DNA from: Vulcanimicrobiota bacterium
GTDB lineage: Bacteria > Vulcanimicrobiota > Xenobia > Xenobiales > JADMJV01
Assembly: GCA_050250895.1 (NCBI GenBank)
Contig: JBFWNU010000003.1
Location: 459,302 to 523,301, forward strand
Length of the DNA: 64,000 nt
Reading direction: 5' to 3'
Part shown: positions 1 through 64,000 of the stretch, one piece after another
Numbering within the stretch: the stretch's first letter is position 1
Layout: every line of letters starts with the position of its first letter
Notes under the pieces: model-generated
Told to the model about the DNA's origin: nothing
Seen by the model: the letters and a program-made list of their open reading frames with translations, nothing else
Databases searched by the model: none
Position numbers and translations under genes: made by a program

Positions 1-2
1 GC

Positions 3-392
3 AACACCCTTGGAAACACTGACCTGACCGAGGCCAACCACCTCAACCGCTACCTCTACGAACAATGCTCCTATCGGTCTGGACCGGTTTATCTCGAAGA
101 TTTCATTCTTTCCAAGACGGTGCTGAGCACGACATACACCAGCGCCCCCCTGAATCTGGTCAGCCGACTCGGCCTCGATACGCGGCAATGGCGGCGAGAC
201 GGCGGAGTGTTTGTGCTCAGGTCTTGTTTGATGACACCGTTTCTGACCTCGAGCCAAAGCTTCGAAGAATACCAGGCCAAGCTTTTCGCGGCCCTGGCGG
301 CCCAGCTGGCAAAATATCGGGGGTCGGCGGGTGCTCAGGCATCTTGTAGCTCGGAGACGGACAGTCGGTTGCGTTTGGATCGGACATCGTAA
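3..392 (+). CDS. 3' end of a PLP-dependent (group II) decarboxylase, tyrosine decarboxylase-like; 5'-truncated by the window edge
   Basis: The frame is open from position 3: NTDLTEANHLNRYLYEQCSYRSGPVYLEDFILSKT...LGLDTRQWRRDGGVFVLRSCLMTPFL...FEEYQAKLFAAL. This resembles the C-terminus of enterococcal TyrDC as I recall it. The active site lies outside the window. Confidence 0.7.
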   Translation, partial: NTLGNTDLTEANHLNRYLYEQCSYRSGPVYLEDFILSKTVLSTTYTSAPLNLVSRLGLDTRQWRRDGGVFVLRSCLMTPFLTSSQSFEEYQAKLFAALAAQLAKYRGSAGAQASCSSETDSRLRLDRTS

Positions 393-661
393 CGAGGAGC
401 CGGAGGAGCGCCGGGAACATGCTCGATGACGAAGTCAGCGACGAAGGAGACTCCGACTTGTGCATCGCGTGGAGCGGTCTCTTTTCCGATGCAAAATTCC
501 GAGTGCGAGCTAAGAAATCGGCACGACCAGAGCCCCTGGCGCTTGAACTCGCCCACTATCTCGACACGTCGCCGAAAACAATCCACGATGGGTTGTGGCA
601 TTACAGTCTCCTCATTTCTTTTCGACACGCGGATTTCCTCGTGGGGCCGCTGACTTCAAGC

Positions 662-2443
662 TCAGGTCGTGACCCTTTCGAGCCAACCAGCATCTCGCTT
701 CAAATCGTCGTGCAGTTTGGTTCGATAAGCCGTCACCAGGTTTCGCCTTTCGAGCAGTCCCAAAAGCCTGTCCGGGGCTGAAGCCGTAACCACGGGAAAG
801 CAGCCCACATCCCTTTCCAGAATTCGGCGCATCACGTCGCGTATCGATTCGTGAGGAAAGGCGACAAAAAGTTGGCGGCTGCCTATTTCGGCTACCGGGA
901 GGTCCAGGTTCGATGGGTTGGCCAGGGCTCTCAAGACATCGCCCCGACTCAGGACGGCTACTAGCTTTCGATGTTCGTCAACGACCGGGGCCAGCGATTG
1001 TCTTTCCCATAATGGGTGCCCAAGGGTTTGGCGCAATGGCGTCTCGGCCAGAAGAACCTCCACTTCTTCGTCCATCATCTCCTCCACCTTCGCATGTCGC
1101 CAAACATCTGGCTCATAGTCGTGCGAGATACGCAGGCCGCGCCGAGCCAGTTTCTCGGTCATGATCGAATTGCGCAAGTAAACCAGAGCCACCCCATCGG
1201 CAATCACGCTGGTCAGCATCAGGGGCAACACGGCATTGTAGTTTCGAGTGATCTCGAAGGCGAAGACGAAGAACGCGAACGTCGACCTGGATGCCGCGCC
1301 GAATACAGCCGCCATGGCGGCCAGTGCGTATGCCCCGGGGGAAAGATGCAGCCAGGGGAACAGGTGGTTCATGCCCGTGGCGTAGAGCGAACCCATGGCC
1401 GCGCTGCCCATAAAGGTCGGCGCTAGCAGACCCCCCGATGTCCCCGAGCCTAGAGTGATCAGCATGGCGGCCAATTTGCCCACCATGATGGCGAGCAGCA
1501 AGCCCACCGTAAGGTTGTCGTTGAGGATGTCCGTGATGGTCTGATAGCCCACCCCCAACACTCGAGGCACGAACCAACCGATGACACCCAGAATCAATCC
1601 GCCCAGGGCGGGCCACCACATCGGGTCAAAGGGCAACCTTTCGAACCCATCCTCAATCCAGTAAAGGGAGCGGGTAATGAACACGGCCAGGAGCCCCGAC
1701 AGTATTCCGAGACCGAGGTAGAACGGCAATTGTTCGGGTAACCCAAACGATGTCTCGCCGACTTCGAACAAAGGACCCCGGCCAAAAAGTAGCAGATGAA
1801 CATTGGTGGCCAGGGTGCTGGCCACCACCAGCGGGATGAAAGAACGAGATTTGAACTCGAAGAGCAACAGCTCGATAGCCACGATAACGGCTGCGATTGG
1901 TGTGCTAAATGTGGCCGCCATTCCAGCCGCGGCCCCGCAGGCTAACAGGACTTTGCGTTCGCTGGCGGTGGTGGTCAGGACCTGACCAACCAATGAGCCC
2001 ACGGCGCCACCGGTTTGAATGATGGGGCCTTCGGCACCGAACGGACCCCCACTTCCGATGGCTAATGCCGCAGACAAGGGTTTCCAAACAGCTACCTTGG
2101 GAGCGATCCGACTCTTACCCACGCTGACCGCCTCCATGGCCTCAGGAATGCCATGTCCGCGGATTTGAGGCACAAAGCGTGCGATGTAACCCACAACCAG
2201 GCCGCCTGCCGCAGGCACCAGTGGTAACCAGAGGCCCAGGGGATTGGTCTCGAACGAAGGCAAGACGCCCGAAACTTTGTGATAGAAAAAGAGGTTCGTC
2301 AGCACCGCGATCAGCTTCAAGAGCAGAAAAGCGACCGAGCCCGCTACGATGCCGATAACGGCCGCGAGCGCCGAAATCAGCAACAGCCGAAAGTCCGGGT
2401 CGGGCCCTGAGGCCCACGGCGCACGATTTCTAAAGTCAAGCAT
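662..2443 (-). CDS. CLC-family chloride channel / Cl-/H+ antiporter with C-terminal CBS pair
   Basis: CLC signatures GHGIPE, GAEGP and GGLLAP, many TM helices and a CBS-like soluble tail. RBS GGAGG upstream. Confidence 0.93.
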   Translation of the reverse strand: MLDFRNRAPWASGPDPDFRLLLISALAAVIGIVAGSVAFLLLKLIAVLTNLFFYHKVSGVLPSFETNPLGLWLPLVPAAGGLVVGYIARFVPQIRGHGIPEAMEAVSVGKSRIAPKVAVWKPLSAALAIGSGGPFGAEGPIIQTGGAVGSLVGQVLTTTASERKVLLACGAAAGMAATFSTPIAAVIVAIELLLFEFKSRSFIPLVVASTLATNVHLLLFGRGPLFEVGETSFGLPEQLPFYLGLGILSGLLAVFITRSLYWIEDGFERLPFDPMWWPALGGLILGVIGWFVPRVLGVGYQTITDILNDNLTVGLLLAIMVGKLAAMLITLGSGTSGGLLAPTFMGSAAMGSLYATGMNHLFPWLHLSPGAYALAAMAAVFGAASRSTFAFFVFAFEITRNYNAVLPLMLTSVIADGVALVYLRNSIMTEKLARRGLRISHDYEPDVWRHAKVEEMMDEEVEVLLAETPLRQTLGHPLWERQSLAPVVDEHRKLVAVLSRGDVLRALANPSNLDLPVAEIGSRQLFVAFPHESIRDVMRRILERDVGCFPVVTASAPDRLLGLLERRNLVTAYRTKLHDDLKRDAGWLERVTT

Positions 2444-2471
2444 CGTCCCTCCAGGAGAAGATGCTCTACTT

Positions 2472-2490
2472 TATATCGTAGTACGACACA
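2472..2490. promoter_or_regulatory. Imperfect palindrome upstream of the CLC gene, putative repressor operator
   Basis: TATATCGTA-G-TACGACACA with a perfect TCGTA/TACGA core, in an AT-rich stretch about 30 nt upstream of the CLC start. Confidence 0.45.
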
Positions 2491-2515
2491 ATATTCAAGG
2501 CCCCCCTGTAGCTCG

Positions 2516-2887
2516 TCACCTCTTTCCACCGATGAGCAAGAGCAGCAAGGATTCTTGCAAAGCCTCGACTTCGTGTTCCAGTTGGCTAGAGAAGACCCCG
2601 CTTTCCAGTGGCCCTAGTTCGCGGCGTTCAAGAACCGAGGCGAAATTGATGCACCCCTCCAGCACCACGACGGTGGCCGTGGCCGGGGCGTGGTGCTCCT
2701 TTAAGCACGCACCTTCGTTCAAGGCCATCAACACCATGCTGAGAGCGGTGCTTTTCACCAAACTGCGCGAACTCTTGCCGGTTCTTGCATAGGCCGTGTC
2801 GGCGCGCAGCTCGCACGCAATCTGGAGAAAGGAGTAGGCGGCAAAGAAGGTGTCGTCGGGATTGATGGGGCGATTCTGGTCGGTCAA
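2516..2887 (-). CDS. Cupin-domain protein
   Basis: LKEHHAPATATVVVLEG...HEVEALQESLLLL cupin motifs; 123 aa. Confidence 0.8.
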   Translation of the reverse strand: MTDQNRPINPDDTFFAAYSFLQIACELRADTAYARTGKSSRSLVKSTALSMVLMALNEGACLKEHHAPATATVVVLEGCINFASVLERRELGPLESGVFSSQLEHEVEALQESLLLLLIGGKR

Positions 2888-3036
2888 TGTGGAACTCCTT
2901 CATCTTGGGATCGATGCAACAAGGGCATCGGTCCCAATCTTCCGAATGATTGGGGATAGGTGTGTCTTTTATCTAGATTAATACTGGAAGTCGGGCCGAA
3001 GGTCAAGCCCGTAACCTACGCTCACGGAGGAGTCTC

Positions 3037-4185
3037 ATGCGGCCAGAACCCGATTGGCATCCCTTCTCTCCTGAAGTGATGAGAAACCCGCTCGATGCTT
3101 ATGATGACCTGCGCTTAAGGTGCCCGGTGGCTTATAGCCCAGAGCTCGGCTGGTCGTTTTTGCGCCACCAAGATGTTCGAAACGCTGCGCTAAGCCCCCA
3201 CGTTTTTAGCAGTGTCGTCTCCTCATATCCAGCCATTCCGAGTGGCATGGATCCGCCACGGCACGGTCGCTATCGAAGATTGGTCGAGGGCTATTTTACC
3301 CCCCACGCGATCGCGTCATTCGAGGCCGACTGCCGCCGATTAGCCAGCCAACTCGTGCAACAGTTGCCCAGGCGGGTGACGGTGGACATCATGGCCGCGC
3401 TGGCACATCCCTTCACTCTACAGGCTCAATGTGCTTTTGTGGGCTGGCCACTTGAAGTAGCGAGAATCCTAGGTGGCTGGCTGGCCAGAAGCCAGCAGGC
3501 AACCTTGGCCGGGGACCGGGAGGCCACGACGTGTCTGGCCCGAGAGTTCGAGTCTCTGGTGGACGCGCAGCTAGAAGAACGACGCGCGGCCGGCTCACGA
3601 GCCCCGGACGACCCCACTACACGCTTGCTCCGAGAGGCCATCGACGGCCGCCCCCTGTCGCTTGAGGAACTCACCAGCATTCTTCGCAACTGGACGGCCG
3701 GAGAGTTGGCGACGCTCGCCGCGGCCATCGGTATCCTGGTAGAGTTTCTTGCTCGAAGGAACGATTTGTGCAACCAGTTGCGCCGAGCCCCAGAACAACT
3801 GCCACTCTTCATCGAGGAGGTTTTGAGGCTGCATGGACCCCTCGTCTGCAATCGGAGAAAGCTTCTCCAAGACGCTGTCATCAGGGGGCGCAGGTTGCGA
3901 GCCGGCGAGCGCGTTACCCTGATGTGGAGCGCAGCCAATCGGGACGAGACAGCCTTCGAGGCGTCCCGGGAATTTCGATTGGCTCGCGAACAAAGCGCTA
4001 ACTTGCTGTGGGGGGCCGGCATTCACATCTGTCCCGGCGCGGCGCTGGCTAAAATGGAGCTGAGCGTCGTTCTGGAATGCTTGTTGTCCAACCTTTCTGA
4101 TTGGCGGTTGTGCGGCAGCGCGCCTCCGTCTCCGGCAACTTATCCGGCCGCAGGATTCGCCAGTCTGCCGCTCTACATCGAGTGA
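3037..4185 (+). CDS. Cytochrome P450
   Basis: DPPRHGRYR, EEVLR (ExxR) and the heme-binding WGAGIHICPG motif. RBS GGAGGAG. Confidence 0.95.
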   Translation: MRPEPDWHPFSPEVMRNPLDAYDDLRLRCPVAYSPELGWSFLRHQDVRNAALSPHVFSSVVSSYPAIPSGMDPPRHGRYRRLVEGYFTPHAIASFEADCRRLASQLVQQLPRRVTVDIMAALAHPFTLQAQCAFVGWPLEVARILGGWLARSQQATLAGDREATTCLAREFESLVDAQLEERRAAGSRAPDDPTTRLLREAIDGRPLSLEELTSILRNWTAGELATLAAAIGILVEFLARRNDLCNQLRRAPEQLPLFIEEVLRLHGPLVCNRRKLLQDAVIRGRRLRAGERVTLMWSAANRDETAFEASREFRLAREQSANLLWGAGIHICPGAALAKMELSVVLECLLSNLSDWRLCGSAPPSPATYPAAGFASLPLYIE

Positions 4186-4198
4186 AGGAGGCAAGCGG

Positions 4199-4240
4199 TT
4201 GACACAGATCAATGGCTCGGGTAGGCCTAAGAGCGACGAT
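4199..4240 (+). promoter_or_regulatory. FNR/DNR-type box (TTGACACAGATCAA, 4199-4212) with putative -10 GACGAT
   Basis: Matches TTGAY-N4-RTCAA. The box centre is 41.5 nt before the ATG at 4247. Confidence 0.75.
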
Positions 4241-4246
4241 GCTCCT

Positions 4247-5407
4247 ATGGAACCGAAGGCCGGCCACCTTTTTTTTGCGCCCCATCGCGCTTTCATCGGT
4301 ACCTCTTTATGCCTGGCCGCTGGGGCCGGCACGCCTCTCGGGTTGTGGATGGCTCTGGTTTGGGCTGGGTGGGCCACGACCGACCGCTTCTCGTCGCTTT
4401 TGGCAGCTCACGGCCAACTTCAGGTTTATGGGTTTGTGTGCCTCTACACTATGGGAGTGGCCATGATGGTTCTGCCAGGCACACTCAAGGCGACCCTTCA
4501 ACCTCGATGGCTTGCGTTTGCCAGCCTGGTTCTGATGCTCACCGGCATTGCCGCGAATTCAGCCTCGCCCAACCTTCTGGGCGCCGCGCTCGAGTCCGGG
4601 TCGGTAATCGCCTATCTTTTCGTGCTCGGTCGAACTCGTCGGTCGGCCAAATCCACCGCCAGCACCGATACTTTGTCCCGCCAGCATGCCTTCTTCCTGG
4701 CCACGGGCTCGCTCTGGCTGTTGGCCTGCCCCTGGTTGGCTCTGCTGGATTCGACTCGAGCTCTTGAGACCGTGTTGTGGGGATTCGCGGGCCTTCACAT
4801 CGCCGGCATCGGCCTGAGGATCCACCCGTCTCTGCTAGGGATCAAAGGCATTCAAAAACAGTGGTTACTTCCATCCGCCGTCTGCTGGAATGTCGGCCTC
4901 CTGCTCTTCTGGCTGGGGCCTGAGGGCTTGTGGTCGTGGTTCTTGGCGCTGGGGGTCGGATGCTTTCTATGGGCCCTTCGCCCTTTTCGCCGACCGCGCA
5001 TCGGGCCTGGTGGTGGGGCCTGGGTGCGTTACTACATCCAAACTTCGTATCTCGGCCTCTTCCTGGCTGTCTGTTTCACTTGCGCCACCGCCAGTGGGTA
5101 TCCCACCCTGGCCGGAGCGGCACGCCATCTGCTGGCCACCGGGTTCGTGATCATGATGATGGTAGGGATGGGTCTGAGAATGATACCTGCCTACGAGACG
5201 CGACGCTTGCCTTGGCGCTCGGGGCCCTGGGCAATCTATTTTATCCTCGTCCTGGGGACGGCCGTCCGCGTGACCACCCAGGCCTTTTATTCCTTCACCT
5301 GGCTGGCCGTTGGGGCGGTCCTTCAGACGGTGGCCATCGTGCTCTTCGCCTGCCTGACCTTGGGAATGTATGCTTTTGGACAAACCGTGGTTTGCGAACA
5401 GGGTTGA
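4247..5407 (+). CDS. NnrS-like polytopic membrane protein
   Basis: About 12 hydrophobic segments, with HGQLQVYGF and ARHLLATGF His motifs as in NnrS-like heme/copper membrane proteins. Start moved to ATG 4247 because the track's TTG 4199 lies inside the box. Confidence 0.6.
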   Translation: MEPKAGHLFFAPHRAFIGTSLCLAAGAGTPLGLWMALVWAGWATTDRFSSLLAAHGQLQVYGFVCLYTMGVAMMVLPGTLKATLQPRWLAFASLVLMLTGIAANSASPNLLGAALESGSVIAYLFVLGRTRRSAKSTASTDTLSRQHAFFLATGSLWLLACPWLALLDSTRALETVLWGFAGLHIAGIGLRIHPSLLGIKGIQKQWLLPSAVCWNVGLLLFWLGPEGLWSWFLALGVGCFLWALRPFRRPRIGPGGGAWVRYYIQTSYLGLFLAVCFTCATASGYPTLAGAARHLLATGFVIMMMVGMGLRMIPAYETRRLPWRSGPWAIYFILVLGTAVRVTTQAFYSFTWLAVGAVLQTVAIVLFACLTLGMYAFGQTVVCEQG

Positions 5408-5445
5408 TTTATGTCAATGGGATCTCATCAGCAAGGCTCTAGAAT
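5404..5445 (+). promoter_or_regulatory. FNR/DNR-type box (TTGATTTATGTCAA, 5404-5417) with -10 TAGAAT (5440-5445)
   Basis: The 22-nt box-to-(-10) spacing is identical to that at the nirK promoter. Confidence 0.8.
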
Positions 5446-5496
5446 CTGCCAGGAACCCGGGCCGAGCCTACAAAAGCAGGCTGAGAGGAGGCCGTG

Positions 5497-8064
5497 ATGG
5501 TCAAAAGATGGCTGTGTCTTTGTCTTGTACTTTGGACGACTGGCGCCGGGGCGGCCCCACTCTTTCCCGACGTTTCCGACGCCCATTGGGCCAGCGACGC
5601 GGTTGCCGCCCTGGCCTCCAAAGGTCTGGTGGAGGGCTATCCCGATGGCACCTTCAAGGGCGACCGGGCGGCCTCGCGCTGGGAGGTGGCCATGGTGGTT
5701 GCTCGTCTGCTCGCCAAGATGGAGCAGCAACATCAGACCTTCGCCAGCAAAGCCGAACTCGATCAGATCCGCCAACTGGCCCTGGCCTTGCGCGAAGAAC
5801 TCGACGCTCTCGGGGTGCGGGTGACCAATCTAGAGGAGAAGGTGGGCCGGCTCGATCGGCGGGTGAGCGAACTCGAGCGCATCACCTTCTATGGTTCGGT
5901 GGATGCGCGCTATGTCGGTCAAACCTTCAGCAACGCGGGCATCGGCGACAACGACGACCTGCGCAATGGAGGCGGCAACGCCTCGAACGTGCCCTTTCTC
6001 AACTATCACACCGTGGTGGGAACGGGGCTGGCGGCCACCCGCCGACCTCAGCTGCAGGGTCTGATTCCGGTGGTGGACTTCAAGCAGGGCAAAGCCCTGA
6101 CGAACGGCAGCAGCTTTACCATGCGGACCACCCTCGGCCTCAACCTCAGGGTCAGCGACGACCTCGACGCCGGCGCTGAATTCTCGGCCTTTGCCAGCCA
6201 GGGCGACACTTTCGTGGATGCCTACTGGGGCGTGTCGGCTCCCTGGCTTTCCAACCTGTTCACCGCCAACGCAACCGCCGGGGCCGGCACCCAACCCCTC
6301 AACCACGTACCCTACACCCGGATGAACCTGGACAAGTTCTGGGTTTATCACAAACCTTCCAAGACCCGACTTACCCTGGGAGAGATCGTGAAGTCTCGGA
6401 TGGACGCTCTGGTCTATGCCGGACAACCGAACCTGGGCGTCTACGGCCCCCGGCGCTGGGCCGGATATGGCTTCGACCTGCAAGGGCAGATCGACCTGAC
6501 CGAGCCAGACCGCCTCGAGTGGGAACTGTTGGGGACGCGCTTTGGCAATGGCAACACCTTTCTCGGCACCAACTACGAGAACTATGTGCTGGCCGGCAAT
6601 CTGGCCTATCATTTTCACCAGGACGCCGGCAAGATTCAGCTCAATTACGCTCGAGTGGCGGAAGAAGCGGCCGCCGGCAGCGCTCTGCTGGTGGGTCTGG
6701 GCGGAGCGGGAATGAACGTCGCTTACGGCGCCTCGCCCGGTTGGAGCATCCGCCAGTGGGTCAACCCGCCCGGCTACTTCGCCGGTCAGCGAAGCCTGTT
6801 CGAGCAACTCAATAGCGGGCAACTGGCGGGAGGCGTGCTGGTCCCGAACACGGTGGATCGCCGCCCCATTGCCGGCTGGAACGGGGCCGCCGACAACGCC
6901 ATCGGCCTGGCCAGCGGAGGTGGCAACTTTGGACCTCAATCCCAGGACACCTACGGCCTCACCGGTCGCTACCGCTGGGACTTCGGCGAGGCAGCCGAGG
7001 CGCCCAGCCTCACCGCCTTCGGCGAATGGGGCCACAGCCAGTATCGGCCCAACCGCAACTCACCCTACTCGGCCAGCGGCGATGGTCTGCGGGTGGGAGT
7101 GTCAGCCAATCTGCTGGACGACGCCCTCGAACTGGGACTCGAATACCTGTCCATCGACCCCGACTACAACCCCGCCGCCTGGCCCGGCACAGCTCTCGGG
7201 GCTCGTTTTCCCCGCACCATGAACTTCACCGGGGTCTGGCATCCCCACGACTTCGCCACCTATCCCCACAACCGAGAGGGCGTTCGTCTGGACGGCACCT
7301 GGAGGTTCGACCAGAAACGCGGCTCTCTGTGGGCCAAAGCCTCTTTCCTCGACCAGAAGCAGACCTCGCTCTATGATGTGCGGGTCTTGCCGGGCGGGGC
7401 TGGCAACGGTGCGCCGACCTTCGCGGTGCTCGGCTTCTCGCCAGGCTTCGTCGATCCCATCTTCTATGGCTATGCCCATCCCAATCTCTATGGAGCGGGT
7501 AGCGGCAACTCTTTCACCACCAACCTGCAGCCCCTGGAGGACCCTCGTGGCAGCGAGAACAGCTATTCTCTGGGAGCCTCCTACCACTGGACGGATCCCG
7601 GAGTCCGCTTGAGCGGTTCCTACGGATACAACGATTTCGTTCGGCGCACCTCGCTGTCACCCGGACTGGGGGGTGACCAGAATCACGTCGACATCGACGT
7701 CGATGTTTTCAACCTGGAAGCTCAATGGGACATCGACAAGCAGTGGAAACTCACGGGCGGACTGGATTACACCCGGTCGGCCGGCCATCTCGACCCGGGA
7801 GGCCTGTACCACTCCTACGCCGTGGCCACCAGCAGCAGCACCTTCGACAACCTCGACTCCACCCAGACCTCGCCCTACGTCAGTGTGGACTGGGCTATCA
7901 ACGACAAGAGCGACTGGAACCTCAGCCTGCGGCGCTACGACACCACGGACGGCATCGATCGCCAGGTGCGGGCGGGGACGGCGCTCGACGCCATCGGCGT
8001 GACCACCCATCCCTTCGAATGGGAAGGTTGGCAGGTGAGTTCAGAGTTTAGATTGCGCTTCTGA
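5497..8064 (+). CDS. SLH-domain outer-membrane beta-barrel protein (OmpM/SlpA-like)
   Basis: Signal peptide, SLH (FPDVSDAHWASDAV...GLVEGYPDGTFKGDRAASRWEVA), a coiled coil, an aromatic/Gly-rich beta region and a terminal Phe (EFRLRF). RBS AGGAGG. Confidence 0.85.
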   Translation: MVKRWLCLCLVLWTTGAGAAPLFPDVSDAHWASDAVAALASKGLVEGYPDGTFKGDRAASRWEVAMVVARLLAKMEQQHQTFASKAELDQIRQLALALREELDALGVRVTNLEEKVGRLDRRVSELERITFYGSVDARYVGQTFSNAGIGDNDDLRNGGGNASNVPFLNYHTVVGTGLAATRRPQLQGLIPVVDFKQGKALTNGSSFTMRTTLGLNLRVSDDLDAGAEFSAFASQGDTFVDAYWGVSAPWLSNLFTANATAGAGTQPLNHVPYTRMNLDKFWVYHKPSKTRLTLGEIVKSRMDALVYAGQPNLGVYGPRRWAGYGFDLQGQIDLTEPDRLEWELLGTRFGNGNTFLGTNYENYVLAGNLAYHFHQDAGKIQLNYARVAEEAAAGSALLVGLGGAGMNVAYGASPGWSIRQWVNPPGYFAGQRSLFEQLNSGQLAGGVLVPNTVDRRPIAGWNGAADNAIGLASGGGNFGPQSQDTYGLTGRYRWDFGEAAEAPSLTAFGEWGHSQYRPNRNSPYSASGDGLRVGVSANLLDDALELGLEYLSIDPDYNPAAWPGTALGARFPRTMNFTGVWHPHDFATYPHNREGVRLDGTWRFDQKRGSLWAKASFLDQKQTSLYDVRVLPGGAGNGAPTFAVLGFSPGFVDPIFYGYAHPNLYGAGSGNSFTTNLQPLEDPRGSENSYSLGASYHWTDPGVRLSGSYGYNDFVRRTSLSPGLGGDQNHVDIDVDVFNLEAQWDIDKQWKLTGGLDYTRSAGHLDPGGLYHSYAVATSSSTFDNLDSTQTSPYVSVDWAINDKSDWNLSLRRYDTTDGIDRQVRAGTALDAIGVTTHPFEWEGWQVSSEFRLRF

Positions 8065-9608
8065 TGGCTTCTCGTTCTCCGTTGGCCGCCCAGCTCGAGC
8101 GGCTGATGCGACCGCTCGATTGGCTCTTCAATCGGGTCTACACGTCTCGATGGAATCCTCTCTACCAAAGTGGAGCGCTGGCCCTATTTCTGGTCCTGCT
8201 CACCCTGGTGAGTGGGATCTACCTAATCTTTTGTTACAGCATCTCGGCTCCCTATGAATCGGTTTCCTCCATTCATCAGGCCTACCCTGGTGTCTGGATC
8301 CGCTCCCTGCATCGCTATGCCTCGGATCTCGCCGTGGTGGCAATAGTGTTCCACATCCTCAAGATGCTGACCACGGATCGTACTTGGGGACCGCGAATGA
8401 GAGCCTGGATGTCGGGCTGGGTCGTTTTTGGCGCCATGCTCGTCTGTGGCTGGACCGGTTTGGCCCTGATTTGGGATGAACAGGCTCAGCTACTGGTCCT
8501 GGAAGTGGTCCGCCTGCTCGATTGCCTCCCCTTCTTCCCCGAGCCTCTGGCGCGGCTTCTGGTTGGACCCGAGATGCCTCGGGGCTTCTTTTTCAGCCTC
8601 CTCTTTCTTCATGTAGCCGCCCCACTGGGATTGGGCGGTCTCTATCTTCTTCACGTCTCGTCGGTGGCCAGGCCTACTCACCAGCCACCCAGGCCGATTA
8701 GACTCTACACGTTTGCCTTGCTGGCAGTACTGGCTGCGCTCGTACCCGCTCCGCTCGGGCCTGCGGCCGACCTCTCGAAGCTCCCTGGTCGAGTCCCGGT
8801 CGACTTCTTCTACTCCGGCTGGCTGATCGTCAGCCCCTGGTTGACAGGCTGGGCGATGTGGGCGGCTTTGCTGCTGACCGCTCTGTTGGCCTTGAGTGTC
8901 CCCTGGTGGTGGAGACCCACTGGGGAGCCTCCCCAGGCCAGCTGGGTGGATTGGGAGAGCTGCACGGGATGCACTACCTGTTATTTGGATTGTCCTTACG
9001 AGGCGATCTCGATGGTCGAACGGACGGGTCCAACGGCGGATGAGCGTCACTCGAAGTACGTCGCCCTGGTGAACGCGGATGCTTGCGTCAGCTGCGGCAT
9101 CTGTTCTGGCTCGTGCGCCCCGATGGGGGTCGGCCCGCCCGACCGGACGGGTAAAGCCCAATTGCTCCATGTGAAGGGCTGGTTCGACGAGCATCGGCCC
9201 ATTGGCAAACTGGTGGTGGTGGCCTGCACCAAGTCGCCAACCCCTAGCCAGGGGGTTCTCTTCCCGGTTAGCTGTGCTGGGGCTGTCCACACTTCTGTTT
9301 TGGAGTATCTTCTTAAAAGAGGAGCCCTCGGGGTCTATCTACTTAGCTGCCCCCAGCGCGATTGCTGGAACCGTGAAGGTCCTCGTTGGGCCCATGAACG
9401 GATCTACAATCAGCGCGAGGCCGAACTGCAGGCCAGGGTAGATCGGCGGCGCATCGCCACCGGCGCCTTTGCCTTTACCGAGGCGAGACCGGCCCGGGCG
9501 GCCATCGATGCGTTCGCCGCTAGCCTCGCTCCGTTCGAGCGACCGCTCGCGACCGAGGAAGTGGCCATGCCCACGCCAGAATGCGAGGAGAAGCAGATCG
9601 ATGGCTAG
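8064..9608 (+). CDS. Fusion of di-heme cytochrome b, 2x[4Fe-4S] ferredoxin and MvhD/FlpD-like [2Fe-2S] domains
   Basis: Two H-x13-H pairs (RSLH...VFH; FLH...LLH); CTGCTTCYLDCP and CVSCGICSGSC; VACT...SCAG...LSCPQRDCWNREG. TGATG overlap with the upstream gene. Confidence 0.85.
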   Translation: MASRSPLAAQLERLMRPLDWLFNRVYTSRWNPLYQSGALALFLVLLTLVSGIYLIFCYSISAPYESVSSIHQAYPGVWIRSLHRYASDLAVVAIVFHILKMLTTDRTWGPRMRAWMSGWVVFGAMLVCGWTGLALIWDEQAQLLVLEVVRLLDCLPFFPEPLARLLVGPEMPRGFFFSLLFLHVAAPLGLGGLYLLHVSSVARPTHQPPRPIRLYTFALLAVLAALVPAPLGPAADLSKLPGRVPVDFFYSGWLIVSPWLTGWAMWAALLLTALLALSVPWWWRPTGEPPQASWVDWESCTGCTTCYLDCPYEAISMVERTGPTADERHSKYVALVNADACVSCGICSGSCAPMGVGPPDRTGKAQLLHVKGWFDEHRPIGKLVVVACTKSPTPSQGVLFPVSCAGAVHTSVLEYLLKRGALGVYLLSCPQRDCWNREGPRWAHERIYNQREAELQARVDRRRIATGAFAFTEARPARAAIDAFAASLAPFERPLATEEVAMPTPECEEKQIDG

Positions 9609-10128
9609 GTTGATACTCCGTGGTTTGTTTGGTTTGGTCTGCCTTCTCGGGCTGGCCCAATTGTCTGCCTGCCCTGCGGGCAAGCAGACCGACAGGGGCA
9701 TCTTAAGGCTGAGCTGGCGACTCACGGGCGCCCGGATCGAGAGAATGCTCACGCCAGAGGAGTTAGAGAAGCTTCCCCCACACATGCGGCCCCGTGATGG
9801 CGTGGCCGAAACCACCGAGTTGCCCTATCGGCTCAGCATCGCCATCGATACTCGGCGTGACTCGTTTCGAGTCACGCCCGCAGGCTGGCGGGGCGACCGC
9901 CCGCTCTTCGTGCTACGCGACTACCCGTTGGCTCCCGGTCACCACCAGGTTGTGGTCGAATTCGGGCCAGAAGACACGGAAGTCGAGGCCACCCGCTACA
10001 GCTTCGCTCAGAGCATTGAATCTAGAGCCGGTCAGATCCTTACGGTCAGGCTCTCTCCCGAACAAGATCAGCTAATTCTCACAGCCGCTCCAGAGCCTGA
10101 ACGATCCAAGCGGTCGGCGGATCGGTGA
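9601..10128 (+). CDS. Hypothetical exported or membrane-anchored beta-rich protein
   Basis: ATG 9601 overlaps the previous stop. Hydrophobic N-terminus with possible lipobox LSAC. Confidence 0.65.
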   Translation: MARLILRGLFGLVCLLGLAQLSACPAGKQTDRGILRLSWRLTGARIERMLTPEELEKLPPHMRPRDGVAETTELPYRLSIAIDTRRDSFRVTPAGWRGDRPLFVLRDYPLAPGHHQVVVEFGPEDTEVEATRYSFAQSIESRAGQILTVRLSPEQDQLILTAAPEPERSKRSADR

Positions 10129-10963
10129 AGGAATAGGCCAGCCGCCCCCGAGAGTCCAGCACAAAGATCATGCCTGGATGATTCACGTCGCCGTTTTGGG
10201 GATTGCGGGAGATCGGTAGTTTGTAGGCCTCGATGACCCGAAGGACATCCTCTACGGGTCCTGAGAGAACGTGGTCTTTGGGTCCGAGCCTGAAGGTTTG
10301 CGCTAGTCCGGGCAAGGCACCCGGAGTGTCACGCCAGGGGTCTAAGGTGACCACGACCAGGGCCGGCCGAGACCGGGTGTCTGCCAGGGCGTGATCCAGC
10401 GTTGCCAGCAAACGTGGGCAGACGCTTTGACAGTGGGCAAAGGCGAAGGTCAAGATGACCTTTTGGCCGAGCAGCATCTGGTTGGTCACCGTCTGCCCGT
10501 GTTGGTCCACCAGAACGAACGGGGGGGCTGCCTGGGTTCCACGGGGATAGTCCCGGGGGAGTTCGCTGTCCTCGAGGTTGGCGGAGAAGATTGAGGCGGA
10601 GTCTCTAGTGACGGTCACGACCCGTTGGACACCCCAGAGCAAGAGCCAGGCGGGAAGGATGGTCAGCGCCACCAGGACGCCACGCCCGGGGGCACTGGCC
10701 TTGAGGCGACGGAAATCGGCAATCAGCTCCTGCGGCCACAAGAATACCAGGGCGGTCAGCATCAGCAGAGGGCTGCCGACCAGGGTCAACCAGCCGTAGC
10801 CTTCTGGCAAACCGTTGGGCAGGCTGCCAAAGCAGGTCGACCGCGCCGCCTGAATCCATTCCGGTGTCGTCTCGGGCAAGGGGGCCAGGGCGAACCACCA
10901 CCACCACAGCCCGACGACCAACCAGGCCATCAAGAGGTGGCCTGCTAGCGACAGTCGCCTCAA
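10079..10963 (-). CDS. SCO/SenC copper chaperone with an N-terminal membrane domain
   Basis: FAHCQSVCP (CxxxC), TLDPWRDTP and a conserved His (VNHPG). Directly follows oxidase subunit I. Confidence 0.9.
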   Translation of the reverse strand: MRRLSLAGHLLMAWLVVGLWWWWFALAPLPETTPEWIQAARSTCFGSLPNGLPEGYGWLTLVGSPLLMLTALVFLWPQELIADFRRLKASAPGRGVLVALTILPAWLLLWGVQRVVTVTRDSASIFSANLEDSELPRDYPRGTQAAPPFVLVDQHGQTVTNQMLLGQKVILTFAFAHCQSVCPRLLATLDHALADTRSRPALVVVTLDPWRDTPGALPGLAQTFRLGPKDHVLSGPVEDVLRVIEAYKLPISRNPQNGDVNHPGMIFVLDSRGRLAYSFTDPPTAWIVQALERL

Positions 10964-10964
10964 A

Positions 10965-12683
10965 TCAACCCACCTTCCATAACAACGAGAGCAGCTTCCA
11001 GTTGGTGAAGTAGTAAAGTACGAACGCGCCCAAGAATACGAACACCAGCACCATGGTCCCTGGACAGCCCTGATCGTGAACCGCCTGCAACTCGTCCTGG
11101 CTGTAATCGCAGATGCGTTTGGGTGGATTGGCCACCCCCTGGGGCACGCCGGTCAACGCCGGACCGAACTCTTCAGGGCGAATCTTCTTGCCGAAAAAGA
11201 CCGAGATCACGGCCACGACGATAAAGCAGAGGGCACCGGTGGCGGCCAATAAACCGCCGATGCCCAGGCCGGCCAGGAACAGGTCCACGATGGCCGGATA
11301 CTGTAGAGAGAAGTCGGCTTTGGTGAACGAGATATCGTAGTGCCGGCGGGGCACGCCAAAGATGCCGCTAAAGATCATGCTCATTCCCATCATGGAAATG
11401 CCACCGCCAAAGAGGTAGGGTTGGATTTTGGCCAGGGGCCAGAGGGCTACACGCTTGCGGAAGATCAGTGGCAGCAAGTAGTAGGTGACTCCCATGAAGG
11501 CCAGAGCCGTGCCACCGGCCACGGTCACATGGAAGTGGCCAGGAACCCTCAGTGTATTGTGGGCCGTGATGTTGATTTGCTCGGTCCCGAGGGTCACACC
11601 AGTGATGCCTCCTAAGAATCCGAAGATCACCAGGGATAGGAACATCGCCGAGAAGCCAGGATCTCCCCACGGGGCCTTGATGAGCCACTCGAATCTGCCT
11701 TTCACGTAGCCGCGCAAGCGCTGCCCGGCTTCGATACCTGCGGGCACCGTAAAGCCGTGGACCATGCTGGCCAGAACGGCCAGATACATGGCGTAACTGG
11801 TGTTCCACACCTTCCAGGCCGGGCCCATGCCGGGATCCACCAACAGATGGTGGGCGGATGCCATAGAGATGAAAAGGACGTAAAGAAAGAAGGCGCCGCG
11901 GCTGACTTTCTGGTTGAGAACCACTCCTCCGACCGAGAGAGCGGCCAGGAGATACCAAATGGACACATGAGCAGCTACGTTAATCTGTTGTGAAGAATGC
12001 CCCAGGCCCCACCAAACCATGCGATAGATTTGCGGGTCGACCTCCATCAATCCGAGAGACCAGAGGAAGGTCGGGATGTAGATCAAAGCACCATGAAGCA
12101 AAGTGATTACCGCGATCACAGCGGCCGTGAGGGCCCCATAGGTTACCAGGGGGATGGCACCATCTCCATAGGTCTTTTCGCGCTTTGCCACGACCAGGGC
12201 GGCAAAGAAGAGACTCACCACCACCAGAGCGCCCACAGCGAACAGGATGATGCCCAGGTAAAAGGCCGGATGGGCTTTTAAGGGCACATAGGAAGTAAAG
12301 AGTACATCTGCTTTGCCGGCAAAAATGACGCTGTCGGTCATGAGTGCGCCACCAAGCATCAGGGCATAGGACGCCCAGGCCAATCTGGGAGCCGGCACCC
12401 GGCAACCAAGCAATACCGGACCGGCGAAGTAGAGTACGGCCATTTCGAAGAATAGGATGAAAAAGATCAGCATGTTCAGGCCGTGGAGGGTCAGCACCCG
12501 ATAATACCATTCAGCCGACAGCAGGTGGACCGCTTGCCAACGCGTCAGCGCCAGTCCGATTGCGGCGAGCACTCCCACCAGGAAGAAGACCACGGCAGTC
12601 ACGGCGTTGACCTTGATCAGCCACTCGGCATCCCGATGAATTCGGGCCCCGGTGACGGGACAGATGCGAAAAAGCTCGGTCAT
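10965..12683 (-). CDS. Heme-copper oxidoreductase subunit I, B-family-derived eNOR-type nitric oxide reductase
   Basis: YYRVLTLHG, AHHLL and GHFH ligands are present. The active-site helix reads GHSSQQIN, with Gln where O2 reductases carry the cross-linked Tyr (HPxVY). Confidence 0.85.
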   Translation of the reverse strand: MTELFRICPVTGARIHRDAEWLIKVNAVTAVVFFLVGVLAAIGLALTRWQAVHLLSAEWYYRVLTLHGLNMLIFFILFFEMAVLYFAGPVLLGCRVPAPRLAWASYALMLGGALMTDSVIFAGKADVLFTSYVPLKAHPAFYLGIILFAVGALVVVSLFFAALVVAKREKTYGDGAIPLVTYGALTAAVIAVITLLHGALIYIPTFLWSLGLMEVDPQIYRMVWWGLGHSSQQINVAAHVSIWYLLAALSVGGVVLNQKVSRGAFFLYVLFISMASAHHLLVDPGMGPAWKVWNTSYAMYLAVLASMVHGFTVPAGIEAGQRLRGYVKGRFEWLIKAPWGDPGFSAMFLSLVIFGFLGGITGVTLGTEQINITAHNTLRVPGHFHVTVAGGTALAFMGVTYYLLPLIFRKRVALWPLAKIQPYLFGGGISMMGMSMIFSGIFGVPRRHYDISFTKADFSLQYPAIVDLFLAGLGIGGLLAATGALCFIVVAVISVFFGKKIRPEEFGPALTGVPQGVANPPKRICDYSQDELQAVHDQGCPGTMVLVFVFLGAFVLYYFTNWKLLSLLWKVG

Positions 12684-13219
12684 GGCGTGTCCTCCACGAT
12701 GATCTTACCGACCATCTGGTGATGGCCGATTCCGCAATATTCGTTGCATACGATAAAGAACTCACCAGCCTCGTTAGGGGTGATGCGCAGACCATAGTCG
12801 TAGCCAGGCACGACCTGGAAGTTCAGGTTGATGGGCATCAGACTGAAACCGTGGTTGACGTCAGCCGAGGAGAGATGCAGGGTGTAGGTCACCCCTTTCT
12901 CGAGCTTGAGGATAGGTGACCAGCGCCACATTTGACCCAAGAGATAGATGTCCGCGCCCGGCGGTGGGGCCACGATATGATAACCCTTTTCCTTGCCGAT
13001 AGAGTATTCTTTTTCGAATCGGCTGACGCGAGCCCGGAATTCCTTCTTGTCGACCTTACGCCGAATACCAGACGGGTTCTGCCCTCCCTTGAGATGCCAA
13101 AGCGGCATCATTGCAAAGAGGACGAGACACCATATAAAGGCAACCGTTACCCAGAGCTTCTCCTGGGGACCTACCGGCTGCCACCAATTACCCTCAACGG
13201 GAGCAATGGGCGAGTCCAT
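12680..13219 (-). CDS. CuA-containing subunit II
   Basis: One TM helix, then DVNHGF...CNEYCGIGHHQM. Confidence 0.93.
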   Translation of the reverse strand: MDSPIAPVEGNWWQPVGPQEKLWVTVAFIWCLVLFAMMPLWHLKGGQNPSGIRRKVDKKEFRARVSRFEKEYSIGKEKGYHIVAPPPGADIYLLGQMWRWSPILKLEKGVTYTLHLSSADVNHGFSLMPINLNFQVVPGYDYGLRITPNEAGEFFIVCNEYCGIGHHQMVGKIIVEDTP

Positions 13220-13231
13220 ATCAGTCTCTTT

Positions 13232-13381
13232 CTAGGGTAGTTCCGCCGGGGGCAGGCTCCACACCTCGATGGCCCCCCAAACGGTGTAGAACAAAAACAT
13301 GACAAAAAGGCCAGCAGCCAGTAAGAAGAATGGGTTATCCATCAAGCGTTGCGCCAACGGGGCTTTCGAATCATCGTTCAT
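13232..13381 (-). CDS. 49-aa single-TM small subunit (subunit IIa-like), absent from the ORF track
   Basis: Translated by hand: MNDDSKAPLAQRLMDNPFFLLAAGLFVMFLFYTVWGAIEVWSLPPAELP*. RBS GGGAGG. First gene of the oxidase operon. Confidence 0.8.
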   Translation of the reverse strand: MNDDSKAPLAQRLMDNPFFLLAAGLFVMFLFYTVWGAIEVWSLPPAELP

Positions 13382-13408
13382 GACGAGCCTCCCGACTAGA
13401 TATGTCCC

Positions 13409-13450
13409 ACTCTAGAAGGCTCGCACGATGTCAACATTGATCCATGTCAA
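13409..13450 (-). promoter_or_regulatory. FNR/DNR-type box (TTGATCCATGTCAA, 13437-13450) with -10 TAGAGT for the eNOR operon
   Basis: Same 22-nt spacing, on the minus strand. Confidence 0.8.
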
Positions 13451-13469
13451 CCTGACCGGCGGGCACTGC

Positions 13470-13892
13470 TCACAGATCGAACTGCGCCAAAAGGCGCTCG
13501 AGGGCGGGTCTTAGGCGGCGAAGTTCGTTGCGATGCACCGAGGAGAGCCGGTCCAGGACCGCCAGGCCTCGGGGGGTAATCTCCAACCAGATCTGCCGAG
13601 CGTCCTCGTGGTTGGTCCGCCGAGTCACCAGGCCGTCTCTCTCCATGCGTGTGACCAGTTCGCTGGTGCTTTGCGGTTTACTACAGAGGCTCTTAGCCAG
13701 GCTGCCGATGCTGACCTGTTGACCCAGCGGCGCTCCCCGTATGGCCAACAACGCCTGATGCTGCATAGGGGGAAGCCCTTCACGCCGGGCCGCCTGGCGG
13801 CTAAAATCGGTGAACAACCTCAAAGCTAGCCTGAACTCGGCCAGCGCCTCATAATCCGCCTGACTGACTCGCGCACGACCGTCCCCATCCAT
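13470..13892 (-). CDS. MarR-family transcriptional regulator
   Basis: DYEALAEFRLALRLF...QHQALLAI...LVTRMERDGLVTR...DARQIWLEITPRG winged HTH. The upstream extension in the ORF track overlaps the radical SAM gene, so the start is placed at ATG 13892. Confidence 0.88.
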   Translation of the reverse strand: MDGDGRARVSQADYEALAEFRLALRLFTDFSRQAARREGLPPMQHQALLAIRGAPLGQQVSIGSLAKSLCSKPQSTSELVTRMERDGLVTRRTNHEDARQIWLEITPRGLAVLDRLSSVHRNELRRLRPALERLLAQFDL

Positions 13893-13899
13893 GGCCCTC

Positions 13900-14874
13900 T
13901 CAGCTTCGCTCCAACTGAGCGCAAGCCTGCCCCCCGAGCTGAGAATAGAAATCAGCCCGAGCCGATTGCCAGTCGCGACAATCGCGGCATACCACTGGCA
14001 GTTCGTCCCAGCGGGCCTCGCGGTGTTTCCGGCGAAAGTCCGCCAACGGCCCATTCCAGATCTCGGCCAGAGTCGAGGTGTTAGCGTCGCCAGCCACAAA
14101 CCTGGCGTCGAGATCCACGGCACAGGCCACCACCTGGCCTCGATCGGTAACCGACAAACTTTGCATGGCCCAGTAGCAGGGCCAACGCTCCTCCTGGCCC
14201 AGAACCAGATTCGAAGCCTCCACTTTGCCCGCCCAGCTGACTTTAGGCCGGATCTTGACCTGTGCTCCATGGCTGGTCCAAAAGTCGATAAAGAGCTGTG
14301 TCTCCTGGCTATTCTCTTCCATTTCAACGAACTGAACATAGACTTGAAGAGGTGAGGCCTTCTGATCGCGCAGGCGCAGAAGATGCTTCACATTCTTGAC
14401 CACTTTGGTGTAGTCTCCTCCAACTCGGATTTTCTCGTAGGTCTCTGGCAAGAAGGCGTCGATGCCGATATAGATGGCGTCGAGTTTTGAACCGATTAGC
14501 GCGTCGGCAGCAGCCTCGTCAAGAAGGTTGGCGTTCGAGTTGAGGACTACGTCGGTGAGCCCACGCTCCTTTGCGTAACGGATCCGGTGGAAGATCCCGT
14601 CGGGTTGGCGCCGGGTAATCAGGGCTTCGCCAAAAAACACCATCCAAACCCTGATGCCCGGGTCGGTGGCGGCGATCTCGTCAATGATCTTGACGAAAAG
14701 CTCCTCGGCCATGTAGCCTCGGGGCCGGGCCATTTGAGAATGGAAACACATCGAGCACTTGAGATTACAGAAACTCACGGTATCGATGAGCACCACTCGA
14801 GGAAATCCCCCCGCCGATTCATCCAGTCGGCCCTGTTTGCGTTGTTGAAGATATACTGCAGACTCTCGAGTCAT
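13900..14874 (-). CDS. Radical SAM protein with SPASM/twitch domain
   Basis: CNLKCSMC; C-terminal CYWA...ACAVD...CRDC. RBS AAGGAG before ATG 14874. Confidence 0.9.
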   Translation of the reverse strand: MTRESAVYLQQRKQGRLDESAGGFPRVVLIDTVSFCNLKCSMCFHSQMARPRGYMAEELFVKIIDEIAATDPGIRVWMVFFGEALITRRQPDGIFHRIRYAKERGLTDVVLNSNANLLDEAAADALIGSKLDAIYIGIDAFLPETYEKIRVGGDYTKVVKNVKHLLRLRDQKASPLQVYVQFVEMEENSQETQLFIDFWTSHGAQVKIRPKVSWAGKVEASNLVLGQEERWPCYWAMQSLSVTDRGQVVACAVDLDARFVAGDANTSTLAEIWNGPLADFRRKHREARWDELPVVCRDCRDWQSARADFYSQLGGQACAQLERS

Positions 14875-14902
14875 AGCGGTTGCTCCTTGGGTAGATCCTC
14901 CG

Positions 14903-14944
14903 ATTTTGAGCCGTGGTTCGAGCGGGCACATTGATGTGGATCAA
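14903..14944 (-). promoter_or_regulatory. Perfect FNR/DNR box TTGATGTGGATCAA (14931-14944) with putative -10 CAAAAT toward the radical SAM gene
   Basis: Consensus half-sites and 22-nt spacing. Confidence 0.75.
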
Positions 14945-14965
14945 CACCGACCTCCTCGACTGCGG

Positions 14966-15007
14966 TTGATCCACATCAAGGAATGGATCGGCCTGGCCAT
15001 CTAGAAT
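14966..15007 (+). promoter_or_regulatory. Perfect FNR/DNR box TTGATCCACATCAA (14966-14979) with -10 TAGAAT, nirK promoter
   Basis: Canonical class II (-41.5) geometry. Confidence 0.88.
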
Positions 15008-15036
15008 AGCCACCAACAAAGAAGGGGACATGTTGT

Positions 15037-16476
15037 ATGAAAAGATTACTGCTCGGGGTGTGCTTGGCGCTTTTATGCGCTTGTCAGACTCCTCCACCTA
15101 AGACTACTCCGGAAACGAATACGCCGGCCGTGGAGACTTCGTCGAACATTCAGGGCGAAGAGGATGCGGTGCTGACAGACGCGCCTAACGTACCCCCGCC
15201 CATCACTCGTAAACATGCCGCCAAAGTCAAGGTACATCTTGAGGTGGTCGAGGTCGAGGGGCGCCTGGCAGATGGGGTTCGCTACACTTTCTGGACCTTC
15301 GGCGGCCACGTGCCTGGCAAGTTCATTCGCATCCGAGAAGGTGATCAGGTCGAGTTCCACCTCAAGAATCGTCCCGATAACAAGATGCCTCACAACATCG
15401 ACCTGCACGCTGTCACCGGTCCTGGCGGCGGGGCTGCCGCCTCCTTGACCGCTCCCGGACACGAATCGGTCTTTTCTTTTCAAGCTCTCAATCCTGGCCT
15501 CTACGTTTATCACTGCGCTACGGCCCCGGTCGGTATGCACATCGCCAACGGCATGTACGGCCTGATCCTGGTCGAACCCAAAGAAGGCTTGCCGCCGGTG
15601 GACCGGGAGTATTACGTGATGCAGAGTGAGTTTTATACCGAGGGAAAATACGGTGCTGAAGGGCTGCAACCATTTAGCATGGAAAAGGCGCTGACCGAGA
15701 TCCCCGATTACGTAGTCTTCAACGGCTCGGTTGGCGCCATGGCCGGCGACAACGCCGTTAAAGCCAAAGTGGGAGAGACCGTCCGTCTCTATGTGGGCAA
15801 TGGTGGGCCCAACCTGGTCTCCTCCTTCCATGCCATCGGAGAGATCTTCGACACCGTCTATCAGGAAGGGGGTTCTGAGCCCACTCACGATGTCCAGACA
15901 ACTCTCGTTCCAGCGGGTGGCTCAGCCATCGTCGAGTTCAAATTGGAGGCCCCTGGTCGGTTTATCCTGGTGGACCACTCCATCTTTCGCGCCTTCAACA
16001 AAGGAGCAATCGCGATGGTCGCGGCCGAAGGAGAAGAAAACCAGCTCGTCTACTCTGGCAAAACGGCCGACAACGTGTATCTGGCGGAGGGGTCGACTAT
16101 CCAGAGTATGCCTGAGCGAACGGTTCCTGAGCAACCCAAAGCCCGGACCAAGGCCGAACGTATCGAAATGGGCGCAGCCGTTTTCAAACGCAACTGCGTG
16201 GCCTGCCACCAGGCTGAAGGCCAGGGTGTGAAAGGAGCCTTCCCACCGCTGGCAGAGTCGGATTTTCTCAATCAGAATCCAGAGAAGGCCATTTCGGCGG
16301 TGACCAACGGTCTGACCGGCGAGATTACCGTCAACGGAGCAAAGTACAATAACGTCATGCCCAAGCTGGGTCTGAGCGATGAAGACATCGCCAACGTGAT
16401 GACCTACGTCTTCAACAACTGGAAGAACAAGGGGAATGAAGTCACCCCTGCCCAGGTGGCCAAGTTACGCCAGTGA
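15037..16476 (+). CDS. nirK: Copper nitrite reductase (AniA-like lipoprotein) fused to a C-terminal cytochrome c
   Basis: [35 protein letters not shown] and VDHS motifs; lipobox LCAC; C-terminal CVACH...MP. Confidence 0.97.
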
Positions 16477-17231
16477 TCCGTAGCTTGCTTCTGAGCCTGT
16501 TGCTCCTGGTGCCGGTCGCGGCCCAGGAGATGCGACCGATCAAGGGCGGGGTCTACACTCCACTCTATCGGGTCGGTGACCAGAAGCAGGTGGCGGTGGC
16601 CGACTTCGAGTTGTCGGCCTATCCGGTGACCAATTCCGATTTCCTGGCGTTTGTGCGCGCCAACCCAGAGTGGCGACGTTCGCGGGTGAAACGTATCTTC
16701 GCGGAGCCTCAGTATCTCAAGCATTGGAACGACGATTCGAACTTTGATGAAAGGCTATCCGACAGCCCGGTGGTCAACGTCTCATGGTTTGCTGCTCGAG
16801 CCTACGCTCGCTGGCGAGGGTGTCGCCTGCCGACTCAAGACGAGTGGGAATTGGCAGCCCGCGCTGACGAGACCAGCCTCGACGCCACGCGAAAGGAAGC
16901 CTTTCGGGGCCGCATCCTCGACTGGTACAGTCGCACCACTCCTTCGGCCCTGCCATCTGTCGGGCGTTGGCGCAACGTCTATGGTCTCTACGACATGCAT
17001 GGCCTGATTTGGGAGTGGGTGAGCGACTTCAATACCGTATTGGTGACAGGCGAGTCCCGTGAAGACGGGGGCATCAGCCGCAATCTCTATTGCGCCGCGG
17101 GTGCCCTGAATTCGACCGACCCTTCTGACTACGCCGCTTACATGCGCTATGCTTTCCGTTCGAGTCTCAAAGCAAACTATACCGTGAACAATCTCGGTTT
17201 TCGTTTAGCTCGCAGCAAAGGGGAACGTTGA
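16473..17231 (+). CDS. nirV: NirV / formylglycine-generating-enzyme-family protein
   Basis: [32 protein letters not shown] and NLGFR motifs; coupled to nirK. Confidence 0.85.
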
Positions 17232-17875
17232 TGAAGAAGAATTTGCTCTATGTCCTATTTGCGCTGAGTCTTGGCCTCGTCGCCAGCTGTAGTCGAACCC
17301 AGCCCAGCCCATCGGCAACTCCGTCAGGCGACGAGCAGCACGCCCATCACCATCACCAGGCAGTCGAGGCCGGCCCCCCCAGTCAGGATTCGATCTACAA
17401 TCTAGACGCCAGCTGGCAAGACCAGAATGGGCACCAACGACGCCTTGTCGAGGACCGCGGGCAGGTGGTAGTGCTGGCTATGATCTACTCCTCGTGCAAA
17501 GGGGCCTGCCCCCGGATCGTGGCGGACATGCAAGCCATCGAGCAGACGGTCGCGTCTGCGCATCCCGGCAAGGTGGCGTTTCGTCTGGTCAGCTTCGATC
17601 CGCAGGTCGACAGTCCAGAGCGATTGCGCCAATATGCTCAAGAGGCGAAGCTAGGCTCCGACTGGGCGCTTCTCTGCGGCCCCGAGGACCAGGTGTTGGA
17701 GTTGGCCGCGCTGCTGGGCGTGAAGTATCGCCGCACAGGACCCTCTGATTTTGCTCACTCTAATCTAATCACGGTGCTCGATCATCAGGGCGAGATCGTC
17801 TATCAGCAGGAGGGCCTGGGTGTGGACCCGGCCGCCATGCTGGCCGCCATCGAGCAACTCCTGGCCGGCCACTGA
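17231..17875 (+). CDS. SCO-family lipoprotein with His-rich linker
   Basis: Lipobox VASC, HAHHHHQ, CKGACP, SFDP and FAHS. Confidence 0.9.
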   Translation: MKKNLLYVLFALSLGLVASCSRTQPSPSATPSGDEQHAHHHHQAVEAGPPSQDSIYNLDASWQDQNGHQRRLVEDRGQVVVLAMIYSSCKGACPRIVADMQAIEQTVASAHPGKVAFRLVSFDPQVDSPERLRQYAQEAKLGSDWALLCGPEDQVLELAALLGVKYRRTGPSDFAHSNLITVLDHQGEIVYQQEGLGVDPAAMLAAIEQLLAGH

Positions 17876-18006
17876 AAAGCCATCGGGGGACGGAACATGC
17901 CTGTCGGTGGAGGAAGGTCGGCTCGCCGCAAGGCGTCGATCCTGTCTCCGCAGAACGACGACGCGCTGCGGTCCCCGGCTTCAAAGCCCGGGGTTTCAGT
18001 CGCTTG

Positions 18007-18048
18007 ATGATTTGGATCAGTGTCACCCCTCCCAGATGATGATATGCT
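18007..18048 (+). promoter_or_regulatory. Degenerate FNR/DNR box ATGATTTGGATCAG (18007-18020) with -10 TATGCT
   Basis: 22-nt spacing; centre 41.5 nt before GTG 18055. Confidence 0.65.
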
Positions 18049-18054
18049 CGGCCG

Positions 18055-18453
18055 GTGAGGGATGGCCGCCGGCCGAATCATATTCTCGCCGTCGATGATG
18101 AGCCTCAGGTGGCGCACGTGCTCGAGAGGTTATTGCTGCGGCTGGGCTACCAAGTGTCGATGTTCACCACTGCCGCCGAAGCCCTGGCTGCCTTTACACT
18201 CAGGCCCGAAGACTATCAGCTCTTAATCACCGATGAAGAAATGCCGGTCATGAAGGGCCACGAACTGGTTGCTTCTGCCCGTCTGCTCAGGCCGGATTTG
18301 AAGGTTCTGCTGGTATCTGGCAGCGCGTTGCACAGCACGATGCTAAGCGAACGCCATTTGGCCAAGCCTTATTCGCTCGTTGCCTTGGGCGAGGCGATTG
18401 GGCAAGTCCTCATCAGCTCTCCACCAGCGGATCCCCGAGAGCTGCTTCTCTGA
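18055..18453 (+). CDS. Stand-alone response regulator receiver domain
   Basis: ILAVDDE, LLITDEEMPVMKG, LVSG and AKP motifs. Confidence 0.88.
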   Translation: MRDGRRPNHILAVDDEPQVAHVLERLLLRLGYQVSMFTTAAEALAAFTLRPEDYQLLITDEEMPVMKGHELVASARLLRPDLKVLLVSGSALHSTMLSERHLAKPYSLVALGEAIGQVLISSPPADPRELLL

Positions 18454-18868
18454 CGGCGCTAGTCGACAATCTAAGCGTTACGTCGGGTCTCGCCCCAGCC
18501 GCGTCGGAAAGGTCTTTGAGCGACGTCAGCTTTTCGACGGCACTGCGAATTCGGGTGACGCAGTCGGACAATCCGTCCCTTCAAGGCTGCCAGGAGCCGA
18601 TCGCGTGAGATCTGTGCTCGAGACCAGCGAACCGTGACCTACTTGATACTGGGACATCACACGTCGATGACGAATCGCTACGCATACCGATAGTGGTCAG
18701 CAAGTCGGCCAGCCACGCTTTGGTTCATAGCGTTCCCGAGATGGCAGCGCAGCAGGGCCGTGCCAGCTGGTGCGTGGCCCGGGTACTGTCGGTGAGAATA
18801 GGTACAGGCAGTCAAATTGTATCCCTCCTGGTGCGGCACAACGAATCCCATTCCCGCCCATGGTTGGC

Positions 18869-20095
18869 CTAGTTGCTCCTGGTCGTCTCGGGCATTTCAG
18901 TGCGCAAACGCCGAGCGAGTGCCTCGGGGAAAGGGAAGCTGCCGGGCCGATAGGCGCAGTAAGGGTCCTCGTCGTGGGGGTCGCCGCTAAAAGCGAAGGC
19001 ACGCGAACGAGAACCCGCACATAGTCGTTTAAACTCGCAGGCACCACAGCGGCCCTTCAGGCGGTCGGGATCGCGGAGTTCGTGAAAGAGGGGAGCGCTT
19101 CGATAGATGTCAGCCAGGGGTTGCCGGCGCACGTTGCCGGCCGACAGGGGTAGAAACCCGCTGGGAAAGACGTCTCCTCGATGAGAGATGAACACAAACC
19201 CGTTGGCCGCGTTGATGTGCATGGGAGTCCTCTGGAGTTCCACTCGCGAAGACAGCCCCCGGGTCTTGACGATTACTTCCAGTCGAGAGTGCAGGCGTCG
19301 ATAGAGAGGGTGCAGCCCCTCAGAAGCGTCCTTCCCGTGTTCCTCAAAGATGGCCCTCTGTACTAGTACCCTTTTGAAGTGATGACCCTCGGTCGTCTTG
19401 ACGCTCAGGTAGCGCCCGCAGTCCGCCAGGAAGTGCATCACGGCCTCGCATCACGGCCTCGCATTCATCGGGCCTGAGATCCTGTTCGGCTCGGCCGCGG
19501 CCGGTGGGCACCAGGAAGAAGACGCTCCAGGTCATGGCGCCCAATTCCTTGACAAGCGCGAAGAGGTCGAATAGATCATCAAGGTTGTGGCGCGTCACCG
19601 TGCTGTTGATCTGAACCCTCAGTCCCACTTGCCGAGCCGCTCTCCATCCCTCGAGGGTGAGTTGGAACGAGCCCGACACCCACGGAATGCGTCGTGGGAG
19701 TCGGCCGTCGAACCGTCGAGGCTGAGAGAAACGGCCTTTGCGCCAGCCTGGTGAATCAACTTTAGATTGGTTTGGTTCAGCAGGGGAGTGCCCGACGGAG
19801 AGACGGCCGCCGCTAGGCCGAGCTTTGAAGCATAGCCCACCAGGTCGGTGAGATCCGACCGCTTGAACGGATCCCCGCCCGTAAAAACGACGATCGGTGA
19901 AGGTTTGCCAAAGTCGAGAATTTGCTTCAGAAGACGATGCCCCTCCTGGTTGGTCAAGGCCAGAGGGTCGTGGTTCGGCCGGGCACTAGCTCGGCAATGC
20001 CCACAGACCAGGTCGCAGGCTTGGGTTACCTCCCAGATGATCATGAAGGGCCGCTCCTGGCGAGCTGCTCGAGGATGACGAATTAGCTTTCTCAC
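18869..20095 (-). pseudogene. NirJ/AhbC-D-like (TIGR04053-type) radical SAM/SPASM gene broken by two frameshifts
   Basis: Three consecutive fragments: IWEVTQACDLVCGHC..FTGGDP / GSFQLTL..WSVFFLVPTGRG / VKTTEGHHF..CGACEFKRLCAGSR..DPYC. About 1 nt is missing near 19680 and there is a 13-bp duplication at 19435-19460. Confidence 0.85.
19435..19460. repeat. 13-bp perfect tandem duplication (GCATCACGGCCTC)x2
   Basis: Read directly; it coincides with the frame change. Confidence 0.95.
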
Positions 20096-20101
20096 CCGAG
20101 C

Positions 20102-20143
20102 AGCATGACAGGGCCAGGACGATCCGCCATTGACCTGGGTCAA
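20102..20143 (-). promoter_or_regulatory. FNR/DNR-type box TTGACCTGGGTCAA (20130-20143) with putative -10 CATGCT
   Basis: Centre 41.5 nt before GTG 20095 (MRKLIRHP...). Confidence 0.75.
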
Positions 20144-20147
20144 CCCG

Positions 20148-20441
20148 TCAATCGATGTGGTTGATCACGAGAATCATCACCGCGAAGAGAATATAGAACA
20201 ACCAAACTGGCAGGAAGAACAGTTGGGCTCCGGCGTGGGAGTCCATCAGCTTGTCTACCAGTCGCCCCTGCTCGCGGCGTAGACGGTAGCCAAGATCAAG
20301 GATAATGGAGGCCAGATAGCCCCAAAGCCCGATAAAGTCTGGGCCTTTGAAAAAGAACACCTCGCGGAGGATGGTCCAAATCACCAGGCCACCAAACACC
20401 AGGGCGATGGCGCCAAAGCCCAGAGCATTTCCGAAGATCAT
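20148..20441 (-). CDS. Small hypothetical membrane protein (about 3 TM)
   Basis: Hydrophobic 97-aa ORF that fills the gap between two regulatory boxes. Confidence 0.55.
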   Translation of the reverse strand: MIFGNALGFGAIALVFGGLVIWTILREVFFFKGPDFIGLWGYLASIILDLGYRLRREQGRLVDKLMDSHAGAQLFFLPVWLFYILFAVMILVINHID

Positions 20442-20489
20442 TCAACTGCATTCGGTGGCACGGATGCTCTCCCTGGGGGACCGGGCCGG

Positions 20490-20531
20490 TTGACCTATGT
20501 CAAGGTCGCCCCTCCGCGATAGCCCTACTCT
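20490..20531 (+). promoter_or_regulatory. FNR/DNR-type box TTGACCTATGTCAA (20490-20503) with -10 TACTCT, nos promoter
   Basis: 22-nt spacing; upstream of nosZ. Confidence 0.82.
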
Positions 20532-20582
20532 GAAGCTGCGACCCGGCCAGCAGGTCGGAGCCTTCGCAGAAGAGGAGAAGCT

Positions 20583-22604
20583 ATGAAGAAGAAAACATTC
20601 GGCTTCCACGCATCCTCCTGGATCAACACCCTGATGATCGTCATTGCCCTGGTAGCTATAGGGCTGGTGGTCTTCCGGGCCCGGCAGCATAAGACCACCC
20701 CGGCTGCGGCTGCGGGAGGAGACGTGTTGGCCGTGGCCCAGGCACGCGGGCTGACCCCGGATGATGTGCTGGCGGCCGTGAAGACATACACCCCCAGCGG
20801 CAAGCTCGATGACTACGTGATGTTCTCATCGGGCGGCCACTCTGGCCAGGTCTACGCCATCGGCTTGCCGTCGATGCGCTTGTTGAAGTCCATCGCGGTA
20901 TTTACGCCTGAACCCTGGCAGGGCTGGGGCTACGGAGCCCTCGAGTCGATGGAGACCCTGGCTGGCGGAGACTATCAAGGTAAGCCGCTGACCTGGGGCG
21001 ACACCCATCATCCCGCTCTCAGCGAGACCGACGGCGACTATGACGGCGAGTTCTTGTTCGTCAACGACAAGGGCAACGCCCGTATCGCCACCATCAGCCT
21101 CAAGGACTTCGAGACCAAGCAGATCATCAAGAACCCGCTGGTCCTCAACGACCATGGTGGAACGATGGTGACGCCCGACACCGAGTGGGTCATCGAAGGT
21201 GGCCAGTATGCGGCGCCCCTCGATGGCAACTACCAGTCGATGGACGATTACGCCGACGCCTATCGAGGCCTGGTGACCCTGTGGAAGTTCGACCGCAAGG
21301 CGGGCAAAATCGACCCGGCCCGTTCGTTTGCCATCGAGCTGCCCCCCTATTGGCAAGACCTGTTTGATGCCGGCAAGGGAGTCAGCAAAGGCTGGATCTT
21401 CGGCAACTCCTTCAACACCGAGATGTCGACCGGAGGAACCCTCGAGAAACAGCCTCCTTTCGAGGCCGGCGCCTCTCAGCGTGACATGGACTATCTCCAC
21501 ATCATTGACCTGGAGAAGGCTGTCAAAGTGGCCGAGGCTGGCCAGACCGAGACCATTCAGGGGTTCAAAGTGATTAGCCTCAAGACCGCGGTGGAAGAAG
21601 GCTTGCTCTTTTTTGCACCCGAGCCCAAGAGCCCTCACGGGGTCGATGTCACCCCCGGCGGCGAGTACATCGTCATCTCGGGCAAGCTCGACCCTCACGT
21701 TACCGTCTACAGCTTCGAGAAGATTCGCCAGGCCATCGCCGCCGGGCCCACCGAGAAGGATGCCTACGGCGTGCCGATTCTCGATTTCGACCAGGTCAAA
21801 GAGGCCCAGATCGAGGTCGGCCTCGGACCTCTCCATACCCAGTTCGACGACAAAGGCTATGCCTACACCAGTCTGTTTCTCGATAGCGCGGTGGCGCGCT
21901 GGAGCCTGGGCGGGCCCTATGCTGAAAAGCATCCCGAAGAAGGCTGGACACTGGTGGGGACCATTCCCGTCCATTACAACGTCGGTCACATCTCGTGCGC
22001 CGAGGGTGACACCGCCAGCCCCGACGGCAAGTATCTGGTCTCGATGAACAAGTGGTCGGTAGACCGCTTCGCCAACGTAGGACCGCTCTTGCCCCAGAAC
22101 TTCCAACTCATCGACATCGAGCAGCCCGGCCAAACGATGCAACTTCTCTACGACATGCCCATCGGCTTTGGCGAGCCCCACTACGCTCAGATCTGCAAGG
22201 CCGACAAGCTGCACCCCTTCGAGGTCTATCCAGAAGTCGGCTACAATCCCCACACCGGGGCCAAAGATCCGTACACCACCATGCCGGGCCAGGAGAAGGT
22301 CGTGCGCCAGGGTACTACCGTCGAGATCTGGTCGACGGTTGTGCGCAGCCACTTCACTCCTGACCGGGTCGAGGTCAAACGCGGCGAGCGGGTCATCTGG
22401 CACCTGACCAACATCGAGCAAGCCAAAGATGCCACCCACGGGTTCGCCATCGCCGGCTACAACATCAACCTCAGCCTGGAGCCGGGCGAAGCCAGCACCA
22501 TCGACTTCGTGGCCGATACCCCGGGCGTCTACCCCTTCTACTGCACCGAGTTCTGCTCCGCTCTCCACCTGGAGATGATGGGCTACCTGCTAGTCAAGCC
22601 GTAA
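20583..22604 (+). CDS. nosZ: Clade II (Sec-type) nitrous oxide reductase
   Basis: SGGHSGQ, DTHHP, DHG, SPHG, GPLH and EPH CuZ motifs; CuA motif CTEFCSALHLEM. No twin-Arg signal and no fused cytochrome c. Confidence 0.97.
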   Translation: MKKKTFGFHASSWINTLMIVIALVAIGLVVFRARQHKTTPAAAAGGDVLAVAQARGLTPDDVLAAVKTYTPSGKLDDYVMFSSGGHSGQVYAIGLPSMRLLKSIAVFTPEPWQGWGYGALESMETLAGGDYQGKPLTWGDTHHPALSETDGDYDGEFLFVNDKGNARIATISLKDFETKQIIKNPLVLNDHGGTMVTPDTEWVIEGGQYAAPLDGNYQSMDDYADAYRGLVTLWKFDRKAGKIDPARSFAIELPPYWQDLFDAGKGVSKGWIFGNSFNTEMSTGGTLEKQPPFEAGASQRDMDYLHIIDLEKAVKVAEAGQTETIQGFKVISLKTAVEEGLLFFAPEPKSPHGVDVTPGGEYIVISGKLDPHVTVYSFEKIRQAIAAGPTEKDAYGVPILDFDQVKEAQIEVGLGPLHTQFDDKGYAYTSLFLDSAVARWSLGGPYAEKHPEEGWTLVGTIPVHYNVGHISCAEGDTASPDGKYLVSMNKWSVDRFANVGPLLPQNFQLIDIEQPGQTMQLLYDMPIGFGEPHYAQICKADKLHPFEVYPEVGYNPHTGAKDPYTTMPGQEKVVRQGTTVEIWSTVVRSHFTPDRVEVKRGERVIWHLTNIEQAKDATHGFAIAGYNINLSLEPGEASTIDFVADTPGVYPFYCTEFCSALHLEMMGYLLVKP

Positions 22605-22615
22605 GGAGACCGACC

Positions 22616-23266
22616 ATGTTAGAGAAGCTCCTGGGACCTCGTGTCCCCAGCCGGGAGATGGCCCGGCACCGGGCCCGCTACCTGCTGCCGACGCTTCTCC
22701 TGTTGCTGGCCAGCGGGATGCTGCTGGGCTCTACCCGGCTGCCGTACTGGCGAATGGAATTGCAAGCCCCGCAGTATCCTGGCGGCCTGGCCGTGACCGT
22801 GTTCGTCGACCACACCGAAGGCGACGTCAAGGAGATCGACGGCCTCAACCACTACATCGGTATGCGTCCTCTCGACGAGGCGGCCCGTCTCGAGCGAGAG
22901 CTAGGGCTAGAGGCCATCATGGCCATGGCGCTGCTGGTCTTGCTGGCGACCTTACTGCACAACCGACTGGCCGTGCTGATGACCGTCCCCGGGCTGCTGT
23001 TTCCGGCCATCTTCCTGGCCGACCTTGGCTGGTGGCTGTGGTACTTCGGTACCCACCTCGACCCGCACGCTCCACTGAGCAGTTCTATCAAGCCGTTCGT
23101 GCCCCCGGTGCTGGGGGCAGGCAAAGTGGGACAGTTTCAGACGGTGGCCACTCCCGAGACGGGCCTGTGGCTGGCCATGCTCGCCTCGCTGGTGATGGTG
23201 ACCGGACTCTACTTTCACTGGCGGGCCTACCGGCCGCTCTGTCGACGACAGGAGAACCCAGCATGA
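22616..23266 (+). CDS. nosB: NosB-type membrane protein of clade II nos clusters
   Basis: PYWRMELQAPQYPGGL...EIDGLNHYIGM; 4 TM; follows nosZ. Confidence 0.85.
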   Translation: MLEKLLGPRVPSREMARHRARYLLPTLLLLLASGMLLGSTRLPYWRMELQAPQYPGGLAVTVFVDHTEGDVKEIDGLNHYIGMRPLDEAARLERELGLEAIMAMALLVLLATLLHNRLAVLMTVPGLLFPAIFLADLGWWLWYFGTHLDPHAPLSSSIKPFVPPVLGAGKVGQFQTVATPETGLWLAMLASLVMVTGLYFHWRAYRPLCRRQENPA

Positions 23267-25533
23267 GAACGACCTTGCTACTCATCTTACTAGCTCTTCC
23301 GGTCTGGCCCTCGCCGGTCGTGGTGGTCAACCCGTCCGACGATCTGGCGGCCGCCCTGGCCGGGGCTCCTCCGGGAGCCCGGGTCGAGGTTCGCGGAGGA
23401 ATTCACCCTGGCAACTTTCGCCTCGACCGTCCGGTGAGGCTGGTTGGTCTGGACCGGCCGGTGCTCGACGGGCAGGGGCATGGTACGGTGGTGCGGGTCA
23501 CGGCCTCCGACGTTACGGTGACAGGCTTCGTGGTGCGCGGCAGTGGCGACTCGCTGGATGCCGAGAATTCCGGCATCGCGGTCGAAGCGCCTCGGGCCAC
23601 CATTGAGGATAACCGACTCGAGGACACTCTTTTTGGAGTCTACTTACGCAAGGCTCCGGCCAGCCTGATTCGAGCCAATCGCATCACCAGCAAAGACCTG
23701 CCTTTGCCGCGCCGGGGGGATCCCATCCGCATCTGGTATAGCAACCGGGTACGGGTCGAAGACAACCTGGTCGAGCGCGGACGCGATGTGGTGTTGTGGT
23801 ATTCCGAGCATCTCGACGTGCATCGCAATTCGGTCAAGGACGGCCGCTACGGCCTGCACTTTATGTATTGCGACGACGCCCGGGTCGAGAGCAACATTCT
23901 GCGCAACAATTCGGTGGGAGCCTTCATGATGTATAGCCGCCGGGTCCAATTGCGCCGCAACCGGATCACTGGCAATCGCGGTCCCAGCGGCTACGGGGTA
24001 GGCCTCAAGGACATGGACGACGCGGTGTTAGAGGGCAATCTGCTGGCGGATAATCGCATCGGTGCTTCCCTCGATAACTCGCCTCGCGAAATCCGCAGTA
24101 CCGCCCTCTTTCGTCGCAACCTGTTTGCCTATAACGATGTCGGCGTCAAGCTGCTGCCCTCGGCTCGTCGCACCATGTATACCGAGAACAGCTTCCTCGA
24201 CAACCAGGAGCAAGTGCGTGTCGACGGTGGCGGCCGGCTTGAAGACAATTGCTGGGCTGTCGGCGGGCGCGGCAACTATTGGAGTGACTATCACGGCTTC
24301 GACCGCGACGGGGACGGTCTGGGTGATCTGCCCTATCGTTCCGAGAGGCTGTTCGAAGACCTGACTACAGCCCACCCCAGCTTGCGCCTGTTTCTGATGA
24401 GTCCGGCCAGCCAGGCCATCGATTTCGCGGCCAAAGCCTTTCCGGTGGTCAAGCCGGTCCCTAAACTGGCCGACGCCAGCCCGATGATGGAGCCGGTCTG
24501 GCCCGAGGTGCCGTCGGCGCAAGCCCAAGCGCCCGAGCGACTGGCTCTGGCCGGAGCCGGCCTGTTACTCAGCGGGCTGCTGCTCTCGGGCCTGGGGCGG
24601 CTCAACTTCAAGTTCTCGGTCGTCAGTGACGCGACGGCCCCGCGGGTCCGCCAGATGGTGGCGATGCGAGGGGTCACCATGCGGTTTGGCCCTACCCGCG
24701 TGCTGGACGAACTGACACTTTCCCTCGAGAGCGGGGCGTCGCTGGCCCTGTGGGGCATGAATGGCGCCGGCAAGACTACGGCCATCCGCTGTCTGCTCGG
24801 GCTCTACCGCTTCGGTGGCGAGATCGTGGTGGACGGCATCGAGGTCGCCCGGGACGGCCGCCTGGCTCGCGAACGTATCGGCTTCGTGCCTCAGGAGATC
24901 TCGTTCCACGATGATCTTTCGGTCACCGAGACGCTCGACTTCTACAGCTTGCTCAGACGAGCTCCTGAAGAACGCTCCGAAGCCTTGCTGCGGCGGGTGG
25001 GCCTGGGGGACCACCGCGACAAGTTGGTGCAGCACCTCTCGGGCGGTCTCAAACAGCGGTTGGCTCTGGCCGTGGCGCTCCTGTCGGACCCGCCTTTGCT
25101 GGTGCTCGACGAGCCTACGGCCAACCTGGACAGTGTGGCTCGCGAGGGGTTTCTCGAGTTGCTGCTCGAGTTCAAAGCGGCCGGCAAGACCCTGTTGTTC
25201 ACCTCGCATCGGCCCGAAGAGATCCAGACCCTGGCCGACCGAGTGGTGGTGCTCGAGGCGGGTCGAGTGCGAGCCGATGGTAGCCCCCGAGAAGTGGCCT
25301 ATCAGCTCGGCTGGGCCGTGGCTGTCAGGTTTCGCCTCGATGACCCAGAATCGGCTGCCCGTGTGCTCGAACAGGCCGGCTACAGGGTCTGCCCCGCGCG
25401 CCAGAGTCTGGTGGTCGAGGTGCCCTATCACGATAAGGCTCGCCTCTTGCAGCACCTGTATCAGGCCGGCCTGAGCTTTGGCGACTTCGAGCTCACTCCA
25501 CTGCTAGGAAGGAATCGCGACAATGTTCTTTGA
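23263..25533 (+). CDS. nosD: NosD (beta-helix) - TM helix - NosF (ABC ATPase) fusion
   Basis: RYGLHFMY and GNYWSDYHGFDRDGDGLGD (NosD), a hydrophobic helix, then GMNGAGKTT, LSGG and LVLDEPT in one frame. ATG 23263 overlaps the nosB stop. Confidence 0.9.
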   Translation: MRTTLLLILLALPVWPSPVVVVNPSDDLAAALAGAPPGARVEVRGGIHPGNFRLDRPVRLVGLDRPVLDGQGHGTVVRVTASDVTVTGFVVRGSGDSLDAENSGIAVEAPRATIEDNRLEDTLFGVYLRKAPASLIRANRITSKDLPLPRRGDPIRIWYSNRVRVEDNLVERGRDVVLWYSEHLDVHRNSVKDGRYGLHFMYCDDARVESNILRNNSVGAFMMYSRRVQLRRNRITGNRGPSGYGVGLKDMDDAVLEGNLLADNRIGASLDNSPREIRSTALFRRNLFAYNDVGVKLLPSARRTMYTENSFLDNQEQVRVDGGGRLEDNCWAVGGRGNYWSDYHGFDRDGDGLGDLPYRSERLFEDLTTAHPSLRLFLMSPASQAIDFAAKAFPVVKPVPKLADASPMMEPVWPEVPSAQAQAPERLALAGAGLLLSGLLLSGLGRLNFKFSVVSDATAPRVRQMVAMRGVTMRFGPTRVLDELTLSLESGASLALWGMNGAGKTTAIRCLLGLYRFGGEIVVDGIEVARDGRLARERIGFVPQEISFHDDLSVTETLDFYSLLRRAPEERSEALLRRVGLGDHRDKLVQHLSGGLKQRLALAVALLSDPPLLVLDEPTANLDSVAREGFLELLLEFKAAGKTLLFTSHRPEEIQTLADRVVVLEAGRVRADGSPREVAYQLGWAVAVRFRLDDPESAARVLEQAGYRVCPARQSLVVEVPYHDKARLLQHLYQAGLSFGDFELTPLLGRNRDNVL

Positions 25534-26359
25534 TGCACGACGGGTCGGAATTCTGGCCCAGAAAGAGCTGGTGGACGCGCACCGCAATCGCTGGTTCGTG
25601 CTCTATACCCTGGGATTTGCGCTGCTGTCGCTGGCTATGGCCTGGTTTGGCCTGTCAGGGCCGGCTGCTCTCGAGGTCTCGGGCTTCGGGCGAACGGCCG
25701 CCAGTATGGTCAACCTGGTGCTGTTGGTGGTCTCCTTGATGGGTCTTTGCCTGGGAGCGCTGAGCCTGGCCGGCGAACGAGAGCGAGGCACGTTGCTCTA
25801 TCTGCTGGCCCAACCGGTGGACCAGGGAGAGGTCGTGCTGGGCAAGTTTCTGGGGCTGGCGACGGCGCTGGCTTCGACGCTCGCCCTCGGCTTTGGAGTC
25901 AGCGGCCTGGTGCTGGCACTCGGGGGCGGAGCGGGCCAGTTGAGCCAATACTTGTGGTTGACCGGGCTTTCTTTGCTGCTGGCCCTGGCCACCCTCGGAC
26001 TCGGGTTTCTCATCTCGACGCTGGCTCGCAAAGCCTCGACAGCGGTGGGATTGGCCCTGTTTTTATGGCTGGCTCTGGTCTTCCTTAGCGACCTGGGCTT
26101 GATGGGGGCCACCATCGCCTTTCATCTGCGGCCGGAGGGGCTGTTTCTGGCCACCCTGCTCAACCCGCTTCAGGTCTTCAAGACCTCGGCCGTGCTGTCT
26201 CTGCGCGGGACGCTCGAGTTACTAGGTCCGGCCGGCGAGTACGCGGCCCGCCAGTTCGGGCAGGGACTACTGCCCGTTCTGGTCGCCGCCCTGGCAGCCT
26301 GGACCATCATTCCAATGACCTGCACCGGACTGGTGCTAAGAAAGAAGGGCGCTTTATGA
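25523..26359 (+). CDS. nosY: NosY ABC permease
   Basis: GERERGTLLYLLAQP...GKF, LNP; 6 TM. Confidence 0.9.
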   Translation: MFFDARRVGILAQKELVDAHRNRWFVLYTLGFALLSLAMAWFGLSGPAALEVSGFGRTAASMVNLVLLVVSLMGLCLGALSLAGERERGTLLYLLAQPVDQGEVVLGKFLGLATALASTLALGFGVSGLVLALGGGAGQLSQYLWLTGLSLLLALATLGLGFLISTLARKASTAVGLALFLWLALVFLSDLGLMGATIAFHLRPEGLFLATLLNPLQVFKTSAVLSLRGTLELLGPAGEYAARQFGQGLLPVLVAALAAWTIIPMTCTGLVLRKKGAL

Positions 26360-26787
26360 AACGCGCATTAGCAATGACTCTACTACTTGCCCTGGCGGCC
26401 TGCGGGGCCTCGGCGGGGCCTCCCGAAATCCGTTACGGGGAGGACGCCTGCCAGGAGTGCCAGATGACCATCGACCAGGCCCGCTATGCCGCCGCCTATA
26501 GGCTCGCCAATGGCGATACGCTACGTTTCGACGACCTGGGCGACATGCTGGTGCACCTGGCGAGCACCGGCCACCGACCGACCGAGCTCTGGGTCGGCAA
26601 CTATCAGCACGACGGTTGGCTGCGGGCCGAGAAGGCCAGCTTCGTTCGCTCGTCGGCCCTCGAGACGCCGATGGGTCACGGCCTCGTCGCTCTGCCCGAC
26701 CGGCAGGCCGCGGCCGCCCTGGCGGCCACCAAAGACGGACAAGTCTTGTCCTGGCAACAGCTTCAGGACCTAGGAGGAAAACTATGA
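26356..26787 (+). CDS. nosL: NosL copper chaperone lipoprotein
   Basis: Lipobox LAAC, CQECQM, FDDLG and TPMG. Confidence 0.92.
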   Translation: MKRALAMTLLLALAACGASAGPPEIRYGEDACQECQMTIDQARYAAAYRLANGDTLRFDDLGDMLVHLASTGHRPTELWVGNYQHDGWLRAEKASFVRSSALETPMGHGLVALPDRQAAAALAATKDGQVLSWQQLQDLGGKL

Positions 26788-27185
26788 AACGACTCATCCT
26801 ATTGGCCGTGGCCGCCCTGGCGGTCGGTTGTGGCCAACCTCAAACCCCTGCTACCGCTACCGCCCCCGCCAATAGCTCGGCCGCGGCCCCGTCAGCGGCT
26901 GCCATCGACCTCGACAAGGCTGCTCAGGATTACAAGCAGTCCTGTGCGGCCTGCCACGGGCAGGACGCCAAAGGAGTGCCCAACCTCGGTAAAGACCTGG
27001 TCGACAGCGAGTTTGTAGTCAAGACCTCTGATGACGACCTGGTGGCTTTCGTGAAGAAGGGGCGCGGGACCGACGACCCGGCCAATACGTCCGGGGTGGC
27101 CATGCCTCCCAAAGGCGGCAACCCGGCTTTGCAAGACACGCAGCTTCGGGGCATTGTGGCCTATCTGAGGTCGCTGCACCCATGA
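26784..27185 (+). CDS. Monoheme cytochrome c lipoprotein
   Basis: MKRLILLAVAALAVGC, CAACH and MPPKGG. Confidence 0.92.
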   Translation: MKRLILLAVAALAVGCGQPQTPATATAPANSSAAAPSAAAIDLDKAAQDYKQSCAACHGQDAKGVPNLGKDLVDSEFVVKTSDDDLVAFVKKGRGTDDPANTSGVAMPPKGGNPALQDTQLRGIVAYLRSLHP

Positions 27186-27718
27186 TGTACGTTCAGATCG
27201 GCGCAAGTCCCGAGCACGACTTCGAGCAGCCCTTGGGGTTGCTGAGCGACTGCCATCGGCGTATCGAGCATTTTCTCGGGGTGCTGCTCAAGGTGGCTCG
27301 TGAGGCACCACCGGGCGAGACCCTGGCGGAACCGTTCCGCCGGGCGCTCGAGGTGGCCCTGACCTACTTTCGCGAGGCCGCTCCCAGACATACCCAGGAC
27401 GAAGAGGAATCGCTCTTCCCCCGGTTGCGCCGGGCAGGAGGGCAGCATCCAGCCCTGGATACCCTGGAGTCTGACCATCAAGAGGCCGAAGCCATGCACT
27501 ACCTGGTCGACGGCCTGGCTTCCCTCTGGCTGGACGCTGGGCGATTGCAGCTCGTCCAGCGGGCTTTGCTGGCGGCGACCTTGAGCAGGCTCGAACGACT
27601 CTATGCCGACCACATTCGACTGGAGGACGAGGGGTTGTTTCCCCTGGCCGCCGAGTTGCTCGATCCCGGTCAGTTGGCTGAAATCGGGCGCGAGATGGCT
27701 CAAAGACGCGGCCTCTGA
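27182..27718 (+). CDS. Hemerythrin (HHE) domain protein
   Basis: CHRRIE, HTQDEEESLFP, DH and HIRLEDEGLFP. Confidence 0.9.
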   Translation: MMYVQIGASPEHDFEQPLGLLSDCHRRIEHFLGVLLKVAREAPPGETLAEPFRRALEVALTYFREAAPRHTQDEEESLFPRLRRAGGQHPALDTLESDHQEAEAMHYLVDGLASLWLDAGRLQLVQRALLAATLSRLERLYADHIRLEDEGLFPLAAELLDPGQLAEIGREMAQRRGL

Positions 27719-27759
27719 GCCTCAGAGGGGACGGTCGGCCATGGATGGAAGGACCCTCC

Positions 27760-28434
27760 ATGGCGAATTTCGACGAGCTCAGGGACTTCCCGTTCTTTAG
27801 CGGCCTCGGTCGCGACGAACTGACCCACGTGCTGCCGGCCGTGCACCGTCGGCAGGTCGCCGCGGGCACTTTCCTGTTCCAGGCCGGTGACCCCCCGGTG
27901 GGGTTCTATCTGGTGGTCTCGGGCCGGGTGAAGGTGTTTCGCGAGTCGGCCGACGGGCAAGAGCAAGCTCTGGGCTTCTTCGGTCCAGGCGAGTCGTTTG
28001 CCGAGGCTGCCCTTTTTCAAGAGGGCTATCCAGCCTCGGCCATTACCCTCGACGACTCGGAACTGTTCCTGGTGCAGCGTGATACTTTTATCCGCCAACT
28101 AGGCGACAATCCCAGCCTGGCGCTGCGGGTGATCGTGACGCTATCGACCAAGCAGCGTCGACTGGTGCGGCTGCTCGAGGATCTCACCCTGCGCGACGCC
28201 CGGGGCCGCTTCTGTCACTATCTGGCCCAACTCCTCGACGACCATCCCCAGGCACCCGTCACGGTAGCCCTGCCCGTGGCCCAGGTCACCCTGGCCAGGC
28301 TGCTGGGCGTCACCGAAGAGACGCTCTCGCGCACCATCCGCAGTCTGCGCAAGGACGGCATCCTGGGAGCGGCCGAGAAGGGCCAGTTCGTGGTCGAAAA
28401 CGTCGAACAGCTGAAGAAGGCCTACTCGATCTGA
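27760..28434 (+). CDS. Crp/Fnr-family regulator, DNR/NnrR-like (no FNR Cys cluster)
   Basis: cNMP-like domain (FYLVVSGRVK, GPGESFAE) and HTH recognition helix ETLSR (ExxSR). Confidence 0.92.
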   Translation: MANFDELRDFPFFSGLGRDELTHVLPAVHRRQVAAGTFLFQAGDPPVGFYLVVSGRVKVFRESADGQEQALGFFGPGESFAEAALFQEGYPASAITLDDSELFLVQRDTFIRQLGDNPSLALRVIVTLSTKQRRLVRLLEDLTLRDARGRFCHYLAQLLDDHPQAPVTVALPVAQVTLARLLGVTEETLSRTIRSLRKDGILGAAEKGQFVVENVEQLKKAYSI

Positions 28435-28448
28435 TTGAGATAGATCAA
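28435..28448 (+). promoter_or_regulatory. FNR/DNR-type box TTGAGATAGATCAA before nnrS
   Basis: Centre 41.5 nt before ATG 28483; the -10 is weak (CTTCAT). Confidence 0.7.
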
Positions 28449-28482
28449 GGCCGGCCTCTCGTTTTCCTGGCTTCATGCAGGT

Positions 28483-29595
28483 ATGAAAGCTCTCTTTTCG
28501 GCCGGTTTCCGGCCCTTCTTCCTGGCCGCCGGTCTAACCGCGGCCGGCCTGGTTCCGGCCTGGCTGGCGGTGCTCTCCGGTCATCTGCCCGCGCCCGGCT
28601 ACTACGGCCCACTTTACTGGCACAGCCATGAGATGGTCTTCGGCTTCGGCACGGCGATGCTGGCCGGCTTCCTGCTCACCGCCGTCCCGAACTGGACCGG
28701 GGCCCGCCCGCTGCAGGGCTGGCCTTTGGTGCTGCTCGTCGCCGCCTGGGGGGCGGCCCGGTTGGGGCCGTTCTTTGGCAGTGGGATCGCCCTGGCCGTG
28801 GTCGACCTGGCCTTTCTGCCCATGCTGGGGGTGGCGGTGGCTCTGCCGGTGGTGCGCCAGGGCAATCCGCGAACCCTCATCTTTCTTCCGATCCTGGCAG
28901 CCCTCTGGCTGTGCGATCTGGGTCTTCATCTCGAGCTCTCGGGCCTCACCACGGCCGGCGGCCTGGTGGCCGTCCGGGCCGGGGTGGGCTTGTTCGTCTT
29001 GCTGATCGCAATCATCGGCGGGCGGGTTATCCCGTTCTTCACCCGGGCGGCCCTGCCGCAAGCGCCGGTAAAAAGCTGGCCGCTGGTCGAGGGGGTGGCC
29101 TTGGCCACGGCGGCCCTGGTGCCGGTGCTGCAGGTCTATCGACCCGACCCGGTCCTGGTGGTGGTCTGGGCGGCTCTAGCGGTGGCCGCCCACGGCGCGC
29201 GGCTGTGGGGCTGGTGGTCAAGACCGGTGGCCCGGCTGCCCTTGCTCTGGGTGCTCTTCACCGGCTATCTTTGGCTGCTGGTGGGCATCGGCTTGCAGGG
29301 TGCTCTGGCCGTGCAGGTGGTCAGCCCTGGCGCGGCCCTGCACGCCTTCACCGCCGGTGCTATGGGGGTGGTCGGGCTGGCCATTATGGCTCGGGCCTCG
29401 CTGGGCCATAGCGGTCGCGCCCTGGTGCCCAGTCGGGTCATCGTGTTGGCTTTCGTCCTCGCCAATGGGGCGGCCCTGGCTAGAGTGGGCGGCTGGTTGA
29501 ACCTGGCGGGAGCCCTGTGGACCGTGACGTTTCTACTGTTCGTGGCTGTCTACCTGCCCATCTGGTGCTCGCCCCGGGCCGACGGTAAAGCCTAG
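28483..29595 (+). CDS. nnrS: NnrS family NO-response membrane protein
   Basis: GFRPFFL, WHSHEMVFGF, GFLLTAVPNWTG, GGRVIPFFT, ALHA, RASLGHSGR and PRADGK. Confidence 0.95.
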   Translation: MKALFSAGFRPFFLAAGLTAAGLVPAWLAVLSGHLPAPGYYGPLYWHSHEMVFGFGTAMLAGFLLTAVPNWTGARPLQGWPLVLLVAAWGAARLGPFFGSGIALAVVDLAFLPMLGVAVALPVVRQGNPRTLIFLPILAALWLCDLGLHLELSGLTTAGGLVAVRAGVGLFVLLIAIIGGRVIPFFTRAALPQAPVKSWPLVEGVALATAALVPVLQVYRPDPVLVVVWAALAVAAHGARLWGWWSRPVARLPLLWVLFTGYLWLLVGIGLQGALAVQVVSPGAALHAFTAGAMGVVGLAIMARASLGHSGRALVPSRVIVLAFVLANGAALARVGGWLNLAGALWTVTFLLFVAVYLPIWCSPRADGKA

Positions 29596-30167
29596 CCGTT
29601 AGGCTGCAGGCGCGCGGCAAAGCGCGTCTCGGCGAAGAAGCGGTTGAGCCAGCGACATTCCCAGTCGCGCAACGTCTCGAAGTGAAAGCCCGATTCGAAC
29701 TTTTTGTAGCCGACCTGGCGAGTCCACACGCAGGTGGCTCTGACCTGCAGCCGGGTTACCGACTGGGGATTGCTCAGTTTGAGGGTGACCTGTTGATGCA
29801 CGTCGAGGGGGGCTCCGTGGACCAGACGCGCGCCGGTTACCGAGACATCCTCGGGCTGGGCCGGGCCGAAAGGCGAGGCGATTTCGAGAGGGCACTCATG
29901 GCGCTCGCTCTTTCTGCGGTCGGCGCCGTGCGCCTTGAGCCGGGTGGTCAGGCTGGCCTCATAGACGCCGTCCTCGACTCCGTGAACTTCGATGGTGACC
30001 TTCAGGGCACCGAGCGGACCCTCGATCAACACCCGATGGCGACCGGGAGCAAGGGGGCGCAGCGAGCGAAAGGTCAGGCGGCCGTCGTTAAGTTCGATGG
30101 GTCGAATGGTCTGACGGACCAGCAACTTTTCGAGCTTCGAACAGACTTTCCAGAGCAATCGTTTCAC
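29592..30167 (-). CDS. PilZ-domain (c-di-GMP-binding) protein
   Basis: DRRKSER (RxxxR) and DVSVTG (DxSxxG). Confidence 0.8.
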   Translation of the reverse strand: MKRLLWKVCSKLEKLLVRQTIRPIELNDGRLTFRSLRPLAPGRHRVLIEGPLGALKVTIEVHGVEDGVYEASLTTRLKAHGADRRKSERHECPLEIASPFGPAQPEDVSVTGARLVHGAPLDVHQQVTLKLSNPQSVTRLQVRATCVWTRQVGYKKFESGFHFETLRDWECRWLNRFFAETRFAARLQPNG

Positions 30168-30229
30168 GATCTTAATATATTAACGAACCCTCAAAAAGAG
30201 CTGAAGCCGGTCAGGGCGAACGGGCCGAG

Positions 30230-31309
30230 ATGAAGGAAGAGATCCTGCGCCACTACGAGGCTTGTCGGCTCGATCTCGAGACGGTCAAGAGAGCCCTGGA
30301 GCACGATTTGCTAGCCCGCCTCAAAGAGGCCAGGTTGGACGTGAGCGGGATCATCGCCCGGGTCAAGAGCCTCGACAGCCTGCGCGGCAAATTGCAGCGT
30401 CCTGACCGAACCTACTCGCGTCTGGATCAGGTCCACGACCTGCTGGGGCTGCGGGTGGTGACCTACTTCGAGGATGGGGTCGAAGACGTGGCCGACGTCA
30501 TCGAGAAAAGCTATGAGGTTGACTGGCAGCACTCCATCGATAAAGGCCGCCAACTCGACCCGACCCAGTTCGGCTACCGGTCGCTTCACTACGTCTGTGC
30601 GTTCCCCCGCGCGCTCGCGGGCGGATTCGAAAATCTGCGCTTCGAGATTCAGGTGCGCTCGCTGCTGCAACATGCCTGGGCCCAGATGGAGCACGACCTG
30701 GGTTATAAGTCGAAAGAATCGATCCCCCTGGCTTTTCGCCGCCGCTTCTCGCGGCTGGCCGGGCTGCTCGAGATCGTAGACGAAGAGTTCGTCAGCCTGC
30801 GTCGCTCGCTGGAAGGCTACAGTCGCGAACTGCAAGAGGGGCTCGAGACGGTCAGCGTCGATAGCCTGTCGCTGACTTCGTTCATCCGCACCGACCGGAT
30901 GCGTGAGGTGGACCAGTTAGTGGCCGACTGGCTGGGAGTCGGTCTCTCGGAGCTGGTCTTCTATCCCGAATACCTGGTCCGCATGCTCAATTTCCTCGAG
31001 GTCAAAGACATCGGCCAGCTGTCTTGTGCCCTCGAGCGCTCGAAGGCATCGCTGGGGGCCGTGCTCGAGCCGTATTTCCGCTTTGCCGAGTCGGTCTGGG
31101 GTTTGAGTCGCCAGCAGATTCGCTCGGTCGAGCGAGGCTACAGCCTGTTGTTTCTGGGTCACTTGCTGTTGCTCGAAGAGTCGCGCCTCGAGATCGAGCG
31201 CATCGAGCGCCTGACCGCCTTCTATCGGACCCTTGATTATCCCGACAATCCCGAGGTGGCTCGCCAGGTGGCGTTGGGCTTGCTCGAGACCTTCTCGGGC
31301 TGGCCCTAG
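30230..31309 (+). CDS. RelA/SpoT synthetase-domain protein (small alarmone synthetase-like) with helical C-terminal extension
   Basis: RVKSLDSL, DLLGLRVV, GYRSLH and EIQVRSLLQHAWAQMEHDLGYK. Confidence 0.92.
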   Translation: MKEEILRHYEACRLDLETVKRALEHDLLARLKEARLDVSGIIARVKSLDSLRGKLQRPDRTYSRLDQVHDLLGLRVVTYFEDGVEDVADVIEKSYEVDWQHSIDKGRQLDPTQFGYRSLHYVCAFPRALAGGFENLRFEIQVRSLLQHAWAQMEHDLGYKSKESIPLAFRRRFSRLAGLLEIVDEEFVSLRRSLEGYSRELQEGLETVSVDSLSLTSFIRTDRMREVDQLVADWLGVGLSELVFYPEYLVRMLNFLEVKDIGQLSCALERSKASLGAVLEPYFRFAESVWGLSRQQIRSVERGYSLLFLGHLLLLEESRLEIERIERLTAFYRTLDYPDNPEVARQVALGLLETFSGWP

Positions 31310-32087
31310 AGCCGGTCCTGCACCGACTCGAGGTAGCCAACCCAAAGGGGCAGAGATTTGTCGAGTTCCGCATAGAGGTCTTCCAGGCTGACGGTCTGGT
31401 AGCGTTGGACCAGCACGTTGCGCAGCGAAGCCATTTCGGCCAGGCCCCGAGCCACTTCGTCCGAGATCCAGCCAGCCTGTTGCAAGCAAAAAAACGAGCT
31501 GTAGTAATCGGTTGGGGGGGTCTTGGCCACGGCTTGCCCTACCTCGATGTTGATCTTGGCGGCGTGTTCGACCATCAGCTCCAGCAGGCGCTCGCCAGTG
31601 TGGTGATGGAGAAAGCTCGCCAAGAACCCAGGCCTGTCCACGTTCAAGACCTCCCGCAGTTTTGCCAGACATCCGGCCAAAGCGGCGAGGTTCTCGCTGA
31701 CTAAATCTTGATTCAAGACAAATCTCCCTCGCAAGGTCCGCTGGACGAAATCCCGATTTCGCTCCCTCCACAGGCCGCTATCCCAGCTTCGGGTCAGAGC
31801 CTCCAGTTGGAGGGAACGGAACAAGTTAGGACGCGCCTCGTAAAGCGGAATCCCACTCCGCGAGACCTCCTGCCACAGAGCGGGACTGGCCGTCCCCGGC
31901 CAAACTCGCGCGGCCAGGCCCGGGCCAGTCGCAAGAAGCCAGCACTCGACGGTGTATCCGGCATCACCGCCAGGTCGAGATCGGCCGGCCGGGGTGCTCC
32001 TCTGGCAGCTGAGCCGAAAAGAACGACCAGCGATAGGCCGTGTCGCTCGGCCGAACCGCGGAGCTGCGTGGGATCGAGGGTCTTCAC
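31306..32087 (-). pseudogene. Frameshifted MntA-like nucleotidyltransferase whose C-terminus reads in frame into a HepT/DUF86 HEPN domain
   Basis: GTG 32087: LFGSAARG...DLDLAV. After a frame change near 31890-31920: SPALWQEV...GIPLYE..., running without a stop into ERLLELMVE..AKIN..MASLRNVLVQRY. Confidence 0.75.
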
Positions 32088-33763
32088 GCCCCGCTCAGGT
32101 CGACCGACTCGGCGGTGGTGCCGCCAGCGGCATAGGCGTCCATGGCTTGATCGAGGCGTTTGACCTGCCACATCTTCTGGCTGCCGTTGTAATAGAGCTG
32201 TTTGCCGCGCGACATCAGGGCGGGATTGTTCTCGGTGGCGGCCATCCGCATGTGGTCGATGCCCTCGCGGCATTCTTCCAGACCGGCCCGCAACAGGTCG
32301 AGGGCGTCCTCGGCAATGGCCGCGAAGTCTTCGGCGGCGGCCAGATCGTCGGGAGGACCTTCGTCGGGCACTTCGGGGGGCATCATCGGGTCGAGCTTGG
32401 CCTGGGCCTTCTCGATGTCGGCCTCGCGCCGGTCGAGCTTGGCCAGAAAGTCGTCCTTGGCGATCTGTCCGTTCTCGAAGGCGTCACAGTCAGCAAAGAT
32501 CGCCTGCATGACATCGGTCATGACCGTCTCTTGCGAGGCGCCCGGCCCAGGCTGGCCACCTTCCATCGCCGTCACCCCGGCCTCGAGTTGAGGCAGCCGT
32601 CGCTGGCAACCCGAGCAGACCTTGGTGCCAGGCGGATTCTCGGTTTGGCAGTGGACGCACAAGATCTTGCCGGCCCGCTCGTTGAAGCTCTGGACGTTGA
32701 GGTAGGCGCTGCCCAGTTTCTGGCCGCAGGCCTCGAGCAGAGCCAGGGTGTCGGCCACGACTTCGGGGTCCATGGCGGGATTGTCGGCATACTCGATGAG
32801 AGCCAGCAAAGCGTCTTCGAGCCCCTCCATGGCTTCTTGCATCCGAGCCGATTCCTCGGTGAGAACGCCGGGGTCGAGGTCCGCCTCGAGAGCCGGTTCG
32901 AGATCTTCAAGGCCTTTGCGGGTGCGCTCGAGGTGCTCTTCGGCCATCGACTTGAGCACGAACCCTTCGGTCTTGCCGTCGCGATAATCCTTGGCCACCT
33001 TGAGCAACCAGTTGATGGCCGGAGCCTCGGTGGGACCTTCGGTGAACACGTGGCGATGATAGGTCTCGAAGGAGGCCTCGAGATCGAGGTGAGCGGCACT
33101 GAGCGCGTCGATCAGCGTCGAGAAGCGATCGTTGGGCGTTTTGGCGTCGAGCTTCTTGAGGTCTTGAATCAGCTCGACGATGCGCTTGAAGGCGGTCTGG
33201 CGCTCGGCTACCCCGGGTTTGGTCCTGGCCTCGCTGTTCTCGACTTCTTCGAGGGCCTTCTGATAGAAGTCGATGTAAGCCTGGCAATGGTCATGCCACA
33301 ACTGCAGGGGAGCCTGACCCATTCTCAGCCCGGCGGCCAGGTTGTGGAACAGGTTGATCAGAGGGAACTTGCTGGGCCCGGTCGAGAGATACTTCTCTTC
33401 GTAGCGGGCCTGCGAGATCCGCAAGCGGTGCGAGGCCTCGGCGATGGCCTCGGCGCCTCGGTAAAAGGCGGCGGTGTCTTCTCCTTCGAGGGCGGCCACG
33501 ATCTGGTCGAGGGCTTCCTCATAGGCTTTGAATTGAACGCCGATTTCGTCGAGTTCGGCCTGATAGGTGTTGTAGAACTCTTCGCCCTGGGCCTCGACCT
33601 CGCCGAAGAAGGTGTCGTGGGCCGTGTTCATGGCGACGTGGCGCTGCCCCACGACGGTGGCCAGTTGCTCAATGGCGCTCTCGTCACCATCGGAGATGGC
33701 CAGACAGAGATCGATGATTTCTTGAGTTTCGGGAGAACTCGAAATCGGCTTAGTCTGGGACAC
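32084..33763 (-). CDS. Hypothetical acidic helical-repeat protein with zinc ribbon
   Basis: CVHCQTEN...CSGC; strong GC3 bias; coupled to both neighbours. Confidence 0.8.
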   Translation of the reverse strand: MSQTKPISSSPETQEIIDLCLAISDGDESAIEQLATVVGQRHVAMNTAHDTFFGEVEAQGEEFYNTYQAELDEIGVQFKAYEEALDQIVAALEGEDTAAFYRGAEAIAEASHRLRISQARYEEKYLSTGPSKFPLINLFHNLAAGLRMGQAPLQLWHDHCQAYIDFYQKALEEVENSEARTKPGVAERQTAFKRIVELIQDLKKLDAKTPNDRFSTLIDALSAAHLDLEASFETYHRHVFTEGPTEAPAINWLLKVAKDYRDGKTEGFVLKSMAEEHLERTRKGLEDLEPALEADLDPGVLTEESARMQEAMEGLEDALLALIEYADNPAMDPEVVADTLALLEACGQKLGSAYLNVQSFNERAGKILCVHCQTENPPGTKVCSGCQRRLPQLEAGVTAMEGGQPGPGASQETVMTDVMQAIFADCDAFENGQIAKDDFLAKLDRREADIEKAQAKLDPMMPPEVPDEGPPDDLAAAEDFAAIAEDALDLLRAGLEECREGIDHMRMAATENNPALMSRGKQLYYNGSQKMWQVKRLDQAMDAYAAGGTTAESVDLSGA

Positions 33764-34334
33764 GGGATGCTTTCCTCCTATGGTGTTGTCTCATCACTCG
33801 GGCAGTGGCGTGCCCCCTTTGCTCGGGCGGTCGACCGGGCATCGTCGTGGGCCCCTCGGGGCCGCAGGCCATCGTGATGTGATAGCGTTCGACTTCAAAT
33901 CCCTGGTGCAGGGCGGCCATCAACGCCCTATCGTTGCTGGCGGTGATGCGTCCAGTCATGTAACGGCAACCGCGTTGATGGGTGATGCGGGCCGCCTCCT
34001 TGACCAGGAGGCGGTCCACCAGCTTGCCCAGGTGGCTGGGAGCCACGGCCATATTGTAGATATGGGTCTGGCGCTCGCCGGTGGTCTCTTCGACGTGGCG
34101 CAACTCGAGAATCAAAAACCCGATCGGCTCCTTCTCGTCGACGGCCACCAACATGGCCACTTCGCGCCGGTTGTGAAGCATCTCGTCGAGATCGCCCAGG
34201 TGTTGTTCGGCGGCCTGGCGGACCACTTCGTTGGGTATGTCGCGGCCTTCCGGGATGCCCTGGTCGAGGGTGTCCAGGGTTAGCTGCCGGATGAAGGGCA
34301 GGTCACTCGCTCTGGCTCGTCTTACTTCCATCAC
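33750..34334 (-). CDS. GNAT-family N-acyltransferase
   Basis: VRRARASDL, IYNMAVAPSHLGK and ASNDRAL...GF. Confidence 0.85.
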   Translation of the reverse strand: MMEVRRARASDLPFIRQLTLDTLDQGIPEGRDIPNEVVRQAAEQHLGDLDEMLHNRREVAMLVAVDEKEPIGFLILELRHVEETTGERQTHIYNMAVAPSHLGKLVDRLLVKEAARITHQRGCRYMTGRITASNDRALMAALHQGFEVERYHITMACGPEGPTTMPGRPPEQRGHATARVMRQHHRRKASRVPD

Positions 34335-35667
34335 GTTTGCGGTTGGTAGCCTTGAGTTTCAACACTTCGGCCTGAAGCTTCAAAGCCCTCGGTGCGGGCA
34401 CCTGTAATATGCGGGCACACTGAGCGCGGGCTTGCGAGACCTGGCCCAGAGCCAGATACAGCTGAGCCAGCTCGAGCTGAGCCAACTGGGTGTCGAGCAG
34501 GTCGGGGGCCAGGGTCACGGCTCGACGATAGCTGCGGGCAGCCCGCGAGCCCTCTCCGGCTTCCACCTGGCTGCGGGCGAGTTGCAGCCAGAGACTGGCG
34601 TCATTGCCGTCGAGGCGAATCGCTTCGATGAAGGTCTTGACCGCCGCCGTCGCCTGACCGCTAACGCGCTGGGCCAGACCGACCATCTCCAGCAGGTGGC
34701 GCCGGGTCAGTCTATCGGACTCGGTGGCTAGCAAAGCCCGCCAGTTGTCGATGGCTTTGGCATAGTCTTGGAGCCGGAAGGCCAGGTAGCCGTCGAGGTA
34801 GACAGCGGCGGTTCTGTCTTCGCTCTCGAGTCGCTCGAGCCACGAGGGACAACCCTCGAAACGTCCTCGATCCAGCCGACCGCAGACCTGGTCGATGGCC
34901 CGCTCCACCCAGCCCGGGTCGAGTTCAGCCGCTCGCTCGGCCTCGCCCCGGCGCCAGAAACCGGCGGCTCTCAGCCAGCCGGGCAGGTCTTCGTCGACTT
35001 CTCCCAGACGTGCGCTCAGAGCCTCGGCGCTTTTGCGGTCGGTGAAGGTGACCAGGGTCAGATCGCCCAGATGGCGCTGGTCGAGGGGAGTGTAGCCACC
35101 CTGAACCGAGTAGGCTACCGTCAAAGCTTGCCATTTCAAGTGGCCAAGCTGGTCGTGAAGCTGCATCGGATCTTGCCACAGGCCGTCATCGGGAGCCAGA
35201 AAGTAATCGATATCGATATCGAGCACCACTGGCCCCACCAGGTCGGGAAGGTTGTCGCTGGTGCAGACGACCAACCGCTTGCCAAGCAAATGGCCCTCGA
35301 CGCGCCCTTGCACCATGTGCAACGACAGATAGTCGCTCACGGTCGGGCGCAGCCAGTTCTGCAGCTCGTTGCCGGCCCATTCAAGCCAGTCTTGCTGGCC
35401 CACCAGATGGGGCGGGATGACCCACACCAACTCGCTCACCAGGCCCTCTTCCATGGCCGGTAGCAGAAAGTTGCCGCAGTTGACCTCGGGCTGGCGCAAC
35501 CCCGTGTAGCCAGGCACCTTGAATCCACAGGTGTCGAGGTGGGCGTCCACATGCACGCAGACGGCTTCGCGAACGCCCAGTTCCTTCCAGAAGAAGTAGG
35601 CCTCGCGATGGTCCTCCATAAGCAAAAAGGGAGCCGGAGCTCCCTTGTCGTGGTTGTGGTTGGTCAA
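34303..35667 (-). CDS. UPF0489 / arginase-fold metallohydrolase with C-terminal TPR repeats
   Basis: MEDH, HVDAHLD, NCGNFL, LDIDIDYF and SVQGGY, followed by TPR-like helices. Confidence 0.8.
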   Translation of the reverse strand: MTNHNHDKGAPAPFLLMEDHREAYFFWKELGVREAVCVHVDAHLDTCGFKVPGYTGLRQPEVNCGNFLLPAMEEGLVSELVWVIPPHLVGQQDWLEWAGNELQNWLRPTVSDYLSLHMVQGRVEGHLLGKRLVVCTSDNLPDLVGPVVLDIDIDYFLAPDDGLWQDPMQLHDQLGHLKWQALTVAYSVQGGYTPLDQRHLGDLTLVTFTDRKSAEALSARLGEVDEDLPGWLRAAGFWRRGEAERAAELDPGWVERAIDQVCGRLDRGRFEGCPSWLERLESEDRTAAVYLDGYLAFRLQDYAKAIDNWRALLATESDRLTRRHLLEMVGLAQRVSGQATAAVKTFIEAIRLDGNDASLWLQLARSQVEAGEGSRAARSYRRAVTLAPDLLDTQLAQLELAQLYLALGQVSQARAQCARILQVPAPRALKLQAEVLKLKATNRKRDGSKTSQSE

Positions 35668-35670
35668 ATT

Positions 35671-36294
35671 CTAGCAGAAGCGAGAGTGGCAGGGGCAGCA
35701 GCAGCCGTAGCGTTGCGGAGGGTAGAAGCCGGGCTGGCCGACGCCGTAGGTGCCGGGCATTCCATAGCCGCCAGGCAGGCCGAAGGGGTCGCCGCCCCAC
35801 TGTTGGCCGCCGGGCCAGCCGCCCTGGTTCCAGCCGCCGTAGTTGCCACCGGGGCCGTAGGCGATGGAGCCGTTGTTGGGGCCGAAGTCACCAGCGTTCT
35901 GCTGAGCCGCTTGCTCGGGGCCGAGGCCGAACAGGTTGCTGACGCCGTTTTCCATGGCACCGAAGATGCCTGCGCCAGCGTTGCCGATGGCCGGTCCGAA
36001 GATACCGCCAGCAATGGCGCCGAGGGGGTTGCCGCCGGTGAGCAAGAAGCCGGCTGCAGCTCCGCCGAGGACGCCGACGATGGGATCGCCGAGCACGTCT
36101 TTTACGGCGCCAAGTCCGCCTTTGAGGACCTCGCCAGCGCCCTGCAGGACGCCCTTACCGATGGTGCCGAGTCCCTGTAGAGGGTGACCAGAGAGGATCT
36201 GGCCCGCGCCTTTGACGACGCCGCCGAGAACTCTTCCTGCTCCGCGGACGACTCCGCCGATTGCTCTTCCTATGCCGCGAACAACTCCGCCCAT
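35671..36294 (-). CDS. Glycine-rich protein: 11-aa repeats, glycine zipper, Cys-rich C-terminus
   Basis: Strong RBS (AGGAGG). GGVVRGIGRAI/GGVVRGAGRVL/GGVVKGAGQIL repeats; ends YGCCCPCHSRFC. Confidence 0.8.
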   Translation of the reverse strand: MGGVVRGIGRAIGGVVRGAGRVLGGVVKGAGQILSGHPLQGLGTIGKGVLQGAGEVLKGGLGAVKDVLGDPIVGVLGGAAAGFLLTGGNPLGAIAGGIFGPAIGNAGAGIFGAMENGVSNLFGLGPEQAAQQNAGDFGPNNGSIAYGPGGNYGGWNQGGWPGGQQWGGDPFGLPGGYGMPGTYGVGQPGFYPPQRYGCCCPCHSRFC

Positions 36295-36347
36295 TTTCCT
36301 AGTCCTCCTGTCCCCTCCGAAAGGGTTCTAATGTTCTTGTTGAGGTT

Positions 36348-36375
36348 GTTATACCGCGCTCGACCGTGAAGACAA
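36348..36375 (-). promoter_or_regulatory. Sigma70-like promoter TTGTCT-N16-TATAAC
   Basis: Near-consensus hexamers upstream of the Gly-rich gene. Confidence 0.55.
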
Positions 36376-36584
36376 GAGCGTTCATATTCATTTAACAAAG
36401 TTTTTTTTCTAGGGGGTTGATTCCTTTCAGGCGCGCAAACTCGCGGCCGTTGCCCGGGTGGTAGTCAACTCGGTGGTATCCCGGCTTGGCCAGGCCTTTT
36501 ACATGGTTACAAGTCGTTCACCCCCTGGTTGCCCGGCTCGGAGTAGGCTAATCGCGGTCGCCTCTCATCTCCCCTGGAGATACT

Positions 36585-37523
36585 ATGCAGAGCGTTTCGA
36601 ATCAACCCCAGAGGCATCCGTCCTCACGTACTTTCCCGCACTGGTCGCCGGATGGTAGCAAGATTTTGGTAGACATCGGCCGGCGCCCGGCCATCGTCGA
36701 TCGCGACCTGACGCATCAAACCGAACTCGGGCCGGAAGACACCTGGGTGACCTATCCCGATTGGAGTCCCGACGGAGAGCGGGTGACCTATGCCTGGCGC
36801 GGTCTGCACGGCGACCAGACCGAGCCCCATTGGGGCATCTATTCGAGCAAACCTGACGGCAGCGACGTGCAGATGATGACCAGCACCGGCTGGCGCGGCC
36901 AGTGGTCCCCCGATGGCCAGAAGCTGGCTTTTCACCTGGTCAAACAGGACGCTCCCATCCGACTCGCCGTCATGAACCGCGACGGAACCAGCGAGACCGT
37001 GTTGGCAACGGAGCCTCGCATCGGCGGCATGAGCTGGAGTCCCGACAGCAAGACCCTCGTCTACGAGAACTGGGACTTCGAGGGCGGGCAACTTTATACC
37101 ATGGACATCGAGACCCACGAGAAGACTCGACTGCTGCCCGATTCGGATGGCTCCGACAAGAGCGCCCAGTCCTCGCCGGACGGCAAGAAGGTTGTCTTTG
37201 AGCGATTCCATAGCCCTGGCCGGCGCACCGAACTGCGCGTGCTGGACCTCGAGACCGGGCAGGACCGCACCCTGGCGGCCCCCCACCGCTCCAACCACGA
37301 CGCCGCCTGGTCACCCGATGGGCAGAGGCTCGTTTTCACTTCAAATACAACCGAGGGCGATTTCAACCTCTACCTGGTCGACGCCGACGGCTCGAATTTG
37401 CAGCAACTCACCTCGACTCCCGGCGACGAGTATGCCCCGGCGTGGTCACCCGATGGTCACAGCATCGCCTTCTACCATCAAGAAGAGGGGGCCGAAAAGT
37501 CGCTGAAGGTGGTGGACCTCTAG
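36585..37523 (+). CDS. TolB-like PD40 beta-propeller protein
   Basis: Repeated WSPDG motifs; no obvious signal peptide. Confidence 0.9.
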   Translation: MQSVSNQPQRHPSSRTFPHWSPDGSKILVDIGRRPAIVDRDLTHQTELGPEDTWVTYPDWSPDGERVTYAWRGLHGDQTEPHWGIYSSKPDGSDVQMMTSTGWRGQWSPDGQKLAFHLVKQDAPIRLAVMNRDGTSETVLATEPRIGGMSWSPDSKTLVYENWDFEGGQLYTMDIETHEKTRLLPDSDGSDKSAQSSPDGKKVVFERFHSPGRRTELRVLDLETGQDRTLAAPHRSNHDAAWSPDGQRLVFTSNTTEGDFNLYLVDADGSNLQQLTSTPGDEYAPAWSPDGHSIAFYHQEEGAEKSLKVVDL

Positions 37524-37682
37524 CTTCGCGCCGCGCCGCTGGGCCGACTCAGCGAGCGTCGGCCCGGTCGCGGCTTGACGGGAGCAACGAGAACGAGCGT
37601 TCAGGAAGCCTGACTCGAGAGGCCGGCGGCGTTCTCGTCGCTCCCTGCCGGCGCTTCGCGCCGCGCCGCTGGGCCGACTCAG
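37523..37682. repeat. 30-bp perfect direct repeats enclosing a 16-bp inverted repeat
   Basis: GCTTCGCGCCGCGCCGCTGGGCCGACTCAG at 37523-37552 and 37653-37682. Inverted repeat at 37580-37595 / 37630-37645 with one mismatch. Confidence 0.9.
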
Positions 37683-40600
37683 TCCTGGATGGCGAGGCCG
37701 AAGTCGCCTACCGAGACCCAGTCTTCTTGCTGTTCCAGTTCGACTTTCTCGGGCTTGACCTGAGGGTTCTTCTTGAGCCACTGCTCGTAGTCAGCCCGCA
37801 GGCGGTGGACCTCGGCGATGGGGTCTTCCGCCCCGAGCCGGGCGGTGGGTAGGAAGAGGGCGTCTCTGCCGGCATGGGCCAGTCGGCTCAGCACCTCTCG
37901 GGCCAGGTCGGAGTCGCGATGATGCTTGAGGGCGGCGTCGCCGATGAGTAGCTCGAAGGGCATCAGTGCGGCCAGAGGGTCGCCGCAGGCGCTGGCGGCT
38001 GCTTGAAGCGGCCAGGGGCCGGCGTGCTTGGCCCGCGTCGTTTGCAACCAGTCGGCTAGCTGGACGCAGGACTGGGAGTCGAGGGTTCGCAGTTCGGCCT
38101 CGACCGCTTCGTAGACCGGCTCGTGCAGGCTCTGGTCGAGATAAGACAGGGCACCCAGCCCGGCCTGAAGCAAGAGGCTGGCGGGCGGTATCTCTTGCTT
38201 GAACCGAGTAAGCTGACCGGAGATGCCCATCACGGCTGCGGCCAGCCTGTCGTCGGGCAGCTGACTGGCGGCCAGCCGGTGGAGGAGCCCTCCCAGGGGG
38301 CCGGGCAGGCCTGCCGCGGTGGCTTTGGTGACCGGTCGGGGTTGGAGCTGCACCAGGTTCGAGGCGGCTCGCAGCAGGTGGGGGCTCGGGGCGGGCTGGC
38401 TCGGCTCGTTATAGGCGGCCAGGGCGCTCTGCAGGTTGGCCGCCGGCAGGGGTGACGTGTCGAACAACTCGAGCAGGTGGACCAGCGGCTCTTCCTGGCC
38501 CGGGGCCAGGCTGGCCAGGCCCGACCGGAGTGCGCTGGCCGGAGCCAAGGTCAGCATTTGCTGGCACAGTTTCAACCCGACCGGTAGCCGGCCTTGCTCG
38601 GGCTCGGGCCTGACCCAGCGCATGGCCGAGAAGGCGGCCCGAAGTTCGGTCGTGTTCGAGGGGTCGAGAGCCCGCAAGAAGCGCACCACCTGGGCCGCGT
38701 CCGGGTCGGCCGGGTCTTGAGCCGGCAGGAAACGCTCTAACATCGCTTGAGCCTGTTCGGGGCTGAAAGCGTCTTGACTGGCCGCCGAACAAAGGGCCAG
38801 CGAGGCCGGCAGGCCGGCAAACTTCTGACGGACCTCCCAGAAGGCGAGGGCCTGGGTGACGCGCTGCGCGGCGGTGGTCTCGTCGAGCTGAAGCTGGAAC
38901 TCGAGGAAGTCGGCCAGGGCCAGGCTGTCGGGGCCGTCGCTGTGGCTGCGCAGGCTGGCGACAGCCCCCTCGATGGCGGCGTTCTTGTTGGGCCCCGGCG
39001 TATAACCCAGGCTCTCGCGTAGCAGCGCGGCCGCGGCCGGCAAAGGGTCGTTGGCCGCCAATGTGTAGACGGCGCGTTGAAATGCCGCCGTGCGATAATC
39101 GCCGTCGGCGGCCGGCAAGGCCGAGAGGTGTCGAAGGAATTCGACCCCCTGGGCAAGCCTGGGTGAGAGGCCCTGGTCGCTCACCCGCGCCGTGACTTTG
39201 CCGACCCACTCCGCCGGAGCCACCTGGCCGTTTCGGGTCACACCGTCCCGGGCCAACAACAGAACCGGGGGCAAAGGACTCTTCTGTTCTAGTTGCTGTT
39301 GATAGCCGGTCAGGCAAAGAGGCAAGAATTCGCTGGGGTTAGCTCCCAGTTCGGCCCAGTCTGCAATGAGGCCCAGCAGGCCCGCACTTTCTGGCCGGTC
39401 GGCCTGGGCCAGGGGAAGCGCCAGTTCGAGCACCCTGGTCTGGTTTTCGGGGGTGAGATAGCCGATTAAACGGCTGGCCGCCATTACCACCGACGAGAGA
39501 CCGTCGGGGGGAGGGGCGGCCAGGCTTTCGATGGCCGTTCGTAGACCATATTGCAGGTTGGGCTCGCTTTCGAGTCCGTCCAACTGGGCCACGGCTCCCA
39601 GAAAACGGGCCACGGGGTGGCTGTCAGGCGCTATCGGAACGGCCTGGACGTGCTTTAACGCCAGCTCGGGTGGGGCTCCGTAGACGGCGCCGTGGCAGGC
39701 CCACAGCGCCGGGGGTAGGCCGGACGGCTGCAGCTTGAGTTGGTTCCAGGAGCCAACCATGTTGGACAGCACCGAACCCAATCTCTGGGGCTCTTCGAAA
39801 TCCGTGACCTGGCTCAGATAGGCTCCCAGGGCCGCGTCCTCTGGCGAGACCGGATGAGTCCTCATCAAGGCGGCCAGCTCTCGCGCAAAGTCCCGCTGGG
39901 CGGCGGGTGGGATGTAATTCAGGCAACCGGTCGAGGCGGCCAGGGCTGGTCCCACGGTGGCGCCGTCGAGCCGAGCCAGGCCATAGTAGAGGGCGTTAAA
40001 GGCCGTATCGGGGGTCTGGCAAACCTCGACGATCTGGCCGAGCAAAGCCATCAATTGGCTTTGGGACGGATTGTCGTCGGTAGGTAGGGAGTCGATAGCT
40101 TGCTTGAGCTTGGCTCGCTCGAGCTGACCCAGGGTGGCTTTGAATACGGATGTCGCCACCGACGTGCCAGCCAATCTGCCTCGCGACGAAAAGCCGCTGA
40201 GGGCCCCACGCAGCAGGGTCTCGTGCTGACCGGGCATCGCAAACTCTAGCAGGCCGCGCAGGCTGAGCAAGAACTGCTCGATCTCGCCTTTGGGTTGTCG
40301 AGCCAGGGCGTGTTCCAGGGCCAACTGGACTACCTGGGCCTGGTCCTCGATCGGCAACTGCCTGGCCAGGCCAGCAGCCAGATGGAGCACGGCCGGCAGG
40401 CTCTGGTCGGTGGCGTAGGCCTGCTGCAGTTGAGTCAAGCCATAGTAGGCCGCCCGCCCCAAGCTGTCTCGGGCCGGCTGGGATAGAGCCAGGTTTCCCA
40501 CGGCCTTGAGGAAGTCCGCCGACGGATCGCCCTGCGAGCCCTCGACCGCTAGCGCCAGCATCTCCCCCGCGCGCTCTGGTGGTAAGGCACAAAGCGAACC

Positions 40601-42721
40601 GCGGGCCATCCGCAGGGTGGGCGGCAGGCTGGCCGAGGCCGGATCCGCGTAGCCCTCGATCGAGGGACGAATCAGGCTCTCGCAGTTGGGAAGGTCCTTG
40701 AGGTGTTCGAGATAGCCAACCGCCGCCAGGGTGTCCGCCTCGTTCGTGTCCTGGCGAATCGTGGCGAGCACCCGTCCGGCCAGCTCGCTCCGTTGCTCTT
40801 GGGCGCAACTCTGCAGTGCTGTCTTGAGAATCTTGAAACCGGGGTGCACAGCATCGGGGGCGACCAGCGCGTTGAGCATCGAGCCAAATAGATAGCCTGA
40901 GTCAAAGTCCTGTTCGGCCACGGCTTCCAGGACACGATAGGCATAAGTCTGTTCTTTGGGTCGAGATTGGGCCTGACCCGCGACCAGGGTCTTGACCAGT
41001 TCGCGCTGGTTGCCGGCCGGCACCTGGCTTAGACCATTCCGCAAAAGAGTAAGCTCGAGGCCGAGGGGACCGGCTTTTTGGGGAAGGAGTTCGCGGGTAG
41101 CCCTGACGAGACCGGCCGGGCTGGCCAGCGGGGCGGCCAGTTTGTAAAATCGCACTGCTTCGGCGGGAAGGTGCGGGGTCAGCGCCTCGACCAGGGAGCT
41201 CAGTCCTTTGGCTGCCTCGTCTTGCGACAACCCGGCCACCGCGGCATTGAGGATCTCGCCCGGCGTCATCTGGTAGCCGTAGCGAAGGTTGCTGCCGAGG
41301 CTCGCCACGGCCCGCCCTGCGTCGGGCAAGCCGGCCAGGACCCTCAGCGCTTCGAGGAACGGTTCCTTAGTCGGGTGCTCGGCAAGCACAGGAGCCAGCA
41401 GAGCCTGGTAGTCGTTGGGAGAGCCGCCCACCGCGCCCAGCGCCATCAGGACGGAATCGGCCAGGCTGATTTTGTGCGCTGGCTTCGAGGCTAGCATGGT
41501 AAAGGCCGCGAGCACGGCGTCGGACGTCTTAAGGTGAGGCAGATAGGCGAAGCGCGGGTCCGAGGGTTGCGAGGCCCCCATCAATTGGATGGCCCGTTCT
41601 TGAAGGGGCGCCGGGATGGCCGGCAAGGTCTTGATCAAGCTGCTCAGCAAGTCGCCGCCCTGCCAGCCCTCGGCCATGGGCTGCATGCATCGGGCCAGTT
41701 GGGCGGGCTCGAGGTTTAAAGGCTCGAGGCTCGCCAACAGCCGACTGCGAGGGTCGCTACCCAGGCTTTTGAGGAAAGGTCGAGGGTCAGGGGTCAGGCT
41801 GGCCGCGCGAGCGTAGCCGGTCACATCCTGGATGGTCTCGAGTTCCTTGAGGCAGGCGAGTGGCTGCTTGACGTCAAGCTCGACCAGATGTTCTACATAG
41901 GCGCCTTGCCAGGAGTTGAGTCGGGTCCGGTCGGCCTGGAGCAGGGCCAGCAGACCGGGGCCGAAGGCGTGCCCGGCGGGAAGTCCACACACCAGGCTAG
42001 TCAGAGTGGCGTCGACGGGGGCCCCCGCTTTCTCGAGCAGGCGCGCGGCCGAGACCATTCGGTCGTAGTCGAGCTGCTCAGCCAGACCAGCCTTTACCAG
42101 GCTGGCCACCGGACGCTGGTCTTGCTTGAGTTCTTCCAGGGTTAACTCGGCTCCCGAGCGGATCAGGGGGTCTTTGAGTTGGGTGGGGGCCGCCAGGGCC
42201 ATGGCCGCGGCCAGCGTGGCCGTGGCGGCCGGTCCGCTCAGGCCGGGGGCAGCCGCTCCTAACACGGTCTTGGCCGTCTCGAGATTGCCATAGGGCAGGC
42301 TGGCCGCCTGGCGCACCACCTGGTGGGGCGAGGCTTCGGCGCTGTTCAAGAGGCGCTCGGCTTCCAGCAACCGCTCGCGCAAGACCTTGGGGTCGCGGCC
42401 GGCCGGGTCGCCGGGAAAGACTTTGAGCGAGCGGGGTTCGCCTTTCGGGTTGAAGGCCAGGTTCTGCTTGCCGTCGCTGGCCCAAACGGTGTCCTCTTTG
42501 AGAAAGAACCAGCCGCGCCAGCCGGAGGCCCGTCCCCGACCCTGACGATAGCGTTCGTGCTCGTCGGCCCCGAGCACCACCAGGTCCTGGCCGTCCTGGA
42601 CCAGGGCGTGTTCGGGGTTGCCCTCCTCGGCGATGGCGAAGGGAAGACAATTCAACCGCTCCGGGTTGCGGGTCACCTGACCTTGCAGAGAGCGATGGCG
42701 TTCAAAGGACAGATCGGCCAC
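37679..42721 (-). CDS. Giant Leu/Ala-rich helical-repeat hypothetical protein (1680 aa)
   Basis: Uninterrupted 5-kb ORF with no recognisable catalytic motif. Confidence 0.8.
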   Translation of the reverse strand: MADLSFERHRSLQGQVTRNPERLNCLPFAIAEEGNPEHALVQDGQDLVVLGADEHERYRQGRGRASGWRGWFFLKEDTVWASDGKQNLAFNPKGEPRSLKVFPGDPAGRDPKVLRERLLEAERLLNSAEASPHQVVRQAASLPYGNLETAKTVLGAAAPGLSGPAATATLAAAMALAAPTQLKDPLIRSGAELTLEELKQDQRPVASLVKAGLAEQLDYDRMVSAARLLEKAGAPVDATLTSLVCGLPAGHAFGPGLLALLQADRTRLNSWQGAYVEHLVELDVKQPLACLKELETIQDVTGYARAASLTPDPRPFLKSLGSDPRSRLLASLEPLNLEPAQLARCMQPMAEGWQGGDLLSSLIKTLPAIPAPLQERAIQLMGASQPSDPRFAYLPHLKTSDAVLAAFTMLASKPAHKISLADSVLMALGAVGGSPNDYQALLAPVLAEHPTKEPFLEALRVLAGLPDAGRAVASLGSNLRYGYQMTPGEILNAAVAGLSQDEAAKGLSSLVEALTPHLPAEAVRFYKLAAPLASPAGLVRATRELLPQKAGPLGLELTLLRNGLSQVPAGNQRELVKTLVAGQAQSRPKEQTYAYRVLEAVAEQDFDSGYLFGSMLNALVAPDAVHPGFKILKTALQSCAQEQRSELAGRVLATIRQDTNEADTLAAVGYLEHLKDLPNCESLIRPSIEGYADPASASLPPTLRMARGSLCALPPERAGEMLALAVEGSQGDPSADFLKAVGNLALSQPARDSLGRAAYYGLTQLQQAYATDQSLPAVLHLAAGLARQLPIEDQAQVVQLALEHALARQPKGEIEQFLLSLRGLLEFAMPGQHETLLRGALSGFSSRGRLAGTSVATSVFKATLGQLERAKLKQAIDSLPTDDNPSQSQLMALLGQIVEVCQTPDTAFNALYYGLARLDGATVGPALAASTGCLNYIPPAAQRDFARELAALMRTHPVSPEDAALGAYLSQVTDFEEPQRLGSVLSNMVGSWNQLKLQPSGLPPALWACHGAVYGAPPELALKHVQAVPIAPDSHPVARFLGAVAQLDGLESEPNLQYGLRTAIESLAAPPPDGLSSVVMAASRLIGYLTPENQTRVLELALPLAQADRPESAGLLGLIADWAELGANPSEFLPLCLTGYQQQLEQKSPLPPVLLLARDGVTRNGQVAPAEWVGKVTARVSDQGLSPRLAQGVEFLRHLSALPAADGDYRTAAFQRAVYTLAANDPLPAAAALLRESLGYTPGPNKNAAIEGAVASLRSHSDGPDSLALADFLEFQLQLDETTAAQRVTQALAFWEVRQKFAGLPASLALCSAASQDAFSPEQAQAMLERFLPAQDPADPDAAQVVRFLRALDPSNTTELRAAFSAMRWVRPEPEQGRLPVGLKLCQQMLTLAPASALRSGLASLAPGQEEPLVHLLELFDTSPLPAANLQSALAAYNEPSQPAPSPHLLRAASNLVQLQPRPVTKATAAGLPGPLGGLLHRLAASQLPDDRLAAAVMGISGQLTRFKQEIPPASLLLQAGLGALSYLDQSLHEPVYEAVEAELRTLDSQSCVQLADWLQTTRAKHAGPWPLQAAASACGDPLAALMPFELLIGDAALKHHRDSDLAREVLSRLAHAGRDALFLPTARLGAEDPIAEVHRLRADYEQWLKKNPQVKPEKVELEQQEDWVSVGDFGLAIQD

Positions 42722-42768
42722 GGCCCCAGCTTAGGGGCCGTGACTGAAAGACCGCTGAAAGTTTGGCC

Positions 42769-44106
42769 TCAGGCCGCCGCAGGACCGGCCAGGATGGCCG
42801 GGTCGGTGTGGGATTGTCGCATCAGCTCGGTAATCCAGTAGAGACGCTCGTCGAGGTCGTGCCACTTGGGCACGTCGGTGCCGCTCAGATCGTCGGGGTT
42901 GGATTGCTTGGAGCCGTCGTCCTGAATGCGGATCAGGTTGTCCCTGAGTTCCTGGTTGCCGATTTCATCGAATTCGTCCACCAGGTTACCCAGGGTCATC
43001 GGCTGGGGAATGTCGTCGCCAGCTTTGAGTTCCTGGCCGTCGAGTTCGAACGCCACCTGCGAGTTGGCGAGATCTTGAACCGGGTCGCCAGGCACGACGG
43101 TGTCGACGGCCGAGGATAGGAATCCGGTCAGGCCACCCTGTTTGTGGGGATCAAACGCCCTGTCGATTTCGTCGTCGAGGCGGATCTGCTCGTGCTCGGC
43201 CACATAGATGTTGCCGTTGAGCGTGAGTTCTTGCTTCTTGCGCACGTCGGTCTCGAACTTGGCGTCGTAGTAATTGCGGAAGGCGTCTTCCAGGGGACTG
43301 TGGTCTTGATTCTCCGGATCCGAGCGCCGAAAATCTTGCTCGTCGACCCAGCGTTGGAAAGCCTCGGGGTCCTTTGCCTCGGCATCGCCGAAAGTGTCGA
43401 TGAAACTCTGGAAGTGGGGGGCGATCTCCGAGAAGACTTCCTGATTTCCGTCGGCCAGGGCTTCGCGCGACTGGCCCGGAGTGTCGACATTGATAGGCCC
43501 GGGCAGGTCAACGTCTTCTTCACCCCGGATGCCACCACCGACGGCGTTGGAGGCGTGAGCGGCGTAGCTCAGCCAGTTGTTGCCGGCACCAGGGCCGAGC
43601 ACCTCGTCGAATTCCTGACCCAGGCGGGTGTATTCTTCGGTGATCTGGCGGTTGCGGCTGCCGGTATCGAGGTCCTCCTCCTGACGAGCGATGTCCTCGA
43701 TGCGTTCGGCGTCTTCACTCTGGGGCTCGGGCCCGCGGTGGCCCCAGCTGAAAATATTCTTGATTTTGTCGAGGAAGCCCTGAGCCGCTTCCGAGGCCTC
43801 GTTGGTGCGCTCGCCGGTGGCAGAACTGGTTTCGACGCGGTCGACGGGAGCGCTGCTTTCGGCTCGGGCCGTCTCGGCCTGGCGCTCGGCGGCGTCGGCC
43901 GAGATCGGACCCCGACCCGCCGGGGTGGTTTCGGCGCGATGCTCGGCGGCGTCGGCGCTGGTGGGCGAGCGGTCGGAGCGGGCCGGATGGCTGGCCCGGT
44001 GAGGCCCCCTGGACTCGGGATGCCGCGCCGGTCTCGGCGTTCGGGTGCGCTGGTTTCCGCGGTAGGGAGGGGTGGTGCTGCTGCGGTCCGTTCTCGTGAT
44101 GCTCAT
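42769..44106 (-). CDS. Hypothetical protein: disordered N-terminus plus a possibly DUF2515-like domain
   Basis: RNRQIT..Y, NWLSYAAHAS..G, LADGNQEVFSEI and HEQ. The family call is tentative. Confidence 0.7.
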   Translation of the reverse strand: MSITRTDRSSTTPPYRGNQRTRTPRPARHPESRGPHRASHPARSDRSPTSADAAEHRAETTPAGRGPISADAAERQAETARAESSAPVDRVETSSATGERTNEASEAAQGFLDKIKNIFSWGHRGPEPQSEDAERIEDIARQEEDLDTGSRNRQITEEYTRLGQEFDEVLGPGAGNNWLSYAAHASNAVGGGIRGEEDVDLPGPINVDTPGQSREALADGNQEVFSEIAPHFQSFIDTFGDAEAKDPEAFQRWVDEQDFRRSDPENQDHSPLEDAFRNYYDAKFETDVRKKQELTLNGNIYVAEHEQIRLDDEIDRAFDPHKQGGLTGFLSSAVDTVVPGDPVQDLANSQVAFELDGQELKAGDDIPQPMTLGNLVDEFDEIGNQELRDNLIRIQDDGSKQSNPDDLSGTDVPKWHDLDERLYWITELMRQSHTDPAILAGPAAA

Positions 44107-44245
44107 CGTATTTAAACTTTAGCTGTCGCCGAATTGGAAAAAGCTGGGAATTCGCATGGAGTTTTGACAGATTGTTTCCGCCGGGTTAACAAGATGTAAA
44201 CGCCTGGTCGGATGATCGGCTGGGCCGGACCGCGAAGGCACTCCG

Positions 44246-44830
44246 ATGCCAAAGTCTCTTTGTGTCTTTTGCGGCTCGAGTCCCGGTCGCCATCCCCTCT
44301 ACGCCGAGGCTGCCGCCGAGTTTGGGGCCAAGCTGGTGGCGGCGGGCTACCAGCTGGTCTACGGCGGGGGACGGGTCGGCCTGATGGGCATCGTGGCCGA
44401 CAGCGTGCTGCAGGCCGGCGGTGAGGTGGTGGGAGTGATCCCGCATTTTCTCAACTCGAAAGAGATTGGGCACTCTGGTGTCACTCGCCTGGAGGCGGTG
44501 GACACGATGCATGAGCGTAAGGCCCGGATGGAGAAGCTGTCGGATGCTTTCGTGGCTTTGCCCGGCGGCTTCGGCACCTACGAGGAGATTCTCGAGATCA
44601 TCACCTGGGGCCAGCTCGGGCTGCACCGCAAGCCCATCGGCTTGTTCAACCTCAAGGGCTACTACGAGCCGCTGCTGAGCCAGGTCGAGCGAGGCATCGA
44701 AGAGGGCTTCATCAAGCCCTCGTATCGCCAACTGCTCGTGGCGGCCGACAGTGCCGACGCACTGCTGGCCGCCCTCGAGCGCTACCAGCCGCCGAAGGTG
44801 AAGCAGTGGCTGGTGGCCGGCGAGACCTGA
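44246..44830 (+). CDS. LOG-family nucleotide phosphoribohydrolase (TIGR00730)
   Basis: CVFCGS, VYGGG.VGLMG, MHERK and PGGFGTYEE. Confidence 0.95.
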   Translation: MPKSLCVFCGSSPGRHPLYAEAAAEFGAKLVAAGYQLVYGGGRVGLMGIVADSVLQAGGEVVGVIPHFLNSKEIGHSGVTRLEAVDTMHERKARMEKLSDAFVALPGGFGTYEEILEIITWGQLGLHRKPIGLFNLKGYYEPLLSQVERGIEEGFIKPSYRQLLVAADSADALLAALERYQPPKVKQWLVAGET

Positions 44831-45360
44831 CCGCTTAGCGCGGCCTCAGCTCGTGGACCTGAGGTCGACCCTCGTCGGATTGGCGGACCAGCTGGGCGCC
44901 CTGGCTGCTGGTCGAGGAGCTGAAAGTCACGCTCACACTGAGTAACATTGGGTGTTTCGGCAGGTTTTTCATGGCTTGAGCCTACCAGGCACCTCTGTGG
45001 CAGCTCTCAAACCGACCCCTGTTTTGTGAACGTCAGGTTACCGGTTTGTGACAAGTTTGCTCGCTCCCGCCTCGAGGGGGCCTTGGGAAGTGGCTGGCGA
45101 CGATTGCGGCGACGGTGAAGTGACCCCGCCGGTGGTTCTTTTCTCGCTGGGAGGTCGCTGAGCCGTCGCTCCCGAGCTTATCAGCGACGGTCACGCCCTT
45201 CTTGGAAATCTCGTTTCTTAAAGAAAACTTGCACACACAAAAAACCTAGGCAATAAATCAATATATGTCTAATCGTATACCATAGATCGGCTATCAGTTC
45301 TTCAGGGTTCGAGGAGGAAACTGTTGACCGAAGAATCTCTCAGGAGAGAGGAATCCCATC

Positions 45361-45704
45361 ATGTCGCTGGGCAGAACGATCTCCGACCTGCGGAAGAAGA
45401 AGGGGCTCACCCAGGTTGAGCTTGCAGAGAAACTAGGCGTTCACCAATCTCACATCACTCGATGGGAGAGTGATCGAGTGCGGCCTCGCCAAAGTACCCT
45501 GGCCAACCTCGCCGAAGTGCTGGATTGTTCGATTGAGGAACTCCTGGTGGGCGGAAAAGAAGCGTTGGCGTCAACATCGAAGACCCAGAGCTTGTCGAGT
45601 TGCTATCGGACATTCCGAAGCTCGAAGAGGAAGAGGTCGGAGCCCTGAAGATTCTTTTGAAAGGTCTGATGTCGAGAATCCGTGTCAGAGAAGCCCTCCA
45701 ATAG
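45361..45704 (+). pseudogene. XRE/HTH_3 regulator with a frameshift near 45565
   Basis: LTQVELAEKLGVHQSHITRWE HTH. A plausible C-terminus (NIEDPELVELLSDIPKL...REALQ*) lies in another frame. Confidence 0.7.
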
Positions 45705-45897
45705 AATCGCCAAGAAGGAAGTCCTTCGAGTCATCCAGGCATTGCCACAGAACGAGCTCTCGCTCGAAGAGATTCAGGACGCCCTGGAGGAAGCCGTTCT
45801 CCGGGCCAAGGTAGATCAAGGCCTTGCCGAACTCGACAGGGGGGACTGGGTGCCCCATGACCAGGCGCTCGAAGAGCTGCGGAAGTGGCGGAGATAA
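45682..45897 (+). CDS. Putative type II antitoxin
   Basis: 71 aa, KVDQGLAELDRGDWVPHDQA; overlaps the toxin start. Confidence 0.75.
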   Translation: MSEKPSNRIAKKEVLRVIQALPQNELSLEEIQDALEEAVLRAKVDQGLAELDRGDWVPHDQALEELRKWRR

Positions 45898-46173
45898 GGT
45901 GGGCCTCTAGTTCATTGGTCGACTTGCGTGCGACCCTGGGCTACTTGGCCGAGAAAGACCCCCTGGCGGCAGAACGTTACTCGTTCGACTTCGAGAAAGC
46001 TGTGGAGCGTCTCAGAGATTGGCCCTGGAGTGGCCACCCTTTGCTCGACTACCCGAAAGAAGTCCGACAGCTTCTGGTCGCTCCATACCGGATCGTCTAC
46101 CGGGTCGCCGTCTGATGTGGTGGAGATTGTTCGCATCCTACACTTCCGGCGGCCAGTCCCAGAAGATCTCTAG
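45885..46173 (+). pseudogene. RelE/ParE-family toxin, frameshifted near 46110
   Basis: IRWASSSLVDL...PWSG...VRQLLVAPYRIVYRV, then TGA. The expected last strand VEIVRILH lies in another frame. Confidence 0.8.
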
Positions 46174-46706
46174 CCGGTGTTAGCAGTCCGCTAGACGGCG
46201 GAAACGTAGCCGGGGCGCCGGCTCGTCCTTAACCTTAAGGCGCGATAGCCGGCGCCGCGCGAGGTGGCCGTGACTGCAACGGAGGATTCAGGTCGGCGGG
46301 ACTGGACCGGGCGGCGGGCGCGCCTCTCGCACCACGTTGAACGCGATAGAGGCGCGCGCGAAAGGGACGCGCATGAAGGCCGGCAGAAACCACCCTACCG
46401 AGGACCGCTTTTGTTTCTGCCGGCCGTGGCCCCCGGAGGGGGACGGGGGGCGAACCTGCCCCTGACCAGCTCGGCCGCGGCCCAACCACACTGTCTGACA
46501 AGAGTGCTCGCGAAATTTCCGCCGGCGGCGATGGGGGCTGCGCCTTCGCTTTTGGCCACCAGGCGCAGCCCCACTGAGCCGCCGGCCCCAGCCCGCCAAC
46601 GGCCACGACGGCCGCCCTTCACCGACAATTTGAAAGGCCCAAGCCCCGGCTAAGCCGAGTCTTGGGCCTGGGTCTTTGCGCTACCGTCTCGCGCGCAGTT
46701 CTATCA

Positions 46707-46790
46707 GGTTCGACGTGGTCTGAGAACTGCGCCCGAGCGCCTTTCAGCGACGTTCACGCCCTTCTCCGTTGCAGTCCTTGCTCACGTCCC
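46707..46790. repeat. Degenerate direct repeat, copy 1 (copy 2 at 50096-50191)
   Basis: Shared blocks GGTTCGACGTGGTCTG, CCCGAGCGC and CAGTCCTTGCTCACGTCCC occur in the same order in both copies. Confidence 0.8.
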
Positions 46791-46859
46791 GCGGCGCTGG
46801 CGAGCGCCCTTTGGGCAAAGGGCGCGCCAGCGCCACACGTTGTCGGTTAATGCGAATTG

Positions 46860-47492
46860 CTAGAATTCAATCCAAGGACCAGGCCGTTGTTCTGGCTTGT
46901 TGTCGGTGGGGGCTTGCCGCAGGCCCTCCTTATCCTCGGGAAACCAGATTCTCTTGACGTGAAGAGCTTCCTTATTCCGAGCATCTTCAGCCAAGATGCG
47001 TTTTAGCTTGGCAAATCCTGGCTTCGAATCACCTCGCATCAGGTCAATTTGAGCGCTATAACACAGCGCATGATGTCGCTCATAGGACTCGAGCGTGAGT
47101 TCGGTTGCGGCGCTATCGAGATAGGTCTGAGCTTGATCCCAGAACAGAAACCGCCAGAGTACGATTCCCAGACAGTATCTCCTTCGGGCGCGGCTCAGGG
47201 GAAGGCCAAGCTCTCGCGCATCGACTTGTTCATTGAGCATTGCGAAAGCAACCTGGCACTTGCGAAGTTGTTCGATCTCTGTCGCACGATCCGCTTCATG
47301 TTGAAGGGCTGCCAATACACCTGCTGCAGAGTCATCTAATTCAAATCGCTCGAGTTGACAAATCCAATCCGGTAAAGACATATCCAGATCAACTGTGCCC
47401 GTGATCGGCTGACCGACCGATTCATTGCCGGTTTCCGTTGCTGGCGAAATCCCGGTCAAAAGAACTAACCATATGATTACAGAACTGCTCAA
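46860..47492 (-). CDS. Putative immunity protein (TPR-like, possible signal peptide)
   Basis: Starts immediately after the Rhs stop; lower GC than the surroundings. Confidence 0.55.
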   Translation of the reverse strand: MSSSVIIWLVLLTGISPATETGNESVGQPITGTVDLDMSLPDWICQLERFELDDSAAGVLAALQHEADRATEIEQLRKCQVAFAMLNEQVDARELGLPLSRARRRYCLGIVLWRFLFWDQAQTYLDSAATELTLESYERHHALCYSAQIDLMRGDSKPGFAKLKRILAEDARNKEALHVKRIWFPEDKEGLRQAPTDNKPEQRPGPWIEF

Positions 47493-48840
47493 CTACGCCC
47501 CCCAAAAGTCCGCTAACCTTGGGACGCCAACGCCGTCGCCGAGGAGAACCCCCTCTTCAACATCGCCGCACGAATTTTTGCAGCGACACTTGCCAACAAG
47601 CGTAAGCCCTTCCCTCTCGACCTTGCTGAGCGCCAAACTTACCTGGAATCTAAGCCCTGCCGATGCACCATCAAGGACTGGCTCAGCCCTAAAACCCTGC
47701 GCGTCCTGTGTAACGGTATAAACTAGTGGCAAAAGAAACTTCACGCCATTGACACTACTTGGATCGAATTTGATTCCAAGTTCTTCACGGGGATTCCTCA
47801 AGAGGGATGGGTCAATCTCGACAGCTGAAGGATAGATTCTAATTGTCCCGACCGCGCGCGTGAATGTCGCATTTGGACCACCCAAATCTATCGCCCAGTC
47901 TGCTAGTTGGTCATAGCCGTCCGGGCACAAACAGTTGCCTTTGAAGAAGATTCGACCACCAAATCCACGCGCCTCACGACCATTGATAGTTCCGGCGCTT
48001 GGTGGCAGGTCGAAGTGATCCTGAATTGGGATGTAACCAAGTCCGCGAGCATCCACTGAGTTCACCGGATTTCCACCAACGTACCCATATGGCCCCAACC
48101 CGCCTGCGAAACCAATCGGGTCGCGGTTCAAGAACCGGCCCAGCCTGGCATCGTAGTGCCTCGCCCGCATATACAGCAGGTTGGTGAGTGCCGAATCGTC
48201 ATGCACGCCAAGCCCACCGACAAAGGTCTTCGGGCTCGACCCCGAGCCAGTCTTTGTCTGCTCACCAAACTCGAGATACTCGTAGGCAGCAACTTCGTCA
48301 CCGCTGCCGTCGACCACGATTCGAACCGAAGTTAAGCCGTCGGTCAGCAGGTAGAAAAAGTCGCCACCGCTCTCGAAGCCCATCAACTGGTGGCCCATCA
48401 GGTAGTTGAACTCCACCGGCGAGCCCACGGCCGGCGTCTCCACCTCGTTCAGTGTCGGCAAGCCAGAGTAGAAGCTCTCGGTCACCGTCTCGTCGTCGAG
48501 GATCTTCGCTTTGCGGATGCCGCCGGCATCATAGGTGTGCAGCACCTTGGTGTCGGCGGGACTGAAGGCCACCCGAATCAGGTTGTCCTGGTCGTCCCAA
48601 CGATAGGCGATGGTGTCGCTGGTGGCCGCGTCGGTCCTCAGCGTCATGTTACCGTCGTCGTCGTAGGCAAAGGTCTCCACCGATGTCGTGAAATCTCCTT
48701 CGTCCCGAGAATGGAAGGTCCCGGAGAAGATCTCCTGGAGTGGATTCGCGTCGTCATCGTCGTAAAGGTAGCTCACGCTAGCTCCATGGTCGTCCATGAA
48801 CTTGCGGTTGTCGGACTCATCGTATTGATAAGTTCGCTGT
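47493..48840 (-). pseudogene. 5'-truncated (orphan) Rhs core with unknown C-terminal toxin domain
   Basis: YD repeats, RHYDARLGRFLNRDPIGFAGG...NPVNSVDARGL. The YD frame continues upstream of ATG 48797 to an in-frame TAG at 48858-48860. Confidence 0.85.
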
Positions 48841-49029
48841 GCAGACGGGGTAGCCCCCTACGGTGAATCTAGCCACGATTTCGCTGTCGGTGGGATGACG
48901 AGCTCGGCGGTGGGTCGCAACCCTTCGAGCGGTGAAGCCGCGCCAGGGCTACGACGCGCAGCGTCGAGTACCTCAAAGACTCGAGCCGTAGCGTGCAGCG
49001 AAGGCTCGCTCCCCTCTGGCGCAGCCCCG

Positions 49030-50186
49030 TCAGCTCTCGAACTGGCGACCATCGCGGTCCCGGAAAGTCAGGTCATCGGGAGCCGTTCCTTCGATGAAGA
49101 GAAGGCCGTCGTGGACGTTGCGGTGGCAGCCCGTGCAGAGGAAGATCAGGTTGGCCGGCACCGTCAGGCCGCCCAGGGCGAAGAATCGGATATGGTGGGA
49201 TTGTAGCCAGATATGGTTGGGGCAGTCGGGCGTCTGGCAGCAGTAGCAGTCGCGAATCTTGAGGGCCTCGGTCTGGGCAGGAGTGAGCCCACGGGCGTCA
49301 GGGTTGAATTTCAGCCGCGGCGAGAGCTCCCAGTGCGCGTTGGCCCGGCAAGCCAACTGCACTGAGGAGTTGCCGGGACACGCCTCCCCATCGACTGCCG
49401 TCGTGGCCATGAAGAAATCGTCCCCCGGGGGACGAATGCCCAGCTCCTGGGCCAACTCATGCGCCCTCTGAATCGGGCCGGCCAGTTTGCGCTGGCGCGA
49501 AGCCGCCACCGCGGCCGCTCTGGCCCGCATCGCCTCGAGGTCCTTTTCGGTGACCGGGGCGGTCTGCAAACGCTGGGCCAGCACGAAGGCCAAGGCTTCT
49601 TTCAGCTCTACCTTGCGCCCCAGCTCGAGGGAAAGCGAATGTAGAACCAACTTCAGCAGTTCAGCCGTCTCGGGGTCGAGGTGGAGGGTGATTTCTTCGC
49701 TTTCGATCTGGGTGGGCTGCAGTTCGCCGGGCAAGCCTCCTTTGGGAGTGGCGGCCACCAGTTGGCGAATCACCGAGGTGGAGTAACTCGAAGCCAGCTC
49801 GAGCCAGAGCTGCTCGGTTGTGGGGGTGGCTTTACTGGCGATCTCCCGCAGCTTGGCCCAACCGACGTCGCCCCGCTCGGCGGCCGCGGTGAGTTGGGGC
49901 AGGCCTTCGAGTTGGCGGGCCACGCGGCGACAGGCATTGGCCTCTTTCTTGGTCACTCCCAGCAGGCGGATAGCATAGTGGATGGGGCCACTGAGCCAAA
50001 GTCTTGATAGCGGCCGGTGGCTTGCAGGGCCAGCAAGCAGCGACCCAGGATGATGCGATGAATCACCAGGCCGGTGGCAGAGCGCCGGGCTCTTGGGTTC
50101 GACGTGGTCTGGGGGCGTGGCCGAGCGGTCGCTCCCGAGCGCGTTTGAGTCACGCCCACCCCTTCGCCCTTACAGTCCTTGCTCAC
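49030..50186 (-). pseudogene. DUF222-like HNH endonuclease, frameshifted near 49995
   Basis: RDCYCCQTPDC...SHHI...GGLTVPANLIFLCTGCHRNVH. The N-terminal part (GRCLLAL..YQDFG) is in a different frame from IHYAIRLLG. True start uncertain. Confidence 0.75.
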
Positions 50187-50191
50187 GTCCC
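50096..50191. repeat. Degenerate direct repeat, copy 2
   Basis: Same conserved blocks as 46707-46790. Confidence 0.8.
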
Positions 50192-50291
50192 TGGCCGCGC
50201 GAGGCGCCGGCTCTTCCCGGTAACGAGGCCACCGCTCAACTGGCGGCGTCTCGGTTGATTTGCTTTTGCCAGCAGGAAACCAGCAAGCGCG

Positions 50292-50375
50292 CCGTCTACC
50301 GTCTACCGTCTACCGTCTACCGTCTACCGTCTACCGTCTACCGTCTACCGTCTACCGTCTACCGTCTACCGTCTA
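50292..50375. repeat. Perfect heptamer tandem repeat (CCGTCTA)x12
   Basis: Counted directly; 84 bp, intergenic. Confidence 0.97.
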
Positions 50376-50377
50376 TC

Positions 50378-51367
50378 TCAGTGCGTCGCCCAGATAAGAC
50401 CCGTCTGCTCGCCGGCCAGAAAGAAGACCGGCGGCTCGTTCGAGAGGCGATACGCCACCGGCTTAGCCGGCAGGCGTTCAACCAGGTCGTCGGCCACTTG
50501 CGTCAGCAGCTTGTCGCGCTCTTTGCGGGCTCGCTTGCTGCGTTTGGTGGGGGCCAGGTTGCCCTCTTCGTCGGGCTCGCCATAGTCTTCCATGAGATGG
50601 CTGGTGAGCCAGGCGGCCAGCTTGTCGGCTGGAATGGCCCGGCGCGAGTCGCGGATGGCCGCCGGGGTGAGAGGCTCGAGTTCGGGAATGAGCCCTTGCA
50701 CGTAAGCCAGCAGGGCCTGGCATTCGGCCTCGTCGAGGGTTTCGGGCAGCGAGCTGGTCGAGGAAACGACGTCGACCACATAGAGCGACGGGCTCTGGTC
50801 TTGCTCGCGACCAAAGCGCGATTCGAGCTTGACCAGGCGCTTGAGCGCCTTGAGCATGTCGTCTGAGAGTTGGGCGGTAGTCAGGTCGGCGGCCCAGGCG
50901 GAATTGACCTCGACCGGCTCAGCCTCGACGGTCTCGGGCTCGGCTTCGACCACCGCGACCGGGGAGGTCAGCTTTTCGGCGAAGTGGCGGTCGACTTCTT
51001 CGACGATGGCCTTGGCCCGGGCCACCACGTCCGAGCGCGAGCCGCGGGACTCGGCCGGGGCAAAGGTCAGGCGCGCACACTCGTCACACATGAGGTGCAG
51101 CTGGCGGCCGTCCTGATGGGCTTTGAGTTCGCGGGCCTGGCCGCAGCGAGGACAGGCCCGTAACTTCGGAGCCTGTCCCAGGCCGCGCAGGGTGCGAGCC
51201 AACGGGATGGGGAAGGTGATGTCTTCGTAGAAATACACCACGTAGGCCAGGGCTCCGAGCGGGCCAAAGAAGATCAGCACGCCCAGCCAGAAGCGGGGCC
51301 GCTTGTTCTGGGCCCAATCGATGATCAGCAAGACGTTGAGCAGCCAAAGCAACAGCACGGGAAACAT
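50378..51367 (-). CDS. Hypothetical protein with an N-terminal 2-TM (PLDc_N-like) segment and zinc ribbon
   Basis: FWLGVLIFFGPLGALAY; CPRC...CDEC. Confidence 0.7.
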   Translation of the reverse strand: MFPVLLLWLLNVLLIIDWAQNKRPRFWLGVLIFFGPLGALAYVVYFYEDITFPIPLARTLRGLGQAPKLRACPRCGQARELKAHQDGRQLHLMCDECARLTFAPAESRGSRSDVVARAKAIVEEVDRHFAEKLTSPVAVVEAEPETVEAEPVEVNSAWAADLTTAQLSDDMLKALKRLVKLESRFGREQDQSPSLYVVDVVSSTSSLPETLDEAECQALLAYVQGLIPELEPLTPAAIRDSRRAIPADKLAAWLTSHLMEDYGEPDEEGNLAPTKRSKRARKERDKLLTQVADDLVERLPAKPVAYRLSNEPPVFFLAGEQTGLIWATH

Positions 51368-51403
51368 TCTGGCTTCTTTCCGGCCGGCCCGCCGTCATCC
51401 TTC

Positions 51404-52414
51404 TCAGGGCTTGTGTTGAAGCTCGTCGGGCGAACGCTCGACATCGAGCGGGACGAGTTCGAGCGTCCATTCGAGGGGCACCTGGGCAGGCGGATGACAG
51501 ACCTGATCGGTGCAGGTCTGTAGCCTTAGCTGAGCCTGAATCGAGAGAGGCCGAGGCTCTTTGAGAGTCTTGCGCCACTCGCCCGCAGAGTCGATTTTGA
51601 GCACGGCCTGCAGGCGCACTTTGCCTTGATAGACGGGTACGGTTTCGCCGAACAGCTCGAGGGGTTGGCCGGGCGGGTACTCGATCGATTCCACCTGAAG
51701 TTCGGGCTGGCGAGCGAATTCCAGGCTGACCGGGATGGCCTCGGTCGTGCCCGGGGCGTAGGCGTGCAGACCCGGCGGGAATTCGAGTTCGAGGGTCAGC
51801 GTGAAGCGACTGCCCACGGTCACCCGCCGGTCGCTCTGGGCCAGGCGCACCTCGGCGCCGGCTACCGACTGCTGGGTCGTGCGCGCGAGAGAGTCGGGAA
51901 AGAGGCTCCCCAAGACGCTGGCCGGGGTGGGCCGGTCGCGGTAGCTCTCTTCCAGGAAGACCTCTTGCACCACCCCCTGCGGGTCGAGGTAAAGGATAGC
52001 CGGGAGGGCGACTCCTTTGCCGATGCCGGTTGCTTCGTCGTTGCGCAGCCCGATGGCTTCCAAGTATTCGGACTGGGGGTCGGCCAGCAGCGGGTATTGG
52101 ATGGCCTTGCGTTGCGAGAATTCGGCCAGGATGGCCGGGCTATCGTAGGAGAGGGCGGCCACCCCCAGGCCTCGTTGCTGGAAGTCGGCCAGGGACTGTT
52201 GCAACTGGACCAGCTGCACTTTGCAGTAGGGTCACCAATCGGCCGACCGAAAGACCACCAGGATCAGGCCCTGGGGGCCGGCCAGACCTTCGAGGCTTTG
52301 AGGGTGGCCGAACTGGTCTGCCCCCTGCAGCGGGGGCAGACGGTCGCCCCGGCCCGGGGCGGCGCCGGCCGCCAGCGACAGCGCGGCCAACAGGGGTAGC
52401 AGCCAACCTCTCAC
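51404..52414 (-). CDS. Probable selenoprotein: exported AhpC/TSA (peroxiredoxin-like) domain with UPYC plus a DsbD-N-like domain
   Basis: The two track ORFs join in frame through TGA 52232-52234: VVFRSADW-U-PYCKVQL. Hairpin at 52200-52218; C-terminal QTCTDQVCHPP. Confidence 0.85.
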
Positions 52415-53538
52415 TTGGCCGGAACCACTTTATAGAGGAACAGCTTGGCCGGGTCGCTGGGGCCGGCCTTGTGAACGATGGCGGCTTTGGTGTTGTCGTT
52501 GCTAAAGCGCAGGGACTGCACCGGAATGTCGGCCTCGGTATAGGTCTTGATCGGCTTGAGGGCGTCCTTGGTGGTGACCAGGAACTGGGTAGCCACGCCG
52601 TACGGCTGCATCGGTTGAGACAGGTCGGCTGTCGAGATGACGAAGCCGTAGTACGGCTTCCACAGATATTTGGGCAGATAGGCGATGGTCTTCTGGCCCA
52701 GCTCATGGTTGGCCAGGTACTTGCCGGTCCAGGTATTGACCAGGTAGGCTCCGGCGTTGACCGTGGGGGGGAACACGAAGTAGGTGACCAGCACGTGGCC
52801 GCCGCCGTATTCGAAGTTGATGCCGGTATAGGTGGTCTTGTCCTGGATTTTCTTGTCGGCCGGCACGTCGTCGAGGATGGTGGTCACCTTGTCGGTGTCG
52901 AGGTTGATGATGCCGGCCACGTGCTCGAACTTGTTGTTGGGCGGAACCAGCGCTCGCGAATAGGCCAGCAGGCGCACGGTGGGCTTGTTGGGCGGCGTGT
53001 AGACGAGGATGTCCAGGCCGCTGATGTTTTCACCTTTCTGATACTGCTTGAGCTTTTTGCCGGCGGCCAGATCCCACAGGGCGATCCCGTCAGAGGTGCC
53101 CAGCGCCAGCAGGTTCTGCTTGGGACCGTAGGCATAGCCCCAGATCTTTTTGGGGTCGGCCTTGAGGTCGAGCTCTTTGACCACCTTGCCGGCGCGCCAG
53201 TCGATGGTCTTCATGGGCAAGATATTGCGCAGCAACAGCAGGTGCTTGCCGTCGAGGGAGAAGTCGAGTCCGTCGGGCGAGTCCACTCCGTGAACGCTCT
53301 CGGGGATCTCCGCCACCACCTTCTGGGTCTTGACGTCCCACACGGTGAGCATCTTGGCACCGTGAATGTAGGCGGCTACATAGGCTCCATCAGGCGAGAA
53401 GGCGGGCTTGGAGATCGAGAAAGGGTCTTCGCCGGGCAGCTGCACGGGCTCGACGAATTGGGGGGGCACCGGCACCACTTCGGCCATGGCCAGGGCGCTG
53501 GTGAGAAGAACGAGGAGAAAGATCTTCAGTCTGGTCAT
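52411..53538 (-). CDS. Exported WD40-like beta-propeller protein
   Basis: Signal peptide MTRLKIFLLVLLTSALAMA; AFSPDG, LTVWD and IALWD. Confidence 0.8.
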   Translation of the reverse strand: MTRLKIFLLVLLTSALAMAEVVPVPPQFVEPVQLPGEDPFSISKPAFSPDGAYVAAYIHGAKMLTVWDVKTQKVVAEIPESVHGVDSPDGLDFSLDGKHLLLLRNILPMKTIDWRAGKVVKELDLKADPKKIWGYAYGPKQNLLALGTSDGIALWDLAAGKKLKQYQKGENISGLDILVYTPPNKPTVRLLAYSRALVPPNNKFEHVAGIINLDTDKVTTILDDVPADKKIQDKTTYTGINFEYGGGHVLVTYFVFPPTVNAGAYLVNTWTGKYLANHELGQKTIAYLPKYLWKPYYGFVISTADLSQPMQPYGVATQFLVTTKDALKPIKTYTEADIPVQSLRFSNDNTKAAIVHKAGPSDPAKLFLYKVVPAK

Positions 53539-55028
53539 GGCCCCGGCTTCCCGTCCGACCGTGGGTCTCCTCCCGTGAGCCACTCCCAGGTTGCCCCCAC
53601 CAGCACACCGCAAAGGTGGCCCGACGAACTCACGATGGGGGTGAGCTGATCGAAGGTCAGCTGCAAAAGCAAGATCAGGCCCAATCCGCGCAGTTGCCGG
53701 CTCAGAGTAGGCGAGGGGTGGCGCCGGTGGCGTCGGGCTATCAGCACGGTGCTGGCTCCGATCAGCCCCATCAGTCCCACCGAGGCTCCCACCACCAGAC
53801 CGGGTTCGGCCTGGTGGAAGTCGGCGTAGGCCAGCACCAGCGCCAGCCCGCCCACTCCCGAGACCAGAAAGCAGGCCAGGCCGCGTCCCCACCCCCGAGC
53901 CCCTTCATAGAAGCGCGCAAACAGCGCCAGACCGCCCAGGTTCATCAGCAGATGGAGCACCCCCGCATGCAGAAAGTTGGCCGTGAAAAGTCGCCAGTAT
54001 TCGCCCTCGAGGGCTCGGGACGGAAAGACCATGGCCCCGCACCGGTAGAGCACTTCGCCCCAGCTTCCCGGTTGAGCGGTCTCGTAGAGATAGCAAGCAA
54101 TCTGGATGGTGGCGAGGGCTCGCCACAGTCCCCGATTCTGCTCACCCGGGCGCCCTAAAGTGCCCACCTCGCGCACCTCGGAAAGGTCCTGGCCCGTCTG
54201 TTCGAAGAGTCTATCCGCCTGGGGCCAGGGGGGAGGGGCCTGAGATGTCTGCTGGCCGTAGCGGGGCGACTCCTGGGGGAACTCAACCTCTTGACCGGCG
54301 GCCTGGCGAGCCACCGTCAGCCAGTCTTCGGCAACCCGGACGGGGAAGGCGGCCAGGGGGCCTTTCAGCAGCTCTTCGCAGACCTCGACCTGACCCAGAT
54401 AGGCGGCCGCAAACAGGTAGGCACAGTGGCGATTGTAGCTGTTTTCAGGGGGATGGGCGAGTAACTCGCCCACCATCTCGTGATAGTGTCCCAACTCGCC
54501 CAGGGCGCGCAGGTTGGCCAGTCGGCCCGACTCGGTCCGCTCTGGTTCGGGCAGGGCCTTCCACCATTGCACCAGGTCCTGCCAGCGCCGCCCCGAGCGT
54601 AGCACCTCGAGTTCGGCCGCCTGGGCCAGTGGCGAGTCGGTCTCTCGCAACTGTTGTAGCAGTTTGTCCGCCTCGACCCGGCGCCCGGCCACCGAGTGGC
54701 CCAGGGCCTCGGCATAAGTCGGATAGTCGCGCCAGCCATCCCAGGGATAGATACGCCGGATCCAGCGTCCGTAGCTGGCCGACCTTTCAAAGTCGAGCCC
54801 TTCGGCGGCCAGGCTGGCGCGCCCCATCAACCAGCCGGGCAGCACCACCAGCAACAACCAGAACGAACCGACCAGACTGCCCGCCCACTCGAATCCGGCC
54901 AGCACTAGGCCAACCAGCGCGAGCAGCAGGGCCAGTTGGATGCGGGCGCGCGCTCCGCGGCGGGACTGGACGACTCCGAACAGGCAAGAGGCCCCGACCA
55001 TCCAGCGTGCTACCCACTCGATTTCCAT
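53535..55028 (-). CDS. Rhomboid intramembrane serine protease with N-terminal helical domain
   Basis: EYWRLFTANFLHAGVLHLLMN, VGAS and GHLCG. Confidence 0.92.
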   Translation of the reverse strand: MEIEWVARWMVGASCLFGVVQSRRGARARIQLALLLALVGLVLAGFEWAGSLVGSFWLLLVVLPGWLMGRASLAAEGLDFERSASYGRWIRRIYPWDGWRDYPTYAEALGHSVAGRRVEADKLLQQLRETDSPLAQAAELEVLRSGRRWQDLVQWWKALPEPERTESGRLANLRALGELGHYHEMVGELLAHPPENSYNRHCAYLFAAAYLGQVEVCEELLKGPLAAFPVRVAEDWLTVARQAAGQEVEFPQESPRYGQQTSQAPPPWPQADRLFEQTGQDLSEVREVGTLGRPGEQNRGLWRALATIQIACYLYETAQPGSWGEVLYRCGAMVFPSRALEGEYWRLFTANFLHAGVLHLLMNLGGLALFARFYEGARGWGRGLACFLVSGVGGLALVLAYADFHQAEPGLVVGASVGLMGLIGASTVLIARRHRRHPSPTLSRQLRGLGLILLLQLTFDQLTPIVSSSGHLCGVLVGATWEWLTGGDPRSDGKPGP

Positions 55029-55936
55029 CAGTGCCCCCGCAGGATTCTCACCACCTGGGGCAGCGTGTTCTCGACCTGATTGCGCGAGAAATAGTCGTCT
55101 TTGCCGACATGCGTGGTGGGACCGGGACAGAGATGGCGGATCTTGCCGGCCCGCCGAGTGCGGTTCCAGGCGCTGTAGGGCATGAATCGCCAGCGACCGG
55201 GAAAGATCAGAGCTCCCAGGTCGGGCACCCAGTAGTCGCGGCTGCCCCGCAGGCTGTGGACCAGATCCACCTGCTCGATGGCTTCGTCGTCAGAAAAGAC
55301 GCCGCCCAGGGCCACGATCTCGACTCGACAGCCCAATTGCTGCTTGAGAAAAGGAGCGGCTCCCACCGCGATCTGGGCCCCTCCGCTATAGGCCAGTAAA
55401 TAGAGCGTTTGGCCGCTGCCCACGGGAAAGCCGGCCTGGCGCAGGCGACGGGCCACCTCGCGGGCCACGCCCAGATTATAGACAGGGCCGTAGCGGCGAT
55501 CGGCCGAGACCAGGAATTGGAACATATTGCGCACCACGATGAGCACGTCAAAGACATTGTTGGGCAGAGCCAGTCGACGGGCCTGCAACCAGCTCCACAG
55601 GTTGCGCAGCAGGCGGTCGCCGTCGAGCGGGTTGTTGTTGACCGAGAAGGGAAAGACATCGCAAATGACTTCGGTTCCCGGCAGTTCGGCCTCGAGGCGC
55701 TCGAGGAAGCCACGCTCGCGCCGGGCCAGAAAGTCGCCCGAAAAGCCGGCTACTCCGGTGAAATAGACCACGTAGTAGGGGGCCACCTCGCCCTGGTCGG
55801 GCGGCGGCGAGGGAACCTGCGTCAGGGTGCGGCGGGTCCAACCGGCCCACCAACCCATGGCTTCGAACGGCGACAACAGAGCGCTGACCAGCAAGAGCAA
55901 GCCAAACAGCGCGATCAGGTTGATGAGCCAGCTCAT
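55028..55936 (-). CDS. Membrane-anchored alpha/beta-hydrolase-like protein
   Basis: SPFEAMGWWAGW and AYSGGAQ nucleophile elbow. ATG 55936 overlaps the upstream stop. Confidence 0.7.
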   Translation of the reverse strand: MSWLINLIALFGLLLLVSALLSPFEAMGWWAGWTRRTLTQVPSPPPDQGEVAPYYVVYFTGVAGFSGDFLARRERGFLERLEAELPGTEVICDVFPFSVNNNPLDGDRLLRNLWSWLQARRLALPNNVFDVLIVVRNMFQFLVSADRRYGPVYNLGVAREVARRLRQAGFPVGSGQTLYLLAYSGGAQIAVGAAPFLKQQLGCRVEIVALGGVFSDDEAIEQVDLVHSLRGSRDYWVPDLGALIFPGRWRFMPYSAWNRTRRAGKIRHLCPGPTTHVGKDDYFSRNQVENTLPQVVRILRGH

Positions 55937-56442
55937 GGAACGCTCGGCCAGGGCCCTTCGGCGCCGCTGGCCCAGCTCCACAGGCGGTCCTGCAAGTCTT
56001 CCAGGCCGAACAGACGCAGATAGCTGGCGGCGGCCTCCACCAGACCGCCATAGGTGCAGCACACCAGCGATTGCCAGAAGGTGAGTTCGAACTGCCAGCC
56101 GATGCCGGCCACCACCGCCAAGAAGACGTAGATGCGCAGCAAGCGAGCCAGCCACAGGCCGAAATGAGGGATCACCGCCAGGGCGCCGAGGATGCGGGGA
56201 GCATGGCCCAGGCTGACCACGACGAACACACTCACCAGGGTGGCGCGGGTGAAGAAGTTGGCCAGAATCCAGATCGACAGGGTCCACAGGCTCACCGAGA
56301 AGACCGAAAACAGGCCGCCGGCCACCAGGCACAGAGCGAAGCGGCGCAACGGCACCCGGTTCACGAACAGGATGAACGATTGGCCCACCATTTCGGAGCA
56401 GCCGGCCAGAAACAGGACCAATAGACTGGCCAGCAGAGTCAC
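55933..56442 (-). CDS. Hypothetical polytopic membrane protein
   Basis: AGCSEMVGQSFILFVNRV; GTGA coupling to the symporter stop. Confidence 0.7.
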   Translation of the reverse strand: MTLLASLLVLFLAGCSEMVGQSFILFVNRVPLRRFALCLVAGGLFSVFSVSLWTLSIWILANFFTRATLVSVFVVVSLGHAPRILGALAVIPHFGLWLARLLRIYVFLAVVAGIGWQFELTFWQSLVCCTYGGLVEAAASYLRLFGLEDLQDRLWSWASGAEGPWPSVP

Positions 56443-58217
56443 CAGGAGCGCCTCTGCAGAGACAGCAAACAGACGAGCCCGGCCAGGCTGGCGATGCCCC
56501 AGAGAGCGGCCGTGCCATAGTGGCCCATGCAGAGGTAGCCGCCCGAAAAGATGCCGCCCCAGAGCAGGAAGGCTCCAGCTATCAGGCGGGGGATGACCCC
56601 GGTGGTCACCGACTCGAGTTGGCCGGCCTCGGTCTGGTGCTCGGGCTTCCACCATCCGCCCGGTTGCACCTTGGTGTAAAAGCGTTGCAAAGTCTCGGGA
56701 GACTCGGGCTGGGTGACCAGCGTGACCAGGGCCGTGATGGCCAGCGAGATGGGCACGATGAAGAGCAGCTTGAGGTGAAATTCGAAGGGAATGCCAAACA
56801 AGACGGGGGCTTTCTCGAACAATCCCACGTTCTCGAAACGATGCTGCCACCAGGCCAGCAATTCCAGGCCCAGGCTCAGGGTCAGCGAACTGAACATGGC
56901 CGTGATCTCGGACCAGGCCGAAAGTCGCCACCAGAACCAGCGCAGGCCTAAAATCAGGCCGGCCCCAGCGCCCATCGAGAGGAGAAACTCCCAGGCCTTG
57001 CTGATGACCTGCATCTGCGAGGCCAGCATGGCTCCCGCTACCATCAGCGCCAGGGTGGCCCCCTGGCTCACCCGCACATAGTGATGCTGGTCGGCGTTGG
57101 GCTTGATGAAGCGGGCGTATACGTCATGGACCAGATAGGATGCGCCCCAGTTGAGGTGGGTATCGATGGTGGACATGAAGGCGGCCAGGAAGCTCACCAC
57201 CAGGATTCCTTTGAGGCCCGGACCCAGATAGTCTCGAATCATCATGGGATAGGCGACCTTGTCGCCCATCTCGATACCCGACACGTCGGGAAAGGCCACC
57301 ATCGAGGCCAGGGCCACCAGAATCCACGGCCAGGCCCGGCCCACATAGAATAGGAAGTAGAACCAGAGCGTTCCCAGCGTGGCATGGCGCTCGTCCTTGG
57401 CCGCCGACATGCGCTGCACGATGTAGCCTCCGCCGTCGATGTCGAAGCGACACCACCAGACCATCAGCACGAAGATGACGACCTTCACGAAGGGAGAAAG
57501 CCAGAACTCGGTGGGAGTGGCATCGGGCGGGGGGAGGGGAGGGAAGATGGCGGTGTGGTTGGCGGGAATGTGGCTCAAAATCGCCTTGAGACCACCCAGT
57601 TTGGCCAGAGCCACCACGGCCAGAGTGTAGCTGCCCACGGTGGCGATGACGAACTGCACCAGGTCGGTCACCACCACGCCATAGAAGCCGCTGAGCAGGG
57701 CGTAGCTCAAGGCTACTGCAGCACAGCCCCACAGGGCTAACGTTTTGTCGACATCGAGCAGCACGGCCAGAATCGAGGTCATGGCGTTGAGCACCCAGCC
57801 CATGATGATCAGATTGTAGAGGGTGGCGAAATAGAGGGCTTTGAAACCACGCAGGAAAGCCGCCGGCCGCCCGCCATAACGCAGCTCGAGCAGTTCATTC
57901 TCGGTGAGCACCTCGGCTCGCCGCCACAGCCGCGAGAACAAGAAGACCGAAAGCAGCCCCTGGGGCACGGCGCTCCACCAGAACCAGTTCTGCCAGACAC
58001 CGTTGGTGCGCACGAATTCGGTCACCGCCAGCGGGGTGTCGGCGGCGAACGTGGTGGCCACCATCGAGGTGCCCACCAGCCACCACGGGAAGTTTCGACC
58101 GGACAGAAAGTATTCTTCGGTGCTCTCGCTGGCTTTGCCGGAGAAGTAGATCCCCACCCCGAGCGAGAAGGCCAGGTAGGCGATGATGATGATCCAGTCG
58201 ATGGCAGCCAGATGCAT
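56439..58217 (-). CDS. Sodium:solute symporter family protein
   Basis: EYFLSGR..PWW..GTSMVATTFAADTPL, TDLVQF and AAFMSTIDT. Confidence 0.95.
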   Translation of the reverse strand: MHLAAIDWIIIIAYLAFSLGVGIYFSGKASESTEEYFLSGRNFPWWLVGTSMVATTFAADTPLAVTEFVRTNGVWQNWFWWSAVPQGLLSVFLFSRLWRRAEVLTENELLELRYGGRPAAFLRGFKALYFATLYNLIIMGWVLNAMTSILAVLLDVDKTLALWGCAAVALSYALLSGFYGVVVTDLVQFVIATVGSYTLAVVALAKLGGLKAILSHIPANHTAIFPPLPPPDATPTEFWLSPFVKVVIFVLMVWWCRFDIDGGGYIVQRMSAAKDERHATLGTLWFYFLFYVGRAWPWILVALASMVAFPDVSGIEMGDKVAYPMMIRDYLGPGLKGILVVSFLAAFMSTIDTHLNWGASYLVHDVYARFIKPNADQHHYVRVSQGATLALMVAGAMLASQMQVISKAWEFLLSMGAGAGLILGLRWFWWRLSAWSEITAMFSSLTLSLGLELLAWWQHRFENVGLFEKAPVLFGIPFEFHLKLLFIVPISLAITALVTLVTQPESPETLQRFYTKVQPGGWWKPEHQTEAGQLESVTTGVIPRLIAGAFLLWGGIFSGGYLCMGHYGTAALWGIASLAGLVCLLSLQRRSW

Positions 58218-58919
58218 CCACTGAACCTAACAGTTGAGGATGGATCGGTCAATCCTGGCCGGGCTCTGGTCATTGGCGCCCATCCCGACGATTGTGATTT
58301 CGGTGCCGGCGCCACCACGGCGGCCTGGACACGCCTGGGCTGGAGCTTCGATTTCGTGTGTGTGACCGACGGCAGCCGCGGCACCCGCGATGGCCAGGCC
58401 CGCCGCGATCTTTTAGCCAATCAACGGCGCAGCGAGCAAGAAGCTTCGGCCAGACTGCTGGGGGCCGGGGTGGTCAAGTTTCTGGCTTTCGAAGACGGAG
58501 CCGTGACTTATGGCGAGCCTTTGCTCGAAGCCGTGGTGGCGGTCCTCCGCGAAATGGCTCCCGATATCGTCTTCACCCACACTCCGGACCCTCTCGACTT
58601 TCGCCCTTTCGACCGGCGTCAGGGGGCCTGGGTCAATCACCGCGATCACCGGGCCGTGGCTCAGGCGGTGCTCGACGCTGTCTATCCGTGTGCCCGAGAC
58701 CCTCTGTTTTATCCCCACCTGGAACTGCCGGTCCACCAGGTCAGGAGTGTTTATCTCTGGGGGGCCCGCGACGCCGATGTCAGAGTGGAGTGCGGGGAGT
58801 ATCTCGACCTGAAGGTCGAGGCTCTGGCCTGTCACCAGAGCCAGTTCGCCGAGCGGGATTGGGCGCCCATTCGGGCCGCCTGGCCTGCTTACGAAGCCTT
58901 TCAGAAGGTGTGTCTATGA
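58212..58919 (+). CDS. PIG-L/LmbE-family deacetylase (start uncertain)
   Basis: AHPDD, TDGSRG, RRSEQ, NHRDH and HQSQ. Confidence 0.88.
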   Translation: MHPLNLTVEDGSVNPGRALVIGAHPDDCDFGAGATTAAWTRLGWSFDFVCVTDGSRGTRDGQARRDLLANQRRSEQEASARLLGAGVVKFLAFEDGAVTYGEPLLEAVVAVLREMAPDIVFTHTPDPLDFRPFDRRQGAWVNHRDHRAVAQAVLDAVYPCARDPLFYPHLELPVHQVRSVYLWGARDADVRVECGEYLDLKVEALACHQSQFAERDWAPIRAAWPAYEAFQKVCL

Positions 58920-60046
58920 AGTACTGGCTCTGGCTTTTGCTGACCGCGATGGCGGTGGCCCAGCCCAACTATGATGAGGCTCTGGTGCCTGACTATCGCT
59001 TGCCCGAGCTGACCGGTCACAGCCGCGCGCAGCTGCTCGAGCTGTTCGCCGAGCACGTCTATGGCCACGTTCCGGCCGACCAGCCCCAACTCACCGCCCG
59101 CGAGTCGTCCGAGACCGTCTTCGGAGGCCGGGCCGTGCGCACCCTGGTCGAGCTGGATCTGGCCTATCAGGGGCGCCACCAGAGCCTGCATCTGCTCATC
59201 TATCGCCCCGCCCAGCGCCCCTCCTGCAAGGTCTTCGTGGCCATGAACTTCATGGGCAACCAGACGGTCTACCCCGACTCCGGCATCCCTTTGGCTCAGG
59301 GCTGGGTGGACAACAACGAAAGCCTCGGCATCACCCAGAATCGGGCCACGGACAGCTCGCGCGGAGGGCGCTCGGGTCGCTGGCCGGTCGAGGCCATTCT
59401 GGCGCGTGGCTATGGCTTGTGCACCCTGTATTACGGCGATGTCGACCCCGATTTCGACGACGGCTTCACTAACGGCGTCCACGGGCTGATGGGCAAGTCC
59501 GAGGATTGGGGCTCGATCGCTGCCTGGGCCTGGGGTTTGAGCCGGGTGGCCGACTATCTCGAGCAGCAAGATTGGGTCGACGGACTGGCCGTGATGGGCC
59601 ACTCGCGCCTGGGCAAAGCGGCCCTTTGGGCCGGCGCCAACGACCCGCGCTTTGGGCTGGTCATCTCCAACAATTCCGGCTGCGGCGGAGCGGCCCTTTC
59701 ACGACGCCGCTTCGGCGAGACCGTCAAGGCCATCAACGATCGCTTTCCTCACTGGTTCTGCCGGCGCTTTCGCGAGTATAACGAACGCGAGGACGCGCTG
59801 CCGGTGGACCAGCATCAACTGTTGGCCCTGATGGCTCCGCGGCTGCTTTATGTGGCCAGCGCCGAAAGTGACCTGTGGGCTGACCCTGAGGGCGAGCGGC
59901 TGGCTGTCGAGGCCGCCAGGCCAGCCTTTGCGGGCGGGGGGCAAGTCGGCTATCATCGTCGCCCCGGCAAGCATGACGTGACCCCCTACGACTGGGAGCG
60001 CTATCTCGACTTTGCCGACCGCTGGTGGAGGCCGCGGGCGCCCTGA
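58916..60046 (+). CDS. Exported CE15-like (glucuronoyl esterase-like) carbohydrate esterase
   Basis: NYDEALVPDY, AWAWG, GHSRLGK, SGCGG, LPVDQH and WADPEGE. Confidence 0.9.
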   Translation: MKYWLWLLLTAMAVAQPNYDEALVPDYRLPELTGHSRAQLLELFAEHVYGHVPADQPQLTARESSETVFGGRAVRTLVELDLAYQGRHQSLHLLIYRPAQRPSCKVFVAMNFMGNQTVYPDSGIPLAQGWVDNNESLGITQNRATDSSRGGRSGRWPVEAILARGYGLCTLYYGDVDPDFDDGFTNGVHGLMGKSEDWGSIAAWAWGLSRVADYLEQQDWVDGLAVMGHSRLGKAALWAGANDPRFGLVISNNSGCGGAALSRRRFGETVKAINDRFPHWFCRRFREYNEREDALPVDQHQLLALMAPRLLYVASAESDLWADPEGERLAVEAARPAFAGGGQVGYHRRPGKHDVTPYDWERYLDFADRWWRPRAP

Positions 60047-60080
60047 GGGCGTAGTTTGCCCGGGTAAGGAGGTGCTTTTG

Positions 60081-60752
60081 ATGAACAAGCACAGTCGGTG
60101 GACTGCCGTGCTGATGCTGGCCTTGTTACTGCTCACCATCCCAGCTGGCGCCGAAGAACTCTTCGTCCGCAATCGACCCTACAAAGGGGAGGTTCGCGGC
60201 GGAGGAACTTCGGCCCAGGTGCGAATCGACGAGCTGGCCGCAGCGCTCGAACTCGAGCTCGAGCATCAGAATGGCGTCTACTCATATCAGGGCACGACCC
60301 TGACCACCGAGACGATCGGCGAATTCGCCTACATCCGGCTTTCCGACCTCAAGCCGCTCGGAGTGAAGGTCGTGCCAAATCCCGACCTGGGAACCATCGA
60401 TGTCTACGTCGCCCAGGCCGACAAGCCCGCCCCAGCAGGCCAGGCCCAACCGGCCGCCGCGGATTGGGGCAGCGGAGCCGTGGTGGTCCATTTTGGGGCT
60501 CCCTGGTGAGGAGCATGCAGGAAGATGAAGCCTGCACTGGCTCAGTTTGAGTCAGACAATCTCGTGAAGGTCGTTGACCTGAACATGGACCAGCGCAACA
60601 CGCCCGATTTCAAGAAATACGGCAAGTATTTCCAGGGGCGCTCGATACCGTTCACGGTTTTCGTCGATGCCGACGGCAAAGCCGTGCACAAGATCACCGG
60701 GATGGCCAGCCACTCTGATCTGGTCAAGGCAGCCCAGAAATACCTGAAGTGA
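60081..60752 (+). CDS. Probable selenoprotein: exported N-terminal domain plus thioredoxin with WUGAC
   Basis: The two track ORFs join in frame through TGA 60507-60509: HFGAPW-U-GACRKMKP...RSIPFTVF. RBS AAGGAGGT. Confidence 0.88.
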
Positions 60753-60790
60753 GACCGCGACGGGAGGCGGTCTCGCCTCCCGTCCACTCG

Positions 60791-61411
60791 ATGCCCACTT
60801 ACTTAGCCTTTCACAAGCCCTACGGCATGATGTGCCGCTTTACCGACCCGCACGGCAGACCCACTCTCAAGGACGCCATTGCCGTGCCCGATGTCTATCC
60901 CTTAGGGCGCCTAGATCTCGACAGTGAAGGTCTGCTGCTGCTTTCTGACGACAATCTATTCCAGACCAGACTGTTGGCCCCGGGCAGCCATCACAAGACC
61001 TATTGGGTTCAGGTCGAGCACCTGGTGCCAGAGTCGGCGCTCGAGCAGTTGCGGACCGGCGTCATCATTCAGGGGCAGAGGACGCTGCCGGCGCAGGCTC
61101 GTCGTCTGGAAGAGCCCGAACTCGAGCCGCGGGCGATTCGCTTTCGAAAGGCGATTCCGACCTGCTGGATCGAGTTGACTCTGAGCGAGGGACGAAATCG
61201 TCAGGTTCGCCGGATGACGGCGGCGGTGGGGCATCCGACCCTTCGGCTGGTGCGGGTGAAGATTGGTCCGGTCGAGCTTGGTCAACTGGCTCCGGGGGAG
61301 TATCGCGAGTTGACCCCGGCGGAGTTGGAGTGGGTGAGACAGGTCCGCCAGGGACCACCCACTGGCCCTCGGGGTAAGGCGATTCGACGCCGTCGCCGCC
61401 CACGGAAGTGA
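60791..61411 (+). CDS. RsuA/RluE-family rRNA pseudouridine synthase
   Basis: FHKPYG, GRLDLDSEGLLL and EGRNRQVRRMTAAVGHPTLRLVR. Confidence 0.93.
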   Translation: MPTYLAFHKPYGMMCRFTDPHGRPTLKDAIAVPDVYPLGRLDLDSEGLLLLSDDNLFQTRLLAPGSHHKTYWVQVEHLVPESALEQLRTGVIIQGQRTLPAQARRLEEPELEPRAIRFRKAIPTCWIELTLSEGRNRQVRRMTAAVGHPTLRLVRVKIGPVELGQLAPGEYRELTPAELEWVRQVRQGPPTGPRGKAIRRRRRPRK

Positions 61412-63170
61412 GCATCACTCGATAGGAACGCCCGGTCTGTAGATCCTCGAACCGGGTCCGGCGCTCGAACACCCGGCGACCGAGTTGCCAGTTGACCCCC
61501 TCCGGAATGCAGTAGGCGCGGTACAGGCTCGCCCCCTCGACCGCCCCCCAGCGCAGCTCGACAAAGTCTTTACCCACCGTCATTTCGGGCTCGGGAGCCG
61601 GAGGCGGCGCGAGCCGGCGACAGCGCAGGCCCAGACCCCGGCTGGGTACTCCCGGCCCTGGACCGGCCAGCGGTACGATTTCGAAGAGGTAATCCCGTCC
61701 CGGCTCGAGGGGACCCGATTTCCAGCCGGTCTCGACGACTCCGGCCACCCTTTCCTGGTCTTGCCAAATTTCGTACCCGATGGCGCCGGCCGATGCCTTC
61801 CACTGCAGTTCGACCGTTCCGTCCCCGGTCTGACCGCTCACCTCCTGGGGGGCCAGGGGCAGGCCCGACTCGGCCAACTGAAGCGTCCGTTCGACCCAAT
61901 CCGAGGCCCCCAGCGAGCTGACCTGACGGGCCGCGAAACGATAGACCTCACCCGGCTCGAGACCGGTCACACGGGGTCCGGCGGCTTTCCAGGCGAAGGG
62001 AGGCAAAGTCTCTGCTTGAGGGCAGTAGCGCAGATCCAGGCTGCCATCGGCCAACCCCTCGAGGGCAACCGCGCCGGGCCCAACTTCGGCCACCTCGAAG
62101 CTGGGCGCGGGCAAACTGCCGGGGGTTGGGAGGGCCGGTGGGGGCGGCAGCCGATCCAGCCAGGGATGGGTAAGGTAGAGGCTGTGGGGCTGATCCTCGA
62201 GCAACTCTTGCAGGCTGCGCCGATAGATCGGAGCGTCGTTCTGGCCAGGGTCGAGGTAGTCGAGCACCAACAGGGTCATCCGCTGATCCGGCCGGATCGT
62301 CTCGCGCACCAGTCGCAGATTGTCCTGGAGCCACGGGTTGGGCTCGGCTCTGGCCTGATCCCAGTTCCACTGGGTGGCGAGGCTCTCGAACATCACTCCG
62401 TCCAGGCTGTTGCGCACCTGGGCGTCCTTGAGCAGATAGAAGCCGCGATTCGCCACCAGCACATGCTCGGGAAAGCTCCTGCGTAAGCTCAAGATCAGCT
62501 CGGCCAGCCCAGCAGCGGTGCCGGGATAGCTATCTTGAGAACCGGTATCAAGGGTGTCCAGAAAGAACCCGTCATAACCCTTCTCGACCAGCTGGCGGGC
62601 GCGGTCGAGCACCATCTGGCGCCACTTCTCGTCGGCGGCATCGACGTAGAAGCTTCCCCACACACCGTTCTCGTCGGGCAGACCATCGTGACCGGGTTGG
62701 GTCACGGGCTTGCCGTCGCAACCTCGCTCGGGGCCGAGCTTTCCAAACACGTAGGTGACCTCATCGAGAAACCGTTCGGGATAGCGGCCGGCGCCATCGG
62801 GCTCGGGCACGCCGCTCTCTTCACCCAGGGACAGATAGGCCAGCACCACCGTATCGTCGTCGTTGCCCGCGACGCCGTCTGGCCCCAGCCGCAGCCGGCG
62901 CAGACGGTCGCCGGCCAGGTTGTCGAAGCCCTGGCCGGGCTGCACGATGGCCAGGTCGAAGCGGCTGGCCTGGGCCACTTTGTCGTCATCCCAGCTTCCG
63001 TAATAGACGGTGTAGGTGCGGGGTGGCCAACGGCGGGGATGGCGGACGACCTCAGGTGCTTCGCGCGGCAGCAGGCTCCACAATCCGAACAGAACTACAC
63101 AGACGGCGAAGACGCGCTTGGAAAACCAACGGCTCCATTGGCCCGGGTCTTTCCACGGGCTCTGCTCCAT
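61065..63170 (-). CDS. GH114/PelA-like endo-alpha-1,4-polygalactosaminidase domain plus fibronectin type III domains
   Basis: VYYG, LAYLSLGE, GYDGFFLDT, ANRG and VMFES, followed by FN3-like repeats. The 3' end overlaps the opposite-strand gene. Confidence 0.8.
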   Translation of the reverse strand: MEQSPWKDPGQWSRWFSKRVFAVCVVLFGLWSLLPREAPEVVRHPRRWPPRTYTVYYGSWDDDKVAQASRFDLAIVQPGQGFDNLAGDRLRRLRLGPDGVAGNDDDTVVLAYLSLGEESGVPEPDGAGRYPERFLDEVTYVFGKLGPERGCDGKPVTQPGHDGLPDENGVWGSFYVDAADEKWRQMVLDRARQLVEKGYDGFFLDTLDTGSQDSYPGTAAGLAELILSLRRSFPEHVLVANRGFYLLKDAQVRNSLDGVMFESLATQWNWDQARAEPNPWLQDNLRLVRETIRPDQRMTLLVLDYLDPGQNDAPIYRRSLQELLEDQPHSLYLTHPWLDRLPPPPALPTPGSLPAPSFEVAEVGPGAVALEGLADGSLDLRYCPQAETLPPFAWKAAGPRVTGLEPGEVYRFAARQVSSLGASDWVERTLQLAESGLPLAPQEVSGQTGDGTVELQWKASAGAIGYEIWQDQERVAGVVETGWKSGPLEPGRDYLFEIVPLAGPGPGVPSRGLGLRCRRLAPPPAPEPEMTVGKDFVELRWGAVEGASLYRAYCIPEGVNWQLGRRVFERRTRFEDLQTGRSYRVMLTSVGGDGVESPYPEGQWVVPGGPVSPTPTPPGSTRDTPPEPVDQARPDQSSPAPAEGSDAPPPPSSGEPDDFVPRSESTRSSRSESPFESESPAARVRALPDDEPAPAASSAPE

Positions 63171-63176
63171 AACGAG

Positions 63177-63695
63177 CTAGGCGTGCAGGGCGGCTCTCGA
63201 GTCGAATTTGAAATCGCACATCAGGTCTTCAGCGATTTTCTCGAGTTCAGCGCGGAGCGCTTCCAGGTCGCAAGCCGGCGGCAGCCCCACCGTGATCGAG
63301 GCCGAGAACAGCATCTCGCCCGACATGGGGGCACTCTCGACCTCAGAGGAAAAGTCCTCGATATTGATCGAGTGGCGGGCCAGGGCAGCCGTAATCTGGT
63401 GTACGATACCGGGGCGATCCTGGCCCACCAGCTCCAGCGTCAGTTCTTGGGGCGAGCCGACCAGGCCGGGGCGATCGGGATGGAGGGTGACGGTCAGGCC
63501 GTCGATGTTGTTCATGGTCTGCAAGAGCTGGGTCTCGTCGGCGACTTCGACGCGGACGATACCGGCAAAATGCCCGCCCAGGTGGGTCATGCGGCTCTCG
63601 AGCCAGTTTCCTCCGGCCGCCTCGATGGTCTTCGAGAGGGTGTCCATCAAGCCGGGGCGATCCGGCCCCACCACGGTTGCAACGAAAGCTTTCAT
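63177..63695 (-). CDS. GcvR-like double ACT-domain protein
   Basis: GPDRPGL..GGNWLESRM and GQDRPGIV..INIE. Confidence 0.9.
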   Translation of the reverse strand: MKAFVATVVGPDRPGLMDTLSKTIEAAGGNWLESRMTHLGGHFAGIVRVEVADETQLLQTMNNIDGLTVTLHPDRPGLVGSPQELTLELVGQDRPGIVHQITAALARHSINIEDFSSEVESAPMSGEMLFSASITVGLPPACDLEALRAELEKIAEDLMCDFKFDSRAALHA

Positions 63696-63721
63696 TTTGA
63701 GGGGTTCTCAGTTTTTCGCGG

Positions 63722-64000
63722 CTAGTCCTTCAGAAAGAACGCCTGGCTGGCCGCCGATAAGGCCTGCTGCAGTTGTTTGTTAGAGCGGGCTTGCCAGTTG
63801 GCCCGGGCCTGAGCTTCCAGGGCCCGGCTGGCCGCCGGATGGCCCGGTTGCAGCTCGAGCACGGCTTTGAAGGCCTGACGGGCCAGTCCGCGCTGGTGGT
63901 TCTGGGTGGCGGCCGTGCCCAGCAACAGCTGGGCGTCGGCCCGGCGCGGCGCCAGTTCGGTGGCCCGCTGAGCCAGCTTCATGGCCTGATCAGGCTTGTA
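63722..64000 (-). CDS. 3' end of a TPR protein (partial)
   Basis: ELAPRRADAQLLLG...VLELQPGHPAA; open to the window edge. Confidence 0.65.
   Translation of the reverse strand, partial: YKPDQAMKLAQRATELAPRRADAQLLLGTAATQNHQRGLARQAFKAVLELQPGHPAASRALEAQARANWQARSNKQLQQALSAASQAFFLKD

Follow-up and report, generated by a model that had tools for sequence, protein, structure and literature searches.

The window analysed here, a 64,000-nucleotide stretch of a Vulcanimicrobiota genome, contains three closely coupled genes on the forward strand, which encode a porin (5494-8064), a cytochrome b/Fe-S fusion protein (8064-9608) and a small partner protein (9601-10128). The stop codon of the porin gene and the start codon of the fusion gene overlap in TGATG (8062-8066), and the ATG of the small gene at 9601, with GAGGAG upstream, lies in an 8-nt overlap with the last codons of the fusion. 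The three genes converge on the genes for SCO1, eNOR I and eNOR II, and the 3' ends of the small gene and of SCO1 overlap at 10079-10128. Upstream of the porin gene we find an FNR/Dnr-type box, TTGATTTATGTCAA (5404-5417, forward strand), which matches TTGATNNNNRTCAA exactly, followed by the -10-like hexamer TAGAAT (5440-5445, forward strand) in class II geometry, which would put the box at about -41.5. A previous sequence-only reading had described three coupled genes behind a box and TAGAAT that converge on the eNOR operon, and our reading of the sequence agrees. A DNA contig from a separate data set spans the junction between the porin and fusion genes. Contigs from the RNA libraries of a single study, in which DNA contamination is possible, cover the 3' end of the fusion gene, the partner gene and the eNOR genes; none of them covers the porin gene or the junction at 8064, and read-through is thus neither supported nor refuted.

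With at most one mismatch, TTGATNNNNRTCAA occurs 24 times in the window against 2.74 expected matches, and none of 100 shuffles reached this number; the enrichment of the box is beyond chance. Counted from the centre of the box, the first base of the -10 hexamer lies 29.5 nt away at the porin gene, at nirK (box 14966-14979, TAGAAT 15002-15007) and, on the minus strand, at the eNOR operon (box 13437-13450, TAGAGT 13414-13409), which bears out the shared geometry proposed earlier for these three promoters. From the box and the hexamer we infer a transcription start of the porin gene at class II spacing. A class II Crp/Fnr (Dnr/NnrR-like) activated promoter would have a palindromic TTGAT-N4-ATCAA-type box centred about 41.5 nt before the start, together with a regulator; the enriched box, its constant spacing to a -10-like hexamer and a regulator gene in the window make the porin promoter a candidate of this type. 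The product of the regulator gene (27745-28434, forward strand; PF00027 and PF13545) is the likely reader of the boxes; it is assigned at the family level only, because all of its NCBIfam matches are below their cut-offs. The common geometry and the Crp/Fnr regulator gene support co-regulation of the three genes with nirK and eNOR.

The operon on the minus strand is predicted to encode an eNOR-type NO reductase, with subunit I at 10965-12683 (572 aa, P0123; PF00115, E 3.3e-63) and subunit II at 12680-13219 (PF00116). Subunit II, encoded upstream of subunit I as in other eNORs, is a cupredoxin whose putative CuA ligands (H123, C158-NEY-C162-GIG-H166-HQ-M169) match the ligand pattern of this site, H...C-x3-C-x3-H-x2-M. 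In eNOR a Gln replaces the cross-linked active-site Tyr four residues past the first metal-ligand His (PMC8756737, Table A4). P0123 has this Gln in H229-S-S-Q-Q233, and H-x-x-Q-Q is found in 75/75 linked subunit I homologues that cover the site. The eNOR of Rhodothermus marinus has been isolated and performs NO reduction, the activity being demonstrated for that enzyme only (PMC11214002). Ahead of eNOR II lies a 49-aa membrane ORF with a single helix (13232-13381, minus strand), a candidate small eNOR subunit with homologues in 74/90 loci (tblastn). The last gene of the operon encodes a copper chaperone of the SCO1/SenC type, which has a membrane domain at its N-terminus and a CQSVC motif (10079-10963, minus strand; PF02630, E 1.7e-22); SCO1 and the long G198 protein are not parts of one fusion. 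A distant haem-copper enzyme (36% identity) in another genome, G325, adjoins a canonical full-length cytochrome b, which is a different arrangement. The "orf1" of the norSY-senC-orf1 (sNOR) cluster of ammonia oxidisers is given in papers as a label only.

The fusion protein (8064-9608, forward strand; 514 aa) combines a predicted di-haem cytochrome b of six membrane helices (PF00033, residues 30-199; 49 bits against a cut-off of 27.2) with a 2x[4Fe-4S] ferredoxin (Fer4, 295-352) and an MvhD-like [2Fe-2S] domain (FlpD/MvhD, PF02662, 394-488; 38.9 bits against 22.3). Four His (H83, H97, H183, H197), eight ferredoxin Cys and the four Cys of the MvhD domain (C388, C404, C429, C434) are invariant in 20 homologues, and together with the Pfam matches they confirm the haem-b ligands, the two [4Fe-4S] motifs and the MvhD-like domain of the sequence-only reading. 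The structural model matches the fold of bc1 cytochrome b over six helices and about 280-350 aligned columns. Cytochrome b6 is the closest profile (E 3.8e-24), and the four haem His show a spacing of 13 residues within helices B and D, as in bc1/b6f complexes. However, the fusion differs from these in having neither the PF00032 C-terminal domain nor a recognisable PEWY, in carrying a cytoplasmic Fe-S arm of three clusters instead of helices G and H, and in a conserved neighbourhood without a Rieske or cytochrome c1/f gene. The letters VDFFY, previously equated with PEWY, are present at residues 246-250, in the region where the model has its lowest confidence (239-257), and belong to a family motif VP(L/V)D.FY; the positional match to PEWY is unproven. 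By sequence, no similarity of this stretch to C-terminal parts of cytochrome b or to subunit IV is detectable, and a sequence search of residues 193-297 against the PDB returned nothing relevant, only chance haemoglobin matches.

The region of the two [4Fe-4S] clusters is similar to the HdrA ferredoxin domain, and the C-terminal domain shares with MvhD of the Mvh-Hdr complex (5odc chain D) the four invariant Cys and the fold (TM 0.65, rmsd 3.6). In contrast to MvhD, this domain is tethered to a membrane cytochrome, and no HdrABC or Mvh hydrogenase genes are found among the scanned neighbours. NosG/NosH, Rieske and HdrA genes were also absent from the ORFs covered by a non-exhaustive scan of 0.6-37.5 kb, and neither the scanned window ORFs nor the gene clusters present in more than 8 of 88 homologous loci include a Rieske or c-type cytochrome partner. 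Cytochrome b complexes are known to connect to cytoplasmic carriers in anammox bacteria, where the low-potential branch leads to Fe-S/flavin carriers and the acceptor is a nitrogen oxide of very high potential; the anammox Rieske/cytochrome b complexes have NAD(P)-oxidoreductase subunits, retain their Rieske protein and are built from separate subunits. The Fe-S arm of the fusion follows the sixth membrane helix on the cytoplasmic side and the CuA site is periplasmic, therefore the arm cannot be the direct electron donor of CuA, and on this point the earlier proposal of a connection to the CuA enzymes is not supported. We also considered the fusion, which is the sole PF00033 gene in the genome, as the sole quinol:cytochrome c oxidoreductase, and rejected this because the genome has two ACIII loci.

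The partner protein (9601-10128, forward strand; 175 aa) was first described as exported, but it is better seen as anchored: the model (pLDDT 91) has an N-terminal membrane helix followed by a periplasmic beta-sandwich with an invariant His61-Met62. To judge from the model the beta-sandwich is new; the protein has no Pfam family and no convincing PDB match, the hits being generic beta-sandwiches with a best Foldseek E of 1.4e-3 and a best VIA Z of 7.0, which is within the range common for such matches. The partner gene follows the fusion gene in 73/80 loci, and three lineages (P0105, P0265 and L106) have a natural fusion of the partner with the cytochrome b protein through a membrane helix. 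The two proteins are thus very likely to be subunits of one complex. No longer, fused relatives of the partner came up in a word-index search, but this search is uninformative, as it missed a known fusion too. In 27/30 alignment rows two Cys flank the His-Met, and they are missing only in the homologues of the present lineage. The periplasmic copper chaperone PCuAC (PF04314) was considered for the partner, but 30 partner family members gave no match to the model at E up to 1. A role as substitute for PCuAC was dropped: the genome has no PF04314 gene, but PCuAC shows no anticorrelation with the pair across 151 Gemmatimonadota genomes, where it occurs in 15/28 genomes with the pair and 46/123 without. 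The current database names ("hydrogenase iron-sulfur subunit", "ferredoxin") are misleading for annotation.

The distribution of the fusion gene follows that of eNOR. Among 41 relatives 11 have both eNOR and the fusion and one further genome has an eNOR fragment only, whereas the fusion is absent from 29 relatives without an eNOR I match. In 10/10 relatives the genes are arranged as eNOR II, eNOR I, SCO1, fusion and small gene on one strand. In Gemmatimonadota, Acidobacteriota and other phyla the eNOR genes lie within 8 kb of the fusion in 69/80 loci, and the remaining 11/80 all have a contig end no more than 3.5 kb away, on one side or both. All 28 of the 151 Gemmatimonadota genomes that have eNOR also have the fusion, once as two pieces, and the fusion is adjacent in 4/4 eNOR genomes of Acidobacteriota. 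Clustering the neighbours of 88 loci, we find only eNOR I, eNOR II, SCO1, the small protein and an Rrf2 regulator in more than eight loci. The proposed linkage to eNOR thus holds in every relative and in 69/80 loci of other phyla, whereas nothing in these neighbourhoods ties the pair to NosZ, no nos gene being a neighbour in more than 8/88 loci. In the sampled eNORs, a single clade with 58-73% identity to the present one, the fusion and the small protein are near-obligate eNOR partners. One could still assume that an ordinary quinol oxidase module came to lie next to eNOR by accident, and the fusion being the only PF00033 gene of the genome would fit such a general role. However, this is highly improbable: ACIII is present for general use, the 29 relatives without an eNOR I match lack the fusion, and the adjacency survives three gene arrangements in several phyla. 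The co-occurrence counts contradict a chance neighbourhood.

The porin (5494-8064, forward strand; 856 aa) is a different matter. It is a predicted SLH tether-porin of the OmpM/SlpA type, with an N-terminal SLH domain (PF00395, E 2.2e-11) and a coiled-coil stalk. It shares these features and a long C-terminal part with OmpM1 of Veillonella parvula (8bys) and SlpA of Deinococcus radiodurans (7zgx); however, it matches them by sequence only at residues 7-174 (residues 7-138 with E 3.6e-18 and 2.4e-16, respectively), and it differs from them in its FNR-type box and its location in a denitrification island. The NCBIfam model por_somb reaches 55.6 bits, below the cut-off of 100, over residues 25-122 only. 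The genome has eight porin paralogues and each of the 41 relatives has 2-9, including genomes without eNOR. The sequence-only reading saw in the three genes one NO-inducible unit, in which the fusion feeds CuA enzymes generally (eNOR, NosZ), with the porin as the entry route for nitrite or copper. The translational coupling and the common promoter type are in keeping with this, as are the window's NosZ, which is of the Sec-dependent (clade II) type, a second lineage (L060) in which the gene immediately before the fusion encodes an unrelated porin of the AlgE type, and a porin paralogue beside the eNOR cluster in L017. Nevertheless, we consider such a unit quite unlikely. L017 is the only case of a porin near eNOR among the relatives' loci examined, and 9/10 relatives have the pair without a porin at the locus; the porin family occurs in 41/41 relatives with or without eNOR, whereas the pair tracks the presence of eNOR exactly and, beyond the eNOR set and the Rrf2 regulator, no gene is found in more than 8/88 loci. 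The porin is a local addition in this genome and stands outside the conserved unit.

We think that there is about an even chance that the fusion and the partner (8064-9608 and 9601-10128) constitute a two-subunit membrane redox module dedicated to the adjoining eNOR that works as follows. The first subunit would be a Rieske-less cytochrome b of the bc1/b6 type, whose two haems span the membrane and whose C-terminus holds three cytoplasmic clusters, two [4Fe-4S] and one MvhD-type [2Fe-2S]. The one-helix anchor of the second subunit would place the beta-sandwich with the invariant His-Met loop on the periplasmic face. The haem pair may act as a trans-membrane path for electrons that links the Fe-S arm in the cytoplasm with a site on the periplasmic side, either a quinol pocket or the partner. 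This would provide a private electron route for eNOR or couple the very exergonic reaction of eNOR to the inside of the cell. The ancestral operon would have comprised eNOR II, eNOR I, SCO1, fusion and partner, with the pair as the last two genes; a rearrangement in this genome probably inverted the pair, which now converges on the eNOR operon and shows translational coupling to one of the SLH tether-porin paralogues of the lineage. The porin would be outside the machine; its promoter would be of the same Crp/Fnr (Dnr-like) class II type as those of nirK and eNOR, so co-regulation would have been kept. The split operon and the porin-led promoter are new here.

We favour a trans-membrane electron wire serving eNOR, with a maturation role almost as likely. 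A direct donor role requires an unproven exit from the outer haem on the periplasmic side, and the partner contains no redox-cofactor motif except the His-Met. An alternative explanation is that the pair builds eNOR rather than runs it, alongside the neighbouring SCO1; in one route, a quinol or cytoplasmic donor would reduce Cu(II), Fe(III) or a thiol so that CuA, the active-site metal or the modified haem a can be inserted. The order of the co-directional operons (structural genes, SCO1, then the pair) suits an assembly factor equally well, and the partner's His-Met with flanking Cys in most alignment rows are typical soft-metal ligands. The fusion may also resemble CcoG, a membrane-bound cupric reductase that has 2x[4Fe-4S] and an Ig-like domain and serves in the assembly of cbb3 oxidases, although no CcoG model is among the matches listed (25 of 40 NCBIfam). 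Furthermore, the available text on the isolated, NO-reducing R. marinus eNOR mentions no cytochrome b/Fe-S partner (PMC11214002), which speaks against the wire and for maturation. On the other hand, a trans-membrane haem pair with three clusters is elaborate for a chaperone, the flanking Cys pair was lost in this lineage, the partner matches neither PCuAC nor any other Pfam family and the pair does not replace PCuAC. Taken by itself, a function of the pair in building eNOR is a tentative possibility.

The preferred explanation is in keeping with a description of Ferrigenium straubiae, where a cytochrome b fused to Fe-S domains is encoded in an operon with eNOR II, eNOR I and sco1. The proteins were found in the proteome, and an abundance sufficient for detection argues against maturation factors; the preprint proposes that the cytochrome b/Fe-S protein works with eNOR and speculates on the formation of NADH (bioRxiv 10.64898/2026.01.22.701106). 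The likeness is by description, with orthology assumed. One of the Ferrigenium proteins also has FAD and NADH domains, which are absent here, and the section on this organism describes no membrane-anchored partner protein, unlike the present locus. In addition, the preprint terms the genes "rather unusual", whereas in the present eNOR clade they are the rule across several phyla. The earlier remark that this composition is not known from any characterised system remains correct, though cytochrome b/Fe-S genes within an eNOR operon are already mentioned in this preprint of 2026. A further explanation would be a Rieske-less, quinone-based energy converter, in which quinol is oxidised near the outer haem and the electrons bifurcate. 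One electron would pass to CuA of eNOR, drawn by the very high NO/N2O potential, and the second, low-potential electron would travel through the two haems and the three-cluster arm to ferredoxin or NAD(P)+, with the partner subunit keeping the two complexes together. We regard this explanation as unlikely; if it were true, NO respiration would directly make a strong reductant.

Bacteria with eNOR are widespread in soil, sludge and sediment and are a source of the greenhouse gas N2O. All sampled members of the clade encode a conserved cytochrome b/Fe-S complex together with eNOR, which makes this complex the obvious candidate for a missing piece of the wiring or assembly of the enzyme. Once worked out, the role of the pair would sharpen genome-based predictions of N2O production and may reveal a Rieske-less use of a bc-type cytochrome b.

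The region 5404-10128 holds three co-directional genes, an SLH tether-porin gene (5494-8064, +; 856 aa; SLH domain PF00395, E 2.2e-11), a cytochrome b/iron-sulfur fusion (8064-9608, +; 514 aa; PF00033, 2x[4Fe-4S] ferredoxin and PF02662) and a gene for a small protein (9601-10128, +; 175 aa). The couplings reported in the sequence-only reading are present: TGATG is read at 8062-8066 between porin and fusion, and the fusion overlaps the small gene by 8 nt (9601-9608), with GAGGAG upstream. The three genes also converge, as had been described, on an operon on the opposite strand that comprises the copper chaperone gene SCO1 (10079-10963, -), haem-copper subunit I (10965-12683, -) and CuA subunit II (12680-13219, -), and the 3' ends of the small gene and SCO1 share 50 nt tail to tail. 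The surroundings are a denitrification island, which farther along encodes a NirK fused to cytochrome c (TIGR02376, above cut-off), a Sec-dependent (clade II) NosZ with NosD, NosF and NosY, and, after the nos genes, a cytochrome c, a hemerythrin, a Crp/Fnr regulator and a second NnrS. NosD and a NosF-like ABC ATPase appear as a single 833-aa open frame (23032-25533, +). Just upstream of the porin lie genes for a cytochrome P450 (3037-4185, +) and an NnrS-like protein (4199-5407, +), and P450 homologues with 45-50% identity also occur near the reductase genes in the homologous loci L016, L018 and L021. Radical SAM/SPASM genes with a MarR-domain ORF are found inside the island at 13470-14931 (-) and 18869-20143 (-); an FNR-type box at 14931 precedes one of them, and the first has a homologue (65% identity) near the reductase in L016.

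By its motifs the haem-copper reductase is an eNOR, a member of one family of NO reductases. Subunit I (eNOR I) reads H229-S-S-Q-Q233, with Gln at the position of the cross-linked Tyr; under the criterion published in Table A4 of PMC8756737, Gln marks eNOR, Tyr oxygen reductases and Asn sNOR. The CuA ligand pattern is kept in subunit II (eNOR II), and H-x-x-Q-Q recurs in all 75 fusion-linked subunit I homologues that cover the site. A 49-aa single-helix membrane ORF (13232-13381, -), with homologues in 74 of 90 loci (tblastn), separates the eNOR promoter box from eNOR II and may be an unannotated small eNOR subunit.

The fusion contains Cytochrome_B (PF00033, residues 30-199), 2x[4Fe-4S] ferredoxin (295-352) and FlpD/MvhD (PF02662, 394-488) domains, all exceeding the Pfam cut-offs. 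The four haem histidines, two [4Fe-4S] motifs and MvhD-like domain proposed earlier were borne out: H83, H97, H183 and H197, the eight ferredoxin cysteines and four cysteines of the MvhD-like domain are invariant in 20 homologues (45-56% identity). Beyond these four cluster ligands, Cys507 (9580-9590) is nearly invariant in an acidic C-terminal tail (E-C-E). The proposed PEWY-like VDFFY fared less well; VP(L/V)D.FY is conserved in the ef-loop of the family, but neither sequence comparison nor the model gave support for a correspondence to PEWY. The family profile comes nearest to cytochrome b6 (E 3.8e-24). In structure comparison the AlphaFold model (pLDDT 74) matches six helices of bc1 cytochrome b, with about 280-350 aligned columns, and also MvhD (5odc_D, TM 0.65). 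Arg-rich loops occur at the N-terminus, in B-C and D-E, and in the segment after helix F; both the positive-inside rule and the analogy to cytochrome b suggest that the iron-sulfur arm is cytoplasmic. The family is large, with 2308 of 8000 scored candidates at E 1e-3 or better; its members are named 'hydrogenase iron-sulfur subunit' or 'ferredoxin' in source databases, and its Atlas clusters come most often from Pseudomonadota and Gemmatimonadota. A search of the source genome for a second PF00033 gene found none besides the fusion, and the genome has two alternative complex III loci, one of them adjoining a caa3-type oxidase.

The small protein has no family match in Pfam or NCBIfam. Thirty aligned members share an N-terminal hydrophobic helix and invariant H61, M62, G95, R100 and G113, and two cysteines flank the His-Met in every row except those of the window's lineage. 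The model (pLDDT 91) consists of a membrane helix and a ten-strand beta-sandwich, for which Foldseek (best E 1.4e-3) and a wide structural search (best Z 7.0) returned a generic sandwich at most. A profile search against 1.84 billion representatives gave 1326 clusters at E 1e-3 or better, and almost without exception their proteins are 165-230 aa long. With the window's copy as tblastn query, a homologue was recovered behind the fusion in 73 of 80 loci. In three natural single-chain proteins the cytochrome b/Fe-S/MvhD part continues through a membrane helix into the beta-sandwich of the partner: P0105 (722 aa), P0265 (748 aa) and a protein of genome G198 (L106:5377-8433, -; hhalign probability 98.7%). 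These natural fusions are good evidence that the two proteins are subunits of one complex. The joining helix further puts the sandwich on the membrane side facing away from the iron-sulfur arm, probably in the periplasm. At L106 no separate SCO1 gene intervenes between eNOR I and the single-chain fusion.

Homologues of 8064-9608 proved to be linked to eNOR. Counting the source genome, 11 of 41 related genomes encode a full-length fusion homologue (46-51% identity), and the same 11 encode a full-length eNOR I (70-73%); in one more, eNOR is represented by a fragment alone, at the end of a contig. The order eNOR II, eNOR I, SCO1, fusion, small protein is found on a single strand in 10/10 relatives. 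A scan with one genome per species yielded 80 loci (L025 and L029 duplicate loci of the relatives), the majority from Gemmatimonadota, the others from Acidobacteriota, Myxococcota/deltaproteobacteria, Nitrospiraceae, Binatia and more. In 69 of them eNOR genes are present in the fetched sequence, which extends 8 kb or less (divergent in 59, co-directional in 6, convergent in 4). In each of the remaining 11 the contig ends no more than 3.5 kb away on one side or both; L060 belongs to these, and its genome has eNOR I on another small contig. Among 151 evenly sampled Gemmatimonadota genomes, the fusion (E 1e-60 or better) was detected in 27 and eNOR I (E 1e-100 or better) in 28, the 28th carrying the fusion in two adjacent pieces beside eNOR. 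Four of 151 Acidobacteriota genomes have eNOR I (58-71% identity), and the fusion adjoins it in all four; a fifth, distant haem-copper enzyme (36% identity to eNOR I) is accompanied by a canonical cytochrome b instead. In that locus (L105:5169-8928, +) the distant subunit I precedes a 568-aa protein with a full cytochrome b (PF00033 + PF00032) and a 240-residue N-terminal extension. The survey covered this single eNOR clade, within which the pair is dedicated to eNOR.

The main rival to an electron-transfer role is that the pair are eNOR maturation factors acting beside SCO1. The gene order and the soft-metal ligands in the partner fit this explanation; however, the redox chain would be elaborate for such a task, and the partner has no relation to PCuAC. 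We favour the reading of the pair as a trans-membrane electron wire serving eNOR.

The co-directional order in the relatives argues that the convergent layout in the window is derived, the pair having been turned round and joined to the porin gene. In another public data set, a DNA contig of 1725 nt bridges the porin/fusion junction with 71 differences; therefore the arrangement is not an assembly artefact. Over its first 138-174 residues the porin matches the SLH-plus-stalk parts of Veillonella OmpM1 (8bys; E 3.6e-18) and Deinococcus SlpA (7zgx; E 2.4e-16). The sequence-only reading had included the porin in the proposed module, but it falls outside the conserved unit: all 41 relatives have 2-9 homologues (eight in the source genome) whether eNOR is present or absent, and among the fetched loci of relatives a paralogue is next to the eNOR cluster in L017 alone. 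This distribution argues that the porin is a local recruit. In the Nitrospiraceae locus L060 an unrelated AlgE-type porin gene (PF13372; 6041-7478, +; called as two ORFs) immediately precedes the fusion in the same direction, after nirK, FGE and SCO1, a curious observation too thin to build on.

The porin box TTGATTTATGTCAA (5404-5417) is among 24 matches to TTGATNNNNRTCAA in the window with up to one mismatch, against 2.74 expected, a number reached in 0 of 100 shuffles. Palindromic sites lie at the NnrS-like gene (4199-4212), the porin (5404), the eNOR operon (13437), the radical-SAM gene and nirK (14931, 14966), the nos region (20130, 20490) and the second NnrS (28435). The shared geometry noted earlier was recovered, the TAGAAT/TAGAGT hexamer starting 29.5 nt from the box centre at porin, nirK and eNOR alike. 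Given the usual -10 position, the boxes would be centred near -41.5 of the predicted start, a class II Crp/Fnr arrangement, which together with the constant spacing makes co-regulation of the porin with nirK and eNOR plausible. Elsewhere, an Rrf2-family (NsrR-like, three-Cys) regulator gene lies between eNOR II and the divergent fusion (L043:7473-7889, -; L086:4882-5295, -; L067:7425-7862, -; and about 25 further Gemmatimonadota loci), which suggests NO-responsive control there instead of the window's Crp/Fnr boxes. Two RNA-library runs from one wastewater study contain contigs 95-99% alike to the window that cover 9330-9557, 9666-10295, 9845-10117 and much of SCO1, eNOR I and eNOR II; strand and level are not readable from them and such libraries are open to DNA contamination, so they give only a weak hint that the 3' part of the fusion, the partner, SCO1 and the eNOR genes are expressed.

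Literature searches on eNOR with cytochrome b/iron-sulfur and on cytochrome b, MvhD and nitric oxide reductase returned a single relevant text, a 2026 preprint on Ferrigenium straubiae (bioRxiv 10.64898/2026.01.22.701106), which describes two 'rather unusual' cytochrome b/Fe-S genes in an eNOR operon and proposes a supercomplex. Passages of the eNOR paper PMC11214002 make no mention of such genes. The window adds the split operon, the porin-led putative Crp/Fnr promoter, the co-occurrence counts and the natural fusions. The boldest reading, at which the preprint hints, is a quinone-based bifurcation that yields low-potential reductant, and we regard it as possible. Beside the composition of the pair, the logic of its topology, its two-subunit nature and its dedication to eNOR, which we consider shown, we favour, as an inference, the electron wire: the haem pair would carry electrons across the membrane between the cytoplasmic three-cluster arm and a site on the periplasmic side, which could be a quinol pocket or the His-Met subunit. 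Such a wire would give eNOR a private electron route, or would couple NO reduction to a cytoplasmic carrier.
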